A stretch of 64,000 nt of DNA from an uncultured Lachnospiraceae bacterium (lineage in GTDB: Bacteria; Bacillota; Clostridia; Christensenellales; UBA1242), in NCBI GenBank assembly GCA_964521165.1, contig CAZFRA010000002.1, positions 2,320-66,319 on the forward strand, in the 5' to 3' direction. Shown here piece after piece: positions 1 to 64,000 of this stretch. The position numbers and the translations under genes are program-made. Position 1 is the stretch's first letter. Every line of letters begins with the position of its first letter. The notes under the pieces are model-generated. The model did not search any database and was not told the origin of the DNA. It saw only the letters and a program-made list of their open reading frames with translations.

Positions 1-81
1 AACACTCAGACCTACACACTAAAAATTGTTGATGGCACAAAACTTTTGTCCAGCGACGGAGAAGTTGTCGATTTTATTTGA
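1..81 (+). CDS. 3' end of an unidentified CDS truncated by the window start
   Basis: Frame 1 is open from base 1 to TGA 79-81 (NTQTYTLKIVDGTKLLSSDGEVVDFI*). Only 26 codons are visible, so the product cannot be assigned. Confidence 0.3.
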   Translation, partial: NTQTYTLKIVDGTKLLSSDGEVVDFI

Positions 82-163
82 TGAAAATGTCCCCAAAATT
101 ATATCTAAATTGAGATAATTTTCAATTTTCAAACTAAAAATTTTATTAACTTTAAAAAAACAC

Positions 164-193
164 TTGACAACACGACGAAAAATATATTATACT
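164..193 (+). promoter_or_regulatory. SigA-type promoter for tRNA-Glu
   Basis: TTGACA 164-169, 18-nt spacer, TATACT 188-193. The mature tRNA 5' end is at 214. Confidence 0.6.
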
Positions 194-213
194 TTAGGAG
201 CAAATGACATTTT

Positions 214-288
214 GGTCTCGTGGTCAAGTGGTTAAGACACCGCCCTTTCACGGCGGTATCAGGGGTTCGAATCCCCTCGAGATCACCA
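214..288 (+). tRNA. tRNA-Glu (anticodon UUC)
   Basis: 75-nt cloverleaf. Acceptor stem GGTCTCG/CGAGATC. Anticodon stem CCGCC/GGCGG with loop CTTTCAC (TTC at 247-249). T-arm GGGGTTCGAATCCCC. CCA is encoded. Very similar to Bacillus-type tRNA-Glu. Confidence 0.95.
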
Positions 289-290
289 AA

Positions 291-324
291 AACAACCGAG
301 TTTTCTCGGTTGTTTTTTGTTTTT
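291..324 (+). terminator. Rho-independent terminator after tRNA-Glu
   Basis: 10-bp stem AACAACCGAG (291-300) / CTCGGTTGTT (305-314), TTTT loop, followed by a T-run. Confidence 0.85.
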
Positions 325-345
325 AAAATAATATATGAGAGCGGA

Positions 346-1140
346 TTAAATTAGACAATTTCTTGCGATTGTGGTAACGAAAATGGTGCAGTGTTTTGCT
401 AGATATTCACTACAAGTGTTCACTGTGGCGCAAGTTGTCAAAATATCATCAACAAGCAAAACGCGCTTGCCTTTGATTTCATCTTTGTTTATCACTCTGA
501 AGGCATCTTTCAAATTTTCGCTTCTTTCTTGAAAAGTCAAAGTCTTTTGTGCGTCTGTTTCCTTTATCTTTTCCAAAGTTGGTATCACTGAAATATCTAA
601 AATCTTACCTAATTCATTTGCCAACCTTTCCGACTGATTAAACGAGCGGTCTTTTTGTTTAACTTTTGTCATCGGCACGAAGGTAATGATGTCGATTTGT
701 AAATCTTTCAAATATTTTGCCATAATAACGGCGAAACCTTTTGCCAGATAACGCTTGTTGTTAAATTTGTAATTCAAAATTGTTTGACGAATTTTATCTT
801 TGTAAATAAGCGGACAATATGCCTTCTTGAAAAAGCGTTTGTTGTTTTGACAAAAATCACAAACGACAGTTTCGTTTTTGATTGGTATATCGCAAATTTT
901 GCAGCGATTACCTTTGTTAAACTCCATAAAATTTTCGCAGTCTTCGCAAAATGGTTTGTTATAAAAGTCCGGAATATCTCTACCACAGAAAATGCATTTT
1001 ATATCGTCGGGAAAGAGATATTTATCAATAAAAGACGATATTTTTGTAAAAACACCGCTAAATTTTGCTTTCTTTGAAGATTTTTCATTATTTTTCGTCA
1101 TTTTTTTGTTTTTCATAAATTTTTGTATCTCTTTCATCAT
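346..1140 (-). CDS. comFC: ComF-family protein (ComFC-like phosphoribosyltransferase-fold protein)
   Basis: N-terminal Cys-rich zinc-finger region (CIFCGRD..CEDC..CKIC..CDFC). C-terminal PRT motif VLLVDDILTTCATV. Confidence 0.85.
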   Translation of the reverse strand: MMKEIQKFMKNKKMTKNNEKSSKKAKFSGVFTKISSFIDKYLFPDDIKCIFCGRDIPDFYNKPFCEDCENFMEFNKGNRCKICDIPIKNETVVCDFCQNNKRFFKKAYCPLIYKDKIRQTILNYKFNNKRYLAKGFAVIMAKYLKDLQIDIITFVPMTKVKQKDRSFNQSERLANELGKILDISVIPTLEKIKETDAQKTLTFQERSENLKDAFRVINKDEIKGKRVLLVDDILTTCATVNTCSEYLAKHCTIFVTTIARNCLI

Positions 1141-1165
1141 TGGGACTTTTCATAGGTTTTATTGC

Positions 1166-1897
1166 TCATTGCATTTTTGATTGCCTTTGTCGAACAATTT
1201 CGTACACCACAATTCCAGCACTGACACTTGCGTTGAGCGAGTTGACAGAACCGAAAAGTGGGAGAGTGACGACGCCGTCACAATGAGCAATTATGCTTGG
1301 TTTTGTGCCTTCACTTTCTGAGCCGATAACGATGCCGACAGGTCCGGTTAAGTTGGTTTGGTAGATATCTTCGCCGCCAATTTCTGCAGAATATATCCAA
1401 AGTCCAGCGTCTTTCAAATCCTTTATGGCGTCCTTCAAATTAACCACACGGGCGATTTTCATATTCGAAATTGCACCGGCACTTGTACGCACCACTGTTT
1501 CGTTAACTTGGCAGGCGCGCATTTTTGGAATTATGATGCCGTCAACACCAGCACATTCGCAAGAGCGGATAATAGCGCCGAGATTATGAGGGTCTTCAAT
1601 GCCATCAAGCAGAACAACAAAAGCATCCGTGCCCTTGTCTTTTGAAACCTGCAAAATATCTTCAACCGAAGAATATTCGAAATCAACAGTTTCGGCGATA
1701 TATCCTTGATGATGTTCGGTTTTGGCGATTTTGTCCATAACTTTTCGCGGCAAAAATTCCATTTTTATTTTGTATTTTTTTGCTAGACTTACCACATCAT
1801 CCTTTCGGTGTTCAAAATTTCGGTCGATAATGAGTTTGTTGATTGTTGTACCATTTTTAATGCCTTCAATAACTTGATTTTTTCCTTCCAGATTCAT
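1166..1897 (-). CDS. rlmB: SpoU/TrmH-family 23S rRNA 2'-O-methyltransferase (RlmB/YacO-like)
   Basis: Motifs LDGIEDPHNLGAIIRS, IVIGSESEGT and SLNASVSAGIVVYE. Lies directly downstream of mrnC, as in the Firmicutes mrnC-yacO arrangement. AAGGAAA SD. Confidence 0.85.
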   Translation of the reverse strand: MNLEGKNQVIEGIKNGTTINKLIIDRNFEHRKDDVVSLAKKYKIKMEFLPRKVMDKIAKTEHHQGYIAETVDFEYSSVEDILQVSKDKGTDAFVVLLDGIEDPHNLGAIIRSCECAGVDGIIIPKMRACQVNETVVRTSAGAISNMKIARVVNLKDAIKDLKDAGLWIYSAEIGGEDIYQTNLTGPVGIVIGSESEGTKPSIIAHCDGVVTLPLFGSVNSLNASVSAGIVVYEIVRQRQSKMQ

Positions 1898-2027
1898 ACT
1901 TTTTCCTTTTTTATAATTTAATTTAAAATATTTTTTAATTAGAAAATATCGATTTTTTAACTATTTTTCAAAAAATTTTTGTTTTTAATTATATTTTTTA
2001 AGTTTTTTATATAATTTCAGCGTGTTT

Positions 2028-2399
2028 TTAACTTATTGAAATTTTTAAGATTTCATTTAAACGTTCGCTTTGTTTGGATAGATAGAGATATCCAATGAGC
2101 GCTTCAAAAGCAGTGGCTTTTTTGTATTCTTCTTCGTCAAAATTTTTTGCCTTATGCTTTGCTTTTGCGTTTCTTGCCTTTCGAACAATTTCCTTTTCAT
2201 CGTCACTCAAAACGGGTAAAATTTTTTCCAAAACTTCTTTTTGATGTTTGGCGTTGCAGAACTTTTTTGAAAGGTTGTGATAATTGGCAATTTTTGTGGT
2301 TTTTTCTTGCGTTAAAACAAACTCTCTGACATACGCCGTGTGAATGGCGTCACCGAGAAAAGCGAGTGCAAGAGGATATAAAGTGTCGTAAATTTTCAT
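2028..2399 (-). CDS. mrnC: Mini-ribonuclease III
   Basis: 123 aa with LAFLGDAIHTAYVRE and FEALIGYLYL signatures. AAGGA SD. Confidence 0.85.
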   Translation of the reverse strand: MKIYDTLYPLALAFLGDAIHTAYVREFVLTQEKTTKIANYHNLSKKFCNAKHQKEVLEKILPVLSDDEKEIVRKARNAKAKHKAKNFDEEEYKKATAFEALIGYLYLSKQSERLNEILKISIS

Positions 2400-2422
2400 A
2401 AAATTCCTTTTTTTGATATTTT

Positions 2423-3517
2423 TTAGTTATTAAATCGGAAAAGAACAACATCGCCGTCCTGCATAACATATTCTTTTCCTTCAATTCGAACTTTTCCTTT
2501 TTCCTTTGCTTTAAGAAAGGAGCCGGCTTCCACCAAGTCATCATAGGAAACAACTTCCGCTTTGATAAATCCTTTTTCGAAGTCGGTGTGGATTTTTCCT
2601 GCTGCTTGCGGTGCTTTTGTTCCTTTTGTGATTGTCCATGCACGCACTTCTTTTTCGCCAGCGGTGAGATAACTCATAAGACCGAGCAGGTCATAACTTG
2701 CGACTACAAGTTTTTCGAGTCCGCTTGATTTGATACCAAGTTCGTCCTTAAACATTTGTCTATCTTCTTTTTCGAGTAAAGCAATTTCTTCTTCAATCTT
2801 TGTGCAAAGAGCGACAACCTTAGTGTTTTCTTTTCGAGCAAAATCTTTGACTATTTCGACATATTTATTCGTTTCTAGCGCCAAGTCGTTTTCGCTAATA
2901 TTTGCCACATAAATAACCGGTTTTGCGGTGAGTAAAGCGAAATTTTTGAGAATTTTCTTTTCTTCATCATTAAAAGATAGACTTCTTGCTTGTGCGCCTT
3001 GCTCTAGAACACTCTTAATTCTTGTGAGCATATTGACAGAAGTTAAAAGGCTTTTGTCGCCAGTGGTTTTAATAAGTTTGGTGTTCTTTTCCAAAAATTT
3101 ATCCACTTGTTCAAGGTCAGCAAGAGCGAGTTCGGTTTCAATGGTTTCAATATCGCGCTTTGGGTCAATATTGCCGCTCACGTGGATAATTTTTTCATTA
3201 TCAAAACAACGAACAACATGCACAATGGCGTCAACTTCACGAATATGGCTTAAAAATTTGTTACCAAGTCCTTCGCCGTGACTGGCACCAGCAACAAGGC
3301 CGGCAATATCCACAAACTCAATAACTGCCGGAGTTATCTTCAATGTGTTATACATTTTTCCTAAAACTTCCAATCTTTCATCTGGCACTTCTACAACACC
3401 AATATTTGGCTCGATTGTGCAAAAAGGATAGTTGGAACTTTCTGCTCCAGCATTTGTGATAGCATTGAAAAGAGAACTTTTTCCAACGTTTGGAAGACCA
3501 ATAACGCCAATTTTCAT
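2423..3517 (-). CDS. ychF: Redox-regulated ATPase YchF
   Basis: [19 protein letters not shown] Walker A, NxxD region, and C-terminal GFIKAEV...[17 protein letters not shown] 3517 with a GGAG SD is preferred over the alternative start at 3553 in the track. Confidence 0.95.
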
Positions 3518-3609
3518 ATTAAAACTCCATAAGAACAAGATTTTCAAACACAATTATAACAAATTTCGATATTTTTTACAATTAACTTAAAGTAAAATAT
3601 CTAAAATTT

Positions 3610-3637
3610 AAAAAAAAGAAGGATATTTAATCCTTCT
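3610..3637 (-). terminator. Rho-independent terminator of the 1,128-aa gene
   Basis: Stem GAAGGAT (3618-3624) / ATCCTTC (3630-3636). The A-run 3610-3617 is the U-tract on the minus strand. Starts 1 nt after the stop codon. Confidence 0.75.
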
Positions 3638-6600
3638 TTATTCGTGCGTTCGGTCAGTGGATTTCGGTTCAAATTTTGATTTCACATATCGATTAAGTGT
3701 ATCATATGAAGAATAAGTTGTCAAATATGTGTCAATCTCTCTTCTTTTGTCTTCTGACAATCCATTATATTGTTCTCTTGCAGCATTTATTGTCTCGTAT
3801 TCTGCTCTTTGCTCTTCCGTCATATTTTCTAAATCTACGGTTGTAGATTTGTTACCCTTATAGAGATTTTCCACAAGATTTTTATCATCATCACTCAAAT
3901 TATCAAGGAATTGCTTGCGGTTTTCACCGATTTCTGTTTCTATTTCGTTAATGTCACCGTTTTTGGTGGCTCTTGTTAAGACATCTTGAGCATAACGATT
4001 GAATTCAGGAGTGACTCTTATTTTGTCGATAGTTTGTTGAGCAACATCTAATGTCGCTTCAGGGGTTATTTGATCACTAGTGCCTTTTTCGATGTTTTTC
4101 AAATCTTTCTTCTTCATCGTAGTGTAATTGCCTTCCATAATTGTTATAGAATCGGAGATGTTTTGTTTAAGTTTGTCAATATTTTCACGTCTTTCATCAA
4201 TTGCCTGCAATTCTTCTTTCAAAAACCCGCGAACTTGGTCAGCATATCCAAGACCTAATTGTTCATTTTTAACTTTTTCGCTAAAAACACTAACCAAAAT
4301 TGGAATGCGCTTTTCTGCCACTTTATTTTCCTTTTCGACTTTTTGTGATTTAAGGTCGGCAAGTTCTTTTTCGTATAAGACGTCAAGTTCCTTACAAATA
4401 GCAATCGTTTCATCGCAAATTTTGACTAAAGATTCCATTTCTGAAATTCCTTTTTCAAGCGCTTCTTTTTTTTCTGCATAATCAGGAGCAGTTTTATCAA
4501 GTGCGTCAAGTTCCATTTTGGCATTTTCAATCTCTTTATTTAGACTCTCTTTTTGTTTTATTTTTTGAAGATGGGAATCCATATTTTCTTTAAGAGTTTC
4601 TTCTTGTTTTTCGATTTCCGCGTTAATATCTTTAAGTTCATTTTCAGCTTTTGATAATTGATCTCTAATTATATCATATTCGTATGTAGGAAGAACTTCT
4701 CCAGTTTCGCCATTTAAAATCGCAAGCGCCTGTTCCACTTCTTGTTTTCTATCTTCTAGGGCTGCATCTTCATTATCGAGAGATTCTGAAAGATTATTTA
4801 ATATTTCTCGAGTATTTTCATTTTCCATTTTTCTTTCAAAATGTTTAGCCATTGAATCTTGATATCGTTGATAGTCGCGTTGTTGCAATTTTGCTGGCCA
4901 TTCCCACGGTTTTGTGATTGCCACGCCGAGTGAAATGTAGGATAGTGGTAGCAAGAATGGCATAAACACAGAAAGAATGGCAAGTGCAAATCCAATACCA
5001 ACCCAAAGACTTTGTTTTCTAAAAGGTCCTTCGGCAGTTTCTGTTGGTTCTTTTGGTTTTTCCAAATTTGAATTATGTTCGTCGTTATTACCTGCAGGAG
5101 AGTCCGGATTCACACCGTCAGGATTCACAGGGGCGACACTATCGTCTTGCTCGCGTACGGTTTCGTCGGTATCGCCGACAATAACAATACCGCTTTTCGT
5201 GTCGATGTTGACATTGTAATAATCATTGATTTTGTTAACTGTTTGATTATTCAAAACAACAACATTCATTTCGCCGCTCTCGCTCACTTCACCAACCACA
5301 TTTTGTTTGGTTTTTCTAAATTCTGCCACTTCGTTTTCTGCATAGGTTGTTGCAAGGGCAATCTTTTCGTTGCTAGAAAGTTGATTATTTCGCAAGTTTT
5401 GTGTTGGTGAATCTTTGGCATTTGTGTATGGTTTTTCATTAAATTCCTTCACAAAATTCGAAAGTTCAGCATTCGAAAGTTCGGTTTTCTCGTTTGTTTT
5501 TGGAATTGGATAAACGATAGCATAAGCTTTTGTTGTATCTTTCGGGTCTTGAATCATTAAACGCAAGTAGTCGCATTCCTTATTGTTTGGCATATTGTCG
5601 ATTTTGTAGTTTTCTTTTTCACTGTCAGGATTGTAAATTTCCATATCCAAAACCTTATAAAAATCAGTGCCAAGATTTCTTGTTTTGGTTGAGTCAAGTG
5701 CGTCAGGAATGGAAGGTGAGCAATAAAGGAACATATCCTTATTGTCTTTTTCCAAAAATCTCAATTCAACTTGCGGTTTTTTGAGTGTAAAACTACCATC
5801 TTTTTTAGATTTAAGGTTACCGTTTTTGTCTGTGGATATAACATCAGGGATAATCGCTGTCAATTTATATTTTGCCGATTGGGCGAGTTCTGTTTCGCCA
5901 GAAACTTCGGCTTCTCCCGTTTCCGTATCAATATTCGTTTTCGATTCACCAAAAGTTAAATCCACACGCTTTTTTCCGCTACGATTTTTTGTGGCAAGTG
6001 CAATTTGTCCAACAAGCAATGTTTTGAGTGCAGGATTAAATTTTTGATCAACCGAGCATCCATTTTCGCCAGCAAGCGCCATATTGATAAATTTATCACT
6101 CACGGCAATGTTGAAAGGTGAGTCTGGAGCGTTTCGATAGATAGCGCTATGCTTATCTTTATCAGCAATTTGAAGACCGAAAGCGGAGAAAAGAATCCCA
6201 ATTTGCGAATTTGCTCCGCCAACGCGTAAATCAAGACGGTTATCAAGCGAAACATTATCAAAAACAATGCCATCATCTTCCATTTTTAAAGGTGGTTCAA
6301 TGTTGTTTTGTTCAAAGAAATTCACAAAATTCTTTTTTACTTCATCGTCTTTGAAAACCAATTTCATTTTTTGGTCGTCAGTTGCTTGAAAAGATGCCAC
6401 AACTTTGTTGTTTTTAATGATTGAGATAAGGTCGGTTGTTTTTTTTGAACTATGTGTGGCAATAACAGTTTGTTTACGCACCACACCATTTTCATCTTTG
6501 CCAAGGTTTATCATTTGACTTATGCCAACAATTGACCCATCATCCAACTTAAATTTTTCTGCTTTTTGTGTTGTTTGTGTTGAGCGAAAGTTTCCGGTTT

Positions 6601-7024
6601 TCAAAATAATCTCTTTGGTTTCAATACCGTCGTTCTTCAAAATCTTTTTAATATTTCGAACAAAAGTTTCAGGAAAATATTTTGCTTCGCAGTTGACAAT
6701 TTGAGAAATTTCGTCGTCAGAAAGTTCGTTGCCTTCCGGAATATTACGCAAAGATTCAATAATATCCTTGTCTTCGTCGTCATATTTTGTTAAATCTCTA
6801 TACCTATTTTTGATATCGTTAATGATATTTTCATCTTTAACATAACGCGAACAATAATCTTGAAGGAGTTCATCGGTAGCGCCAGGAATATTGATAGTTG
6901 TCGTGTTTATCGTTTCATCTTTTTGCTTCTTATAGATATAGGATTCGCTGGAAAAGTTGGAAAAAATAAATTGCCAATTTGGAACTTCTTTAAAATCTAA
7001 TTTTTTATCTTCATTTTCAGACAT
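3638..7024 (-). CDS. Hypothetical 1,128-aa protein: N-terminal globular region, central hydrophobic hairpin, C-terminal E/K-rich coiled coil
   Basis: Uninterrupted ORF with an AAAGGAG SD and a TATAAT upstream. About 40 hydrophobic residues (SLWVGIGFALAILSVFMPFLLPLSYISLGVAI) follow a Pro/Asn/Asp-rich linker. The last roughly 430 aa have a heptad-like E/K/L composition. I recognise no family. Confidence 0.85.
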   Translation of the reverse strand: MSENEDKKLDFKEVPNWQFIFSNFSSESYIYKKQKDETINTTTINIPGATDELLQDYCSRYVKDENIINDIKNRYRDLTKYDDEDKDIIESLRNIPEGNELSDDEISQIVNCEAKYFPETFVRNIKKILKNDGIETKEIILKTGNFRSTQTTQKAEKFKLDDGSIVGISQMINLGKDENGVVRKQTVIATHSSKKTTDLISIIKNNKVVASFQATDDQKMKLVFKDDEVKKNFVNFFEQNNIEPPLKMEDDGIVFDNVSLDNRLDLRVGGANSQIGILFSAFGLQIADKDKHSAIYRNAPDSPFNIAVSDKFINMALAGENGCSVDQKFNPALKTLLVGQIALATKNRSGKKRVDLTFGESKTNIDTETGEAEVSGETELAQSAKYKLTAIIPDVISTDKNGNLKSKKDGSFTLKKPQVELRFLEKDNKDMFLYCSPSIPDALDSTKTRNLGTDFYKVLDMEIYNPDSEKENYKIDNMPNNKECDYLRLMIQDPKDTTKAYAIVYPIPKTNEKTELSNAELSNFVKEFNEKPYTNAKDSPTQNLRNNQLSSNEKIALATTYAENEVAEFRKTKQNVVGEVSESGEMNVVVLNNQTVNKINDYYNVNIDTKSGIVIVGDTDETVREQDDSVAPVNPDGVNPDSPAGNNDEHNSNLEKPKEPTETAEGPFRKQSLWVGIGFALAILSVFMPFLLPLSYISLGVAITKPWEWPAKLQQRDYQRYQDSMAKHFERKMENENTREILNNLSESLDNEDAALEDRKQEVEQALAILNGETGEVLPTYEYDIIRDQLSKAENELKDINAEIEKQEETLKENMDSHLQKIKQKESLNKEIENAKMELDALDKTAPDYAEKKEALEKGISEMESLVKICDETIAICKELDVLYEKELADLKSQKVEKENKVAEKRIPILVSVFSEKVKNEQLGLGYADQVRGFLKEELQAIDERRENIDKLKQNISDSITIMEGNYTTMKKKDLKNIEKGTSDQITPEATLDVAQQTIDKIRVTPEFNRYAQDVLTRATKNGDINEIETEIGENRKQFLDNLSDDDKNLVENLYKGNKSTTVDLENMTEEQRAEYETINAAREQYNGLSEDKRREIDTYLTTYSSYDTLNRYVKSKFEPKSTDRTHE

Positions 7025-7158
7025 TTTCAGACTCCTTTTCTCTTTATTTTTTGTTACAATTTATTATACCATATTTGTCTTTTATTGTCAAATTTTGTGA
7101 TAAAAATTGCCAACCAAACTTTAATTTTTTCATATCTTCCTAATTCTTGGCAAAAAAC

Positions 7159-7187
7159 TTGTGTTTTTCTGTTATTTTTGTTAAAAT
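7159..7187 (+). promoter_or_regulatory. secA promoter (extended -10)
   Basis: TTGTGT 7159-7164, 17-nt spacer, TGtTAAAAT 7179-7187. Confidence 0.5.
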
Positions 7188-7220
7188 AGATGTAAATTAT
7201 GTAATTAGGGGATGATAAAA

Positions 7221-9932
7221 ATGCTTTTTGGAAGTGAAAACAAATCTCAAGTGCGAAAACTTAAAAAAATTGCCGACAAAGTTGTGGATTTGGAAGATAA
7301 ATATCGTGCTTATTCCGATGAAGAACTTAAAAACTGCACGCAAATTTTTAAGGAAAGATATCAAAACGGCGAAAGTTTGATGAGTCTTTTGCCGGATGCT
7401 TATGCTGTTATGCGTGAAGCCGCTGACAGAGTTTTGAATATGCGCCATTTCTATGTTCAAATTCTGGGTGGAATTGCGCTCCACCAAGGGCGTATCGCAG
7501 AAATGGGCACAGGTGAAGGTAAAACTTTGGTTGCCACTTTGCCAGCGTATCTCAATGCTTTGACGGGCGAAGGTGTGCATATTGTCACTGTCAACGAATA
7601 CCTTGCCAAGCGTGACGCGGAATGGATGGGAAAAGTTTATCGCTTCCTTGGGATGACCGTCGGCGTTTCGGTTTCGGGAATGAAAGAAGATGAAAAACGT
7701 CAGGCGTATAATTGCGACATTACTTACTGCACCAACAACGAACTTGGATTCGACTATCTTCGCGACAATATGGCCACCAACAAAAAATATAGAATGCAAC
7801 GCGGTTATGCTTTCGCGATTGTCGATGAAGTAGACTCCATTTTGATTGACGAAGCGAGAACCCCGCTTATTATTTCTGGGCTTGGAATGAAGTCGAGTGA
7901 AAAATATATTGCCGCGCAAAAGTTTGCCAAAACCTTAAAGGCGGAAGACTATGAGAAGGACGAAAAAACCAAACAACTCAACTTAACCGAAAGCGGTGTG
8001 GAAAAGGCGGAAAGATATTTCAAACTCGACAACCTTTCGGATATTGATAATTTGGAACTCAATCACCACATAAACAACGCGTTGAAAGCGAATTTTGTGA
8101 TGTTTAAGGATGAAAACTACATCGTCAAAGACGGTGAAGTTATCATCGTCGATGAATTTACCGGGCGTTTGATGCCGGGTAGAAGATATAGCGACGGGCT
8201 TCACCAAGCAATCGAAGCGAAAGAAGGTGTGGAAATTAAAGACGAGAACAAAACTCTTGCCACAATCACTTTCCAAAACTTTTTTAGACTCTATCGCAAA
8301 CTTTCTGGTATGACAGGAACGGCGAAAACGGAAGAAGGTGAGTTTAAAGCGATATATAAACTTGATGTTGTTTCCATTCCGTCAAACTTGCCGAATATCC
8401 GCCAAGATGAGCCAGATATTATTTTTTCCACTGAAAAAGGTAAGATAAGGGCGATTGTCGAAGAAGTTAAGAGAAGATATGCAACAGGGCAACCTATCCT
8501 TATCGGAACAATTACGATTGAAAAGAGTGAACTCCTTTCCAAAGCTCTTAAAGAAGCAAAAATCAAACATACTGTTTTGAACGCTAAAAACAACGAAATG
8601 GAAAGTCAGATTGTTGCACAGGCAGGGCGAAAGGGGGCGGTTACCATTGCCACAAATATGGCGGGGCGTGGTACGGATATTTTGCTTGGTGGCAACCCTG
8701 AATTTATGGCAAAAAAGAAGATGAAGGACGAAAACTTTACCGACGAACAAATTTCATATGCCACTGCTTTCAATACAGTTGACGACGCGGAACTTAACAA
8801 GGCAAGAGAAAAATATGTTGAACTCTTTAAAGAATTCAAAAAAATTACCGACGCCGAAAAAGAAGAAGTGCGTCAGGCGGGCGGTTTGCATATTATTGGC
8901 ACTGAGCGTCACGAGTCAAGGCGTATTGACAACCAGTTGCGCGGTCGTGCTTCGCGTCAAGGTGACCCAGGCTCCAGCGTTTTCTTTATTTCGTTTGAAG
9001 ATGATTTAATAAGGCGTTTTGCTGGTGAAAAATTCAAAAGAATAGCCACATTCTTTAGACTTGAAGAAGACACTCCAATTCAACTTAAAATTTTGTCCAA
9101 ACAAATTGAAACGGCACAGAAAAAGATTGAAATGCAGAACTTTGCAATGAGAAAAACTGTCCTTCAATTTGACGATGTGTTGAACGCTCAAAGAGAAATT
9201 GTCTATAAGCAGCGCAACAGTGTTTTGGATGGAGAGAGTGTGCACGATCAGGTTATAAATATGTTACCTTCCGTCGTTGCCAAATTTGTCAATCGTTGTG
9301 TCGACCCGGAAAAACCATATTTTGACTGGGATTATTCCAAAATAAACAAAGAACTGGAAAACGGAATTTTAGAGCGTGGAAAAAATCTTATCACCGAAGA
9401 AATGTGCGAAGGGTTTGATATTGACGATTTTCACGAAAAAGTTGTGGAACTTGCCAATTCCAGATATCAAAATCGTATGCTGGAAGCGGGTAAACTCGGC
9501 ATTAACTTTGAAGAAATTGAAAAAGTTGTGCTTTTGAAAGTGGTAGATAGCAACTGGATGAACCACATTGACGATATGCAAACGATGAAAACAGAGATTA
9601 TGACGCGCGGTTTTGGTAATCAAGACCCAATTCTTGCATATAAAAAAGACGGCTTCGATATGTTCGATAATATGATTGAAAGAATAAAAGAGTCGACTTG
9701 CTTGCTTCTTCTCAACACTAACATCGAGATAAGACGCGTTGCTCCGGCGAATGAACAAAGCAACTCAAAAAACACCGTGGCTAAAAAATATGAACCAGAA
9801 GAAAAACCACAAGAAAGAAAAATTCAAAAAACCGTCGTAAACACGGCGCGAAAAATTGGCAGAAACGACCCTTGCCCTTGCGGAAGCGGCAAAAAGTACA
9901 AAAATTGTTGTATGTTGAAAGACGGTAACTAA
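7221..9932 (+). CDS. secA: Preprotein translocase ATPase SecA
   Basis: Motifs MGTGEGKTLVATLP, DEVDSILIDEARTPLIISG and TNMAGRGTDI. C-terminal zinc motif CPCGSGKKYKNCC. ATG 7221 (MLFGSENK, AGGGGA 8 nt upstream) is preferred over ATG 7212. Confidence 0.97.
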   Translation: MLFGSENKSQVRKLKKIADKVVDLEDKYRAYSDEELKNCTQIFKERYQNGESLMSLLPDAYAVMREAADRVLNMRHFYVQILGGIALHQGRIAEMGTGEGKTLVATLPAYLNALTGEGVHIVTVNEYLAKRDAEWMGKVYRFLGMTVGVSVSGMKEDEKRQAYNCDITYCTNNELGFDYLRDNMATNKKYRMQRGYAFAIVDEVDSILIDEARTPLIISGLGMKSSEKYIAAQKFAKTLKAEDYEKDEKTKQLNLTESGVEKAERYFKLDNLSDIDNLELNHHINNALKANFVMFKDENYIVKDGEVIIVDEFTGRLMPGRRYSDGLHQAIEAKEGVEIKDENKTLATITFQNFFRLYRKLSGMTGTAKTEEGEFKAIYKLDVVSIPSNLPNIRQDEPDIIFSTEKGKIRAIVEEVKRRYATGQPILIGTITIEKSELLSKALKEAKIKHTVLNAKNNEMESQIVAQAGRKGAVTIATNMAGRGTDILLGGNPEFMAKKKMKDENFTDEQISYATAFNTVDDAELNKAREKYVELFKEFKKITDAEKEEVRQAGGLHIIGTERHESRRIDNQLRGRASRQGDPGSSVFFISFEDDLIRRFAGEKFKRIATFFRLEEDTPIQLKILSKQIETAQKKIEMQNFAMRKTVLQFDDVLNAQREIVYKQRNSVLDGESVHDQVINMLPSVVAKFVNRCVDPEKPYFDWDYSKINKELENGILERGKNLITEEMCEGFDIDDFHEKVVELANSRYQNRMLEAGKLGINFEEIEKVVLLKVVDSNWMNHIDDMQTMKTEIMTRGFGNQDPILAYKKDGFDMFDNMIERIKESTCLLLLNTNIEIRRVAPANEQSNSKNTVAKKYEPEEKPQERKIQKTVVNTARKIGRNDPCPCGSGKKYKNCCMLKDGN

Positions 9933-9946
9933 ATCTGATAAAATAA

Positions 9947-10123
9947 AAGTTTTTTATAGAGAGTATAAAAACTGCAAGGCAAATTGCCAAATATTTTCAA
10001 ATTCTGGAACCAAACTTTCCAAATTGGCTTAAAGAGTATATTAATGTTGATGAGATTGCAAAGAACACCATAAAAGACAATTTTGAGTTTGATATGACAA
10101 ATTATCTTTATATGACACCATAA
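9947..10123 (+). pseudogene. Possible gene remnant: 58-codon open frame with no start codon
   Basis: Stop-to-stop frame reads KFFIESIKTARQIAKYFQILEPNFPNWLKEYINVDEIAKNTIKDNFEFDMTNYLYMTP*. The composition is protein-like, but there is no ATG/GTG/TTG before codon 50 and no SD. Confidence 0.2.
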
Positions 10124-10130
10124 ACAAATT

Positions 10131-10166
10131 TAAAAAAAGAAGGAAATTTCCTTCTTTATTTTTTCT
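10131..10166. terminator. Bidirectional terminator (secA side and GNAT side)
   Basis: Perfect palindrome AGAAGGAAATTTCCTTCT (10138-10155) flanked by an A-run and a T-run. Confidence 0.75.
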
Positions 10167-10668
10167 CTTTACCTAAAACTAATTCTTTTTTAAGATAAAT
10201 CAAACCGCCATTATTTTCGAAAGAATAGCCATTTCTGGCGTAAAATTTTCTCGCCCCATACCAAGATTCGCTGTTAGGATGGAATATACCATAAATTCTT
10301 TGGCAATTTTGCTTTTTGCAAAAATCTTCCATTGTTGAAAGCATTGCTTTTCCAAGCCCTACGTTGAAATAGTTTTGGTCAAAGATTTTTATATCCAGCA
10401 ATTCGCAGTAAGAATTTTTTGCTCTTTTATCTTTAATAATGTGACAAGAAGTTTCATTGCAAAGTGTATTTTTGTTAATTGCAAAATAGACATATTTATT
10501 CTTGGCGGTGCTATATATTTTTTTGCTGGTTTGAGTAAAAATTTTAAAAATGCAATGGCCAACAATTTCGCCAATCCTATTGAACGCCGTCAGTGCATAA
10601 AAATTTTTCCCTGACGTAAAAGAAAGGTAAATAACTTTGTTGTTTTTCAATTCAAACTCTTTTTTCAT
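10156..10668 (-). CDS. GNAT-family N-acetyltransferase
   Basis: 170 aa. Motif-A-like VGLGKAMLSTMEDFCKK. C-terminal YARNGYSF typical of the GNAT fold. Confidence 0.7.
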   Translation of the reverse strand: MKKEFELKNNKVIYLSFTSGKNFYALTAFNRIGEIVGHCIFKIFTQTSKKIYSTAKNKYVYFAINKNTLCNETSCHIIKDKRAKNSYCELLDIKIFDQNYFNVGLGKAMLSTMEDFCKKQNCQRIYGIFHPNSESWYGARKFYARNGYSFENNGGLIYLKKELVLGKEKK

Positions 10669-10674
10669 AATTAT

Positions 10675-10703
10675 AATTTAACATAAAATACCGAAAAAGT
10701 CAA
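10675..10703 (-). promoter_or_regulatory. Promoter abutting the GNAT start codon (leaderless candidate)
   Basis: Minus strand: TTGACT (10703-10698), 17 nt, TAAATT (10680-10675), 6 nt, ATG at 10668. No SD. Confidence 0.55.
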
Positions 10704-10721
10704 TAGGCATCTTTAAAAATA

Positions 10722-10756
10722 AAAAAAACAAGAACAAATCGCTCTTGTTTTTTTAT
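10722..10756 (-). terminator. Terminator downstream of rpmE
   Basis: Hairpin AAAACAAGA...TCTTGTTTT with a 9-nt loop. On the minus strand it is followed by a U-run. Confidence 0.5.
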
Positions 10757-10766
10757 AAGTTTTATC

Positions 10767-10973
10767 TTAACCGCGGTTATATTTTTTGTTGAATTTTTCA
10801 ACATTACCACTTGCATCAACAACCTTTTTCTTACCGGTGAAGAATGGGTGACATTTGTTGCAGATATCAATTTTGATAGTGTCACCTTTAACACAAGAAC
10901 CAGTTTTGAAAGTGTTTCCGCAAGCACAAACAACGGTCACTTCGTGATAGTTTGGATGAATGCTTTCTTTCAT
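10767..10973 (-). CDS. rpmE: 50S ribosomal protein L31 (zinc-binding type A)
   Basis: [10 protein letters not shown]..., CACGNTF...[11 protein letters not shown]. Confidence 0.95.
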
Positions 10974-10987
10974 TTTTCTTTCTCCTT

Positions 10988-11245
10988 TTAGTCACCAAGA
11001 TATGGAAGCAATGCCATATTTCTTGCTCTTTTAATAGCGTTTGCAAGTTCTCTTTGATGATGAGAACAAACACCTGTTTGGCGTCTTGGCAAAATTTTGC
11101 CCTTTTCTGTGACATATTTTCTTATTTTTGCAACATCTTTATAATCAATTGTTTTTTCACCAGCAACACAAAAAGCGCAAACTTTCTTTTTCGATTGCTT
11201 ACGATATTTCTTTTGAACCTTTTCTTCGGTTTTAACTTCGCTCAT
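10988..11245 (-). CDS. rpsR: 30S ribosomal protein S18
   Basis: KKVCAFC..., IDYKDV..., [16 protein letters not shown] 11245 with an AAAGGAG SD is preferred over the alternative start at 11269. Confidence 0.95.
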
Positions 11246-11355
11246 ATTTAACTCCTTTTGCACCACCAAAAAAGTGGATGTTTTTTAAATTTAATAAATT
11301 AAGTCAGGCATAAAGGCAAAACAACCGCCCAAATGCGAACGGGTCACATTGTGAC

Positions 11356-11781
11356 TTAGAATGGAAGACTGTCGTCGTCAATTTCTTCAAGTTCAGCGGT
11401 TTGCTTTTGTTGTGGTTTTGGTTCACTTTGAGAAGGAGTAAAATCTCCGTCATCAGAGTTTTGACGATTTGTGCTAATAAATTCCACATCATCAGCAACG
11501 ACATCAGTCGTGTAGCGTCTTGAACCGTCTTGTGCTTCATAACTTGAAGTTTGAAGGCGACCAACAACAGCGCATTTTGAGCCCTTTTTCAAAAATTTAT
11601 GGCAAATTTCGGCGAGATTTCTCCAAACGACAATGTTGATGAAATCTGCATCTCTTTCGCCTTCCGCGTTTTGAAATCTTCTTGTCACTGCAAGCGAGAA
11701 ACGACAAACAGAAACTCCACTGTTTGTTGTTGAAAGTTCAGGGTCTCTTGTGAGATTACCAACCAAAATAACTTTATTCAT
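11356..11781 (-). CDS. ssb: Single-stranded DNA-binding protein
   Basis: OB-fold N-terminus MNKVILVGNLTRDPEL, disordered Q/P-rich linker, acidic tail DDDSLPF. Located in the rpsF-ssb-rpsR operon. Confidence 0.95.
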   Translation of the reverse strand: MNKVILVGNLTRDPELSTTNSGVSVCRFSLAVTRRFQNAEGERDADFINIVVWRNLAEICHKFLKKGSKCAVVGRLQTSSYEAQDGSRRYTTDVVADDVEFISTNRQNSDDGDFTPSQSEPKPQQKQTAELEEIDDDSLPF

Positions 11782-11792
11782 AATTTTTTCTC

Positions 11793-12074
11793 CTATTTTC
11801 TTACAAACATTTGACGAACGATACCGTCAGTGATAGTCATAAGTTTGTTCATTGCATCGACTTCTTCTGGATTCAAAGTCATATTGAAAATGACATAATA
11901 TCCTTCGTTTTTGAAGTTGATTGGATAAGCAAACTTTTTCATACCGACTCTTTCAACGCCTTCAATATTGCCGCCGTGAGATTCAACATAGGACTTAAAT
12001 TTGTTGATAAGCTCTTCTCTTTTTTCTTCGGCAACATCTTGCGCGATGATAAACATAAGTTCATACTTATTCAT
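11793..12074 (-). CDS. rpsF: 30S ribosomal protein S6
   Basis: MNKYELMFII...GVERVGMKKFAYPI. ATG 12074 with an AAAGGAGG SD. The upstream extension to 12158 in the track is rejected. Confidence 0.95.
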   Translation of the reverse strand: MNKYELMFIIAQDVAEEKREELINKFKSYVESHGGNIEGVERVGMKKFAYPINFKNEGYYVIFNMTLNPEEVDAMNKLMTITDGIVRQMFVRK

Positions 12075-12148
12075 CTTTCTACCTCCTTTTGGACTAATGG
12101 TTTTTGCTACAAACAAAAACAAGGACAGTATTTTTAACTGCTTTAAGC

Positions 12149-12177
12149 ATTTTAGCATAGAAAAATATATTTGTCAA
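12149..12177 (-). promoter_or_regulatory. rpsF-ssb-rpsR operon promoter
   Basis: Minus strand: TTGACA (12177-12172), 17 nt, TAAAAT (12154-12149). Leaves a roughly 65-nt 5' UTR. Confidence 0.65.
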
Positions 12178-12204
12178 GTATTTGGATAATAGTTCGAAAA
12201 GAAA

Positions 12205-12237
12205 AAAGACATCCTGTTTGCAAGATGTCTTATTTTA
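12205..12237 (-). terminator. Terminator at the end of the prmC-prfA transcription unit
   Basis: Hairpin GACATC...GATGTC around 12207-12235. On the minus strand it is followed by TTTTTTCTTTT. Confidence 0.65.
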
Positions 12238-12316
12238 ATTACAATTCCCTGTCGCATTTATAAGACAAACTGATAGATTTTTGCTTGGTTGGTTCAATCA
12301 TATAAATTGTGGAATA

Positions 12317-12475
12317 TTAACCTTCTTCGTCGTAGCGGAATTTAGCGGTGTTGGTTGAAATTAACATTTGCACGCCGATTGGCAAAATCATAGTTTCATC
12401 GGTGTTGATATCACAAGCGGAACAAAGCATTCCAAATTCGCCAAACGCGTGACCGGTTTTGTCGGTGCTTAAAAG
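12317..12475 (-). pseudogene. Possible gene remnant or unannotated micro-ORF between prfA and its terminator
   Basis: 52-codon open frame LLSTDKTGHAFGEFGMLCSACDINTDETMILPIGVQMLISTNTAKFRYDEEG*. The first ATG (12430) gives only 37 aa and has no SD. I recognise no family. Confidence 0.2.
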
Positions 12476-12502
12476 TTAGAAACTAGAAGGAGACAATATC
12501 TC

Positions 12503-13585
12503 TCATAGGTTGGCGAGCATTTCAGTTCTTTCTTTCAATACCATTGCTTCGATAAACTCTTCAATATCTCCGTTCAAAACACTTTCAAGGTCATAGGATG
12601 AAAGGTTAGTTCGGTGGTCGGTTACGCGCCCTTGCGGATAGTTGTAGGTTCGAATTCTCTCATTACGATTTCCGCGCCCAACTTGACTTTTTCGATTTTG
12701 CTCATATTCGCTATCGCGTTGCTCGCAGTAGTGGTCATAGAGTTTACTTTTCAAGATATTCATCGCTTTTTCTTTGTTTTTAAGTTGTGAGCGTTCGTCC
12801 TGACAAGTTACGACAATTCCGGTTGGAAGGTGAGTGATTCTTATCGCGCTTTCCGTTTTGTTAACGTGTTGACCGCCGGCACCACCGCTTCGGTATGTAT
12901 CAATTTTAAGGTCGGAGTCGAGAATTTCAAAATCGATATCTTCAACTTCAGGAAGAACGGCAACGGTTGCGGTTGAAGTGTGAATTCTGCCACCACTTTC
13001 GGTTTCCGGTACACGCTGAACGCGATGCACGCCACTTTCATATTTCAATTTGGAATAGGCACCCTTACCGCGATAAAGAACTGTGCATTCCTTGATGCCA
13101 CCAAGTTCGGTTTCGTTCATATCCAAAATTTCGGTCTTCCAGCGATTTTTGTCGGCAAAATGAGAATACATTCTCAAAAGTTCTGTGCCGAAAAGCGCAC
13201 TTTCCTCACCGCCAGCAGCAGCGCGAATTTCTAAAATAGCGTTACTGTCGTCATTTTCGTCTTTTGGAAGAAGTAAAATTTTGATTTCTTCAATTTGTTT
13301 TTCGATTTGTCTTTTCAATTCGCGAATTTCGTTCTCAAACAAACTTTTCATTTCTGGGTCACTTTCAGATTTAAGGTCATTTTCGCAATTTTCAAGATTT
13401 TGAGAAAGAGAAAGGAGAGAAGAGTATGCATTTGCGATATCTTCCAAATTTGAGCGTTCTTTAACAAGTTTCTTCCACTCTTTATTGTTGGCGATAACTT
13501 CCGGCTGAATTACAAGCGAAGTTAGTTCGTCAAATCTTTCCTTTGATTTTTTTGTTTTTTGCAAAAATTCTTTATAGTCTTCCAT
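12503..13585 (-). CDS. prfA: Peptide chain release factor 1
   Basis: GGQ motif (GGAGGQHVNKT), RF1 PxT tripeptide (VPETE). 360 aa. Start overlaps the prmC end by 14 nt. Confidence 0.97.
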   Translation of the reverse strand: MEDYKEFLQKTKKSKERFDELTSLVIQPEVIANNKEWKKLVKERSNLEDIANAYSSLLSLSQNLENCENDLKSESDPEMKSLFENEIRELKRQIEKQIEEIKILLLPKDENDDSNAILEIRAAAGGEESALFGTELLRMYSHFADKNRWKTEILDMNETELGGIKECTVLYRGKGAYSKLKYESGVHRVQRVPETESGGRIHTSTATVAVLPEVEDIDFEILDSDLKIDTYRSGGAGGQHVNKTESAIRITHLPTGIVVTCQDERSQLKNKEKAMNILKSKLYDHYCEQRDSEYEQNRKSQVGRGNRNERIRTYNYPQGRVTDHRTNLSSYDLESVLNGDIEEFIEAMVLKERTEMLANL

Positions 13586-15248
13586 AAATCACCCTTTCAA
13601 TTTTGTTGTAGTCCTTGACAATTTTGATATCTTTAAAACCGTTTTCTTTCATAATTTTCTTAACGGCGATATACTGTCCTTTGCCAATCTCGAAAAACAA
13701 TAAACCACCATTCGCAAGGTGCGCTGGGGCACGCTTACAGATTTCGCGATAGAAGAAAAGACCGTCTTCGCCGCCGTCGAGTGCGATTTTCGGGTCACAC
13801 TCTTTAACATTAACATCGAGTTTAGCGATATCTTTTGTTGGTATATATGGTGGATTTGACACAATTATATCAAACTTTTTTCGTTTTTTCAAGTTTTCAA
13901 AGAGATTTGAGTATAGAAAATCGACTTTAACATTGTGTTTTTTGGCATTTATCTGTGCGGTCAACAGCGCCGACTTGGAAACATCGCTTGCCGTCACTTC
14001 CGCTCCACTAAACTTGGCGATAGAGATTGCGATTGCACCACTTCCAGTGCCAAGGTCGAGAATTTTGGTTTTTCTTTTAATAAATTTCAAGACTTCTTCC
14101 ACCAAAATTTCTGTTTCCATACGTGGTGTCAAGACTTTTTTGTTAACTTCAAAAAGAAGTCCATAAAATTCGGTGTAGCCAAAAATATTGTCCACACTTT
14201 CGCCGTTTGCTCGTCGCGTTGTCGCTTTCATAATTTCGCGATATTCTTTTTCGCTGACACTTTCCACAAGTTTTATATCACCACGGTTTTTGCCCAAAAC
14301 ATTAGCAATAATCCAATCGGCGTCGCTTTTGTCTTTAACATTACTTGCCAAAAGTTTGTTACGAACTTCTGCATAGACCAGCGAAAAAGGTTTTCTTGTT
14401 TTGTCGTTCATCGTTTTCCTTTCTTTTTGAGTGGTCAAAAAATCAATTTCGGTCTCTGCTGTCAAAACGGTTTCGAGATGAGTTGTCGACGGTTTCATTG
14501 TTACAAAGAAAGAAGTAACGAAACAGAGCGATTTCAGAGCGCTCAAATTTGACTTGTCGATAAGCCACAAAATCTCGTAGGTCACCATAATGACCAGCAA
14601 AAAGATTGCCAAATTAACCAAAAAGTTTAGGATAAATCCCAAACTTACTCCAATAAATGTTACCACAAACATATCAAAAAAGAAAACAAAAACAACAAAA
14701 TTTAAAAAATTTAACGGTTCGCATAGACCATTTTTAACTTTTCCGCGACAATTTTCTCCATAAACCGACACCAAGTCGCTGGCACGGTTGAACCGAAAGA
14801 GTTCTCGAAGACTCGGAAAAAACTTTAAAAACGAAAGAAAAATCGCAAACAAAAGGATGCGAAAAAAGGAGATGAGAAAATTTCTTAAAAGTGTGAAACC
14901 GCCGGCGCCAACCAGCCAATATCCAAGTTTACCCGGCAAAAGTCCCAAGACAACACCGGCAAAAACAACACCCAAAACGCCAAAAAGAATTTCAAAAATC
15001 ACTCCTTTTGTCTTTTGTTTTTTGTCGCAAAGCGCACTCGACCAAAAAAGACAGCGAAAAAAAGCGACAAGTCCGCAGAAAAAATATTGCAAACCGCGAG
15101 CGAAAGGAAAATGCCAAAAAATAATTTTGTTTTTTGTGTTTTCACTTTCAAGACTTCGACTGCCACCGCAGTCAATTAGCGAAATCGCACGCCGATTTAA
15201 AAATTGGCACGCTGCACCATTAGAACAAGGGAAAAATATTTTTTTCAT
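13572..15248 (-). CDS. prmC: Fusion protein: DUF1385-like polytopic membrane domain plus release-factor glutamine N5-methyltransferase PrmC
   Basis: C-terminal half has LDLGTGSGAIAIS (SAM-binding) and IVSNPPYIP (NPPY). The N-terminal roughly 270 aa are multi-TM, with PFARGL... and ...VTMKPSTTHLETVLTAETEI resembling DUF1385 landmarks. A single 558-codon frame. Confidence 0.85.
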   Translation of the reverse strand: MKKIFFPCSNGAACQFLNRRAISLIDCGGSRSLESENTKNKIIFWHFPFARGLQYFFCGLVAFFRCLFWSSALCDKKQKTKGVIFEILFGVLGVVFAGVVLGLLPGKLGYWLVGAGGFTLLRNFLISFFRILLFAIFLSFLKFFPSLRELFRFNRASDLVSVYGENCRGKVKNGLCEPLNFLNFVVFVFFFDMFVVTFIGVSLGFILNFLVNLAIFLLVIMVTYEILWLIDKSNLSALKSLCFVTSFFVTMKPSTTHLETVLTAETEIDFLTTQKERKTMNDKTRKPFSLVYAEVRNKLLASNVKDKSDADWIIANVLGKNRGDIKLVESVSEKEYREIMKATTRRANGESVDNIFGYTEFYGLLFEVNKKVLTPRMETEILVEEVLKFIKRKTKILDLGTGSGAIAISIAKFSGAEVTASDVSKSALLTAQINAKKHNVKVDFLYSNLFENLKKRKKFDIIVSNPPYIPTKDIAKLDVNVKECDPKIALDGGEDGLFFYREICKRAPAHLANGGLLFFEIGKGQYIAVKKIMKENGFKDIKIVKDYNKIERVIYGRL

Positions 15249-15254
15249 ACTTAA

Positions 15255-15283
15255 ATTATTGCCGAAAAATGATATTTTAACAA
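15255..15283 (-). promoter_or_regulatory. Promoter abutting the DUF1385-prmC start (leaderless candidate)
   Basis: Minus strand: TTGTTA (15283-15278), 17 nt, AATAAT (15260-15255), 6 nt, ATG 15248. No SD. Confidence 0.4.
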
Positions 15284-15313
15284 TAAATTAAAAATATTTG
15301 AAAAATAAATAAT

Positions 15314-15345
15314 TAAAAAAAAGAAAGGCGAAAAACCTTTCTTTA
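15314..15345 (-). terminator. Terminator of the pilin-like gene
   Basis: Stem AGAAAGG (15322-15328) / CCTTTCT (15336-15342). The A-run 15314-15321 is the U-tract on the minus strand. Confidence 0.65.
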
Positions 15346-15409
15346 ATTTTAATATATAAAAATAGGATGAGTAAGCTAAACTTTAGTAATATTATTATAA
15401 TTGCTTTGA

Positions 15410-15781
15410 TCAAAAAAGGCTTGAGCCACTAACAATAGCACTAGCAGCACTAGTAGTACCACTAACACCGTCGAAGAGACCGAATGCATCAAGAATTACA
15501 GGTAACAACACGTTGAAGAACAAGATTAACGCAATTGTTACAACAATAGAAACGATAACATTGATAAGTCTTTTCTTTGCTTCTTCTCTTTGTTCTGAAG
15601 AATCTGCTCTTGCCATTTTAACACCGATATAAATAGCATAAACGGCACCAACAGCACCAACAAGAATCAATGCTACCCATAAAACCCATTCAATTGCGCT
15701 CAATAAAGTTCCTAACCAATCACCAACATGCGTTGTCAAGTCACTCCAAGTAGTTATGCCAATAGACAATAGAGTTCCCAT
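15410..15781 (-). CDS. Small two-TM membrane protein resembling VirB2/TrbC-type (T4SS-pilin-like) proteins
   Basis: AGGAGGGAG SD. 123 aa. TM1 (WVLWVALILVGAVGAVYAIYIGV), then a charged loop KMARADSSEQREEAKKRL, then TM2 (INVIVSIVVTIALILFFNVLLPVIL). This matches the TM / A-x-D/G...AKK / TM layout of T4SS pilins. The family call rests on recollection only. Confidence 0.6.
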   Translation of the reverse strand: MGTLLSIGITTWSDLTTHVGDWLGTLLSAIEWVLWVALILVGAVGAVYAIYIGVKMARADSSEQREEAKKRLINVIVSIVVTIALILFFNVLLPVILDAFGLFDGVSGTTSAASAIVSGSSLF

Positions 15782-15944
15782 TTCTCCCTCCTATTTTAAA
15801 TTATTTTTTTCAAAATATGAAGAAATATTCTTCACTTTGATATGCATATGATAACATATTAAAAAATATTTTCAAAACGATTTTAATAAATTTTTAAAAA
15901 AATTTTAAGTTTTTTTTAATTTATTTTTTTATAAGAATAATCAA

Positions 15945-15978
15945 TAAAAAAAATAAAAGGGAAAAACCTTTTATTTTT
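15945..15978 (-). terminator. Terminator of the 61-aa peptide gene
   Basis: Stem ATAAAAGG (15953-15960) / CCTTTTAT (15967-15974), with a flanking A-run that is a U-run on the minus strand. Confidence 0.6.
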
Positions 15979-15983
15979 GAGAT

Positions 15984-16169
15984 TTATATAAAAAATCTTG
16001 CGTTATTTGAACAACAACCACCATTCCACCAGCCCGAGTTCCAGTTGTTTGTTCCGCTTAAACCGAGAAGAAGTAACAAAAGGATGTTTGTGTTGGTGGC
16101 AAGATTTGTGTCGTTTTGAGAACTCAATGTGGAAAGCAAAAACACCCATAAAAATTCTTGTGAAGACAT
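15984..16169 (-). CDS. 61-aa hydrophobic peptide with a Trp/Gly/Asn/Cys-rich C-terminus
   Basis: Strong SD (AGGAGGG, 4-5 nt from the ATG) and its own terminator. Sequence MSSQEFLWVFLLSTLSSQNDTNLATNTNILLLLLLGLSGTNNWNSGWWNGGCCSNNARFFI. Divergent from the ArsR gene. Confidence 0.5.
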   Translation of the reverse strand: MSSQEFLWVFLLSTLSSQNDTNLATNTNILLLLLLGLSGTNNWNSGWWNGGCCSNNARFFI

Positions 16170-16327
16170 AAAACCCTCCTTTTTGGCAAAAAAATGGGAA
16201 ATAAGTCAAAATTTGCAAAAAACATAAATTTATTTTTTTTGACTTTTTCGTTGTTTTTTGGCAAAATATTTTTGATATAGTTATTTTTATGCCAAAAAAA
16301 TTTAGGGTGACACAAAAAGGAGAGATT

Positions 16328-16660
16328 ATGGAGAAATTTATTAAAATCAACGCCAGAAGCAAGTTCGAAGTGCAAAAGTTTTTGCCGGATGATGATGTTG
16401 TCAACAAACTCGCAGACTATTTTCAAAGTTTTTCCGATCAAACGCGACTTAAAATTCTTTCTTGTTTGTCGATAATGGATATGTGCGTCAACGACCTTTC
16501 GCTTGTTTTGGGAATTAACCAAACAACAATTTCTCATCAACTCAAAACTTTGAAAGACCAAAACCTTGTGGAATATAAGCGCGAAGGTAAGGTGCTTATT
16601 TATCGCATTAAGAGTGAAGATGTTAGCAGTATAATGACTTACGCCGTTAACCATTTCTAG
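16328..16660 (+). CDS. ArsR/SmtB-family metalloregulator
   Basis: wHTH with LADYFQSFSDQTRLKILSCL and DMCVNDLSLVLGINQTTISHQLKTL (a variant of the ELCVCDL metal-site region). ATG 16328 with an AAAGGAGAG SD is preferred over 16289. Confidence 0.85.
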   Translation: MEKFIKINARSKFEVQKFLPDDDVVNKLADYFQSFSDQTRLKILSCLSIMDMCVNDLSLVLGINQTTISHQLKTLKDQNLVEYKREGKVLIYRIKSEDVSSIMTYAVNHF

Positions 16661-16763
16661 AAAGATTGTGTATAGACAGTTAAGTTAATTAGTTATTATA
16701 TATGATATACTTACAAGACTTCTGCAAAAAATAGCCGAAATAGTTGATATTTTGAAAAAGGGG

Positions 16764-16800
16764 ACAAAAAAATACCGAGCTTGCGCTCGATATTTTTTTA
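16764..16800 (-). terminator. Terminator downstream of hup
   Basis: GC-rich stem CGAGC/GCTCG (16776-16789). The A-run 16765-16772 is the U-tract on the minus strand. Confidence 0.6.
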
Positions 16801-16809
16801 AAGGCTTTA

Positions 16810-17085
16810 TTAAGCATTAAAAATTGCTTTGAAACTTTTTCCAAATTTGAATTTTGGTGCTCTGCAAGCAGCAACCTTAACAGGTTGTTTTGTCATTGGA
16901 TTGATTTTTGTTGTTGCTGGTTTAGAAACAAGTTCGAAAGAACCAAATCCAGGAATAACAATTTTATCTCCTCCTTTGAGAGCGCTTACGATTGTGTCAA
17001 CAACTGCGTCGAACACAACTCCTGCATCCTTTTGAGTGCAGTTTGCTTTTTCAGCAACAGCTTTAATAAATTCACCTTTATTCAT
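16810..17085 (-). CDS. hup: DNA-binding protein HU
   Basis: MNKGEFIKAVAEK...GFGSFE...R.GRNP-like arm (PATTKINPMTKQPVKV). 91 aa. AAGGAGA SD. Confidence 0.95.
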   Translation of the reverse strand: MNKGEFIKAVAEKANCTQKDAGVVFDAVVDTIVSALKGGDKIVIPGFGSFELVSKPATTKINPMTKQPVKVAACRAPKFKFGKSFKAIFNA

Positions 17086-17170
17086 TTTTCAATCTCCTTT
17101 TTGTGATTTTTAGCACATTTATGCTGAGTCTATGATATCACAATTCTTCAAAAAATCCAAATGATTTTCA

Positions 17171-18022
17171 CTATCTTGCAAAAAAATCTTCAACTTGTTT
17201 GTAATAAAAGGTGATAACTTGCAAAATTCTGTTGCCAAAAGAATAGTCATACACAATAATGTCCACACATCCCACCACTATGCTGGCGCTTATAAACCCG
17301 TTTGAGCGACTGTCGGAAGAAGAATATCTGTTATCGCCAACGCAGAAGAGAGAATCTTCTGGTACTCTAACATAAACTATACCATTTGTGGAAACGAAAA
17401 GGTCGTTCGAATCGGCAGTTTGTATGATTTTGTCATAAAAATTTCCTTCGTAGGTATATCCGTTGTAACTTATACCGGTTAGGTAACTCCAAGCGTCATA
17501 GTCAATTGAGTAGTTAAAAGATGAAGAGTTTTCGCGCAAAATAGCGTTTGCATCGTCAAGTAAACTCCCAGTTGCCACGCCGTCATCGTTCAAAATGATG
17601 CTTTCGCTCGGAATGCGGTATATATGATATGAGCCTTCGCTCCGAACAATGCTGACATAATCTCCAGCAGTGCCAAGTATGCGCTTGATAATGTAATTGC
17701 TTTTATACGATGGAATGTTGGATGTGTCTAAAACGACAATATTGCCAAAATCGGGTGAGTCGTATATGTTCACATACACAGCATCCTTACTGTCTGATTC
17801 CAAAAGGGTGCCACTGTTGAGTGTTGGTTGCATCGAAGTTCCTTCCACAATATAATATCGGTGCGTGACAAAAAACCAGGTATACCACGCGAAAAAAATA
17901 AGAAAGAAGATAAGGGCGATATATAATATGATATGCGTCGTTAAATACCACGCAATTGAACGTGTTTCTTTCCGTCTTTTTTCTTTACTATATTGAATGT
18001 ATTCTTCGTTATGGAAGTTCAA
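17171..18022 (-). CDS. lepB: Signal peptidase I (S26 family) with an enlarged non-catalytic insert
   Basis: Motifs EGTSMQPTL (Ser box), KRILGTAGD (Lys box) and GDNRYSSSDSR. Preferred start is TTG 18022, preceded by AAGGAGAG and overlapping the queH TGA (TTGA). The track start at 18055 is also TTG. Confidence 0.9.
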   Translation of the reverse strand: MNFHNEEYIQYSKEKRRKETRSIAWYLTTHIILYIALIFFLIFFAWYTWFFVTHRYYIVEGTSMQPTLNSGTLLESDSKDAVYVNIYDSPDFGNIVVLDTSNIPSYKSNYIIKRILGTAGDYVSIVRSEGSYHIYRIPSESIILNDDGVATGSLLDDANAILRENSSSFNYSIDYDAWSYLTGISYNGYTYEGNFYDKIIQTADSNDLFVSTNGIVYVRVPEDSLFCVGDNRYSSSDSRSNGFISASIVVGCVDIIVYDYSFGNRILQVITFYYKQVEDFFAR

Positions 18023-18558
18023 TTTTCTCTCCTTATTGAAAATCGGCAGCCACAATAGTTTTGGCGATAAATCTCGAGTTCTTTGGACAGGTTGATACTT
18101 CTAAGATAACCGTCCTTTTTCTTGAAATTTTCTTCTAAATATATTATATCATACTTTTTCTCAATTTCTTTGCCGACTTTGTTGATGATATTTGTCGATT
18201 TATGTGGGCTTACCGTGAGTGTCGTGCCAAAAATGTCAAAATTTCCCTCTTTCGCCTTTTTCGCGGTTTCGTTCAAGCGATATTCAAAACATTTTTCGCA
18301 GCGTGCGCCGCCTTCTCTTTCTTGTTCGAGCCCTTTCACAAAGTTTAGCCACTTTTTTTCGTCACATTCTCCGTCCAAAATTTCAATACCAAAGTGTTTG
18401 CAAACGCGCTTCTGATTTTCCTTTCGTTTGAGATACTCTTCGTGCGGATAAATGTTTGGGTTGTAATAAAAGACGGTCAAGTCGTATTCGTCTTTTAACC
18501 GTTCAATACAAACAGTGGAACAAGGGCCACAGCAAGAGTGGAGCAAAAGTCTTTTCAT
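18019..18558 (-). CDS. queH: Epoxyqueuosine reductase QueH (DUF208)
   Basis: MKRLLLHSCCGPCS N-terminus, CEKCFEYRL, YCGCRFS C-terminal Cys cluster. ATG 18558 is preferred over the alternative start at 18579. Confidence 0.85.
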   Translation of the reverse strand: MKRLLLHSCCGPCSTVCIERLKDEYDLTVFYYNPNIYPHEEYLKRKENQKRVCKHFGIEILDGECDEKKWLNFVKGLEQEREGGARCEKCFEYRLNETAKKAKEGNFDIFGTTLTVSPHKSTNIINKVGKEIEKKYDIIYLEENFKKKDGYLRSINLSKELEIYRQNYCGCRFSIRREN

Positions 18559-18567
18559 AACTAGCAA

Positions 18568-18596
18568 AGTATACCACAAACAGGGAAAATTTGTAA
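18568..18596 (-). promoter_or_regulatory. queH promoter with a very short leader
   Basis: Minus strand: TTACAA (18596-18591), 17 nt, TGgTATACT (18576-18568), 9 nt, ATG 18558. No SD. Confidence 0.5.
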
Positions 18597-18769
18597 AGTA
18601 TATTTTTATTTTTTGATGGAAGATGTTTTTTCTTTTGTGGTATTTTCAATTTTTAGAAAATATAAAAATATTAAAAAAACTCTAAAATGCTAAAAAATTA
18701 AGAAAAAAACCGATTTTTTTTGTTTTTTTTGATAATTTTAGTCATTTTTTAAAAAACAAAATGCTGAAA

Positions 18770-19372
18770 TTATTCAGCATCTGTGTTTTCTTTTTCCATA
18801 TCGATGATGATAAATCCTTGTGGTGCGGTGCAAAGTGGGCACTCTTTGAAACTTTCTTTTGCGTTTTCCACATATCCGCAAACCGAACACTTCCACTTGG
18901 TCGGCTCTTTGCGTTTATACATACTGTGATTTTTGTATAGGTTGCCTAGATAGTTGAGTATATGATGATGAGTTTCTTCCACTCGTGCCACCAATTCAAA
19001 AGTTTTACCAATGTCGTTAAAGCCTTCGTCATATGCAATTTTGGCAAAAGACGGATAGATGTTTTTCGCTTCTGAAAGTTCGATGAGCGCCTCGCCAAGA
19101 AGAGAAGTTTTGAGTTCTGGACTCTCGAAAGGATATCCGGCTTCAATTGAAACGTTTTTACACTTACCAGCAGATTTTTCGATGATGTAGTCATAAAAAA
19201 CCTTTGCGTGAGCCATTTCGTTTTTCGCCAGCGTTTTCATTGTGTCTGAAAGAAATTTTTGACTGTCTTGCAGCGCCATTTTGCTCATAAATTGATAGCG
19301 CGCGCCCGCTTGACATTCTGCCGAAAAACTTCTTGCAAGGTTTATTTTTGTTACACTTTCATTAAAATCCAT
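18770..19372 (-). CDS. rbr: Rubrerythrin
   Basis: Ferritin-like diiron helices (NEMAHAKVF, VEETHHHIL) plus a C-terminal rubredoxin-like CSVCG...CPLC. AAAGGAGAA SD. The terminator hairpin GCTGAA/TTCAGC overlaps the stop codon. Confidence 0.9.
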   Translation of the reverse strand: MDFNESVTKINLARSFSAECQAGARYQFMSKMALQDSQKFLSDTMKTLAKNEMAHAKVFYDYIIEKSAGKCKNVSIEAGYPFESPELKTSLLGEALIELSEAKNIYPSFAKIAYDEGFNDIGKTFELVARVEETHHHILNYLGNLYKNHSMYKRKEPTKWKCSVCGYVENAKESFKECPLCTAPQGFIIIDMEKENTDAE

Positions 19373-19468
19373 ATTTTTTCTCCTTTAAATAATAATTGCC
19401 TAAATTATCTTTAATATTCATTTGCTTTTTTTCTTTTTTTTGTTTACAATATAGGAAAGGGGGCTCGT

Positions 19469-20248
19469 ATGTTATTAGGAGATAACGGAAAACCATCCAA
19501 GAATCCGACGATAAGGAAAAATTATTATCTCATTATCGACGACGAAAGGATGACAATCAACAAACTTGTAGCAAAACTTGGATTTTATTCCGTCCGCTTT
19601 GATAAAAAAATAATTGAACGTGAAATCGTCTACGACACCGACGCCAAACTTTTAACCGGCGTTGGACTTAATTTGCGCAAAAAAATAATGCCGGATAGGG
19701 CATATTTTTCGCTGGTGAGAGTCAACAGTTTGACTTCGTCTTTGCAACTTCGCGAGAAAAAATCTTTCCTTGGGAATTGCGAAATTAATGACGAGCCAAG
19801 TGATTTTCCAACGCAAATCGCCGATGCAATTGATAACATTTTCAACAATCTTTTTACTGTCAATTTGGTTGATATCGTGAAGCACACAACACCATATATT
19901 GATATCACAATTCGGGGGAATGAATATAAAATTGTCAGCGGAACTGGCTACGAAATTTCCGCATCGTTTGAAGATTTAAAAATTAAGGATATGAGAACGG
20001 GAAGAAAGGGTAGAAAACGAATCTTCTCACTCAAAATGGAAGAAGACCCAGAATTTGAAATGGAAAGAAATCAAGTGGAAGAAGTTATTGCAAGATATTG
20101 CAAGGAACTTGCGCCTACCTTAAAAAATCGTTTTGAAATCTCAGAAACTGTTGTTAAAACTGTGGAATTATCTCCAGAAGAAATTAAGAAACAAAAAGAA
20201 GAGATGAAAGCAAGAAAAAAAGAAAAAAAGAAAAAACAAGAAGAATAG
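19469..20248 (+). CDS. CYTH-like (triphosphate tunnel) domain protein with a Lys/Glu-rich tail
   Basis: IEREIVYDTDAKLLTGVGLNLRKK resembles the CYTH ExExK plus YFDT..L...G..LR.R N-terminal strands. The acidic/basic tail is KKQKEEMKARKKEKKKKQEE. GGGGG SD. Confidence 0.55.
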   Translation: MLLGDNGKPSKNPTIRKNYYLIIDDERMTINKLVAKLGFYSVRFDKKIIEREIVYDTDAKLLTGVGLNLRKKIMPDRAYFSLVRVNSLTSSLQLREKKSFLGNCEINDEPSDFPTQIADAIDNIFNNLFTVNLVDIVKHTTPYIDITIRGNEYKIVSGTGYEISASFEDLKIKDMRTGRKGRKRIFSLKMEEDPEFEMERNQVEEVIARYCKELAPTLKNRFEISETVVKTVELSPEEIKKQKEEMKARKKEKKKKQEE

Positions 20249-20253
20249 AAAAG

Positions 20254-20285
20254 TCGAAAAAATCAATTTTTTTCGATTTTTTTTT
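20254..20285 (+). terminator. Rho-independent terminator
   Basis: Stem TCGAAAAAA (20254-20262) / TTTTTTCGA (20268-20276), 5-nt loop, T-run 20277-20285. Confidence 0.75.
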
Positions 20286-20445
20286 AAATTTTTATTACAA
20301 TTTGTAGCGTTTTTTGCTTCTTGAGAAATGTGTATTTTTTATTGAGTTTATTAAATTTTTTCATAAATATTTACTAAATGAAAGTTTGTTTTTAAAAGTT
20401 TTAAAAAATGAAATAAAACTCCCGCTTTTTTTCATATAATCTTTT

Positions 20446-21918
20446 ATGGAAAAAAAGAAATTAGGCTTTTGGACAAAACTATCGTATGGTATTGGCAATC
20501 TTGGATATGGCAGTATGGGGCAAACCGTCAATTCTTTTATTATGTTTTTTGCAACTTCAGTTATGGGGTTATCCGGTGTATTGGTCGGCGCGACGATTGC
20601 CGTGACTTCGCTTTGGGATGGTTTGTCCGACCCTATCATAGGTTATTTTTCGGACAGAGCAAAAAATAAATTTTTTGGGCGAAGGCTTTTATATATGCTT
20701 ATCGCCACTTTTTTGCTTGCCATTTGCAACATCTTGCTTTGGACGTGCCCAATTGAAAAAGGCTCGTCGCTTGCCATTGTTTGGCTGATGTTTTTTCTTT
20801 TATTGCAAGAAACTTTTAACACATTTTTTGCTACGCCGTATTCCGCACTTTGCATAGATATTGCGCCGGACTATAACGAACAAACAAGAATGCAAAGTTT
20901 TAAATCGGTTTTTTACATTCTTGGGTTGATAATGCCGAGCATTTTAATGTATATCTTTATGCCATCGGCGAGCATTGGCTTGCAAACGCAATTCAATAAA
21001 GAAGGCTATATCTACATTGCTATTGTCAATTCACTTTTGGTGATTGTTTGTGGGCTTATTTCCGTTTTTGGCACGCGCAAACGAGTTATCTCAATGCCGA
21101 ACTATGACAAAAGCGCTTTTGAAGAAGAAAATGGAGAAAAAAAGGTGAAAAAGCAAGGTTTTGGCAAGATAATTGGCGGATATGTGGAAACTTTAAAGAA
21201 AAAAGAATTTCGCACAGTGATGCTGGGCTATTCCGTTTCGCTCATCGCGTCCATTTTCATAACTTCGGTTGGGATGCATCTGTTCACATTTTGCTACCAC
21301 TTTTCCAGTACGCAAATTTCGGTGATTATGATTTGTCTTTTTGGTGGGGCGATTTTGTCGCAACTACTTTGGGTGAATATGGTGAAAAAATACGACAAAA
21401 AGCAGACGCTCGTCTTTGCACTTTGCTTACTTTTGGTCGGGATTGCACTCACCAGCGTGACTTTTTTGTTTCGAACATATTGCAGTAGCGATTTCATTTT
21501 TTGGTTTGTTTTGCCGTGTATTTTCGTTTGCGGACTCGGTTCGGGCGCTCTTTACAGTCTACCACATTCTATGTATGCAGATGTTGTCACAATGGAGCAA
21601 TATAAGACAAAAGAAAATAACGCTGGGCGCTACACCGGCTATTACACTTTCACATATAACTTCACAAACTCGATAACACTACTCATTATTGGGCTTCTTT
21701 TGGATTTAATTAAATTCGACTCCACTGAACCAGTTCAAGCGCTGTCCGTGCAAGCGGGGCTTGGTAAAATTGTTTTTTTTGGCAGCGCGATAGCAATAAG
21801 CATTGCCATACTCATTTTTTCGACATACAAGATAAAGAGAGCGGATGTTTTGAAGGTGCAAATAAAGGAAATTGAAGAAAAATCGTTTGAAAATGTGAAA
21901 AAAAGAAACTCTAAGTGA
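20446..21918 (+). CDS. GPH-family (MelB/glycoside-pentoside-hexuronide) MFS transporter
   Basis: About 12 TM segments. N-terminal GPH signature LSYGIGNLG...WDGLSDPIIGYFSDRAKNKFFGRR. Confidence 0.85.
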   Translation: MEKKKLGFWTKLSYGIGNLGYGSMGQTVNSFIMFFATSVMGLSGVLVGATIAVTSLWDGLSDPIIGYFSDRAKNKFFGRRLLYMLIATFLLAICNILLWTCPIEKGSSLAIVWLMFFLLLQETFNTFFATPYSALCIDIAPDYNEQTRMQSFKSVFYILGLIMPSILMYIFMPSASIGLQTQFNKEGYIYIAIVNSLLVIVCGLISVFGTRKRVISMPNYDKSAFEEENGEKKVKKQGFGKIIGGYVETLKKKEFRTVMLGYSVSLIASIFITSVGMHLFTFCYHFSSTQISVIMICLFGGAILSQLLWVNMVKKYDKKQTLVFALCLLLVGIALTSVTFLFRTYCSSDFIFWFVLPCIFVCGLGSGALYSLPHSMYADVVTMEQYKTKENNAGRYTGYYTFTYNFTNSITLLIIGLLLDLIKFDSTEPVQALSVQAGLGKIVFFGSAIAISIAILIFSTYKIKRADVLKVQIKEIEEKSFENVKKRNSK

Positions 21919-21919
21919 G

Positions 21920-24154
21920 TTATTCACTAAAAAGTTTCTCCATTCTTTCTTCTTGATTTTTTAATAAATGCTTTAAAAGTGTGAAGCGAGTGGCGGTATA
22001 TTTATTCGAAACCATTCGTTTGAGATACTGCTTTTCGCCGACAATAACCACCATTCTCTTGGCACGGGTGACAGCGGTGTAGATAAGATTGCGGGTGAGA
22101 ATTATGCTTGGGCCGGCGATTGCTGGGATGATAATTGTGTCAAATTCCGAACCCTGACTTTTGTGAATTGTGATAGCGTAAGAAAGCGACAAATCAAGAA
22201 GGTCTGGGCGAGTGTATTGGCAAGTTCTGCCATCTTCAAATTCCACAACAAGTTCACTTGTTTGGGTGTCAATCAAGGAGATGTAGCCGATATCTCCATT
22301 AAAAACGCCCTGTCCTTCTTCTATGGCATATTTTCCTTGCTTCTTCCAAACAAGGTCATAATTGTTGGTGATTTGCATAACTTTATCGCCGAGACGGAAA
22401 ATAGTTTGTCCTACTTCAATTTGCGGTTTTAATTCGCTTTTTGGATTTATTTCTTCTTGCAGCGTTCGATTTAAATTTTCTATACCGCAAACACCAGCTT
22501 TCATTGGTACAAGGACCTGAATTTCTTTTGGTTCCACCTTTAAAAACTTCGGCAAGCGTTGAGTGACAAGGTCGACTATGGTATTTTTGATAATTTCGGG
22601 ATCGTTTTTGCTTTCAAAAAAGAAATCCATGCTTGTGTTGTCGATAAGTGGCATTTTGCCTTCGTTGATGAGATGGGCATTCGTGATTATCAAACTTTTT
22701 TCGCTTTGTCTAAATATTTTTGTCAGCATACAATACGGAATGACGCCACTTTCCAAAATATCAGCCAACACATTTCCGGGACCAACGCTTGGAAGTTGGT
22801 CTTTGTCGCCTACGAGAATAAGTTTACAGTCACGCGGAAGTGCTTTGAGAAGGTTACTCATCAGTGCACAGTCCACCATCGAGACTTCGTCAACAATCAC
22901 CGCATCAATTTTGAGTGGATTACTTTCGTTATGAATAAAAAAACTTTCGTTTGTTTTGATAACATTAACTTCCAAAAGGCGATGAATAGTTTTTGCTTCA
23001 CGACCAGTGGAATCACTCATTCTTTTGGAGGCTCTGCCTGTTGGTGCGACCATAGCGACACGCTTTTGCATATTTTCCAAAATTTCCAAAATACACTTAA
23101 TTATAGTTGTTTTTCCAGTACCGGGACCGCCGGTTATGACATAAACGCCGTTTTTAATTGCGCCTTTAATGGCATATATCTGTTCTTCGTGAAGTTGAAT
23201 TTTGTTTTTAAGTTGAAAATTTTCGATATCTTCGTCGACATTTGCATCTTCGGTCTTACTGCAATTTTTCAGCCAAGCCAATTTTTGTGCAATAGAATTT
23301 TCGTGATAATAATACCTTGCCAGCATAACGATTTCAGTTGATTCAAACCATAAAGTGACGCAAGTTTTGTCCAAACATAGCGTGTCAAAAGCGTGCGTGA
23401 AAAGGTCGCAATTTTCTTCCAAATCGAGATTGAGCGCCTTTGAACTTTCATCAAAAAGCATAACTTTTGGAAGATAAGTGTTTCCGTTTCGTTCGCAAGA
23501 AACCTTCAAAATGTGAATAAGCCCTGCTCTCACGCGAAATTCACTATTTTCAGGAATACCAATATTTTTGGCAATTCTGTCGGCGGTGGCAAAACCGATG
23601 CCATCAATATCTTCAATAAGTTTATATGGATTGTTCTTGACAATCTCCGTCGTTTTTTCTCGGTAAATATTGTAAATTTTGAGCGCCATATTGGTGGAGA
23701 TATTATAGGATTGCAAAAACATAATGGTGTTTTGCACTTCCTTATGTTCGCGATACGAAAAACCAATTTCTACTGCTTTTTTCTCGCTTATTCCACGAAT
23801 TTGAGATAATTTTTCCGGTGTATATTCCAAAACTTCTAAAGTGTCTTTGCCAAATCTTTCGACGATATGCTTTGCGGTTATCGGGCCGACGCCGCGGATT
23901 AGACCAGAGCCTAAATATTTCTCAATTCCGGCGATTGTTTTTGGCTGTGAGAGTTCATATGACGTGAAAGCATATTGCACGCCAAACTTCGAGCGTTCAA
24001 ACTTGCCTTCCAGTGAAACAGTGGCACCAACTTGGACATCGATAAACTTGCCAACAACCGTGACAAGAGAGCCGTCCTTTTCAAGTTTTGCGACAGTATA
24101 TCCATTTTCTTCGTTACGAAAAACGATATCTTCAATTGTTCCTATTAAAGCCAT
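21920..24154 (-). CDS. recD2: SF1B ATP-dependent DNA helicase RecD2
   Basis: N-terminal RITFxNEENGYTV-like OB region. HhH repeats (GIGFATADRIA, GVGPITAKHI). Walker A GGPGTGKTT, DEVSMVD, AITIHKSQGSEF, YTAVTRAKR. Confidence 0.9.
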   Translation of the reverse strand: MALIGTIEDIVFRNEENGYTVAKLEKDGSLVTVVGKFIDVQVGATVSLEGKFERSKFGVQYAFTSYELSQPKTIAGIEKYLGSGLIRGVGPITAKHIVERFGKDTLEVLEYTPEKLSQIRGISEKKAVEIGFSYREHKEVQNTIMFLQSYNISTNMALKIYNIYREKTTEIVKNNPYKLIEDIDGIGFATADRIAKNIGIPENSEFRVRAGLIHILKVSCERNGNTYLPKVMLFDESSKALNLDLEENCDLFTHAFDTLCLDKTCVTLWFESTEIVMLARYYYHENSIAQKLAWLKNCSKTEDANVDEDIENFQLKNKIQLHEEQIYAIKGAIKNGVYVITGGPGTGKTTIIKCILEILENMQKRVAMVAPTGRASKRMSDSTGREAKTIHRLLEVNVIKTNESFFIHNESNPLKIDAVIVDEVSMVDCALMSNLLKALPRDCKLILVGDKDQLPSVGPGNVLADILESGVIPYCMLTKIFRQSEKSLIITNAHLINEGKMPLIDNTSMDFFFESKNDPEIIKNTIVDLVTQRLPKFLKVEPKEIQVLVPMKAGVCGIENLNRTLQEEINPKSELKPQIEVGQTIFRLGDKVMQITNNYDLVWKKQGKYAIEEGQGVFNGDIGYISLIDTQTSELVVEFEDGRTCQYTRPDLLDLSLSYAITIHKSQGSEFDTIIIPAIAGPSIILTRNLIYTAVTRAKRMVVIVGEKQYLKRMVSNKYTATRFTLLKHLLKNQEERMEKLFSE

Positions 24155-24160
24155 AGTAAT

Positions 24161-24189
24161 ATTTTAGTGTTTTTTTACTCAAAAAGCAA
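24161..24189 (-). promoter_or_regulatory. Promoter abutting the recD2 start codon (leaderless candidate)
   Basis: Minus strand: TTGCTT (24189-24184), 17 nt, TAAAAT (24166-24161), 6 nt, ATG 24154. No SD. Confidence 0.55.
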
Positions 24190-24307
24190 GTGATAACAAA
24201 ATTTTGTTTATGAATTTTTAAAAGAAGGGGTAAAAATGGTGACATTTGCAAGATATCCGCCAAAAACAAAAAAATATAAAACAATTTTTGCTTTACCGTT
24301 AAAATAC

Positions 24308-24336
24308 TTGCAAAAATAAATTAGGTTTTGTATAAT
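24308..24336 (+). promoter_or_regulatory. Consensus promoter abutting the marR-like start codon (leaderless candidate)
   Basis: TTGCAA 24308-24313, 17 nt, TATAAT 24331-24336, 8 nt, ATG 24345. No SD. Confidence 0.6.
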
Positions 24337-24344
24337 AATTGTGT

Positions 24345-24728
24345 ATGAAAAATTATGAAAAAATAATTGAAATTGAAGCGCTGCTTGAAAATGTCACAAA
24401 ACATTGTGCCGAGAACAATCTTCTTCGAATGAAGATAATATATTTCATCTCGCAGTATAAAAATCTTTCGGTTGGGATGATAATTGACAAACTCGGTATC
24501 AAAAAATCCAACTTCGCACTTATGACTAAAGAATTGGAAAGAGAAGGTATCATCACTTCCAAGCAGGGCGAGATTGATAAGCGCTGTCGAATGTTATATT
24601 TAACCGAGAAAGGACAAAAGGAACTCAACGATTTCATCGAAAAAATTGGAAGATATTTTGATGAGAACGACCATGAAGTTGCCAAGGCGATTGAAGTTTT
24701 AAACTCCTATTTAAACAAAAAGATATAG
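24345..24728 (+). CDS. MarR-family transcriptional regulator
   Basis: wHTH: ISQYKNLSVGMIIDKLGIKKSNFALMTKELEREGIITSKQGEIDKRCRMLYLTEKG. Confidence 0.8.
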   Translation: MKNYEKIIEIEALLENVTKHCAENNLLRMKIIYFISQYKNLSVGMIIDKLGIKKSNFALMTKELEREGIITSKQGEIDKRCRMLYLTEKGQKELNDFIEKIGRYFDENDHEVAKAIEVLNSYLNKKI

Positions 24729-24788
24729 TAAAGTGGCAAAAATTGTCAGTCAAAAATAAATAACAACATAACCTTATAAGGAAATTTT

Positions 24789-26195
24789 ATGAATAAAGAT
24801 ATTAAGTTTTATAATTCTTTGACAAGGCAGAAAGAAAAGTTTGTGCCTTTAACTTGCGACAATGTTAAAATGTATGCTTGTGGCATCACGCCGTCTGCAG
24901 AAGCACACATCGGGCATTTGTATCAAGCACTCATATACGACATTATGCGTAAGTTTCTTCAAAAAATAGGATATAAAGTTGTCTATGCGCGAAACTACAC
25001 AGATGTCGATGACAAAATTATCGCGAAAAGCAACGAGTTAAATGTGCCGGCGAATGAGTATGCTGAAAAAATGATTAAAGAAATTGATAAAGAAATGCAG
25101 GCATTCCAAATAGGTGAGCCGGATATTTGGTTGTATGCGACAAAAACAATTCCTGAAATGATAAGTTTTATCGAAAAACTTATCGAAAAAGGTAAGGCGT
25201 ATGCGACACCGAACGGCGATGTCTATTTTTCAGTAGAAACTTTTAAGGGATATGGCAAACTTTCAGGCAGAAGAACGGAAGAAGCGCTTGATGGCGTGCG
25301 AATTGATAATGACGAATTTAAGAAAAATTCACTCGATTTCGCACTTTGGAAGTCGGCAAAGCAAGGTGAGCCATATTGGGACTCACCGTGGGGTAAAGGT
25401 CGACCGGGATGGCACATCGAATGCTCGGTAATGAACTATGTAACTTTTGGTGACCAAATTGATATTCATGGTGGCGGAAGAGATTTACTTTTTCCGCACC
25501 ACGAAAACGAAATCGCACAAACGGAGAGTTTAACAGGCGTTTCGTTTGCAAAGTATTGGATTCACAACGGACTTATTCGTGTGAACGGGCAGAAAATGAG
25601 CAAAAGTTTGGGTAATTCACTCCTTATGAAAGATTTGAGAGCGAATTACCACATTGAAGTTATTAAAATGGCGTTGCTTCAAAATTCTTATCACAGCGAT
25701 ATCAACATTACCGACAAACTTTTTCAAGATTCCGAGAAACATCTATATAATTTCTATAAAGTTATTTCACAAGCAGAAGAAAAATTTGGGAAACTGAATG
25801 GCGAAGATAAAAAAGTGGAAGAAGATTTTGATGAAGCAATGAGAGATGATTTAAACACATCAAAAGCACTGTCCTATCTTTTTAACATTTTTAAAGAAGC
25901 GAGAGAAAAGGTCGAAAAAGGCGATAAAGATACTCTTTCAACTTTGAATAGTGTTGTGAAAACATACTCTCTTTTAGGATTATTCCGAGAAAACCCGAAG
26001 AAATTTGTGGAAAATGTAGATAAAAAGTCGCAGGAGGAAATTCCGGAAGAAATAAAAAATTTGGCACAAAAAAGGTGGCAAGCGAAAAAAGAAAAGGATT
26101 TTGCTTTGGCGGACAGTTTAAGACAAGAAATTTTAAATAAAGGTTTTGAAATTAAAGACAGTAAAGACGGCTATGAGATTTTAAAACAAAATTAG
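24789..26195 (+). CDS. cysS: Cysteine--tRNA ligase
   Basis: HIGH (AHIGH) and KMSKS (QKMSKSLGN) motifs, zinc-site CGITP...WHIECS. AAGGAAA SD. Only 60 nt downstream of the marR-like gene. Confidence 0.97.
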   Translation: MNKDIKFYNSLTRQKEKFVPLTCDNVKMYACGITPSAEAHIGHLYQALIYDIMRKFLQKIGYKVVYARNYTDVDDKIIAKSNELNVPANEYAEKMIKEIDKEMQAFQIGEPDIWLYATKTIPEMISFIEKLIEKGKAYATPNGDVYFSVETFKGYGKLSGRRTEEALDGVRIDNDEFKKNSLDFALWKSAKQGEPYWDSPWGKGRPGWHIECSVMNYVTFGDQIDIHGGGRDLLFPHHENEIAQTESLTGVSFAKYWIHNGLIRVNGQKMSKSLGNSLLMKDLRANYHIEVIKMALLQNSYHSDINITDKLFQDSEKHLYNFYKVISQAEEKFGKLNGEDKKVEEDFDEAMRDDLNTSKALSYLFNIFKEAREKVEKGDKDTLSTLNSVVKTYSLLGLFRENPKKFVENVDKKSQEEIPEEIKNLAQKRWQAKKEKDFALADSLRQEILNKGFEIKDSKDGYEILKQN

Positions 26196-26329
26196 AATTT
26201 TTTATAAACTTGAAAATAAAAAAAGTAAATCAAAATTATTTTATAAATAGTTAACAAGGTATAATCTTTTAAAAAAACTTTAACTGTAAACAAAAATTTG
26301 ATTTTTACAAATGATTATTTGGAGAAAAA

Positions 26330-27520
26330 ATGAAGAAAAATTTAATGGGATTAAGTATTTTCATAGTTTTGTTTATATTTTTCATCTTAAGTGTTATTTC
26401 CATTGGAAGTCTTATTGATTATGATTTAAATCTTGTTATGTTAATATTTTTTTCGGTTGTAAGTGGAATTTATCTTGTTGGATTGTTTGTTTTTGTTGTT
26501 TTAAATCGCAGAAAGAAAATTATTGAAATTGTGGAATTTTTTGCACCAAATAATATGACCCCAGCCGATGTCGGATATGTTATTGATAAGAATATTGATG
26601 ATAGAGATATCAGTTCACTTTTAATTTATTGGGTGGAAAGAAATTATATTGAAATCATTCAAAGAGATGATAAATCGGTAATTTTAAAAAAATTGAAAGT
26701 TGTTGATGACAATATGAAATCTTATGAACAAACAATGTTCAATACAATTTTTTCTCAGAAAACTGAAGTGGATTTAAAAGATTTGCAAGATTTGATAAGA
26801 CCAATAGTGGCAACAATAAAAAACCAAATCCGCCTTGAAAATAATAAAACATACTTTAATTCAAAAATTGAAAGCACTTCAATTTTGCTTACTTTTGGAA
26901 TTACTTGTCTTTTAGTATTTCTTTCTTATTTTTTTGGAGATGGTGCAACTTTTTCCATTGTTTGTGGCGTGATTATTTTTGTAATTAGCATGATTTTCTC
27001 TAATATAGCCAATAAAGTTTATATTCAAAAGAAAATAAAATCAATTATTCTTTATATAGTTGGAATAATCTTATTTTTAATTTTCGCTTTACTAAATTTA
27101 GTTTTTTCATTTACAGATATTTATAATCTTATCTTAATCGCGATTGTCACATTTCTATGTTTAATAACATATATTCTTTGTCCTTTTTTAGAATATAGGA
27201 CAAAAGAAGGAAGGTTTGTGGTTGGAAGGCTGCTTGGGTTAAAGAGATATCTTGAAATCACTGAAAAAGCAAAAATTGAAATGTTAATGAAAGAAAATCC
27301 TAAACAATTTTATGATGTTATTCCGTATGCTTATGTTTTAAATGTAAGTAATGAATGGATTGAAGACTTCAATTTTGTTAAAGCAATAAACAGAAAAGAA
27401 CGCAACCAATTGATTGCTGGAATCAGTCTGCTTGCCGTATTTCTATTGTTTGGAGAAGGAATGGCTATATTCGGTAATTTATTTGGCGGTTCAAAATCTA
27501 AGAATAAAAAGAAAAAATAA
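26330..27520 (+). CDS. DUF2207-like polytopic membrane protein (C-terminal module only)
   Basis: FAPNNMTPADVGYVIDKNIDDRDISSLLIYWVERNYIEI and GLKRYLEITEKAKI...IPYAYVLNVSNEW match DUF2207 landmarks. Gly/Lys tail GGSKSKNKKKK. GGAG SD. Confidence 0.65.
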   Translation: MKKNLMGLSIFIVLFIFFILSVISIGSLIDYDLNLVMLIFFSVVSGIYLVGLFVFVVLNRRKKIIEIVEFFAPNNMTPADVGYVIDKNIDDRDISSLLIYWVERNYIEIIQRDDKSVILKKLKVVDDNMKSYEQTMFNTIFSQKTEVDLKDLQDLIRPIVATIKNQIRLENNKTYFNSKIESTSILLTFGITCLLVFLSYFFGDGATFSIVCGVIIFVISMIFSNIANKVYIQKKIKSIILYIVGIILFLIFALLNLVFSFTDIYNLILIAIVTFLCLITYILCPFLEYRTKEGRFVVGRLLGLKRYLEITEKAKIEMLMKENPKQFYDVIPYAYVLNVSNEWIEDFNFVKAINRKERNQLIAGISLLAVFLLFGEGMAIFGNLFGGSKSKNKKKK

Positions 27521-27544
27521 AAAGATAGTGGAATTTTTAAGCCA

Positions 27545-30175
27545 CTATCTTTTTTCATTTAAACTTCTATTTTTTAATTCATTAATTTTTAATTCTTCTG
27601 TTAAGTGAGCCTTTCCACTTGCTTTTAAAGCCTGAAGAAGTTTCTTTGTGTCTTCTTTTTCAATATAGATATCTTCTTTTTTCTTTTTCTTACTCAATTT
27701 GTTCAACAATTTTGTGACTTTTTTGTCGAATTCGGTTTCACCCTTTTTGAGTTTGGTTGTTTCTTCCACCGAGATGCCGTATTTTCTTCGAATATACCAC
27801 TCTTTTATATAGAAGGCGAGCACGATAATCATAATTGTGGTTAAACACATTGCAACAAGGGTGACAACAACAGGGAAGGTGTATGCTGTGATGCCGAAGA
27901 AGGAACTTAAACCAGTAAGTGTACTGATGATGAGCACTGCTGAAATGGAAACACAGGATGTTTTCAACAAATTAAGCGGCAGACAGGTCCACACAAGGTT
28001 GATATAGCCAATGGAGATAACCAAAAGTGTGGAAAGGGAAGAAAATTCTTCCGTCGTTAAGGTTGTTGTGCTGTTGTTTAGTATAACCACCACAAGCACA
28101 TTGATGAACATTACAAACGCGGCGGGAATTGACTTTTTCAAAACCTGTGGAATAAAGTTTCCGCGGATGATATCTTTGTTTGGCTGGAAGGTCAAGATAA
28201 ATGACGGCAAACCAATCACGAACATTTCCAAAATCAAAAGTTGTCTTGGTGTGAAAGGATAGTGAATTCTCAAAACTAGCGTTGTGATGCAAAGCATAAT
28301 GGTGAAGAGAGTTTTCATAAGGTATAAAACCGACGACTTCTGCACATTATTGACAATTTGTCGACCTTCTTTCACAATGCTTGGTAGAGCGGAGAAGTTG
28401 CTTTCCAGCAAAACTAGATGCGAGATATTTCTTGCCACTTCACTTCCGTCAGCCATTGCAATTGAGCAGTTTGCTTCTTTAAGAGCGAGAGTGTCGTTGA
28501 TTCCGTCGCCGGTCATTGCCACCACATTACCTTGATTTTTCAAAGTTTTAATCAAAATATGTTTTTGTTCGGGAGTGACACGACCAAAAACAGTAAATTT
28601 GTTGGCAAGTTGAGCCACTTCTTGCAGGCTGACATTTTCGAGAGAAACGTATTTGTCATATCCGTCCACACCAACGCGTTTAGCAATTTTCGAAACAGTT
28701 ATGGCGTCGTCGCCGGAGATAATTTTGATTTGAACATCGTTTTTCTTAAACCATTCAATCGTTTCAATAGCGTCCTTTCTTATGTGGTCTTCCAAAATAA
28801 AAATGGCGATGATTTTGCCGTTTTTGCCGGCAATTTTTTCATTGTAAGCGCCTTGTGTTTCGGCAAGTGCAATTACGCGATAGCCTTTTTCCATATTTAC
28901 ATTCATATAGTTTTTTTGCTCGGACGTAATTGGACATTTAATAAAGGTTGGTGCGCCCAAAAAATATGTTTTGCCGTTTTTGAAAGTTGTGGCAGAATAT
29001 TTTCTTTCCGACGAGAACTCGACGATCTCTTTAACCTGACTTTCGGTATCTTTGCCAAAGTGTCCGACAAGGGCGATACTGGTGGCGTTCATTGATTTTT
29101 GGTTTTGCAAAATAATACGTATTGTTTTTTCAATCTTTTGCTTAGTTGCGCCGCCATAGGATTCAAATTCGACAACATTCATTGTGCCGTCGGTTATCGT
29201 TCCGGTTTTGTCAAGGCAAAGGATATTTGCTCGGGCGAGCATTTCAATGGAATATAGGTTTTTGACGAGAGTCTTCTTTTTTCCAAGTTTAATTACGCCG
29301 ACAGAAAGTCCGACCGTGATTAAGAGATACATTCCGGCAGGTATCATTCCAGTCAACGCACCACTGGTGTTTGTCACAGATTCGGTTATGCTTGACCCGA
29401 GAAGAACGCTTTCTTTGAAGAAGGTTAAAATGCCAAGTGGAATCAAAATCAAGATGATAACCTTAATCAAACTGTTCAAATCTTTGAATAGGTTAGATGT
29501 TTGTGGTTTAAAGTCTTTGGTGCGCTCAGCAACAGTTTGGATATAGTTGCTTTTGCCTACCTTATCTGTGCGCGCGTAGCACTGACCAGAAACAAGGAAG
29601 GAGCCGGCAAGTAAAGTGTCGCCAACACCTTTTTTAATAGAGTTACTTTCGCCAGTCAGCAAACTTTCATTCGATTCCACCATACCTTCAACGATGATGC
29701 AGTCGGCAGGGATTTGCGTGCCGTTTTCAAGGAGCATAATGTCATCCAAAAGGATGTCTTCGCTCTTGATTTCATATTGCATACCCATTCTTATTACTTT
29801 AATTTTCGGCGCGGTGACCATTGATAAGCGTTCCACTGTCTTTTTCGACCTAATTTCCTGTGTTATTGAAATTGCAGTGTTGGCGATGACGACAAAAAGG
29901 AACAACATATCGCCCCACGCGCCCACGCACATAAGTGCCACGGCGATAAAGAGCCAAATGCAGTTAAAGAAAGTGAAAATATTTTTGCAAATAATGGAAA
30001 GAACGGAGTTTGAAGTTTTGATTTTTGTGTCGTTGACAAGGCGATGTTCCTTACGCTCGTTGATTTGTTCTTCAGATAAACCGTGGTCCCTATCCGTTTG
30101 ATAGCGCACCACTGGAACATCTTTTTCTATATTTTTCTTTTTCACCTTTGATGAGAAACGTTTTTTATATTTCAT
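27545..30175 (-). CDS. Cation-transporting P-type ATPase (P2/P3-like) with a Lys-rich C-terminal tail
   Basis: Motifs LTGES, CLDKTGTITDG, MTGDGINDTLALKEA and 10 TM segments. About 90 extra residues follow the last TM (KKGETEFDKKVTKLLNKLSKKKKKED...). ATG 30175 (MKYKKRF) is preferred over 30238. Confidence 0.92.
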   Translation of the reverse strand: MKYKKRFSSKVKKKNIEKDVPVVRYQTDRDHGLSEEQINERKEHRLVNDTKIKTSNSVLSIICKNIFTFFNCIWLFIAVALMCVGAWGDMLFLFVVIANTAISITQEIRSKKTVERLSMVTAPKIKVIRMGMQYEIKSEDILLDDIMLLENGTQIPADCIIVEGMVESNESLLTGESNSIKKGVGDTLLAGSFLVSGQCYARTDKVGKSNYIQTVAERTKDFKPQTSNLFKDLNSLIKVIILILIPLGILTFFKESVLLGSSITESVTNTSGALTGMIPAGMYLLITVGLSVGVIKLGKKKTLVKNLYSIEMLARANILCLDKTGTITDGTMNVVEFESYGGATKQKIEKTIRIILQNQKSMNATSIALVGHFGKDTESQVKEIVEFSSERKYSATTFKNGKTYFLGAPTFIKCPITSEQKNYMNVNMEKGYRVIALAETQGAYNEKIAGKNGKIIAIFILEDHIRKDAIETIEWFKKNDVQIKIISGDDAITVSKIAKRVGVDGYDKYVSLENVSLQEVAQLANKFTVFGRVTPEQKHILIKTLKNQGNVVAMTGDGINDTLALKEANCSIAMADGSEVARNISHLVLLESNFSALPSIVKEGRQIVNNVQKSSVLYLMKTLFTIMLCITTLVLRIHYPFTPRQLLILEMFVIGLPSFILTFQPNKDIIRGNFIPQVLKKSIPAAFVMFINVLVVVILNNSTTTLTTEEFSSLSTLLVISIGYINLVWTCLPLNLLKTSCVSISAVLIISTLTGLSSFFGITAYTFPVVVTLVAMCLTTIMIIVLAFYIKEWYIRRKYGISVEETTKLKKGETEFDKKVTKLLNKLSKKKKKEDIYIEKEDTKKLLQALKASGKAHLTEELKINELKNRSLNEKR

Positions 30176-30185
30176 ATCTTTAATT

Positions 30186-30214
30186 AGTTTATTTATTTTT
30201 GACAAAAAAGTCAA
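30186..30214 (-). promoter_or_regulatory. ATPase promoter with a roughly 3-4-nt leader
   Basis: Minus strand: TTGACT (30214-30209, part of the palindrome TTGACTTTTTTGTCAA), 17 nt, TAAACT (30191-30186), 10 nt, ATG 30175. No SD. Confidence 0.5.
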
Positions 30215-30303
30215 ACAATAAAGCAATTTTGTTGACATTTTAAAAATATTTCGTTATATTTTGAATATATGACTTTTTGTTATAAATTTTTTGGTGGTGA
30301 TAT

Positions 30304-31533
30304 ATGTTTATTCCAGTTTCAAAAGAATTGTTAAAACTTTCCAAACTTTTCCCGGAAGATTTGTATGTTGTCGGCGGTTATGTCAGAAATTGTCTTTTAA
30401 AGATTAGAAGTTCGGATATTGACCTTGCCAGTGATGTTGATATTGATGAAATAAGCAAGATTTTGAAAGAAAACGGCTATAAAGTTAAGGTGAAAAACGC
30501 CAAATTTAATTCGATTATCATCACCAAAGATGGCGAAATGTATGAATTTACTTCATTTCGCAAGGATTTTTATGATGATAATGGTAAACATTCACCAATC
30601 AAAGTGGAAAGAACAAAAGAAATTTTAGAAGACGCCAAAAGGCGCGATTTTACGATAAACACAATATATTACAACATTTCCAAAGATGAAATTGTTGACC
30701 CGTATCACGGCGTTGTTGACGCGCAGCAACGAATTTTGCGCTGCATAAACTCGCCAGAAGAAGTGCTGAAAAATGACGGCGAGCGCATATTGCGTATGGT
30801 TAGGCTTGTTGGTGAACTCAATCTCAAAATTGAAAAGAAGACCTTAAAATATGCGCACTTAATGGCGAAAAATGTCCAGGATATTTCGAGCCAAAGAAAA
30901 TATACTGAATTGGAAAAAATTTTGTATTGCGATAAGCGCTATGAAGAAACGCCGGGAAATTTTGTCAAGTCGCTTAAACTTTTGAACAAACTTGGCATTT
31001 GGCAATATTTTGATTTGCCGGTTAAGGCGATAAAATATAATATGGTCAAAAAAGTTGACGACAGAATGTTAGGACTTTTGATTGATATTGTCGATAGCAT
31101 AAAACCAGAATGCCTGCAAACATTTTTAGATAAGTTTTTGCGAACGCAGTTTGGCTTTACGCCGAAAGTTATTCAAAAAATCTTCATCTATCTTGCTGGT
31201 TACTACAACGCTTTGAACAAAATGAAAAATAAGGAATATTTTTTTAGATATTTTGAAGATGTTATGGTTATCTTTCCGCTTCTGGCGAAAAAGTCAAAAC
31301 ATATAATGATTAAATATATGTTTTTCTATAAATACATCCTTCGTCACGGACTAGTTGTTCGTGTTGCCGACTTGAAGATTGGTAAAGACGACATCAAAAA
31401 CAACTTTCCGCAAATTGTCGAGCAGAGTTACGACAGATATTTGGAATATCTTTTAAGTCGCGTTTTCGACGGCAAAGTGAGGAATGAGAAAGAAGATTTG
31501 TTGCAAGAGATTGATAAAATGTTACAGAAATAA
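30304..31533 (+). CDS. cca: CCA-adding tRNA nucleotidyltransferase
   Basis: GGYVRNCLL...SDIDLAS (Pol-beta NT motif), RRDFTINTIYYN. GGTGGTGA SD. Confidence 0.9.
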   Translation: MFIPVSKELLKLSKLFPEDLYVVGGYVRNCLLKIRSSDIDLASDVDIDEISKILKENGYKVKVKNAKFNSIIITKDGEMYEFTSFRKDFYDDNGKHSPIKVERTKEILEDAKRRDFTINTIYYNISKDEIVDPYHGVVDAQQRILRCINSPEEVLKNDGERILRMVRLVGELNLKIEKKTLKYAHLMAKNVQDISSQRKYTELEKILYCDKRYEETPGNFVKSLKLLNKLGIWQYFDLPVKAIKYNMVKKVDDRMLGLLIDIVDSIKPECLQTFLDKFLRTQFGFTPKVIQKIFIYLAGYYNALNKMKNKEYFFRYFEDVMVIFPLLAKKSKHIMIKYMFFYKYILRHGLVVRVADLKIGKDDIKNNFPQIVEQSYDRYLEYLLSRVFDGKVRNEKEDLLQEIDKMLQK

Positions 31534-31617
31534 AAGTGAGTTATCTCGCTTTTTTTTTTATTTTGTTTTTGAAATTATTTTAGTTATAAACTCATTTTTT
31601 TTGAACATACTAGTGGT

Positions 31618-33216
31618 ATGAAAAAGAAGAACGAAGAAAAAGTTGCAGATTCAAAAAATATCAAAAAAACCGATGAAAAACCAAAAAAAGTTAATAAAAA
31701 TGCGAAAAAAAGTAAAAATAAGCGCGGTTTTCTTTGGTTTTTAGCGGTATCGGCGGTTGCCGTTGTTTGTCTTTTGGTTTGTCAATTTTTCTTTGAGAAC
31801 ACGGTGAATGCCAATGCGAAATTTTATGAAAACACATCAATAAACGGAATTGATGTTTCAAATATGACAATGGCAGAAGCTGAAAATGTTGTATTGACGA
31901 ATATGCTTTCAGCGCGGAGCGATGTTGAAATAAATTTGGTGAGTGGTGATAAGTCGTGGCAACTTAAAGGGACCGATTTTGAAGTTACCAACAAAATCCA
32001 ACCATACATAAAAGAAATGGCGCAATATGGAAGAACGGGTAATTATTTTCAAAATTTAAGAAAGGCGAAGGAAATCAAAGAAAACGGACTCAATTTTCAA
32101 ATATCATATAAAGCGGTCTTGGCAAATTTTGATGAAAAGTTGAACGATATCATCAATGAAGTTGAGCAGGCGCAAATTCCAGCCAGTCTTGTTTTCAACA
32201 CCGAACTTGATTTTCCTTTTGAAGTGGAAAAAGGACAGGCGAGTGTAACGGTTTTGCGCGACGAGTTATATTCTCAAATTGATCAGCAATTGCAAAATGG
32301 TAAGGTGGCAAATATCGAAATTCCAATCATCGAGATAGCGCCGGAGATTGATGAAGAAGAAATGCTTAAAAGTGTGGTTAAGCGAAGTGAGTTTTCAACA
32401 TCATATGCAAACAGCAAAAGTGATAGAAAAAGCAATATCAAAAAAGCACTAGAAAGTTTTAACGGACTCGTTGTGGAAAATGGTGAGCAGGTTTCTTTTA
32501 ACAAAGTGACGGGTTCGCGCACGGAAGAGAATGGATATAAGAGCGCGCACGTAATTTATGGCGGTGTGTATGTCGACGGAGTTGGTGGCGGTGTTTGTCA
32601 GGCATCCACCACATTATATAACGCACTTCTGCTTGCCGGCATTGACATCGACACTGTCAACCACCACACTTTGCCGGCATCGTATGTGCCACTTTCGTTT
32701 GATGCAATGGTTTCTGGCGAATATGCCGATTTGGTTTTCACTAACAATTTAGAAAATCCGATATACATAAGAACTTTGGCGGATGAGAACGAAGTTAAAG
32801 TGGAAATATATGGACAGGACACTGAAGGTGTAACGATTGAACGACGAGCGGAACTTGTGAAAATTTTGGGGCATAACGGCGACAAAATTTTGCCGGACAC
32901 AAAAGGTGAATATGCCGACAAAATTTTGTATAAGGGTGAATTTTATCGTGTTAAATGGCCGCGACAAGGATATGAAAGTAAGGGATATTTGAGATATTAT
33001 AAAGACGGTGAATTTGTCGAAGAAAAAGAAATTCGTCACGATTATTACCAATCGCAAGATGGAATAGTTATGGAAGGTGTGGAGGAACTTGGTGTTGGAA
33101 TGACTTTGCCGGCGAGCGATGTTACAATTTGTAGTCCGCAAAAAGTGACAAAACAAACCGAAGAGAGTGTTAGAGCAAAACTTATGAAAGAGAATCCAAG
33201 CGAATATAGTCTTTAA
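31618..33216 (+). CDS. VanW-family protein (N-terminal TM anchor)
   Basis: VanW core GYKSAHVIYGG...GGGVCQASTTLYNALLLAGIDI..HH. Lys-rich N-terminus followed by one TM. Confidence 0.85.
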   Translation: MKKKNEEKVADSKNIKKTDEKPKKVNKNAKKSKNKRGFLWFLAVSAVAVVCLLVCQFFFENTVNANAKFYENTSINGIDVSNMTMAEAENVVLTNMLSARSDVEINLVSGDKSWQLKGTDFEVTNKIQPYIKEMAQYGRTGNYFQNLRKAKEIKENGLNFQISYKAVLANFDEKLNDIINEVEQAQIPASLVFNTELDFPFEVEKGQASVTVLRDELYSQIDQQLQNGKVANIEIPIIEIAPEIDEEEMLKSVVKRSEFSTSYANSKSDRKSNIKKALESFNGLVVENGEQVSFNKVTGSRTEENGYKSAHVIYGGVYVDGVGGGVCQASTTLYNALLLAGIDIDTVNHHTLPASYVPLSFDAMVSGEYADLVFTNNLENPIYIRTLADENEVKVEIYGQDTEGVTIERRAELVKILGHNGDKILPDTKGEYADKILYKGEFYRVKWPRQGYESKGYLRYYKDGEFVEEKEIRHDYYQSQDGIVMEGVEELGVGMTLPASDVTICSPQKVTKQTEESVRAKLMKENPSEYSL

Positions 33217-33300
33217 TAAAAAATAAATTTCAAAGAGATAAAAATTGTTTAAAGAATCAAAAAAAACAAGAAAAAAATCGAAAAATATGTGGTTTTTACT

Positions 33301-33328
33301 CGAAAAATTGCGTTTTTTCGTTTTTTTT
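33301..33328 (+). terminator. Rho-independent terminator after the VanW gene
   Basis: CGAAAA...TTTTCG hairpin 33301-33320, followed by T8. Confidence 0.6.
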
Positions 33329-33436
33329 AATTGAATTTATTTTTAATTAGTTTTTCTTATTATTTAATTATTGTTAAAATTTACATTTTAAATTGTTTGG
33401 TTTTTTAAAGATAAAATCACTTTTTCTTTTTTTCTT

Positions 33437-33466
33437 TTGCAAATTTATTCTTTTTTGGTGTATTAT
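33437..33466 (+). promoter_or_regulatory. Promoter abutting the TVP38-like start codon (leaderless candidate)
   Basis: TTGCAA 33437-33442, 18 nt, TATTAT 33461-33466, 6 nt, ATG 33473. No SD. Confidence 0.55.
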
Positions 33467-33472
33467 ATTTAT

Positions 33473-34408
33473 ATGAATAACACGAATAGGAACGAGAAAG
33501 AAAATGTCGCTCAAAAAAAATCAGAAAAAAAAGATTTAAGTCTAAAAAGCAAAATTATAAGATCGACAATCGTCGTTGTTGTGATTGTCGCACTTGTTGT
33601 TTTGGGATATTATATCCTTGTTTGGACGGGAGTTTGGGAGCAGGTCAATGATGTGGAAAAACTTCGTGACCTAATTTTATCGTGGGGTTTTTGGGGACGA
33701 TTGGGATTTGTTTTGTTGTCGTTTTTACAAGTAACTTTCATTCCTTTGCCGTCAACAGTGACAATCATTGCCTGCGCACTTGCATACAACGACCCGCTTC
33801 AAGCAACTCTTCTTTCCTTGGCTGGCATTTTACCGGGCAGTTTGTTCGCCTTCTTTTTAGGGCGCGTATTTGGCAGAAAACTTGTTGTGTTTATGGTCGG
33901 CGAAAAAACTTGTGAAAAATGGGTTAATTTTTTGAATAATGCGAAATATTCCTTCTTCATTATGATGCTTTTGCCACTTTTTCCTGATGATGTGCTTTGT
34001 CTTGTGGCGGGCTTGACGGATATGTCTTGGACTTTCTTCACTGTCACAAATCTTATTTGTCGTCCAATTGGTGTTATAATGGTGGCATATCTTGGTGGTG
34101 GTTTTATTATTCCATATCACGGATGGGGACTTGCTGTTTGGGCAGTGTTGATTCTTGCCATTATTGTGGTGATTGTTTTGTCGTATAAATACCAAGCGCA
34201 AATAGAAAAATTTATCTTCAAAATCTTCAAAAATAAAGACAAAAACTTAAAAAACGCTATTGATGTGGCGGAAGGCAAAAAAGAAGTTTTGTCGGAAGAA
34301 GCGAGCGAAGAAAGTGTGAAAAATAAAAAAGATGTCGCAAAAGAAGATGCGAAAACTGTAAAAAAGAAGATAATAGAGAAAAAAGATATCAACGAACTCA
34401 AAAAATAA
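33473..34408 (+). CDS. TVP38/TMEM64 (DedA-related, SNARE-associated) membrane protein
   Basis: LSFLQVTFIPLPSTVTIIACALAY, GRVFGRKLV and LLPLFPDDVLCLVAGLT match the family core. Lys/Glu-rich tail. Confidence 0.8.
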   Translation: MNNTNRNEKENVAQKKSEKKDLSLKSKIIRSTIVVVVIVALVVLGYYILVWTGVWEQVNDVEKLRDLILSWGFWGRLGFVLLSFLQVTFIPLPSTVTIIACALAYNDPLQATLLSLAGILPGSLFAFFLGRVFGRKLVVFMVGEKTCEKWVNFLNNAKYSFFIMMLLPLFPDDVLCLVAGLTDMSWTFFTVTNLICRPIGVIMVAYLGGGFIIPYHGWGLAVWAVLILAIIVVIVLSYKYQAQIEKFIFKIFKNKDKNLKNAIDVAEGKKEVLSEEASEESVKNKKDVAKEDAKTVKKKIIEKKDINELKK

Positions 34409-34570
34409 TCACTTTTTTATCATCACGAAAACACCTTCTTTTATTTGTTTAGGAGTAAGGTTGTTGTCCAGTAAAATTTTTGTGCTATCAACGCCAAATT
34501 TTTGCGAAATGCTTTTCAAATTTTCTCCTTTTTTTAGTTGATAGTATGGAAAACTAACTTTTTTTATCAT
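34409..34570 (-). CDS. 53-aa stand-alone LysM-domain micro-protein (below the ORF-track cutoff)
   Basis: Minus-strand ORF MIKKVSFPYYQLKKGENLKSISQKFGVDSTKILLDNNLTPKQIKEGVFVMIKK* with a GGAG SD. The Y.V..GD.L..IA..Y.V....L...N pattern of LysM is recognisable. Confidence 0.55.
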   Translation of the reverse strand: MIKKVSFPYYQLKKGENLKSISQKFGVDSTKILLDNNLTPKQIKEGVFVMIKK

Positions 34571-34675
34571 AAAAACTCCTTTTTTGTGAACTTTTTGTTA
34601 AATTTTCAAGAAAAAGGTTTCGACAAAATATTTTATTGTCATATTTAGGCGAAAATAACTATAAAATTATTTTGT

Positions 34676-36205
34676 ATGAAATCCATTTTTAAAAGTGTTG
34701 CCACAATAACCGTTTTTTCTGTTTTGACAAGACTTCTCGGCTTCTTGCTTCGCATTTATCTTTCCAGAACAATCGGTTCGGAAGCGCTGGGGCTTTATCA
34801 AGTCGCGCTTTCCGTTTTTATGGTGCTTATGACCATTGTTTCAAGTGGTCTAACTTTGATTATTTCTCGCTTAACTGCTAGTTATCGCGTTTCCAACGAC
34901 AAAAAGAGTGTGTCAACTCTCGTTACGTCCAGTCTTTTGGTTGGACTTGCCGTAAGCGTTGTTTTGTGCCTTATCATCCTACTTTTTAGAAATCTTTTTT
35001 CCAACCTATTTTCTAATGAAAACTGTGTAAACATTTTGATAATCCTTTTGCCGTCACTTATTTTCTCGTCGATATATTCCGTTTTTCGCGGCGCGATGTG
35101 GGGTTATGATAACTATTTTGCTCTTTGCATCACCGAATTTTTTGAAATGGTGGTCAAAATTGCTCTTTGCGTTTTGCTTTTAAACGCCGGTATGACCGCC
35201 ATTTCCAGCGCAATGACTGTGGCGTGGTCTTTCACTTTGTCTTGTGTGCTGTCGGCTGTTTTTGTTATCATCCTATATTTTTTTTATGGCGGAAGGATGT
35301 CCAAGCCAAGCAGAATATACAAAACCGTTCTTAAACAATCCACTCCAATAACTGCTGTTCGTGTGGCGGGTAGTTTGGTTCAGCCACTCATTGCACTCAT
35401 TTTGCCGGCAAAACTTGTTTCAGTTGGCTATACTGTTGAGCAGGCGATGAGCATATATGGTGTGGCGCTTGGAATGACTTTTCCGCTTTTGTTTTTGCCA
35501 ACAACGCTAATTGGTTCGCTTTCAACAGTGCTTGTGCCGGACATATCAATGGCAATGGTGCAGAACGATAGCGAACATATTCAAAAGCGAGTAACTTCGT
35601 CGATAACTTTCACGCTTTTTATCACCTTCCTCATCCTTCCAATATATATAGGGATGGGTGATAGGATTGGCACTTTCCTCTTTAATGATGCATTGAGCGG
35701 CACGCTTTTGGAGTATTCTGCGTGGATAATGGTGCCAATGGGGATCACAAACATCACTTCGTCGATATTAAATTCGGTCGGTTTGGAAGTTAAGTCATTT
35801 ATCAACTACATTATCGGCGGAATTTTCACCTTCATTTCAGTTATGTGTTTGACGGGAACAATGGGTGTTTCGTCTTTGCCATTTGGTATGGGAATAAGTA
35901 TGTGTATAACGGCAATTCTCAACATTATTATGCTCAAACAAAAACTTAAAATTGAAGTAAAAATTTGGAAGCAACTTTTTTTGATGATGCTCTTCTCGGT
36001 GCCGTCAATGGTGTTTTCGTCCTTCTTGTCGTCACTTATGTCATTCATCTTTCCAGACTTTTTCACAATTGCACTATCGGCAATTTTGGGTGTATTGATG
36101 TTTTTAGGATTTTGTATTGTTTTTAACATTATTAGTGTGCAAACCTACTTTGTGCAATTTAAAGAAAAATGGAAAAAATCGAGAAAAAAGAGTAAAAATG
36201 TGTAA
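34676..36205 (+). CDS. MOP-superfamily flippase (MurJ/SpoVB-like polysaccharide or lipid II flippase)
   Basis: 509 aa, about 14 TM. N-terminus TVFSVLTRLLGFLLRIYLSRTIGSEALGLYQVA is typical of the SpoVB/MurJ-type family. Confidence 0.8.
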   Translation: MKSIFKSVATITVFSVLTRLLGFLLRIYLSRTIGSEALGLYQVALSVFMVLMTIVSSGLTLIISRLTASYRVSNDKKSVSTLVTSSLLVGLAVSVVLCLIILLFRNLFSNLFSNENCVNILIILLPSLIFSSIYSVFRGAMWGYDNYFALCITEFFEMVVKIALCVLLLNAGMTAISSAMTVAWSFTLSCVLSAVFVIILYFFYGGRMSKPSRIYKTVLKQSTPITAVRVAGSLVQPLIALILPAKLVSVGYTVEQAMSIYGVALGMTFPLLFLPTTLIGSLSTVLVPDISMAMVQNDSEHIQKRVTSSITFTLFITFLILPIYIGMGDRIGTFLFNDALSGTLLEYSAWIMVPMGITNITSSILNSVGLEVKSFINYIIGGIFTFISVMCLTGTMGVSSLPFGMGISMCITAILNIIMLKQKLKIEVKIWKQLFLMMLFSVPSMVFSSFLSSLMSFIFPDFFTIALSAILGVLMFLGFCIVFNIISVQTYFVQFKEKWKKSRKKSKNV

Positions 36206-36229
36206 AAAAATGAATTTTTTTGATGTTTT

Positions 36230-36259
36230 TTGATTATTTTTTATGGATTTAATTATAAT
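36230..36259 (+). promoter_or_regulatory. Promoter abutting the DUF421 start codon (leaderless candidate)
   Basis: TTGATT 36230-36235, 18 nt, TATAAT 36254-36259, 6 nt, ATG 36266. No SD. Confidence 0.6.
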
Positions 36260-36265
36260 AAAAAT

Positions 36266-36985
36266 ATGTTAACAACAGTCTTTCGTGTGATGATAATCTA
36301 TATTATTGTGCTTTTTCTTTATCGACTTATGGGGAAAAGGCAGTTGGGACAAATGCAGCCTTTTGAACTTGTCCTGACGCTTATCATTGCCGACCTTGCC
36401 ACCATTCCAATGGCAGAAGTGGCTGTGCCGGTTTTGGAAGGTATTGTTCCACTTTTCACACTTGTTCTTCTTCACTTTGCCATAACTTTACTTTGCAAAT
36501 TTTCCACAAAATTTTCACACTTTGTGAGTGGTAAACCGGTGATAGTGATAAATCCAAAAGGGATTGACTATCGCGCGCTCAAAAATCTCAATCTTTCAAT
36601 TGACGACATTATGGAAGCTGTGCGCGGAGCAGGATATTTCAAACTTGAACAAATTCAATACGCTATTATGGAGACAAATGGCAAGGTGTCTGTTTTTCCA
36701 AAAAGTGAATTTTCACCGGTGACGATTGGCGACTTAAATCTTCAAGCGGATAAGAGTGCATTGCCGATAAATCTTGTTTGTGAAGGAAAAATTTTGAAGG
36801 AAAATTTGAAAGTTGCGAAGGTGAACGAAGAATACATATTTTCACTTTTAAAAAAGGCGGATATCAAGAAGGTGAAGGATTGTCTTATCCTTTCTGTCGA
36901 TAAAGGCGGCGCAGTTTTTGTGCAAAAATTTGACGAAGCATACAAAACTTTCAATGTTAAGCCGCTTGGTCAGGTGCAAGAATGA
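36266..36985 (+). CDS. DUF421 (YetF/YdfS-like) membrane protein
   Basis: MLTTVFRVMIIYIIVLFLYRLMGKRQLGQMQPFELV... is the canonical DUF421 N-terminus. C-terminal soluble domain. Confidence 0.85.
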   Translation: MLTTVFRVMIIYIIVLFLYRLMGKRQLGQMQPFELVLTLIIADLATIPMAEVAVPVLEGIVPLFTLVLLHFAITLLCKFSTKFSHFVSGKPVIVINPKGIDYRALKNLNLSIDDIMEAVRGAGYFKLEQIQYAIMETNGKVSVFPKSEFSPVTIGDLNLQADKSALPINLVCEGKILKENLKVAKVNEEYIFSLLKKADIKKVKDCLILSVDKGGAVFVQKFDEAYKTFNVKPLGQVQE

Positions 36986-37386
36986 CGAAGTTTATGTGGT
37001 TCCAAACGCTCTCCATTTTGCTTATTTTGCTTTTACTTGTCACCATTTGTGTGGCGGAAGACAAATTAGTTTCCAATGCGCTATTAACCATTCAAGAATA
37101 TGTTTACGAAATTGAGAGTGCCGTGCTAAAAAATGACGGTATAAGAAACAGCGAGGTCAATTCTCTAGTGGAGAACTTGGAAGAAAAATGGTTTAACGCG
37201 GAGAGAAATATGTGCTATGTCGTCAATCATAAATCCATTCAAGAGATTGGCGTGGAAATTGTCAAATTGAAGACTTACATCGAAGAAAACGACCCAACAG
37301 AATTTGCCGTTTCTCTGGAACTTATCAAGTTATATTTTGAGCAATATCAGCATTTTATGAGCGCAAATTTTAAAAATATTTTATAG
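36982..37386 (+). CDS. DUF4363-like small membrane-anchored protein
   Basis: ATGA overlap with the DUF421 gene, the usual DUF421-DUF4363 pairing. One N-terminal TM followed by a helical domain. Confidence 0.65.
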   Translation: MTKFMWFQTLSILLILLLLVTICVAEDKLVSNALLTIQEYVYEIESAVLKNDGIRNSEVNSLVENLEEKWFNAERNMCYVVNHKSIQEIGVEIVKLKTYIEENDPTEFAVSLELIKLYFEQYQHFMSANFKNIL

Positions 37387-37451
37387 TGCATTTTAATCGC
37401 CTTTTATAATATGATAAATTAAAAAGATATCATAAAAAAGAAACAATAAAA

Positions 37452-37486
37452 AATGCTAAATGTTTTTTTACTTAGCATTTTTTAAT
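37452..37486. terminator. Bidirectional terminator between convergent genes
   Basis: Stem AATGCTAA (37452-37459) / TTAGCATT (37472-37479), flanked by an A-run and a T-run. Confidence 0.7.
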
Positions 37487-37530
37487 TTTTTCTCAAAAAA
37501 TATCGATTTTTTTTGATTTTTTAATAGATT

Positions 37531-38625
37531 TTAATATATTTTTTCTGTTCGTTTAATCACGATGATAAGAATTATTGATGCAATTATCACAAGAATAAGA
37601 ACACTTAATAAGATGATTAGCCACACATATGAAGTGGTAGGCACCTTGATTGTGGAAACGGTTGTGCTTGCGCTTGCAATAACTTCACCGTTTGTGTTAT
37701 ACACCGTGCAAGTCACAGTGAAGGTTGCTTCAATGCCGTTGCTGTCGAAATAGAAGGTTGTGCCGTTTCGATTTTCGTAACTTTCATACAAAGGCAAAAA
37801 TGAATAATATCCTTCCAATTCTGTGTCACTTCGAGTCAAAACATAGCGGAAGTTATTTTCATCGATCCCATCAACAAACCACTCGACATAGACTGGATTG
37901 ACATAGTCATAGGTGTTGGTGCTTAAAGTGAAGTTGAAGGCGTCAAGAATAGTTCCGGAACTTGGAACGGTGGTGTAGTTAATCGAAAAACTTCCACTTT
38001 TTGTGTCGATGTCATCTGGAAGTATGGCGATATATATCGGATCAGAAAGTGCGCGAGTTGATATTTCACTCGAATCATTGCTGAAGTATGTGTAAGTAAA
38101 TTCAAATTTATAAAGTCCAAATCCGTATCCGCAATATTCATTTGTGGAAAGGTCACTTGTTTCGTTAATATAAAACCTTAATGAAAGATTGTCAGAGTTG
38201 CCCAAAGAATAGGGGACATCCAAATATTTATCCTGTGTTTCGTCGTGAATGTTTTGTTCCAAGTCGTCGGTCTGCAAATAAGAAACTCGAAGTTCGGTGT
38301 CTATGATATTATATTGCGAAGCATATGTGCTTTTTTGGATAACAATATATAAACGAGAGATTTCCGACCAATTGTAGCAATAATATGTTATCGTTTGATT
38401 TTCATCCACTTTTAAAGTGGCAGTTTTTTCGGTTGGTGATAGAGAGTTGGTGGAACTGTCATAACCTCGAAAATTTATGGAATAAAAATTGTCAGACACG
38501 GCTAAGGTGTTATTATCTTCAAGCGTCACATCCGCTTTTGCTGTGTTAACAAAAAATAAAGGTAGTGCAACCAACACTAACAATATGGCAAAAGTGATTA
38601 AATTTAAATAACATCTTTTAACCAT
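37531..38625 (-). CDS. Type I membrane protein: signal peptide, roughly 300-aa Asn/Ser/Thr/Tyr-rich ectodomain, C-terminal TM anchor
   Basis: Signal peptide ends ...FFVNTAKA/DV. C-terminal TM is YVWLIILLSVLILVIIASIILIIVI, followed by KRTEKIY. I recognise no family. Confidence 0.75.
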   Translation of the reverse strand: MVKRCYLNLITFAILLVLVALPLFFVNTAKADVTLEDNNTLAVSDNFYSINFRGYDSSTNSLSPTEKTATLKVDENQTITYYCYNWSEISRLYIVIQKSTYASQYNIIDTELRVSYLQTDDLEQNIHDETQDKYLDVPYSLGNSDNLSLRFYINETSDLSTNEYCGYGFGLYKFEFTYTYFSNDSSEISTRALSDPIYIAILPDDIDTKSGSFSINYTTVPSSGTILDAFNFTLSTNTYDYVNPVYVEWFVDGIDENNFRYVLTRSDTELEGYYSFLPLYESYENRNGTTFYFDSNGIEATFTVTCTVYNTNGEVIASASTTVSTIKVPTTSYVWLIILLSVLILVIIASIILIIVIKRTEKIY

Positions 38626-38631
38626 AACTTA

Positions 38632-38640
38632 ATTTTATCA
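38632..38640 (-). promoter_or_regulatory. Extended -10 promoter abutting the start of the 364-aa gene (leaderless candidate)
   Basis: Minus strand: TGaTAAAAT (38640-38632), 6 nt, ATG 38625. No SD. Confidence 0.5.
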
Positions 38641-38687
38641 CAATTTATCATAAAATAAAAATAATTTTAATAGTTTTTAAAAGTTGT

Positions 38688-38716
38688 TTGACTTTATTTG
38701 GTTTTATTTTTATAAT
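38688..38716 (+). promoter_or_regulatory. Consensus promoter abutting the GlmU-like start codon (leaderless candidate)
   Basis: TTGACT 38688-38693, 17 nt, TATAAT 38711-38716, 6 nt, ATG 38723. No SD. Confidence 0.6.
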
Positions 38717-38722
38717 ATAACT

Positions 38723-39559
38723 ATGGAAATTGAAGAAATGGTTGAAGTGCAAACTTCTATAGAAACAAATTTGGACGATGTTGTTCAAAAAGTCAACAAT
38801 CAAGAACCAGAAGTGTTGGCAAGTTCTTTTGATTGGGTCAAAGACGAAACTTTGGTTTTGATTGTTAAAGCGGAAAACGCCAATTTTGATTATTGCAATT
38901 TTGACCTATGTGGCAAAAAAATGGTGGATTGGGTTAAACTTGCCACATCCATTTGTCATCAAAAGATTTTGGAAAGCGAAAACCTTATCGTCGACTTTTT
39001 GCAAAAATATAAGGAAGAATATAGGCAGATTGCTGTGTTATACAGCGACACGCCACTTTTGCAGAAATCCACTTTTCTGGAGATTATGAGATATTTTTCT
39101 GCCAAAAAAATGAATTTCTTACCACTTCAACGCGGATTTGTTATAAGTTCGTCTTTTGTGGATAATTATTCCAACATCCTTTCCACTCCGTTCGTCGACT
39201 TTGGCACTGATGATTTCTTTGTTGTGAATTCAGCGTCGAGATTGTCATACGCTTTTATGGTCTTAAATAAACGTATCCTTGCTTTTCACAAAAGTCAAGG
39301 AGTGGTTATTTTCAGCGAAAACACCACATTCATTGAAGCGGATGTGCAAATTGAAGAAGGAGTGGTTATCTATCCAAACAATATCCTAAAAGGCGAAAGT
39401 TATATCGGCAAAAATGTCGTTTTGGAAAGCGGGAACTATATTTTCGACACTATCGTTTGCGACAACGCTTTCATAACGCAAAGTTATCTTGAAAAGAGCA
39501 AGGTGCCGGAAGGCAAAACAATTGGTCCGTTTGAGAAATTTATTAACGAAACACTTTAA
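38723..39559 (+). CDS. Short, degenerate GlmU-like protein (nucleotidyltransferase-like fold plus about 9 hexapeptide repeats)
   Basis: VLYSDTPLLQKSTFLEIM resembles GlmU VLYGDxPLI, and CGKKMVDWV resembles the L.GKPM..HV region. The LbH hexads are VQIEEG/VVIYPN/NILKGE/SYIGKN/VVLESG. The GxGTRM loop is absent. 278 aa compared with about 450 for GlmU. Confidence 0.55.
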   Translation: MEIEEMVEVQTSIETNLDDVVQKVNNQEPEVLASSFDWVKDETLVLIVKAENANFDYCNFDLCGKKMVDWVKLATSICHQKILESENLIVDFLQKYKEEYRQIAVLYSDTPLLQKSTFLEIMRYFSAKKMNFLPLQRGFVISSSFVDNYSNILSTPFVDFGTDDFFVVNSASRLSYAFMVLNKRILAFHKSQGVVIFSENTTFIEADVQIEEGVVIYPNNILKGESYIGKNVVLESGNYIFDTIVCDNAFITQSYLEKSKVPEGKTIGPFEKFINETL

Positions 39560-39569
39560 AGGGGAAGAT

Positions 39570-40076
39570 ATGAAAATAATCATTGGTCTTGGGAATTATG
39601 GCGAAAAGTTCAAAAATACCTATCACAATCTAGGTTTTGATGTTGTTAACGCTATTGCTGAAAAACTTGGTGTCACTTTCAAACTTAAAAAAACTTTCAA
39701 ATCCTTGGTCGGTGAAACAACAATAGGGGATGAGAAATATATTTTGGCGAAACCTTTGACGTATATGAACAATTCAGGGGAAGCGGTCAAGGTTTTTAAG
39801 GCAAAGTATGCCGACGCGCGCATTTTGGTGGTAACTGACGATATCGACTTGCCTCGCGGGACGATTCGATATAAAGAATACGGAAGCGGTGGCACTCACA
39901 ATGGACTACGAAGCATTGTCGACAACATCGGTACTGAATTTGAACGTATGAAAGTTGGTATTGGCAGAGATATTTTTATGGACTTAAAAGACTTTGTTTT
40001 GTCGAAGTATGACAAGGCGGTGTTTGAGCCAATAATTGAAAAGGCTGTGGTGGAAATTTTAGACAGATTGAAATGA
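39570..40076 (+). CDS. pth: Peptidyl-tRNA hydrolase
   Basis: MKIIIGLGNYG..YHNLGF, YMNNSGEAV, GSGGTHNGLRS. GGGGAAG SD. The upstream extension to 39489 is rejected. Confidence 0.95.
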   Translation: MKIIIGLGNYGEKFKNTYHNLGFDVVNAIAEKLGVTFKLKKTFKSLVGETTIGDEKYILAKPLTYMNNSGEAVKVFKAKYADARILVVTDDIDLPRGTIRYKEYGSGGTHNGLRSIVDNIGTEFERMKVGIGRDIFMDLKDFVLSKYDKAVFEPIIEKAVVEILDRLK

Positions 40077-43000
40077 CATTTATTAACTATTTTAAAAATA
40101 AAAACATCTTAAAAAACAAAAATATCGGTGGTTTAACAATCGGTGAGAAGGCGTTTCTGACGGCAAGTCTTAATCGTGGCGTTTATCTTTGTGGTGATTT
40201 TGTTACGGCTAGTAAACTCAAATTTGCATTGTCCAGTCTTGGCAAAAATGCAGAAATCATCTCGTGTGGACGCGAAATTCAAGGTTTTGACCCTAATCTT
40301 TTTGTGTTTGCTGGCAGTGTTTCCAAATTTTTGAACGGAAAAATTGATTTTCTAATTTTTTTGCCGTCGTCAATGACAACCAAATTTAATTTATCTTTTT
40401 TAAAAGAAATTATAACTTTGGAAGTTAAGAAAATATATAACCTTGACGATTTGCTGGAAAGATTAACCAATTTAGGCTATGAACGTGTGGATTATGTCAA
40501 TATTGAAGGGCAGTTTGCTGTGCGTGGCGATATTTTGGATATCTTCCTTTTAGGCGACAGTCCAATCAGAGTGGAATTTTTCGACGAAGAAGTGGAACGA
40601 ATAATTCAATTTGAAACATCTTCAATGAAAACTTTGAAGGAACTTGAAAAGATTGAAATAAGTCCGCTGACTCTTCAAATTGGTGAAAACGATGTGACTG
40701 ATTTATGTTCAGATTTTATTATTGACGAGCCAATAAAGATTGAAAACGAGTGCGAAATTTTGAAAAAAGCAAGAGAAAATCTTTCTTTTTCCAGCGATAA
40801 TATGTTTGTTGATTTTGCCAAAATATATGAAAAACACAAATATCTTTTTGTGAATACTGAAATTGCCAAATATGAAAATTCGACTATAGGACAAAAAAGT
40901 TATGTCACCGATTTTGTAGAATTAAAAAAGGATTTAGAAATATTCCGTTACCAAAACTATTCCATTTTCTTGTTTGCTGGTCAGTTTGAAGAGATGCTGT
41001 CTGAATTTTTACTAACAAACAATATTCCTTTTCAAAAATTTGGTGAAGAAAAAGTAGAAAGCGGTATTTTTCTCATTCCACAATATTTCCCTTTTTCTTT
41101 CAGTTTTTTGAAAGAAAAGATTGTGGCAATCGGCACCGACGATATGTATAAGTCGAAAAAAATCGACTTCAAAAAGGGCAAAGAGCGTTTTTCCTATCTT
41201 CCAAAGGTGAATGACTATGTCGTCCATTCGTTTTATGGCATCGGCATTTGCAAAGATATCGTTCGATTGAAACTTTCGCATTTTGAAAAAGATTATTTTG
41301 TTTTGGAATATAAAAACGGTGCACTTTTGTATCTTCCAACAGAGCAGGCGAATTATATCTCGGCATACATCGGCGCGGAAAATCCAAAACTTAACACTCT
41401 CGGCTCATCAGAGTGGTCGCACTTAAAGGCGAAAGTTAAGGAAAACTTGAAAGAAGTTGCCATTTCGCTCGCCAAAATCTATAAAGAAAGAGAAAAGCAA
41501 AAAGGTTTTAAATTTGAAAGAGATGATGAATTAGAAAAGCAATTTGAAGATAATTTTCCTTATGAACTAACACCGGACCAAGTTCAGGCAATCAGCGATA
41601 TTGATAAGGATATGGAAAGCGAAAAGATAATGGATAGGCTGATTTGTGGCGATGTCGGCTTCGGCAAAACCGAAGTGGCTTTTCGTGCGTGTTTCAAGGC
41701 AGTCTACAACTCTAAACAGGTTGCTTTTCTTTGCCCAACCACAATTTTAAGCGAACAGCACTATCGTTCGGCAAAAGAGCGTTTTGAGCCGTTCGGTGTG
41801 AAGGTGGAAATCTTAAATCGCTTTAAATCTGCGAAAGAAACGAAGGATATTTTGACAAGACTTAAAGAAGGCAAGGTCGACATCTTGATTGGTACGCACA
41901 AAATTTTAGGTAAGGATGTGATATTTAAAGATTTAGGTCTTTTGGTTTTGGACGAAGAACAACGCTTTGGCGTGAAAGATAAGGAAAAAATTAAAGATAC
42001 AAAGAAAAATATTGATGTAATCACTCTCTCGGCGACGCCAATTCCGCGCACGCTTCATATGTCGCTTTCGAGTATTCGAGATATAAGTGTGATTGCCACA
42101 CCGCCAAAGGACAGGTTGCCAATTCAAACTTATGTTACCGATTATAGCAACCAACTTTTGCAAGATGTTTCCAAAAGAGAACTTTCACGCGGCGGAAAAG
42201 TTTTGGTGCTTTTCAATCGCGTTATGGACATCAATAATTTCGCAAATCACGTCAAAATGTTACTTCCAGACGCGCGTATCGGAGTGGCGCACGGGCAAAT
42301 GCAGGAAAAAGAACTTTCCAGAGTGATAAGCGACCTATATGAAGATAAATTCAACATTTTTATCAGCACAACGCTGATTGAAAATGGAATTGATTTGCCA
42401 AATCTTAACACTTTATTTGTGTTGGATAGCGACCAACTCGGGCTCAGTCAATTATATCAAATTCGCGGACGAATTGGGCGGGGTGATAAACTTGCCTATG
42501 CCTATCTCACTTTTGACCGTGGAAAAATTTTGACCGAAGATGCCTATAAGCGTTTGGAAGCGATAACCGAATTTCGTGAACTTGGAAGCGGTTTTAAAAT
42601 TGCAATGCGCGACCTTGAAATTCGCGGTGCGGGCAACATTTTAGGGAAAGAACAGCACGGACATATGGAAAAAGTTGGCTATGATATGTATGTCAAACTT
42701 CTCGACGAAGTTACACGTGGACTTAATGAAGAAGGAAGAGAGATAAAAGTGGAATTGCCGCTTGATGCATATATCAGTGAAGGATATATCTCTTCACAAG
42801 ATGAGCGTATTATTTTCTACGACAAAATAAGTCACATATCCACCATAAAAGAACGCGACGAAGTTTTGAGTGAACTAAAATCGACCAATGGCGATGTGCC
42901 AAAAGAAACGGTGAATCTCACAAATATCGCCCTTTTGAAAAATTTGGCGGTAAATTTCAATGTTAAACAAATCAAAATCACGGCGAAAGAATGTTTAGTG

Positions 43001-43183
43001 TATTTCTATAAAAACAAGGAGATAATTGATAAAAGATTGTCGAAAATGAGTGAATATTACAGTTTCAGTTTAAAATTTGCCGAGTTGCCTATTCTAAAAA
43101 TGAATGTGGAAGATAGCGTGGAAAACAAGATGAAAATCCTTCAAGAAATGTTTATAAAAGCGCTAGAACTTAAAAAAGATTAA
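40073..43183 (+). CDS. mfd: Transcription-repair coupling factor Mfd
   Basis: ATGA overlap with pth. RNAP-interacting region (HSFYGIGIC...), Walker A GDVGFGKTEVA, DEEQRFGV, LSATPIPRTL, QIRGRIGRG. 1,036 aa, somewhat shorter than typical Mfd. Confidence 0.95.
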   Translation: MTFINYFKNKNILKNKNIGGLTIGEKAFLTASLNRGVYLCGDFVTASKLKFALSSLGKNAEIISCGREIQGFDPNLFVFAGSVSKFLNGKIDFLIFLPSSMTTKFNLSFLKEIITLEVKKIYNLDDLLERLTNLGYERVDYVNIEGQFAVRGDILDIFLLGDSPIRVEFFDEEVERIIQFETSSMKTLKELEKIEISPLTLQIGENDVTDLCSDFIIDEPIKIENECEILKKARENLSFSSDNMFVDFAKIYEKHKYLFVNTEIAKYENSTIGQKSYVTDFVELKKDLEIFRYQNYSIFLFAGQFEEMLSEFLLTNNIPFQKFGEEKVESGIFLIPQYFPFSFSFLKEKIVAIGTDDMYKSKKIDFKKGKERFSYLPKVNDYVVHSFYGIGICKDIVRLKLSHFEKDYFVLEYKNGALLYLPTEQANYISAYIGAENPKLNTLGSSEWSHLKAKVKENLKEVAISLAKIYKEREKQKGFKFERDDELEKQFEDNFPYELTPDQVQAISDIDKDMESEKIMDRLICGDVGFGKTEVAFRACFKAVYNSKQVAFLCPTTILSEQHYRSAKERFEPFGVKVEILNRFKSAKETKDILTRLKEGKVDILIGTHKILGKDVIFKDLGLLVLDEEQRFGVKDKEKIKDTKKNIDVITLSATPIPRTLHMSLSSIRDISVIATPPKDRLPIQTYVTDYSNQLLQDVSKRELSRGGKVLVLFNRVMDINNFANHVKMLLPDARIGVAHGQMQEKELSRVISDLYEDKFNIFISTTLIENGIDLPNLNTLFVLDSDQLGLSQLYQIRGRIGRGDKLAYAYLTFDRGKILTEDAYKRLEAITEFRELGSGFKIAMRDLEIRGAGNILGKEQHGHMEKVGYDMYVKLLDEVTRGLNEEGREIKVELPLDAYISEGYISSQDERIIFYDKISHISTIKERDEVLSELKSTNGDVPKETVNLTNIALLKNLAVNFNVKQIKITAKECLVYFYKNKEIIDKRLSKMSEYYSFSLKFAELPILKMNVEDSVENKMKILQEMFIKALELKKD

Positions 43184-43260
43184 AAAAATCTTTAAATTTG
43201 CTTGAAATTTGTTATTGTTTAATATATAATAAGTGAGTTAAACAACTACTTGGAGATTAT

Positions 43261-45234
43261 ATGAAGAAGAAAATATTTTCCTTAACCCTATGTTTTGTTA
43301 TGTGTTTGACAGTTTTAACTGGCTGTAATTTATTTGGCACCGACCTTGCAACTTACTATAACGAAGTTGTGGCAACAATAAATTATAATTACGAACTTAA
43401 CGGTTTGACAATCACCGAAAGCGAAGATATCACAAAAAGAGACCTTATCAATGCATACAATTCTTATGGTTATTATTATGTGAGTTATTATGGTTACACC
43501 ACCGAAGATGCACTCGAATTAACACTTGACACAATCATCAACAGAAAACTTATGATAAAAGATGTGGAAGTGACCTATGCGCGCGAAGGTAAAGACCTTT
43601 TCAACGACCGTGAAACTTCATATTTGTGGCAAAGCACTTTCGATGCCTTTTTGGAAAATTTAACTGATTATTACAACGATATTATGGGAATTGAAGACAG
43701 TGAAGATGACTCGTCTTCCAGTTCAACAAGCGGAGTTTATCAACCATATGAACAAAATGCCACTTATTATACCTACACCGATGCAAATGGAGTTCTTCAA
43801 TATGGAGTTAAAAAAATAACTGCTGTTTCCACAGTGAGTGGGTCATATCAAATTTTGGAAAACAGCGATGGAGTGTTTAACTATGAATATCAAAACGAAA
43901 ACGGCGAATATGTTTTCAAAGAACTCATCTATAATATCTTAAAAGAATCTTACACAACACCAAATGTTCAATGGCGAAGCGCAATGAGTCAATATCTTCA
44001 AGAAGTGCGCGACAATTATAGTTACATTGATTTTGAAGATGATGATGAAGTTTTCTATTTCGAACTTGACAGAATCTACCAAATCCTTCGTGATAACTAT
44101 GTTGTCGAAAAATATGAAGAGTTATATAACAGAGCGGCAGAAGAAGGCTCAACTTTGACCAACGTGCGCGTGCAAAACATCATTGATTATTACACAAACG
44201 AAGTGCTTACTGATTATTACACTTATCGTCTCAGTCCGTCCACTTTTGAAACTGATGTGCTTTCATCTTCCACTCTTGTTAACTATGTTTACAAAGCAAC
44301 TGATGCGACGAACTATTTCTATGTTGGTGTCATTCAACTTTCCTTCAAAGATGGACAAACCACACCTTCGGATGTTGATGGACTTGTTGGCGATAAATAT
44401 GTTTTGGATGCAGATGAATATGAAGCATATATAAACTCTTTATATAATCAAATCTATACTTACATAAAAGATGAAACAACTGGCGAAAGTACAGGCGTAA
44501 AAATCTTCGCGCAAGACCTTTTGGACGAACTTGAAGCCCTTGTAAGCCAATATCAAAATAGGTATTTGGACTATGATACAATTATGGCAGACGACAGCGA
44601 AGTTCAAAGACTTTTGCTTAACGAATTAGGTTATGATTCAACCACAATATCTACTCTCACTGCTTCTGATATAAGACAACTTATCTATAATTATGTGGAA
44701 GAAGAAAACAAGGAAATTAGTTATGAATGCGCAGATGCTTTCTTAAAGTATTACTATTATTATAATGATGACACAACTTATCAAAATTCCAATAAAACTT
44801 CGGTTTTTGGCATCTCTTCCGACGGCGAAGTTGTTTATAACGACACATTTAGCAGCGCACAAAATGATGCCTTTGACGAAGCATTAATAAAACTCTACAA
44901 CAACGGTAAGGCTCAAGTTGGCGACCTTTCTGACCTTATAAGAACGGATGATGGAATTTACATTTTGTTCTATGCCGGAGCAGTTGAAAACTTGTTTGGC
45001 GACAATATCACAAGCAACTTCTCGCTTACTTTTGCAGATATCAAAGTGTTGGCATCCACAAGGGTTAATATCTTCTATAATATGACTTATTTTGATTACA
45101 TCTACGACGCAATTTATGAAGAAAACAACTTCGACAATTTCGAAACCGAAAATCTTAATTATTTGAAGAAGACCTTGACCAGCGGAACGAATGGTATTGT
45201 GAAATATCCAGACGGTTACAGCGACTTATACTAA
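43261..45234 (+). CDS. Lipoprotein with a degenerate PrsA/SurA-like (parvulin-type) C-terminal region
   Basis: Lipobox LTGC (Cys22). TGGAGA SD. The C-terminal GDLSDLIRTDDGIYILFY resembles the parvulin G..S..V.T..GYHII strand. Sits after mfd, where Clostridia carry a prsA-like gene. Confidence 0.6.
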   Translation: MKKKIFSLTLCFVMCLTVLTGCNLFGTDLATYYNEVVATINYNYELNGLTITESEDITKRDLINAYNSYGYYYVSYYGYTTEDALELTLDTIINRKLMIKDVEVTYAREGKDLFNDRETSYLWQSTFDAFLENLTDYYNDIMGIEDSEDDSSSSSTSGVYQPYEQNATYYTYTDANGVLQYGVKKITAVSTVSGSYQILENSDGVFNYEYQNENGEYVFKELIYNILKESYTTPNVQWRSAMSQYLQEVRDNYSYIDFEDDDEVFYFELDRIYQILRDNYVVEKYEELYNRAAEEGSTLTNVRVQNIIDYYTNEVLTDYYTYRLSPSTFETDVLSSSTLVNYVYKATDATNYFYVGVIQLSFKDGQTTPSDVDGLVGDKYVLDADEYEAYINSLYNQIYTYIKDETTGESTGVKIFAQDLLDELEALVSQYQNRYLDYDTIMADDSEVQRLLLNELGYDSTTISTLTASDIRQLIYNYVEEENKEISYECADAFLKYYYYYNDDTTYQNSNKTSVFGISSDGEVVYNDTFSSAQNDAFDEALIKLYNNGKAQVGDLSDLIRTDDGIYILFYAGAVENLFGDNITSNFSLTFADIKVLASTRVNIFYNMTYFDYIYDAIYEENNFDNFETENLNYLKKTLTSGTNGIVKYPDGYSDLY

Positions 45235-45246
45235 TTAACTTAAAAA

Positions 45247-45293
45247 GAAACCTTTAAATTTGATTTATAATTTGACAAAGGTTTCTTTTTTTT
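45247..45293 (+). terminator. Terminator hairpin whose loop contains the next gene's -35 box
   Basis: Stem GAAACCTTT (45247-45255) / AAAGGTTTC (45277-45285), 21-nt loop, T-run 45286-45293. Confidence 0.55.
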
Positions 45294-45301
45294 GTTATCA
45301 T
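45272..45301 (+). promoter_or_regulatory. Promoter abutting the start codon of the LPG-synthase-like gene (leaderless candidate)
   Basis: TTGACA 45272-45277, extended -10 TGtTATCAT 45293-45301, 7 nt, ATG 45309. No SD. Confidence 0.55.
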
Positions 45302-45308
45302 AGCGTAT

Positions 45309-46676
45309 ATGAGTGAGTTTGAAAAAGACGACTTAATAGAAACCACGGAACCTTCTTTGGAGCAAGAAAAAAAGAAGGGTGTTTTTTCGCGCTATATAGA
45401 AAAACGTAAGAAAAAGCGTGAAGAAGATTTGAAAAAAGTGGAAGAAGAACTTGCCAATGAAGATAAGGAAAAAGTAAACGAAAAACTTGACGAAGCGGAA
45501 GTTAAGGCAAACAAAAAAAATTCTAAAAAACAAAAAATAATAAGCATTTTGTTGCTTCTTTTCAATATTGCGCTTGTTGTTGCCATTTTGCTTTGGAATA
45601 TTCTTGGAGAAGATGAGTCGACTTCGCTCGGCTCGCTGACAATCCACCCTTTGCAGTTTTTAATTTATTTAGTTATGATTGCCTTGTGTATATTTTTTGA
45701 CGTTTTCAGTTGTTGGCGAATGCTATACAAAAAGACAAGGCGGTCCAGATGGGTGCTGTCGTTTAAGGCGACGGGAATTCTTCGCTATTATGATGCAGTC
45801 ATTCCATTTTCGGGCGGCGAAGCAATGGCGGTGCAATATTTGCGTGGTCGCGATGTTGCAGGCTCGACGGCGCTTTCCATTCCTGTTGCAAAGTTTATCT
45901 TCCAACAATCCACTTGGATAATCATTTCACTTTTTTGTATTATTTTCGCACAATTTACCGCAGATTTCTATAACTATGTATCTATCACAGGTATCATCGG
46001 TTTCGTGTTGGCGTCAGGTTCGCTTTTTGTGATTATATTTCTTTCTTTGTCAAAGGGTTTTGGCAAAAAAGTGGTCTCGTGGGTATTAAAATTTCTTTGC
46101 AAAATCAAAATTCTCAAAGACTACGAAAAACAATACGAAAAAGTTTGGAATTTTGTTGCTGATTATCAAAATATTATGCGAGAATATAGCAAATCAATTT
46201 GGGATGTTATTTTCCAAATATTGCTAAATGCCGGCAAATATATCATAAACTATTCAATGCCATTCTTTGTCTATTGCGTTTTTGTTGGCTTCCCAGAAGT
46301 TGGTGCGGCTGATTTATATGGTCTTTTCTTCATTTCATCCGCTCTCATCGAATTGTCGTCAAGCTTCATTCCGTTGCCGGGCGGTTCGGGTATGAGTGAA
46401 ATTTCCTTCCAAGTTATTTTCAGTCAAATTTTGGGTGACCAAACTTTTTGGGCTCTCCTTCTTTGGCGTTTTGGAACATATTATATTTACCTTCTCCAAG
46501 GCATAAGCATCATTATATACGACACAGCTTACGGCAACCGCAAATATCAGTGGACAAAGAAACGAAATCAACTTCAAGAAGAGAGTCAACTTTTTAAAAA
46601 GACGCAAATTGATATCTTCCGCGCGCAGCGAAATAAACGTCGTAAAAAGGAAAAAGTTAAATTATTGAATAAATAA
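45309..46676 (+). CDS. Flippase-like membrane protein (UPF0104 / lysylphosphatidylglycerol-synthase TM-region family)
   Basis: About 8 TM. FIPLPGGSGMSEISF matches the family P.PGG.G..E motif. Lys/Glu-rich N-terminal extension and basic C-terminal tail. Confidence 0.7.
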   Translation: MSEFEKDDLIETTEPSLEQEKKKGVFSRYIEKRKKKREEDLKKVEEELANEDKEKVNEKLDEAEVKANKKNSKKQKIISILLLLFNIALVVAILLWNILGEDESTSLGSLTIHPLQFLIYLVMIALCIFFDVFSCWRMLYKKTRRSRWVLSFKATGILRYYDAVIPFSGGEAMAVQYLRGRDVAGSTALSIPVAKFIFQQSTWIIISLFCIIFAQFTADFYNYVSITGIIGFVLASGSLFVIIFLSLSKGFGKKVVSWVLKFLCKIKILKDYEKQYEKVWNFVADYQNIMREYSKSIWDVIFQILLNAGKYIINYSMPFFVYCVFVGFPEVGAADLYGLFFISSALIELSSSFIPLPGGSGMSEISFQVIFSQILGDQTFWALLLWRFGTYYIYLLQGISIIIYDTAYGNRKYQWTKKRNQLQEESQLFKKTQIDIFRAQRNKRRKKEKVKLLNK

Positions 46677-46701
46677 CTCGCAAAAAAAACAAACTAAGGA
46701 T

Positions 46702-47247
46702 ATGAAAAAATCGACATATCCTTGGATTTTTAGTGTCGTTGTTTTGACTGTGCTTTTGGTGATAACCTTCTTTTTGGGGTACACAGGCTATTTTTTCTCA
46801 CTGTCCTATTTGAGTTCAGAAACCGATTTGACGCTTGGCGACAGTGTTTTAATCAACATTTCGCCGAATGAAACAAGCGTAGTGTCTTACACTTTTGACG
46901 GCGCATACTTGCCGGGCGAAAGGCTGGAGCAAATTGTGCAAATTAAGGCTTCAGACCTTGAAAGTGACTTGCGCGTACGGGTGAAAGCGGAAGTTTTTTC
47001 GGAAGATGAAACTTTTGCCTTTGATTTTGTCACTACCGAAGATTTTGTAAGAGCGGATGACGGCTATTTTTATCTAAATGGCAGTTTAGCAGCAGGAAAT
47101 AAAACCACTTTTTGTACAAGCGTGATTTTGCCGAGCGAAACCGTTTTTTCGAGCGGGAAAAAATATGTTTTATCAATAATTGTGGAAAATCTAGAAGATA
47201 AATTTGATGTGGATACAATTTGGCAAATAAATAAAGAAAATACTTGA
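46702..47247 (+). CDS. Hypothetical N-terminally anchored extracytoplasmic protein
   Basis: 181 aa. One N-terminal TM (WIFSVVVLTVLLVITFFLGY) followed by a beta-rich domain. I recognise no family. Confidence 0.6.
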   Translation: MKKSTYPWIFSVVVLTVLLVITFFLGYTGYFFSLSYLSSETDLTLGDSVLINISPNETSVVSYTFDGAYLPGERLEQIVQIKASDLESDLRVRVKAEVFSEDETFAFDFVTTEDFVRADDGYFYLNGSLAAGNKTTFCTSVILPSETVFSSGKKYVLSIIVENLEDKFDVDTIWQINKENT

Positions 47248-47300
47248 TTTTGTTGGACATTTTTTGTTTTTTAGGTTAAAATAACTCTTGAGAGGTTATT

Positions 47301-47645
47301 ATGGAAGAAGAAAAGAAGGTTTTACCAACTCCACCAAAAGAATTAAATCGGAAAATGCCACCACCGCCACCAAAGAAGAGCGAAGAAACAAGCGAAATTG
47401 AAGGTAATGTGGTGCAGGAAAATTCTGTTGTCGCAAATGAGCAAGCAGAAGGGTTGCAGGCGACTTCAAAAGGACCAGAAGTTGCAAAAGCGGCAGAAGT
47501 GGAACCAACAACAGAAACGGCACAAGTGGAAAAGCCGAAAAAGAAAAAAGAACTTTTTTGGAATAGAAAACCGTTGCTTTGGTCGGGTATTGTGCTTGGA
47601 ATTGCCTTGGCGGCAGTTGTCATCTTTTGCGTCCTTGCTTTATAG
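47301..47645 (+). CDS. Hypothetical tail-anchored protein with a Pro/Glu-rich disordered N-terminus
   Basis: GAGAGG SD. PPPPPKK tract. C-terminal TM LLWSGIVLGIALAAVVIFCVLAL. The overlapping antisense ORFs look like junk. Confidence 0.55.
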   Translation: MEEEKKVLPTPPKELNRKMPPPPPKKSEETSEIEGNVVQENSVVANEQAEGLQATSKGPEVAKAAEVEPTTETAQVEKPKKKKELFWNRKPLLWSGIVLGIALAAVVIFCVLAL

Positions 47646-47740
47646 TTTAAAGTTAAAGTGAAATAATTTAAAATTACATTTTTTTCTTAAATTCAACAAT
47701 TTTTTTTGTTGGATTTTTTTATTTTGTCAAAAATGACACT

Positions 47741-48187
47741 ATGAAGAAAATTATCGTTTTGCTTTTCATTACCCTATCTCTCACCTTAACCACTTTTGCC
47801 AAATCGGGCAGTAATCCTCTTTGGAGTTTTGAAAAAGTTACTTCGGTTTGTCTGGTGGTCGACAGCGATGCGCTGGATGGTGAGAATGTGGTTGAGTGCG
47901 GCAATAAAGATTTTGTGTATATGTCAAAGGAAGAAGGTGTGAAAGTAAAGTGTAAAATTTATGCGCTTCAATTCTATTTGCAGGATGTGACACTCGGCGA
48001 ACTTCTCGACCTTCTTAAAGCGACGGTTGTTTCATATCAAGAGTTTGAGGGGTTGGAAATATACTACTGTTATACACCTTACGAGCAAGATTGTGTTTTT
48101 TTGGAAAATAAAAAAGTCAACCTTCAAATTGTTTTCAAAAATGGTGAAGTTGTGCTAGGTATGCCACTCATTCTAACAGGATATTGA
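47741..48187 (+). CDS. Small secreted protein, possibly YwmB/DUF1779-like
   Basis: Signal peptide MKKIIVLLFITLSLTLTTFA. The C-terminal ...LGMPLILTGY resembles the GTPxIxxEY ending I recall for the YwmB family. Weak call. Confidence 0.5.
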   Translation: MKKIIVLLFITLSLTLTTFAKSGSNPLWSFEKVTSVCLVVDSDALDGENVVECGNKDFVYMSKEEGVKVKCKIYALQFYLQDVTLGELLDLLKATVVSYQEFEGLEIYYCYTPYEQDCVFLENKKVNLQIVFKNGEVVLGMPLILTGY

Positions 48188-48218
48188 TTTTGAAAAATTA
48201 AAATAAAAATAGAAATTT

Positions 48219-48260
48219 TCGCAAAAAAATCGCAAAAAAATCGCAAAAATCGCAATTTTT
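48219..48260 (+). repeat. Four phased TCGCAA-A(n) direct repeats upstream of the SpoIIQ-like gene
   Basis: TCGCAA at 48219, 48230, 48241 and 48250 (spacing 11, 11, 9 nt), each followed by an A-tract. The last copy is followed by T5. Confidence 0.8.
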
Positions 48261-48309
48261 GTGTTTAAAAACTCTTCAAAACGGCAATAAAAGCGGTATG
48301 GAGGGAAAT

Positions 48310-48861
48310 ATGGAAATAACCAAATCAAACAAAATTAAAAACTTCTTCAAAAGATATGGCGTGGTATTTTTGGCTTGCGTTTTTATTGTTGCTATTGTGT
48401 TGGCAGTGAGTTTAACGGCTGTTACGCAACCAGTTTCGACAACAGAGTTAAATTTTGCAAGCCCGATGCTTAACGCTGAAATTACAAAAGACTATTCCGA
48501 CACCGAACTGCAATATAACGAAGTGTTAAATAGGTGGGAAATACATCTCGGTATCGACTTTGCGAGTGAAGATGTTGCGGTTTATTCTGTTTTGGACGGC
48601 ACCGTGGTCAGTGTGACCAACAATTCGTTGGAAGGTTATGTGGTGGAGATTGAGCACTCTGACGGCTTCACGAGCATATATTCTTCATTAAGCGAAAATG
48701 TGCTTGTGGAAGAAGGTGATACTGTGGAAAGCGGACAACAAATTGGTGAAGCGTCAAGCACTGCAAGTGCTGAGTTTGATGACTCTCAACTTCATTTTGT
48801 TCTTCTTCTAAATGGAGAAGAAGTTGACCCTAACCTATATATTGATTTGCAAAACAAATAA
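48310..48861 (+). CDS. Membrane-anchored M23/LytM-domain protein, SpoIIQ-like
   Basis: GGAGGG SD 4 nt before ATG 48310. N-terminal TM. HLGIDF (HxxxD) is present, but the distal HxH reads QLHFV, so the first His is lost. Lies upstream of spoIIID as spoIIQ does in Bacilli and Clostridia. Confidence 0.6.
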   Translation: MEITKSNKIKNFFKRYGVVFLACVFIVAIVLAVSLTAVTQPVSTTELNFASPMLNAEITKDYSDTELQYNEVLNRWEIHLGIDFASEDVAVYSVLDGTVVSVTNNSLEGYVVEIEHSDGFTSIYSSLSENVLVEEGDTVESGQQIGEASSTASAEFDDSQLHFVLLLNGEEVDPNLYIDLQNK

Positions 48862-48879
48862 CAGGCACGTCCTGTTATT
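48857..48879 (+). terminator. Hairpin overlapping the stop codon (weak terminator, no clear U-tract)
   Basis: AATAACAGG (48857-48865) / CCTGTTATT (48871-48879), 5-nt loop. Confidence 0.35.
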
Positions 48880-49027
48880 ACATATAAAATTTAAAAAAAT
48901 GCAAAAATATGATTAAATTTACTCAGTTTTTATCAATTTTTATAAGATATTGGATTTTTGATTAACCTTGCTTAATTGCTTTTATTTATAAAATTAACCA
49001 CTTTAAGAAAGAATGTTTGAAAATAAC

Positions 49028-49057
49028 TTGCCTTTTTATCTTTTTTTATGTTATCAT
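49028..49057 (+). promoter_or_regulatory. acpP promoter
   Basis: TTGCCT 49028-49033, 17-18-nt spacer, TGTTATCAT 49049-49057. This is the same extended -10 string as at 45293. Confidence 0.5.
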
Positions 49058-49080
49058 ACAAATGTATGGAGGGATAAAAA

Positions 49081-49308
49081 ATGATTGAAAAAATAAAGAA
49101 AGTTTTGGCTGACCAACTTGGAATCGACGCCAGCACAATTAAAAATGATTCAAACATTATCGAAGATTTGGGAGCAGATTCTTTGGATGTTATTGAAATG
49201 TTGATGACATTGGAAGATGAGTATGGTATCACAATTCCAGACGACAAAATCAACACTGTTAGAACAATTTCAGAAGTTGCAGAACTCATTGAAAAATGTA
49301 TGAAATAA
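49081..49308 (+). CDS. acpP: Acyl carrier protein
   Basis: 75 aa. Phosphopantetheine site DLGADSLDVIEM. GGAGGG SD. Confidence 0.9.
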   Translation: MIEKIKKVLADQLGIDASTIKNDSNIIEDLGADSLDVIEMLMTLEDEYGITIPDDKINTVRTISEVAELIEKCMK

Positions 49309-49342
49309 AACATTAGTTGACAATTTTTGTCATAATTCGACA

Positions 49343-49379
49343 AATCCTCACATAAGGTTAGTTATGGAGGATTTTTTTT
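49343..49379 (+). other. Hairpin plus U-tract that includes the spoIIID Shine-Dalgarno (terminator and/or RBS-sequestering structure)
   Basis: AATCCTC (49343-49349) pairs with GAGGATT (49367-49373). 17-nt loop, T-run 49374-49379, ATG at 49380. Confidence 0.5.
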
Positions 49380-49631
49380 ATGAAAACTTACATTGAAAAG
49401 CGGACTTTACTTGTGGCGAACTACATTCTTGACACGCACGAAACAATCAGAAAAACGGCAGAAGTTTTTAATCTTTCCAAAAGCACAGTGCACCACGACC
49501 TTGCTATGCGACTTCAAAAAATTGACAAAGGTTTATTCTTTGAAGTGAAAAAAATTTTAGATTTTAATTTTTCCGAAAAACATATAAGGGGTGGTGAATC
49601 GACCAAAAGAAAATTTTTAAATAAAAAATAA
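49380..49631 (+). CDS. spoIIID: Sporulation transcriptional regulator SpoIIID
   Basis: 83 aa. YI.ERT..VANYILDT..TIRKTAEVFNLSKSTVHHDL...EVKKILDFN.SEKHIRGGESTK is closely parallel to B. subtilis SpoIIID. Confidence 0.9.
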   Translation: MKTYIEKRTLLVANYILDTHETIRKTAEVFNLSKSTVHHDLAMRLQKIDKGLFFEVKKILDFNFSEKHIRGGESTKRKFLNKK

Positions 49632-49670
49632 AAGTAATGAAAATTAAAAAATATAAAAAAATAATAAAAA

Positions 49671-49714
49671 AATGCGAAAATTTTTGAAAAAAATGCAATT
49701 TTTTCGCATTTTTT
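49671..49714 (+). terminator. Terminator after spoIIID (long-loop hairpin)
   Basis: AATGCGAAAA (49671-49680) / TTTTCGCATT (49701-49710), then TTTT. Confidence 0.45.
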
Positions 49715-49822
49715 CATATATTTTTAAATTATTGCGCTTGGAATTTTCACGAATTTTTGATTTTTAATTTTAAAAAATATTTAAAAAATGTTTTTTTGGG
49801 TTTTTTAATATCATTTTTTTAT

Positions 49823-49852
49823 TTGACTTTAGGCGAATAGTTATATTATAAT
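49823..49852 (+). promoter_or_regulatory. Promoter of the giant lipoprotein gene
   Basis: TTGACT 49823-49828, 18 nt, TATAAT 49847-49852. Leaves a roughly 65-nt 5' UTR with an AGGAGG SD at 49915-49920. Confidence 0.6.
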
Positions 49853-49925
49853 TATTTTGTAAATAATTCTACGCACGATTTAATAAATTTATTTGCAAAT
49901 GCAAATATTAGTTAAGGAGGCATTG

Positions 49926-52900
49926 ATGAAAAAAGTCGCATTAGGTTTTCTTACGATGATAATGCTGTTTGGTGGGGTGATTCTCTCGGCTTGTAACGAG
50001 AAGAATATTTCACTTTCATTGTCTGCCAGCGAAGTAACTCTTGCCACAAACAACAGCCAACAAGATTCTTCAACGGACATCGTTGTCACACTTAGCGGTT
50101 CAAGTGCGGGTATCACAGCAATTCCAGTTTCGCAAGACGATATTGTGGAAGTTTCCACACCTGTCGCAACCGGCAATGGAACTTACACCTTCACGATAAC
50201 TTCTTTAAGAAGTGGAACTGCTCAAATCAGAGTTTCAGCGATTGAAGATTCCAGTGTTTACAAAGATGTGACCGTCAATGTCAAAACTTACATAGAAAGT
50301 GTTACGAGTCTTGATCTAACCGACTCGGACGGCAGAAGTGAACTTTATGTTATCAAAGGTGGCGAAGGAAAAGATTTGACGCCTTCTTCATATTTCAACC
50401 TAGAACCTTTGGATGCCAATGTTATGGATATCACTTGGTCGTTTGAAAGTGGTAGTGTGGAATACTATAACAACTCGCAACTCGTGGCAGAAATTGTAGA
50501 TAATCAAACGCTTTATGTTTACGAAAACTTTAACCTTGATGAAATTACTCTTGTGGCATACTCAGCGCAAATGCCGACTGTTAGCGAAGAAGTGACTTTT
50601 GCAGTTATTTCAAGTTCCAGTCTTTCTTCAATATCTATTGGTAGTGGTGGGAATATTGAACTTATAAGAAATGATGCGAACAATTCGTCGGTTACTGGCA
50701 CGATTATTGTTAACACATTTGATGAAGATATGACGGTGGAACTTGAAGTTTACCGCACCCTCACCAGTGGTGCATATTATCAAGTTTCAAATTATGCCGA
50801 CTACTTAAAATTTGAGCCAACATATTCCTATGACGAAGATAGGCAACAACTGACGATAACCTTCACACTTGATGCACAAGACGAAGATAGCAAAAATGTG
50901 AGTGGAAATATTTTTGTGCAATTCAAGTTTGAGTATAGTGAATACACCTACGACTTTTACGCATTCGACACAACAGATGATTATGTCAGCATAAACACAT
51001 ATTACATTCCAATCTCTTTGACCGTTCGTGACAGCAGTTACAGCTCGATAAATAACACTATCGACATTTATTCGAATTATGTTTCTGGCTGGGGCTATGA
51101 ATTGCTTGTTAATATTTATCCGGACAATGTTACACTCAACGACAATGCCTTCCAAATCTCGATTGAAGGTGCTGGACTTTATACCGATTCGAACTATTAC
51201 ATCAAGGTTTATAACGAAAACTATCAACTTGTCGAATTTTCGCAATATGAAGGTTCTTCCACCTGGCTTTCTGAAAAAATAACAAGTGGGTCGAAAATAT
51301 ATATCCAAGCAGGTGACGGCAATTTCTCGACTGTGGAAGACTTTGTGATAACCTTTGTTGCTTGCGGAAATGGCACAGCGAAACAGTCAATCACAGCAGA
51401 TCTCTATCGTGTTTCCGACGATGACGAATTGCTTTTGTATGAATACTCAATTGATGCCGCAACTGGCGCGCACAATGTTGGTAGTCAATTTGACTATACA
51501 AGCACCTATTATATCTCTTCGGGCGTTGAATCAATGACAAGAATCTTTTATTTGCGTTTGTATGGCTACACATCCACTCAGGGTTTAACTTTGAACTACA
51601 CGCAAAATGATAATATCTCAATCTCATATACAACGAGTGGCAGTTATGCCGAAGGAGATGATGTTGATGAATATTACGTCGATCTCGTCGTTACCGTTGA
51701 AATCAAAAACGAAGGTTATGAAGGTGAGTTTAGTTTCTGGTTTACGCACAAAACGGGTGCTGAAAGTGGAATAATTTCCACATATGCGTTTGCACCACTC
51801 ACCGATGTCGTTTTGGTGAATGGTAGTGCCGGTTCAACAAGTATATATTACGATGCCACCGACACACAAAACTATGTGCAAACTATGGTGGACGGTGAAA
51901 CAGTTATTTTTGCAAGTGCGGATTATGTGAGCACAGGTACTCTTTCTTCCATTTTGGTTTCAGCAGGTTCCAATTTTAGTCTTGGCCTTGACTATGGCGG
52001 AGCAACGCTTAACACCACAAGTACAACTGCTGGATATTATTTTGCTTATCTAGATTTGGAAACTTTCACAACTGACAACGGAAACCTTTTGGCAGACTTG
52101 AGCGATGACGAAATTTCTGAAATTTTCTTTAATCTGAATAACGGCGGCATTTTTAACAACGAAAATTATATTTATAACTTTAAAACTGAAAACAACACAT
52201 ATTTTACATATACCAATGGCTCTTTGCGTGTGGCAAGTGATAACGGCGAATTTGTTATCTATGTTGCAGTTTTCTTCAATGGTTACAACGAATCACACGA
52301 AGAAATCACGCTTGTGAGAGTGTTTAGACTGGAAAGTTTTTATCCAGTAAGTTCGTTGAGAAGTGATGTAACAAATGCCAATCTTTATGCCAGCGAAAGT
52401 TTAAGCACAACCGAATCCGACCTTTCTTATGTTGTTGTGACTGTGTCTTTGCGTCACGATAATTATTCTCCAACTTATTTGGACCTTTCAAATTTCTCGG
52501 TTTCTCTTTTGAATGACTTTTCAGACGATTGGTATTCAATGAGTGAAACAGTCATTACGGATGGCTATGTCAGCATCTCAAACATTCGGCTGGTAACATC
52601 TTCTTCCGCCACCACTTTGGAATTTAGAATAACAGCAATTTCCACACAATTTAATTCCAGTGTTTTGGATATCATCACTTTGCGCTATCAGTTAAACTAT
52701 GAAAACACAAGTGTTTCTTATTTAACAACCACAATTGATATCAACATTAGTCAAGCAGACCGAGTTGAAAAAGTGGAGTGGATAAACGAAACGGAAGATG
52801 GTGAAGTGTATTTGAACCTATATTCCAATGACACTTCGGACCAACTCTTTACAATTTCCACATCAGTTTCACCAAGCAATGCGGAGAATAAAACTTTAAC

Positions 52901-55900
52901 ATATTATTATGACGCAGGCGACCAAAATGCCGCAATTTTGAGTATTCAAACAGAATCGATAAGTCAATCTTTCTTCTTAACAATCGGCAACGCAAATGTT
53001 GGCGGTTATGGTTATTTATACATCTTGCCTGCTGATATGGTAAAAAGTTACGGCGGACAAGAGTGTTTTATTGTCTATTCCTATGATTCGAGTGGCGATA
53101 TAAGCACAAGTGCAAGTTACTTTCCTTTGAGTTCAATTGGAACATATTACCAACAACTCATCGATGGCACGGGCAGTTTTGCCAACTATTTCTTGAACAA
53201 CAATGGTGAAAAGGTATACTATAGTGACATAATTCTAAGAATAAGGGTGACTGTTGCTGATGGTTTAAGTGAAGAAACTGCTATAAGAATTTATTCTCAG
53301 TCAGAATTGGCAAATGTTGAAAGTAATTTGTATTATCGCATAATGAATGACATTGAACTTGAAGGCTGGGAATCAATTGAAAGCTTCTCTGGAATGATTT
53401 TCGGCGATAATGAAGATATTACTTTGACTTTCTCATCCGGTTCAGAAACTTTGATAAACAATCTTTCCGGCACAATCAAAAATTTGACAATGGTTGGAAG
53501 TGTAACCGGTGGCGGTTTTGTGGCAAATTATATCACTGAAACTGGAGAAGTGGATAATGTTGTGGTGGATGTAAACTATGTGGACGGCGCATATGCACCG
53601 AGTGAAGTTTCGGGCGGATATACAGTTAGTGGTTCCGTTTATGCGGGCGGAATTGCCGGTGTAAATAACGGAACAATCTCTAATGTTAAAATCTATGGTA
53701 TAAACATCACTTTGTCGGGAAGTAACACATACGCAGGAGGCGTTGTTGGTGCGAACTATAATATAATTTCTGATGCGGGTGTGGAATTCTATAAGTTCTT
53801 AGATAGCACAAACAGCGTAACAAATAACAAAATTTCGGCACAATATGTTGGCGGACTTGTTGGTTATGCGGGTTATGTTGCTTCGGGTAGCACGATGTTA
53901 AGATATTCAAAAATATCCAATTCTTATGCTTATGCCTTTAATTTGGAAAATAGTTCTTCCGTAAATTATACAGATGTTCTTGAAGGAACATATGTTGGTG
54001 CGTTCGCAGGCTTGTTGAATATCGGCAGCACCAGCAATATACTTTACTTTTCATTATCAAATTCTTTTGCTTATTTGGGCAATCTTGGCAATAATAATAA
54101 CTTTGGATTTGGTTCTGTCAATGGAAGTGGAAGAGTGGAGATATCAAATTCATATATCACATACTATTCTTCGGATGATACTGAATTTTTAATGTCTTAT
54201 ATTTTGTCATATGATGCAGAAGTTAATGGCATCAACAGTGGAGTGACAACCACCGACCTTGAAAATGCTGATTATACTAACTTTGATTCATCTTGGGTGA
54301 CAACCAGCATTGATACCAAAATCAATTTTGGTTTTGCATATCTTAAAGATGTTCAACAAACAAGTAGTGTTTCACTTTCTGATAAAAAAATCCAAACAGT
54401 TTCTGGCAAATCAATAGGCTCCGATTCGGGCGATACAGGAATCATATTCTTATATAGCGTCAGCGGTACAATTTCCAGCAATGCAGCTCAAAGTGAATTA
54501 ACAAGACGCAACACCATATCTTTAGCAGAACTTTTTGGAATTGAAGAAGATGAAGCGGAAAGTTTGTTGGTTAGTGTGGATAAAAGTTCTTATTTAAACT
54601 TCACAACAAACAGCCTAGTTGCGAAAAACTCCAATATTAATTTAACACTTAATGGTGAAGGTGTACCTTTAATTTTAACCCTATATAGCAGAGTCGATTT
54701 CAGTCAAACAAAAACATTTCAAATCGTTGTGGTGAATTATGTTCCAGAAATTATCGTAACAGCCGGCACAAACGAGTTAACGGATGGACAAATTTTGAAT
54801 ATCCAAACAGGTTCGAAAAATGGACAACAAGTTCAAGTGACTTTGGATAACACAATTTATCTCAACGGCGTGGCATATACACTTGTTCAAAATTCTGACT
54901 ACACATATGAAGTGATCGTATCGGATACAGAAGGATATCTTTCCTATTCTGCAAATAACAACATTATAACTTTTGTTGGAAATAAAGCATCAAATAGCGA
55001 TAATGTTGAAGTATCAATCAGTTTAGGAATTTCTCAACTTGAAGAAAACTTCCAATCTTTCAATGAAATTCTCAAAGAAAATCGTCAAAGAAATTTCTCT
55101 ATCGCAACATACGACGGCGCCACAAATTTGAAACTTGATGCTACCAGTTTCTCAATCACACCTTCCGAAACGGTAAGTTTCACGGCAGAACTTGAAACAA
55201 CGCGTCCAGACGATGAAATTTTACTCACTTTCGTATATAACAATGTTGAATATTCAATCGACGAAAACAATCAAGTTGTCATCAGCAGCAATGTTGCTTT
55301 GGATGTTTCCATAACAGAAAACAACAAAGTCTATAATATCGCAATCAGTGTGGCAAGAGAATATCGCCACAAAGTTGACAGTACTTATGAAATTGAAATA
55401 ATTGTCAATGCTTTAAGTCAAATCAACTCAACAACTTTTGCTAAGTCTATAAGTTTAACTTTGCAAAAACAAGGAATAAACAAAGTGGATGTGACGGCAT
55501 ACACAATTAGCACACGAACAGTCAATAATTCAAGGTGGTATTACACGCCGTCTTCCACAATAACTTCCACTCTCACACCTGGCTCGGATAGCATTTTTGT
55601 TGTGGATATCACACCAATGTATTCTCACTTCACTCACTTTGATGTGACTTACACTGCCGTATCTTCTGGCAGTGTTGGAACAGTCAGCATCAATCGTCTT
55701 TCATACAACTCGACCTTTGGATATTACGCTGATTCTTCCACAACTTCCAGTATGATTTCCGGCATCAGCGTCACACCAACCGATGACGACCTTCAAAATG
55801 GGCTTTACTATTTCAGAATCTATGTTTCTTCTGCTTTCACATCAAACAGCAATGTGACTTTAACCTTCACATTCTATGATGGCAACGAAACTGTGGCAAC

Positions 55901-58900
55901 TTTCACGACAAATTTTGTCATCGACTATCTCGTATCCGCTGAGGTGCTTGTCAATGGTGAATATACCACAATTGTGGCAAAAGGCGACTCTGTTCAAGTA
56001 AGCGTGGCTTTGGAACTCGACCAAACCTTAGTCAACAATACAATCAGAATTGAAACTTCTGACTCAACAATCACAATTTCAAATGTTACCGAAGAAGAAA
56101 CTGACTCGGCTCGAATTTACACGGCAACAGTTAACACAAGCGTGCGTTCCAGCACCGGCACTTTTTATGTTTACGCATCAGTTTCGAGATATGTCAACGG
56201 AATTTTGGACTATGTCGACAGTTACGCCACCGTCTATATCGTTGATTTCACGATAAATCCAGACGAAACCACGGTTGTCGGCACAACGCAAACGGCAGAC
56301 TATAACGGCAACACATACGATTCTTTCATTTCTTACATCAACGCAGAACAAGTTTTGGCGTTTAACTATTCGATTGAACCGGAAACATATAACTACGATT
56401 CTAACAACACCGAAGACTATTTGGCAGTGCAAGAACTTTTGCAAAAGAGAACGGCATTTGTTCGTGAAGGTAGTTACAGTGACAGAGATTCCGGTTATTA
56501 CATCAACTATTCTTACAATGCAACTGGAAATCAAAAATTACCTATCGAACAAAGACTTTACTATGTCAACGACGACGGCTCGGCATCGGCGATTTACAAC
56601 TCTCAAACTGGCGAATTCTTGCCAAACTCGGTGGTAAGTTTTGCGAAAGGCAGTAACGACACTTTGACAGTCACAGGTCTTCGCACCGGTTCCATTTTGC
56701 TTCGAATGATAACAACTGTGATTATCGGTAACACCACTTTTGAATATTCATATGACTTTGTCATCACGATAAGTGTTTGGACGGACGAAGAAGTGCCAAT
56801 TCCAATCTACACAGCCGAAGAATTTTTGACATACCTTCAAGGAAATCCAGACTCAAATGGCAATACATCAGCGGGTGACTACATTTTGATGAACGACATT
56901 AAACTCACAAACTACACACCTGTCGACACCACTTATTTCAACAGTTTTGACGGAAATGGCTATCAAATTTATATCGACAGTTTTGACACTTCCGCAACCA
57001 ATTTGGAAGTGGCATTGTTTAGCGAAGTAACCGAAAACTCCACAATCAAAAATGTTCGTGTGAACATATATAACGGTGGGCAATTAACGCTCAACTTAAA
57101 TCAAAACTATTCCAGCATAAATATTGCCGGATTTGCGATAACAAACAGCGGAATTATTTATAACTGCGAAGTTGTGGCATATTATGACAGTTCACTCTCC
57201 TCTTCGCAATTCTCAACCGACGCGGGACTTGTTGTTAACTTCACAAGAGGTTCGGGGATGGATTCTGTTATTTTAACGTCGCAAGATATCGATGTTAGCA
57301 ACGTGATAATTTCCGGTTTTGTTATCACCAACAACAATATTATCACTAACAGCCGTGTCGGCGGTGAAAGCATCGGCACAATTGTTTCTACCGATTCCAC
57401 AAATTATTACAGCGAAATTACGCTTTCAACCTTCACAATTTCAGGTCAAGGCACTGTTGTTGGCTTTGTAAGCAGCAACCTTGGAACAATCTCAGCATCT
57501 TTTGTCAATAATGTTCAAATCGACAATATGATGAATTCAACTTCGTCAATAACCGCTGGCTTTGTGGTTTACAACAACGGCGAAGTTCACACATCCTATG
57601 TCCAAGGCGTGTATGATTCCAGCAGTAACGATGACGGCGACGAATTCTACTTCACTGGCTCAACCATTTCCACGACCGGCGTGGTTGCAGGTTTTGTATA
57701 TTCCAACTCTGGACTTGTAAAAAATTCCTATGTCAACATTGCGTTTGAAGTCGATATCACAAAGAGTTATCTCTCTGCTGGCTTTGTGTACACCAACCAA
57801 TCCAGCGGTGAAATAACCTTGTGTTACGCGGCGGCAAAAATGGCGCAAACCGACATCAACGAAATGAGTTTTGTCGGCACAACCGAAAGTGGTGATGATG
57901 ACCTTAACTATAATGAAGACGGCATCACCTATTCGTATTATTACTCTCCAGACAGAATTGACACTTCGCCGCAGTCTAACTACGACACCGGCGCATACGC
58001 AGTCACAGATGTTGGACAAGAAGATACCTTCTATCGCTTTACATTCTCTTCAATTGAAGGAGCTCTTGACGGCATTTGGACGATGACGGACAGAGGAATA
58101 ACTTTGGTGAGCGCAAACCACATCGCGTTCTCAAACAGATACCTTGTTTATAACTCGGTTGATGAAGATGACTATTATTATCTATATAGTATACTAACGG
58201 ATATGACGACATATCGCCAAATTGACTTGTCATATGGTTCAATCAACAACCCAATCATCATCAGAACGGCGACAGAATTTGCTAAGGCAACAGGCAAGGC
58301 GCAAGATGTGGAAATTTCGTCATATAAGCAATATTACACCGACACCGAAGTGTTTGGATATTATCGACTTGTCAACGATTTGGATTTCTCGGAAATCGAC
58401 CAAAACACCTCTGGCGAAAATGATATCGTTTTAACAACAACGACCAAAACTTTCTCGGGTAATTTGGACGCAAACTCTTTCACAATTTCGAACATAAGTT
58501 TGGGTTCGTCCGAAACTTTGGAAAATTATGGCTTATTTGCCAAACTTGACGGCGCAGTGATAATGAACTTAGGTTTGGAAGTTGACTCTGTGCACGATTC
58601 AAATGCACGAATTGTCGGCACTCTGGCTGGAACAGTTATCGATACTCAACTTATCGGAATTGCACTTTCTCCAATCAGTTCTAGAAGTGAAGAAGAAGCG
58701 ATTGAAGTCGTTTCCATTGCTGGTGCAAACATTGTTGGTGGACTTGTCGGAATTGTCCTTGGCGATTCCAGACTTGCTGATATCACCGTGACAGATATTG
58801 ATGTTGATTCATCATATTATTATGGCACAGGCAAAACAATTGAAATAAATTCAACCTACACCGGTGAATACCTTCGTCGACTTGCTTATAACAATTCAAC

Positions 58901-61900
58901 CTTAATGGATGCTGTGAGCAGATTGTCATATGCAGGCAGTGTGGCAGGTTATGTGGACACATACCAAAATCTCGGCGACGGATATGTGGAATATTCTTCC
59001 AGCGTTTCCGTGTCGAGTTACAGCGTTGCTTCCATAAGAGCGCTTGACTCTGTGGATATCTATGCAGAAGTTGCCGGCGGCTTATTCGGATATTTAGGCA
59101 GAAGTGTTTTGGCGTATGATTTGAGTCTGGAACTCGACGCTGATTCAAACTTAACCACACCTTCTTATATCACATCCAAAAACCTATATGCTGGCGGAAT
59201 TGTCGGTGAGAGTTATGCCGGACTTTTCGCGGTTTATGCAGAATATGAAGAAACTTTGCAAAGCACGATTGAAACAGGAATGTTAAACGGCGGAAGCACA
59301 GAAAGGGGACAAGTGAGCATATTCTCATATACGGATAGCGACACGAGTCATCCGGGTAGATACAACAATCCACTTTATATCGGCGGACTTGTTGGCTATG
59401 CCGGTGCGGGCTACATTTCAGTGGCATACAACAAATTAAATGTCGTTTCCAACAACCGTTCCAGTGAATCGCGATATTACACTTTGGCAGTTGGCGGAAT
59501 TGTGGGTTACATCAATTCTGAATATAGTTATGACTCCGACTTTGTGGAAAACAATGTGACAATTTCATATTATTTAAATGAAGTATATTTCAGCGGCGTG
59601 ATTTACTCTCAAACAAGTGCGAATGCAGGCGGAATTATCGGTGAAATTGATGTCGACAGCGATGTTGCACTTTCCAAAGTTAACAGCATACCATATTACG
59701 ATGAATCACAAGATTCGTCCAATCTATACTCCTTGATTGGTGGCTTCTCGGGCGGAGTGGAAGGCGAAATGTCGCGCAATCTCTATCTTCTCAGTTTGAG
59801 AAACAGTTATTATAACGCCACAAGCACGATAAATTCAGCTTCAACAGGCAACACGCTTTCTGGAATTGCAGTTGTTAACTCTTTCTTGCAATCCAATTCA
59901 GAAAGAACACAAACATACATCAATGGTGTTAACGATTCACAATTGTCATCAACGGCAAATTATGTGCCAATCCGCGAGATATCTTCACCAAGTAGTATGA
60001 CTTCAATCGCAGAAGCACATTCTTCTATGGCGACCTTTTTCTTGCAAAACGAATGGGATGAAACTCATTGGGTTCATAACGACAGCGATTTGTATCCAGA
60101 AATTGTTCTTGTTCCAAAAATGGAAGCATATTATCTTGATGCAGATTATGACTTAACGGAATTAAATAAATATATCGAAGACTATTCAACAGGCACCATT
60201 ATTGTGCGTGGACGCGTGGATTCAAACGTAAGCGGAGAATATTCCGACATCGACCTTAGGGGAGTTACTTTAAGCGGTTTCTCGGGCACAATCATCTCTT
60301 ATTCAAACTATATGAATTCCAATTTGGAAGGAATTATCACAGTTATTCCAAGTGATTATACAGCCAATGGCTACTATATTGGCGGACAAGTTGGTGATGA
60401 AGTTGGACTTATAATCAACGAAAGTCAAAGTCTTTTTGCAAACACTTCAGATGGCTTCACAATGGATGGTATAAAAATTTACCTTGCAGACTCTAGTAGC
60501 GAAAATTCTGATGGTGCTGATAAACTTGAATATAGCAGTAGCAACAGTGGCTCAAGCATTATTAGTGGTGAACTCTCAAATGCTGATATAATTGATGTGG
60601 ATATTTATATCAACAATAGCATCACCTTCAACCTTAACCAATCGGGCACGGATACATATGGGCTTTTTGTTAGCACAGCAAATTCCACAAACTTTGAAAA
60701 TATCACTTTCCATTTCCGTTATGCGTATGACGTTGATGGGGCGGTAATAAACCCACAAATCAACCTAAATCTCTCTACAGGCGATAGTGATACGGATATT
60801 TCGCAATATAAGCGTTTTGGACTTCTTGCCGGCTCGGTAACGCAAAACTCAGTATACCGTTCGTCAACCATATCCAATATTGTGCTGACGGTGGAAAAAA
60901 GAGTGTTGGTAGGTGGTTCCGTAAGCAGAACAACCGACAGTGTGACGCTTGAAGTAAATATCGTCAATGAAAACCAAAGCGCTGATAATAAAAACTCTCT
61001 CTACTTTGGTTTAATTGCCGGCGATGTCATAATTTCGGCTAGCACAATCAACAATATGCCACTCACTTTTGGAATCACAAACTTAACAGACTCCACCTTT
61101 GATGGTATTAATTTGGTTTTGACAGGAAGTGAAGATGGCGGACAAGAAGGTGATTCGCTTGACAACATATATCTCGGCGGATACTTTGGAAGCGCAAACT
61201 TCACATCCATCAACGGTGTTGGCGGGGCACAACCGTCTTCACTCATCAAGAATTTTATTATCTTGCAAGAAATTTCAATCACTGGCAATGTCAATATTGG
61301 TCTCGGTTTTGGACAACTCACTGGCTCAGGCACTTTCGACTTTACGATTGACACATCGCTTGCAAGCGGTGGTAGAATTGAAATGTCAGGTGCACTTTAT
61401 CAAAAATACACTATCGATACCGACACCGGCAAAAGAGAGTCTTCACTAACAACCGGCGGAACGGGGGAAACAGTCAATATTGGCGGATTTATCGGCTTGG
61501 CACAATATAATCTTCAAATGGTAAGCGGTTTGGCTGTCGATTTCAGCGTGAAGAGCGTAACTGCTATTGACGCTGAGTCAATGAGCGATGATTTGTATTC
61601 GTTAGTTAATTTTGATTATGACAGCGATGGTGATTATTTCAAATCATCAAACGGATCTGTTACATCAGAAACATATATGGTGGAAGGTGAAGTAAATATC
61701 GGCGCGTTTGTTGGTCAAATGACAGGCGGACACATCAATTTTAGCAGTCTCTCAGTTTCTGGCGACATACAAATTAAAAATACAACTTCATCTTCTTCAT
61801 CTTCTTCATCTTCCACAAATCTTGGCGTGGTTGGAAAAGTTGATAACGCTTCGATAAGTGTTACCGGAACGGCATCAAAACTCAGCACCATAAACTTCTT

Positions 61901-64000
61901 TGTTTTGAGTGGTGGCACGGCAAATGTTGGTGGTTTTGTTGGATACTTATACTCAACAACAAACAGTTTCAATTTAACAAATTTTATGTATTCCGGCACA
62001 GTAATTTCATTCGCGAACACTCTCAATTTTGGTGGAATTGCGGGTTCAGTATCACTTCTTAATTCCACGGGCAATATGATTGAAAATGTGGTTTATGGTG
62101 GCACAGTCCGAGTCTTCACACGAAATGTTGGTAACCAAAGTTCTAGTTCTAGTATATATTATAACACTGAATATGTCACAGTTGGTGGTGTGATTGGTGT
62201 GTTAGCGGGACCTGCTGTAAGCAACGGGATTATGTCGATAAATAGTGCATACACCTATGGCGATATTTATGTAAGTTATGGCTCTTCGACTGAATATTTG
62301 GAAAAATTCTATTTTGGCGGCGTAGTTGGCGATTTAGATCCTGATACATCAAGCGATTCAGAAACTCTTGTTAGGGTTGAAGATTCATATGTTCTTATGA
62401 CACCATTTAACGATAGGTTGACTGAAGAGTTGAGTGGTTTAGGCGGGGATTACACTGCAAATTCCATTGTTGGACATAATGCCGAATATGCGACATTCAC
62501 TGATAACTATTATTCATCAGGTGTTACCTTGACATATCAATATGAAGGTGAGGGCAACAACATTGATGTTTCCTATGGTGCTTCACTTGACAACTATTAT
62601 GGATATTCCACCGCTGAAGTTGATAACAACAGCAGCCTAAATGGGACGACTGGTGGTGATGCTGCCATCAATGAAATTATCAAAGGTGCAGCACAAGCGT
62701 ATGATTCTTCTTTATCCAGTGAAAGCGAAGGCACAAAACTTAATCCAAGCCAGATAGACTCTTTGACTGATATAAGAAATATTAGTAGTGGCTCAACTGG
62801 AAATATTAAATGGTATTACTTCGATAATATTACTAACGACGAATATGATTACACAATAACAGATACTTATTATTTAAATAGTGAAAATTTATCTAATGTT
62901 GTGATTGTTGGAAATGCTCACACTGTGAACATTGTTATTGAAGACACAGTTGAACCTTTGTTCACATTAATTGGTGAAGCGAATAATTCCTATTCCGTTA
63001 TCTCGGGACTTGTTTTAAATATCACATTTGATTATGATATTAATCGCGGCCAAAATAATGTAGATTTAGCATCTTCCGGACTTGTTGGCACTGTTGGAAA
63101 TAGTAGCGTAACATCTTCCAACATAATTTACGGCGTTGGCGTTACTGGCACGGTAGAATTTGGTGGCACAGGTCTAGTTGACTTTGCCGGCATTTCGCAA
63201 CAAATGCATAACGGATTAGTTTCCAATTCCTATGTGGACTTGGATATCTTCTATCACGCCGGAATAGATACCAGCAGTAGTTCGACAATCAGCGCGATTG
63301 TTTCAACACGCGGAACCGTGGATATTTTAAGCACATTTGCGCAAGGAAGCGTGTTGTGTTATATCCCAGCAGATATATACACCTTTAATTCGCGGGTTGG
63401 CGAAAACAGCGGACGAACAAGAGTGGTTGAGTGCTACACTGTAATGCAAGTATCTTCTGAAAATTACGGCAGCGGATTGCTAAGTTCATACAACACTTTC
63501 AGCACATCCGATGCAGGCTATGTTCAAAATTCTTACTATAGTGATTATAGTGGATTGGCAAGCGACGAACAAGGAAACCAGGAAATTGTTTCCGACATTT
63601 CGCTTGAGTATGGCGAAAGTTCGATAAGTAAAAACAGTTTGATTGGTAATAACGAGAGTATGTATACATATTGGTTCTACTCGCAATATCGAAACTATGG
63701 CTATGCAACCACCGGATTTGTTTATTTAAGAAATACTTCGGCTTATTCGCGTTCTTTGGAAAACAAAAATGATAGCAACAATGATGAAACATATGCTTAC
63801 AACACCTACACATACACTAAACTCACCGAAACCGAGTTGGCAGGAATTGGAACAGATTATACATATACCGTAACAGAAAATGAGATGGGAGCCACATATG
63901 ATCTCTTCCTTGCCGTTCCAAATGAAGGCAAATTCTCGCAATTGTCAGGTTTGGGAAGTGGTAAATTCTTCTTGTTGAATGATATGAATTTAAGTAATTT
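49926..64000 (+). CDS. Giant surface lipoprotein (more than 4,691 aa, 3'-truncated by the window) with Ig-like (Big_2-like) segments and multiple GLUG-type parallel-beta-helix cassettes
   Basis: AGGAGG SD 5 nt before ATG 49926. Signal peptide and lipobox MKKVALGFLTMIMLFGGVILSAC. I read every codon of frame 0 to base 64000 and found no stop. All listed plus-strand ORFs in this span are in frame 1. Repeated motifs include YAGGIAGVNNG, YVGGLVGYAG, VAGGLFGY, YAGGIVGE, AVGGIVGY, NAGGIIGE. Big_2-like VSPSNAENKTLTYYY. Confidence 0.9.
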   Translation, partial: MKKVALGFLTMIMLFGGVILSACNEKNISLSLSASEVTLATNNSQQDSSTDIVVTLSGSSAGITAIPVSQDDIVEVSTPVATGNGTYTFTITSLRSGTAQIRVSAIEDSSVYKDVTVNVKTYIESVTSLDLTDSDGRSELYVIKGGEGKDLTPSSYFNLEPLDANVMDITWSFESGSVEYYNNSQLVAEIVDNQTLYVYENFNLDEITLVAYSAQMPTVSEEVTFAVISSSSLSSISIGSGGNIELIRNDANNSSVTGTIIVNTFDEDMTVELEVYRTLTSGAYYQVSNYADYLKFEPTYSYDEDRQQLTITFTLDAQDEDSKNVSGNIFVQFKFEYSEYTYDFYAFDTTDDYVSINTYYIPISLTVRDSSYSSINNTIDIYSNYVSGWGYELLVNIYPDNVTLNDNAFQISIEGAGLYTDSNYYIKVYNENYQLVEFSQYEGSSTWLSEKITSGSKIYIQAGDGNFSTVEDFVITFVACGNGTAKQSITADLYRVSDDDELLLYEYSIDAATGAHNVGSQFDYTSTYYISSGVESMTRIFYLRLYGYTSTQGLTLNYTQNDNISISYTTSGSYAEGDDVDEYYVDLVVTVEIKNEGYEGEFSFWFTHKTGAESGIISTYAFAPLTDVVLVNGSAGSTSIYYDATDTQNYVQTMVDGETVIFASADYVSTGTLSSILVSAGSNFSLGLDYGGATLNTTSTTAGYYFAYLDLETFTTDNGNLLADLSDDEISEIFFNLNNGGIFNNENYIYNFKTENNTYFTYTNGSLRVASDNGEFVIYVAVFFNGYNESHEEITLVRVFRLESFYPVSSLRSDVTNANLYASESLSTTESDLSYVVVTVSLRHDNYSPTYLDLSNFSVSLLNDFSDDWYSMSETVITDGYVSISNIRLVTSSSATTLEFRITAISTQFNSSVLDIITLRYQLNYENTSVSYLTTTIDINISQADRVEKVEWINETEDGEVYLNLYSNDTSDQLFTISTSVSPSNAENKTLTYYYDAGDQNAAILSIQTESISQSFFLTIGNANVGGYGYLYILPADMVKSYGGQECFIVYSYDSSGDISTSASYFPLSSIGTYYQQLIDGTGSFANYFLNNNGEKVYYSDIILRIRVTVADGLSEETAIRIYSQSELANVESNLYYRIMNDIELEGWESIESFSGMIFGDNEDITLTFSSGSETLINNLSGTIKNLTMVGSVTGGGFVANYITETGEVDNVVVDVNYVDGAYAPSEVSGGYTVSGSVYAGGIAGVNNGTISNVKIYGINITLSGSNTYAGGVVGANYNIISDAGVEFYKFLDSTNSVTNNKISAQYVGGLVGYAGYVASGSTMLRYSKISNSYAYAFNLENSSSVNYTDVLEGTYVGAFAGLLNIGSTSNILYFSLSNSFAYLGNLGNNNNFGFGSVNGSGRVEISNSYITYYSSDDTEFLMSYILSYDAEVNGINSGVTTTDLENADYTNFDSSWVTTSIDTKINFGFAYLKDVQQTSSVSLSDKKIQTVSGKSIGSDSGDTGIIFLYSVSGTISSNAAQSELTRRNTISLAELFGIEEDEAESLLVSVDKSSYLNFTTNSLVAKNSNINLTLNGEGVPLILTLYSRVDFSQTKTFQIVVVNYVPEIIVTAGTNELTDGQILNIQTGSKNGQQVQVTLDNTIYLNGVAYTLVQNSDYTYEVIVSDTEGYLSYSANNNIITFVGNKASNSDNVEVSISLGISQLEENFQSFNEILKENRQRNFSIATYDGATNLKLDATSFSITPSETVSFTAELETTRPDDEILLTFVYNNVEYSIDENNQVVISSNVALDVSITENNKVYNIAISVAREYRHKVDSTYEIEIIVNALSQINSTTFAKSISLTLQKQGINKVDVTAYTISTRTVNNSRWYYTPSSTITSTLTPGSDSIFVVDITPMYSHFTHFDVTYTAVSSGSVGTVSINRLSYNSTFGYYADSSTTSSMISGISVTPTDDDLQNGLYYFRIYVSSAFTSNSNVTLTFTFYDGNETVATFTTNFVIDYLVSAEVLVNGEYTTIVAKGDSVQVSVALELDQTLVNNTIRIETSDSTITISNVTEEETDSARIYTATVNTSVRSSTGTFYVYASVSRYVNGILDYVDSYATVYIVDFTINPDETTVVGTTQTADYNGNTYDSFISYINAEQVLAFNYSIEPETYNYDSNNTEDYLAVQELLQKRTAFVREGSYSDRDSGYYINYSYNATGNQKLPIEQRLYYVNDDGSASAIYNSQTGEFLPNSVVSFAKGSNDTLTVTGLRTGSILLRMITTVIIGNTTFEYSYDFVITISVWTDEEVPIPIYTAEEFLTYLQGNPDSNGNTSAGDYILMNDIKLTNYTPVDTTYFNSFDGNGYQIYIDSFDTSATNLEVALFSEVTENSTIKNVRVNIYNGGQLTLNLNQNYSSINIAGFAITNSGIIYNCEVVAYYDSSLSSSQFSTDAGLVVNFTRGSGMDSVILTSQDIDVSNVIISGFVITNNNIITNSRVGGESIGTIVSTDSTNYYSEITLSTFTISGQGTVVGFVSSNLGTISASFVNNVQIDNMMNSTSSITAGFVVYNNGEVHTSYVQGVYDSSSNDDGDEFYFTGSTISTTGVVAGFVYSNSGLVKNSYVNIAFEVDITKSYLSAGFVYTNQSSGEITLCYAAAKMAQTDINEMSFVGTTESGDDDLNYNEDGITYSYYYSPDRIDTSPQSNYDTGAYAVTDVGQEDTFYRFTFSSIEGALDGIWTMTDRGITLVSANHIAFSNRYLVYNSVDEDDYYYLYSILTDMTTYRQIDLSYGSINNPIIIRTATEFAKATGKAQDVEISSYKQYYTDTEVFGYYRLVNDLDFSEIDQNTSGENDIVLTTTTKTFSGNLDANSFTISNISLGSSETLENYGLFAKLDGAVIMNLGLEVDSVHDSNARIVGTLAGTVIDTQLIGIALSPISSRSEEEAIEVVSIAGANIVGGLVGIVLGDSRLADITVTDIDVDSSYYYGTGKTIEINSTYTGEYLRRLAYNNSTLMDAVSRLSYAGSVAGYVDTYQNLGDGYVEYSSSVSVSSYSVASIRALDSVDIYAEVAGGLFGYLGRSVLAYDLSLELDADSNLTTPSYITSKNLYAGGIVGESYAGLFAVYAEYEETLQSTIETGMLNGGSTERGQVSIFSYTDSDTSHPGRYNNPLYIGGLVGYAGAGYISVAYNKLNVVSNNRSSESRYYTLAVGGIVGYINSEYSYDSDFVENNVTISYYLNEVYFSGVIYSQTSANAGGIIGEIDVDSDVALSKVNSIPYYDESQDSSNLYSLIGGFSGGVEGEMSRNLYLLSLRNSYYNATSTINSASTGNTLSGIAVVNSFLQSNSERTQTYINGVNDSQLSSTANYVPIREISSPSSMTSIAEAHSSMATFFLQNEWDETHWVHNDSDLYPEIVLVPKMEAYYLDADYDLTELNKYIEDYSTGTIIVRGRVDSNVSGEYSDIDLRGVTLSGFSGTIISYSNYMNSNLEGIITVIPSDYTANGYYIGGQVGDEVGLIINESQSLFANTSDGFTMDGIKIYLADSSSENSDGADKLEYSSSNSGSSIISGELSNADIIDVDIYINNSITFNLNQSGTDTYGLFVSTANSTNFENITFHFRYAYDVDGAVINPQINLNLSTGDSDTDISQYKRFGLLAGSVTQNSVYRSSTISNIVLTVEKRVLVGGSVSRTTDSVTLEVNIVNENQSADNKNSLYFGLIAGDVIISASTINNMPLTFGITNLTDSTFDGINLVLTGSEDGGQEGDSLDNIYLGGYFGSANFTSINGVGGAQPSSLIKNFIILQEISITGNVNIGLGFGQLTGSGTFDFTIDTSLASGGRIEMSGALYQKYTIDTDTGKRESSLTTGGTGETVNIGGFIGLAQYNLQMVSGLAVDFSVKSVTAIDAESMSDDLYSLVNFDYDSDGDYFKSSNGSVTSETYMVEGEVNIGAFVGQMTGGHINFSSLSVSGDIQIKNTTSSSSSSSSSTNLGVVGKVDNASISVTGTASKLSTINFFVLSGGTANVGGFVGYLYSTTNSFNLTNFMYSGTVISFANTLNFGGIAGSVSLLNSTGNMIENVVYGGTVRVFTRNVGNQSSSSSIYYNTEYVTVGGVIGVLAGPAVSNGIMSINSAYTYGDIYVSYGSSTEYLEKFYFGGVVGDLDPDTSSDSETLVRVEDSYVLMTPFNDRLTEELSGLGGDYTANSIVGHNAEYATFTDNYYSSGVTLTYQYEGEGNNIDVSYGASLDNYYGYSTAEVDNNSSLNGTTGGDAAINEIIKGAAQAYDSSLSSESEGTKLNPSQIDSLTDIRNISSGSTGNIKWYYFDNITNDEYDYTITDTYYLNSENLSNVVIVGNAHTVNIVIEDTVEPLFTLIGEANNSYSVISGLVLNITFDYDINRGQNNVDLASSGLVGTVGNSSVTSSNIIYGVGVTGTVEFGGTGLVDFAGISQQMHNGLVSNSYVDLDIFYHAGIDTSSSSTISAIVSTRGTVDILSTFAQGSVLCYIPADIYTFNSRVGENSGRTRVVECYTVMQVSSENYGSGLLSSYNTFSTSDAGYVQNSYYSDYSGLASDEQGNQEIVSDISLEYGESSISKNSLIGNNESMYTYWFYSQYRNYGYATTGFVYLRNTSAYSRSLENKNDSNNDETYAYNTYTYTKLTETELAGIGTDYTYTVTENEMGATYDLFLAVPNEGKFSQLSGLGSGKFFLLNDMNLSN

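Follow-up and report, generated by a model that had tools for sequence, protein, structure and literature searches.

A giant gene of an uncultured gut Clostridia bacterium is predicted to encode a lipid-anchored, beta-rich fibrous surface protein

The window, that is, the whole stretch of 64,000 nucleotides that was analysed, ends within a giant gene. Frame 0 of the plus strand was open from the ATG at 49926 to base 64000 (4,691 codons), with 0 stops met when an in-frame stop was sought by translation, and the remaining five frames over 49926-64000 had 200 to 390 stops each per 4,691 codons. At the lowest stop rate of the other frames (approximately 4.3% per codon), the chance of frame 0 staying open was calculated at approximately e^-200. 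The closest in-frame stop 5' of the ATG was a TAA at 49884. Codon-position bias was strong in the giant open reading frame (G in 33% of first and 11% of third positions). The stop-free frame against 200 to 390 stops elsewhere, the codon-position bias and the existence of a family establish 49926-64000 as a real gene. The initial annotation had proposed a single giant gene of more than 4,690 codons leaving the window, which was borne out by the open 4,691 codons and by the orthologues, and the frame that it had read at the window end was confirmed (...GKFFLLNDMNLSN). Independent assemblies gave a partial confirmation of the sequence: one Logan contig each of SRR7039258 and SRR7039262 was 100% identical to positions 41296-51266 and 42733-51009 of the window, respectively; they covered the first 447 and 361 codons of the giant gene at 100% identity, and both ended within it.

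Positions 49926 to 64000 hold about two-thirds, at the 5' end, of one gene of approximately 20 to 22 kb and 7,000 codons. Because the closest orthologue continues for approximately 2,470 residues past the aligned part, the full protein would probably have 6,800 to 7,200 aa (approximately 0.75 MDa) and a pI close to 4, with 6 to 7.5 kb of the gene past the window. The exact 46-mer from the window end had no match in GTDB genomes, an exact 41-mer had none in JGI metagenomes, and the last 596 residues of the window protein returned no relatives as a query in GTDB genomes or JGI metagenomes. Elsewhere in the window, SecA had a 100% identical protein on an NCBI contig of 135 kb, and RNA genes comprised one tRNA and no rRNA.

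The features around the start of the gene were as follows:
49667..49714, plus strand: A/U-rich hairpin with a 14-bp perfect stem (AAAAAAUGCGAAAA ... UUUUCGCAUUUUUU), then a U run (RNA fold)
49823..49852, plus strand: sigma-70-like promoter candidate, TTGACT-18 nt-TATAAT (11/12 positions matched)
49914..49920, plus strand: Shine-Dalgarno sequence AAGGAGG, 5 nt before the ATG at 49926 (direct reading)
49926..49994, plus strand: predicted lipoprotein signal peptide, residues 1-23 (lipobox L-S-A-C, Cys23)

The hairpin had a minimum free energy of -18.3 kcal/mol with a z-score of only -1.86, and was not called by the terminator scanner; it is a weak, possible candidate for the spoIIID terminator, in which case the giant gene would be its own transcription unit. 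The consensus promoter that had been reported was confirmed in its match to the consensus and was the best sigma-70-like site within 49300-50000; such sites are common (5 observed versus 3.9 in the shuffled expectation in that interval, a number not above chance). The Shine-Dalgarno sequence was found at the reported distance from the ATG.

The N-terminus of the giant protein (MKKVALGFLTMIMLFGGVILSAC) reads MKK, then VALGFLTMIMLFGGVI, then the lipobox with Cys23. The lipobox was checked by eye and with a regular expression, and a positively charged N-region, a hydrophobic core and the pattern [LVI][ASTVI][GAS]C were present. Over the 4,691 residues, a simple hydrophobicity threshold was passed by the signal and by one GGxxG rung (approximately at residue 2928) only. 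A lipobox (L/F-S/T/G/A-A/S/G-C) occurred at the equivalent position in almost all the approximately 40 full-length orthologues, the exceptions being mis-called starts. The giant protein is therefore predicted to begin with a signal peptidase II-type signal and to be lipidated on Cys23, in agreement with the lipoprotein signal first noticed at its N-terminus. The genes lgt and lspA were absent among the window genes scanned. A sortase or LPXTG anchor, which had been put forward as something that the rest of the gene might encode, was sought with a negative result: no such motif with a hydrophobic tail was found on the C-termini of full-length orthologues, and a sortase substrate was rejected.

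The family was delimited by an exhaustive HMMER search, with 62 matches, 47 of them with E <1e-30. Its members were mostly 5,946 to 7,682 aa long and were matched at equal relative position, approximately 40 of them being collinear orthologues, and formed approximately 40 clusters at 50% identity, all from metagenomes or MAGs. The closest orthologue, P0001 (7,328 aa), was 52% identical between residues 1-4689 of the window protein and 1-4858 of P0001, followed by P0002 (49%) and P0003 (45%). Mean family identity reached 0.45 to 0.65 in residues 2250-3200, a conservation unusual for an adhesin, which could suggest an enzymatic or structural role. The family is lineage-restricted, collinear throughout and without internal sequence repeats. 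A word-index homology search with the first 1,200 residues had no match among the best 8,000 candidates, and with beta-helix module M3 (delimited below) gave only three short fragments, and no full-length members, among the matches listed; composition swamps a word-index search, so that the full-length family was found only by exhaustive profile search.

The NCBI names of two fragment matches carried the label 'Clostridia bacterium', on which the assignment of the source to Clostridia is based, backed by nearby sporulation genes. The neighbours of the giant gene were spoIIID, a SpoIIQ-like M23 peptidase and a SpoIIT-like gene, and the giant gene lay directly after spoIIID in nearer relatives, as in the window. 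The order pth-mfd-...-M23 peptidase-ACP-SpoIIID-giant gene was kept in L003 and L006, and the sporulation-gene synteny was lost for a distant family member on L004. In L003, L006 and L007 the gene immediately 3' of the giant gene was RadC, followed by housekeeping genes.

Downstream of the signal, the chain was divided into the following predicted parts:
49995..53300, plus strand: N-terminal stalk, residues 24-1125, approximately ten Ig-like beta-sandwich domains (AlphaFold2, Foldseek)
53301..54530, plus strand: beta-helix module M1, residues 1126-1535, GGxxG rungs at 1241, 1271 and 1309 (motifs, hhalign)
54531..56300, plus strand: spacer S1, residues 1536-2125, no GGxxG rungs (hhalign, orthologue alignment)
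56301..58025, plus strand: beta-helix module M2, residues 2126-2700, rungs (A/V)GF(V/A)xxNxG (hhalign)
58233..60200, plus strand: beta-helix module M3, residues 2770-3425, six GGxxG rungs (AlphaFold2, Foldseek)
60201..62780, plus strand: beta-helix module M4, residues 3426-4285, GGxxG rungs at 3853-4131 (hhalign, motifs)
62781..63860, plus strand: beta-helix module M5, residues 4286-4645 (hhalign)
63861..64000, plus strand: beginning of a sixth module, truncated at the window end (...FLLNDMNLSN; orthologue alignment)

The composition of the giant protein was S 13.3%, T 9.7%, G 8.3%, N 8.3% and Y 7.6%, with K+R at only 3.9%, so that the make-up rich in N, S, T, Y and G with few charges described at first sight stood up to counting; the predicted pI of the part in the window was 4.05. 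Searches of Pfam (whole protein and tiles), NCBIfam, PHROGs and PDB (sequence and profile) returned no significant match. The suggested lead to Pfam GLUG (PF07581) was partly upheld: matches were present, but all were below the cut-off of 20.5 bits, the best in the window protein being 14.5 (M3) and 11.2 bits (M1). The orthologue on L003 scored 20.1 and 18.6 bits in the equivalent of the sixth module, and a remote family fragment carried PF07581 in precomputed annotation. Self-BLAST of the giant protein detected no internal repeats, and HMMs made from M3 failed to detect the other modules. In Pfam and NCBIfam, the window protein matched neither M26 nor any other peptidase or enzyme family, and HExxH was absent from its 4,691 residues; an IgA1 metalloprotease (M26, ZmpA type) was rejected on both counts. 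Neither the window protein nor an orthologue had a Pfam match to the wall-binding domains SLH or CWB2, and the anchor is a lipobox, by which an S-layer protein was rejected and the 'S-layer-like' alternative of the initial annotation lost its backing. The window protein and the C-terminal third of an orthologue were both without a match to a catalogued adhesive domain in Pfam, and Pfam-type searches found no TPS, haemagglutinin-repeat, Rhs or toxin domains.

Structures were predicted for two segments, residues 24-1130 and 2769-3440, and the other modules were assigned by sequence. The model of residues 24-1130, built on a 17-sequence family alignment, was nearly all beta, with a mean pLDDT of 85. 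Foldseek against the PDB returned NUP210, titin I65-I70 and cadherin ectodomains, and also the S-layer proteins SbsB, SbsC and Sap, the E of all matches ranging from 1e-23 to 1e-10. Residues 24-1130 are thus modelled as a string of Ig-like beta-sandwiches, approximately ten in tandem, with no Pfam stalk family and no sequence repetition, which agrees with the Ig-like (Big_2) domains anticipated earlier. S1 was related by hhalign neither to the beta-helix modules nor to the array at the N-terminus (probabilities <3%); it was conserved and collinear in orthologues, and is presumed to be further beta-sandwich stalk.

The model of residues 2769-3440, from the family alignment, was a right-handed beta-helix (pLDDT 83, pTM 0.88), the pectate-lyase-like fold that had been anticipated. 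The top PDB matches of M3 were the IgA1 proteases 7uvl, 6xja and 7uvk and BACOVA_03286 (3n6z), with a probability of 0.98 to 1.0 and E of approximately 1e-3 but low TM-scores of 0.19 to 0.24; tailspikes, polysaccharide lyases and SRRP adhesins came next, and TM-scores of beta-helix matches were low overall (approximately 0.2 to 0.37). The top BFVD match was a siphovirus 'putative IgA1 protease' (E 5.6e-7). The fold of M3 is accordingly modelled as a GLUG-type right-handed beta-helix, as in solved GLUG-bearing domains. Conservation along the protein was highest in M3, which had a C-terminal cap WxxxxWxH...P and invariant residues that were mainly Gly and hydrophobic rung positions. Mean family identity was 0.43 to 0.60 in M2, and was lower in the long M4 (0.1 to 0.4). 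Profile-profile comparison of family sub-alignments with hhalign related M1 to M2 (96.4%), M5 (93.8%) and M3 (87.3%), M2 to M3 (66.5%), and M3 to M4 (96.5%, E 9e-10); M1 to M5 would be divergent paralogous modules, linked by this comparison only. Positions 63861..64000 aligned to residues approximately 4830-4858 of P0001, in which a further GLUG-bearing module follows. The fibre-like surface-protein character attributed to the sequence at the outset was supported.

Variation at the C-terminus was followed in one orthologous species, 40% identical to the window protein, of which nine strain variants were 93 to 99.7% identical overall. Per-site diversity among the nine was approximately 0.01 along most of the protein versus 0.14 to 0.36 in the last approximately 600 residues. 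The alleles of this glycine-rich tip (approximately 600 aa) were mosaic among the nine variants, and an extreme C-terminal motif was conserved between alleles and not swapped. In P0001 and P0002, a glycine-rich hydrophobic stretch lay approximately 200 residues before the C-terminus, which was absent from most of the family.

The giant protein is probably a fibrillar surface protein that is held by a lipid at its N-terminus and binds a variable ligand with its distal tip, and it would then function as an adhesin. After export by Sec, Cys23 would receive a lipid that keeps the protein in the outer leaflet of the cytoplasmic membrane; the stalk of Ig-like domains would take the chain across the cell wall, the beta-helix modules would build a rigid fibre with a length well above 100 nm, and the C-terminal end, which in orthologues is glycine-rich, strain-variable and mosaic, would contact a ligand that varies, for example glycans of the host or of food, or other cells. 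Fibrillar adhesins consist of stalk domains and a binding part far from the anchor (PMC8286594), and the giant protein would work alike with a reversed topology, the anchor being N-terminal and the working tip C-terminal. The conserved lipobox, the lack of another consistent hydrophobic segment and the lack of a sortase motif argue for the N-terminal anchor. The adhesin function is weakened by the lack of a known adhesive domain and by a stalk that is not sequence-repetitive, unlike in most fibrillar adhesins.

It is rather unlikely, although this is the best placed of the alternatives, that the protein is a structural component of the envelope, that is, a lineage-specific scaffold or coat, an S-layer stand-in or a wall-spanning ruler, perhaps linked to sporulation. 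Consistent with such a component are the occurrence of the protein as one collinear orthologue, conserved for more than 6,000 residues and free of repeat expansion, the adjoining spoIIID, SpoIIQ-like M23 peptidase and SpoIIT-like gene, and the resemblance of the stalk fold to SbsB, SbsC and Sap; however, a recombining hypervariable tip is unexpected in a coat, SLH and CWB2 domains are missing, and the sporulation-gene synteny is lost on L004. The promoter candidate at 49823-49852, set against the consensus sequences of sporulation sigma factors, is also housekeeping-like and not of the sporulation-sigma type.

A surface-tethered enzyme array, in which the beta-helix modules would be proteases or glycan depolymerases (lyases or hydrolases, like those of phage tailspikes) and would digest polymers, is unlikely. 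The later structural neighbours include tailspike depolymerases, alginate, chondroitin and pectate lyases, GH110, GH136 and GH55, and the central modules show a strong conservation of the kind often seen in catalytic domains; but those enzyme matches are weak (E 0.02 to 1, probability ≤0.3), enzyme families, HExxH and M26 are missing from the window protein as described above, and the invariant residues of M3 are those of the rungs. In the published structures of IgA1 proteases, moreover, the beta-helix that corresponds to M3 is not known to be catalytic, which counts against an enzyme array.

Equally doubtful is a bolder version of the fibre, in which one clade of spore-forming gut Clostridia would have a hitherto unrecognised kind of organelle on the cell surface. 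It would be made of one lipid-anchored polypeptide (approximately 0.75 MDa) that forms a fibre of perhaps 150 to 200 nm, and the recombining glycine-rich tip of this polypeptide would have a role other than simple adhesion and, in the closest relatives, would carry the glycine-rich hydrophobic hairpin. If true, the tip could insert into the membranes of other cells or act as a decoy or receptor against phages or host IgA, and would be a new functional domain.

A contact-dependent effector of the CdiA or polymorphic-toxin kind, with a conserved filament presenting a variable toxic or membrane-inserting C-terminal domain, is very unlikely. Its conserved body and variable, mosaic C-terminus and the glycine-rich hydrophobic stretch of P0001 and P0002 would suit it, but RadC lies directly downstream in L003, L006 and L007 with no immunity-like gene or orphan cassette, TPS, haemagglutinin-repeat, Rhs and toxin domains are lacking, the motif at the extreme C-terminus is kept between alleles, and most family members lack the hydrophobic stretch. 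A CdiA-like toxin was rejected for the missing domains and immunity gene, the variable C-terminal region being the sole shared feature. An artefact, either a chimeric or collapsed assembly (a concern raised at the outset) or a decayed pseudogene open by chance, is negligibly probable even with short-read assemblies breaking within the gene and the stop codon outside the window, since approximately 40 independent orthologues of 5.9 to 7.7 thousand aa have the same order of parts over the whole length, there are no internal repeats to collapse, chance openness is excluded, and two independent contigs agree at 100% with codons 1-447 and 1-361.

Taken as a lipid-anchored fibrillar protein, the giant protein would be comparable with other giant bacterial surface proteins such as Ebh of Staphylococcus aureus and SprB of Flavobacterium. 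With the GLUG beta-helix domains of streptococcal and Gemella IgA1 proteases (6xja, 7uvl, 7uvk) and Bacteroides ovatus (3n6z), which are the best structural matches of M3, it shares GG(L/I/V)(V/I)G rungs and sub-threshold PF07581 matches, and it differs in falling below the Pfam cut-off, in lacking M26 and HExxH, in its lipobox anchor, and in having five to seven beta-helix modules in the chain instead of one. With Gram-positive fibrillar adhesins (SRRPs, Cna, and the SasG/Aap type; PMC8286594) it has in common a very long single chain predicted to be secreted to the surface, an Ig-like stalk and, as seen in an orthologue, a variable region far from the anchor, and the structural neighbours of M3 included the binding region, a beta-helix, of the L. 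reuteri SRRP. In contrast to them, it has an N-terminal lipobox instead of a C-terminal LPXTG and thus a reversed topology, no catalogued adhesive domain or repeating stalk, and a size several times larger than usual.

The giant proteins of gut Clostridia described in a preprint (bioRxiv 10.1101/2023.11.21.568195) have more than 10,000 aa and consist of RCC1, Listeria-Bacteroides, dockerin or LRR repeats. The present family is alike in its thousands of residues, predicted surface location, beta-rich modules and origin in uncultured Clostridia, but has none of those domains and is non-repetitive. Chlamydial polymorphic membrane proteins (Pmps) are autotransporters whose C-terminal beta-barrel lies in an outer membrane, whereas the source of the window, as a spore-forming Clostridia bacterium, presumably lacks an outer membrane. 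In Pmps, GGA(I/L/V) and FxxN motifs form the rungs of a long parallel beta-helix and mark its coils one after another (PMC11166332), and the giant protein likewise has short Gly-Gly-hydrophobic motifs along its predicted beta-helix modules.

A conserved family of approximately 7,000 aa was thus missing from Pfam, NCBIfam, PHROGs and PDB, and its examined database copies were without a name. An N-terminal lipid anchor with a far C-terminal variable tip would be the reverse of the usual layout of Gram-positive adhesins, in a survey of which lipoprotein anchors are not mentioned (PMC8286594). The giant gene makes up a noticeable share of a probably small genome, and therefore the giant protein likely dominates the cell surface of these uncultured gut Clostridia. 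The family is a marker for the clade and a test case for the short-read assembly of long genes, and its recombining tip may report strain-level interactions with the host or with phages.

Translation of the plus strand from 49926 to 64000 gave 4,691 codons and no stop, as the initial annotation had claimed. Chance openness of this frame is excluded (own estimate ~e^-200), because each of the five other frames has 200-390 stops over this stretch. The start region was also as had been described:

49823-49852 (+), promoter candidate TTGACT-18-TATAAT, the best sigma-70-like site nearby (such sites around the gene start were not rarer than in shuffled sequence)
49884 (+), in-frame upstream stop TAA, read from the sequence
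49914-49920 (+), Shine-Dalgarno AAGGAGG, 5 bases ahead of ATG 49926

The G content of the giant gene was 33% at first and 11% at third codon positions; a G-rich first and a G-poor third position are the usual mark of true coding sequence. Its G+C (0.37-0.42) was slightly above that of its surroundings. Over the gene start, two Logan contigs, each from a different sequencing run, were 100% identical to the window, and both stopped within the giant gene. The reading of the giant gene as an artefact was excluded.

Residues 1101-2300, used as the query of an exhaustive HMMER search of 1.84 billion cluster representatives, returned 62 hits (47 with E < 1e-30), most of them 5,946-7,682 aa long and aligned at the equivalent relative position. 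The entire window protein aligned in one piece to residues 1-4858 of the 7,328 of orthologue P0001 (52% identity), 1-4882 of the 7,375 of P0002 (49%) and 1-4789 of the 6,899 of P0003 (45%). Judged by the lengths left over in these three past the aligned part, 2,100-2,500 residues would lie beyond the window; the full protein should have ~6,800-7,200 aa, encoded by a gene of 20-22 kb with about a third outside the window. None of the family members looked up was named in the source database, and all came from metagenomes or MAGs; two fragment matches were NCBI records labelled 'Clostridia bacterium'. Domain libraries and a word-index homology search gave almost nothing for the window protein. 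With this S/T/N/G-rich protein the word-index search returned nothing or fragments only, because its list of 8,000 candidates was filled by chance word matches; HMMER returned the entire family. A result of 'no homologues' from a fast word-index search is untrustworthy for proteins of such composition.

The C-terminal third was the least conserved part across the family, and orthologues ended in a glycine-rich region followed by a short conserved terminal motif. Strain variation was compared in nine variants of one orthologue, ~40% identical to the window protein (P0005 cluster; L006, L007; P0005, P0067-P0075), which were 93-99.7% identical overall. Per-site diversity was ~0.01 over most of the chain and 0.14-0.36 in the last ~600 residues, and the tip alleles were mosaic (in P0070 the first half of the tip resembled P0005 and the second half P0069). 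A mosaic hypervariable tip would be expected if recombination acts on the region meeting a variable partner. A second, smaller hot spot of variation was located at alignment columns 5001-5100. The two closest orthologues carried a glycine-rich hydrophobic stretch (IPPIFGIPVGQIAAVALVLGGIATVAGMLSTANTAMIWG) ~200 residues ahead of the C-terminus:

P0063 (locus L003, 10001-32020), ~residues 7100-7170
P0002, ~residue 7149

It was missing from most of the family; P0037 had one segment like it.

The window consists of ordinary chromosomal DNA, with genes including secA, prfA, prmC, cysS, recD2, mfd, a P-type ATPase and rubrerythrin. Ahead of the giant gene were found:

47741-49631 (+), sporulation cluster (SpoIIT-like, M23 peptidase, acyl carrier protein, SpoIIID), just 5' of the giant gene
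49667-49714, perfect 14-bp A/U-rich inverted repeat (AAAAAATGCGAAAA / TTTTCGCATTTTTT), between spoIIID and the promoter candidate

The SpoIIT-like protein had 148 aa, with a weak PF08680 match in its L006 orthologue, and the M23 peptidase may be a SpoIIQ counterpart. These genes next to the giant gene mark the host as a spore-forming anaerobe (~36% G+C). The hairpin, with a fold z-score of only -1.86 and no call by the terminator scanner, may be a terminator. The gene order pth-mfd-...-M23-ACP-spoIIID-giant gene was conserved in two related species (L003, L006) and lost in a distant member (L004); 3' of the giant gene, relatives carried RadC and then housekeeping genes. A structural scaffold or a sporulation-linked role would agree with the single-copy, collinear conservation and with the neighbouring genes, but is unlikely, as the recombining tip does not fit it and synteny is gone in the distant member.

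Elsewhere in the window, a 1,128-aa ORF (3638-7024, -) matched no Pfam family; it has two paired hydrophobic segments in its middle (around LWVGIGFALAILSVFMPFLLPLSYISLGVAI), and its long C-terminal half is charged and looks like coiled coil. A 657-aa protein (43261-45234, +), also without a Pfam match, lay between mfd and an LPG_synthase_TM gene, a place kept in L003 (636 aa) and L006 (657 aa). A 558-aa ORF (13572-15248, -), immediately 5' of prfA, combined DUF1385 (residues 48-264) with the PrmC_N and MTS domains of a PrmC-type methyltransferase (residues 304-472) in an apparent gene fusion. At 26001-28000, around a DUF2207 membrane-protein gene (26330-27520), G+C fell to 0.28, against ~0.36 elsewhere.

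The mature part of the giant protein within the window had 507 kDa and a pI of 4.05. Its main parts were:

Residues 1-23, lipoprotein signal with lipobox L-S-A-C, retained in nearly all orthologues
Residues 24-1130, N-terminal stalk, modelled as an almost all-beta chain (mean pLDDT 85; 17-sequence family alignment)
Residues 2769-3440, module M3, the best-conserved region of the family (model pLDDT 83, pTM 0.88)

The signal peptide was the only hydrophobic segment consistently present family-wide. Foldseek placed the stalk beside tandem arrays of Ig-like domains, namely those of NUP210, titin I65-I70, cadherins and three S-layer proteins (SbsB, SbsC, Sap). The top PDB matches of M3 were the IgA1 protease beta-helix and BACOVA_03286 (probability 0.98-1.0, E ~1e-3), followed by tailspikes, polysaccharide lyases and SRRP adhesins, and its best viral match was a phage 'putative IgA1 protease'. 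Because TM-scores were low, M3 is predicted as a GLUG-type (PF07581) right-handed beta-helix and nothing finer. The motif GG(L/I/V)(V/I)G formed recurrent clusters along the window protein, with Pfam GLUG scores just below threshold. The five modules (M1-M5) had diverged beyond what BLAST or a single HMM could relate; profile-profile comparison of family sub-alignments related M1 to M2 (96%), M3 to M4 (96.5%), M1 to M5 (94%) and M1 to M3 (87%), and found no relation of the N-terminal array or spacer S1 (residues 1536-2125) to these paralogous modules. A sixth module starts at the window end and runs on in orthologues. A surface enzyme array, to which the weak structural matches and the conserved central modules could point, is quite improbable: neither a catalytic family nor a catalytic motif was found, and HExxH was absent from the window part. 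A CdiA-like effector shares the variable C-terminus but is hardly credible, its defining domains being absent and no immunity gene lying downstream in the relatives.

The analysis established the gene, its signal, two types of fold, paralogy among the modules, the family and its synteny; the working of the protein as a surface fibre is inferred from these. As such a fibre, it would leave the cell through Sec and be lipid-modified on Cys23. The Ig-like stalk would span the wall over an estimated 35-40 nm, roughly, stiff beta-helix modules would stretch the chain to an estimated length of well over 100 nm, and contact would be made by the variable C-terminal tip. These lengths allow ~4 nm for each Ig-like domain and 0.48 nm for each rung of the beta-helix. 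Fibrillar adhesins combine a stalk with a distal binding part (PMC8286594); the giant protein would follow this logic of stalk and distal end, but with a reversed topology, and its type of lipid anchor is not mentioned in that survey. The family was absent from the domain and structure libraries searched and from the literature searched, including a survey of giant bacterial genes, in which the Clostridia examples are larger repeat proteins with other domain types (bioRxiv 10.1101/2023.11.21.568195). The protein would be of a known kind, a giant modular surface fibre made from Ig-like and beta-helix parts; this family is marked by a predicted N-terminal lipid anchor, a chain free of sequence repeats and the recombining glycine-rich tip.
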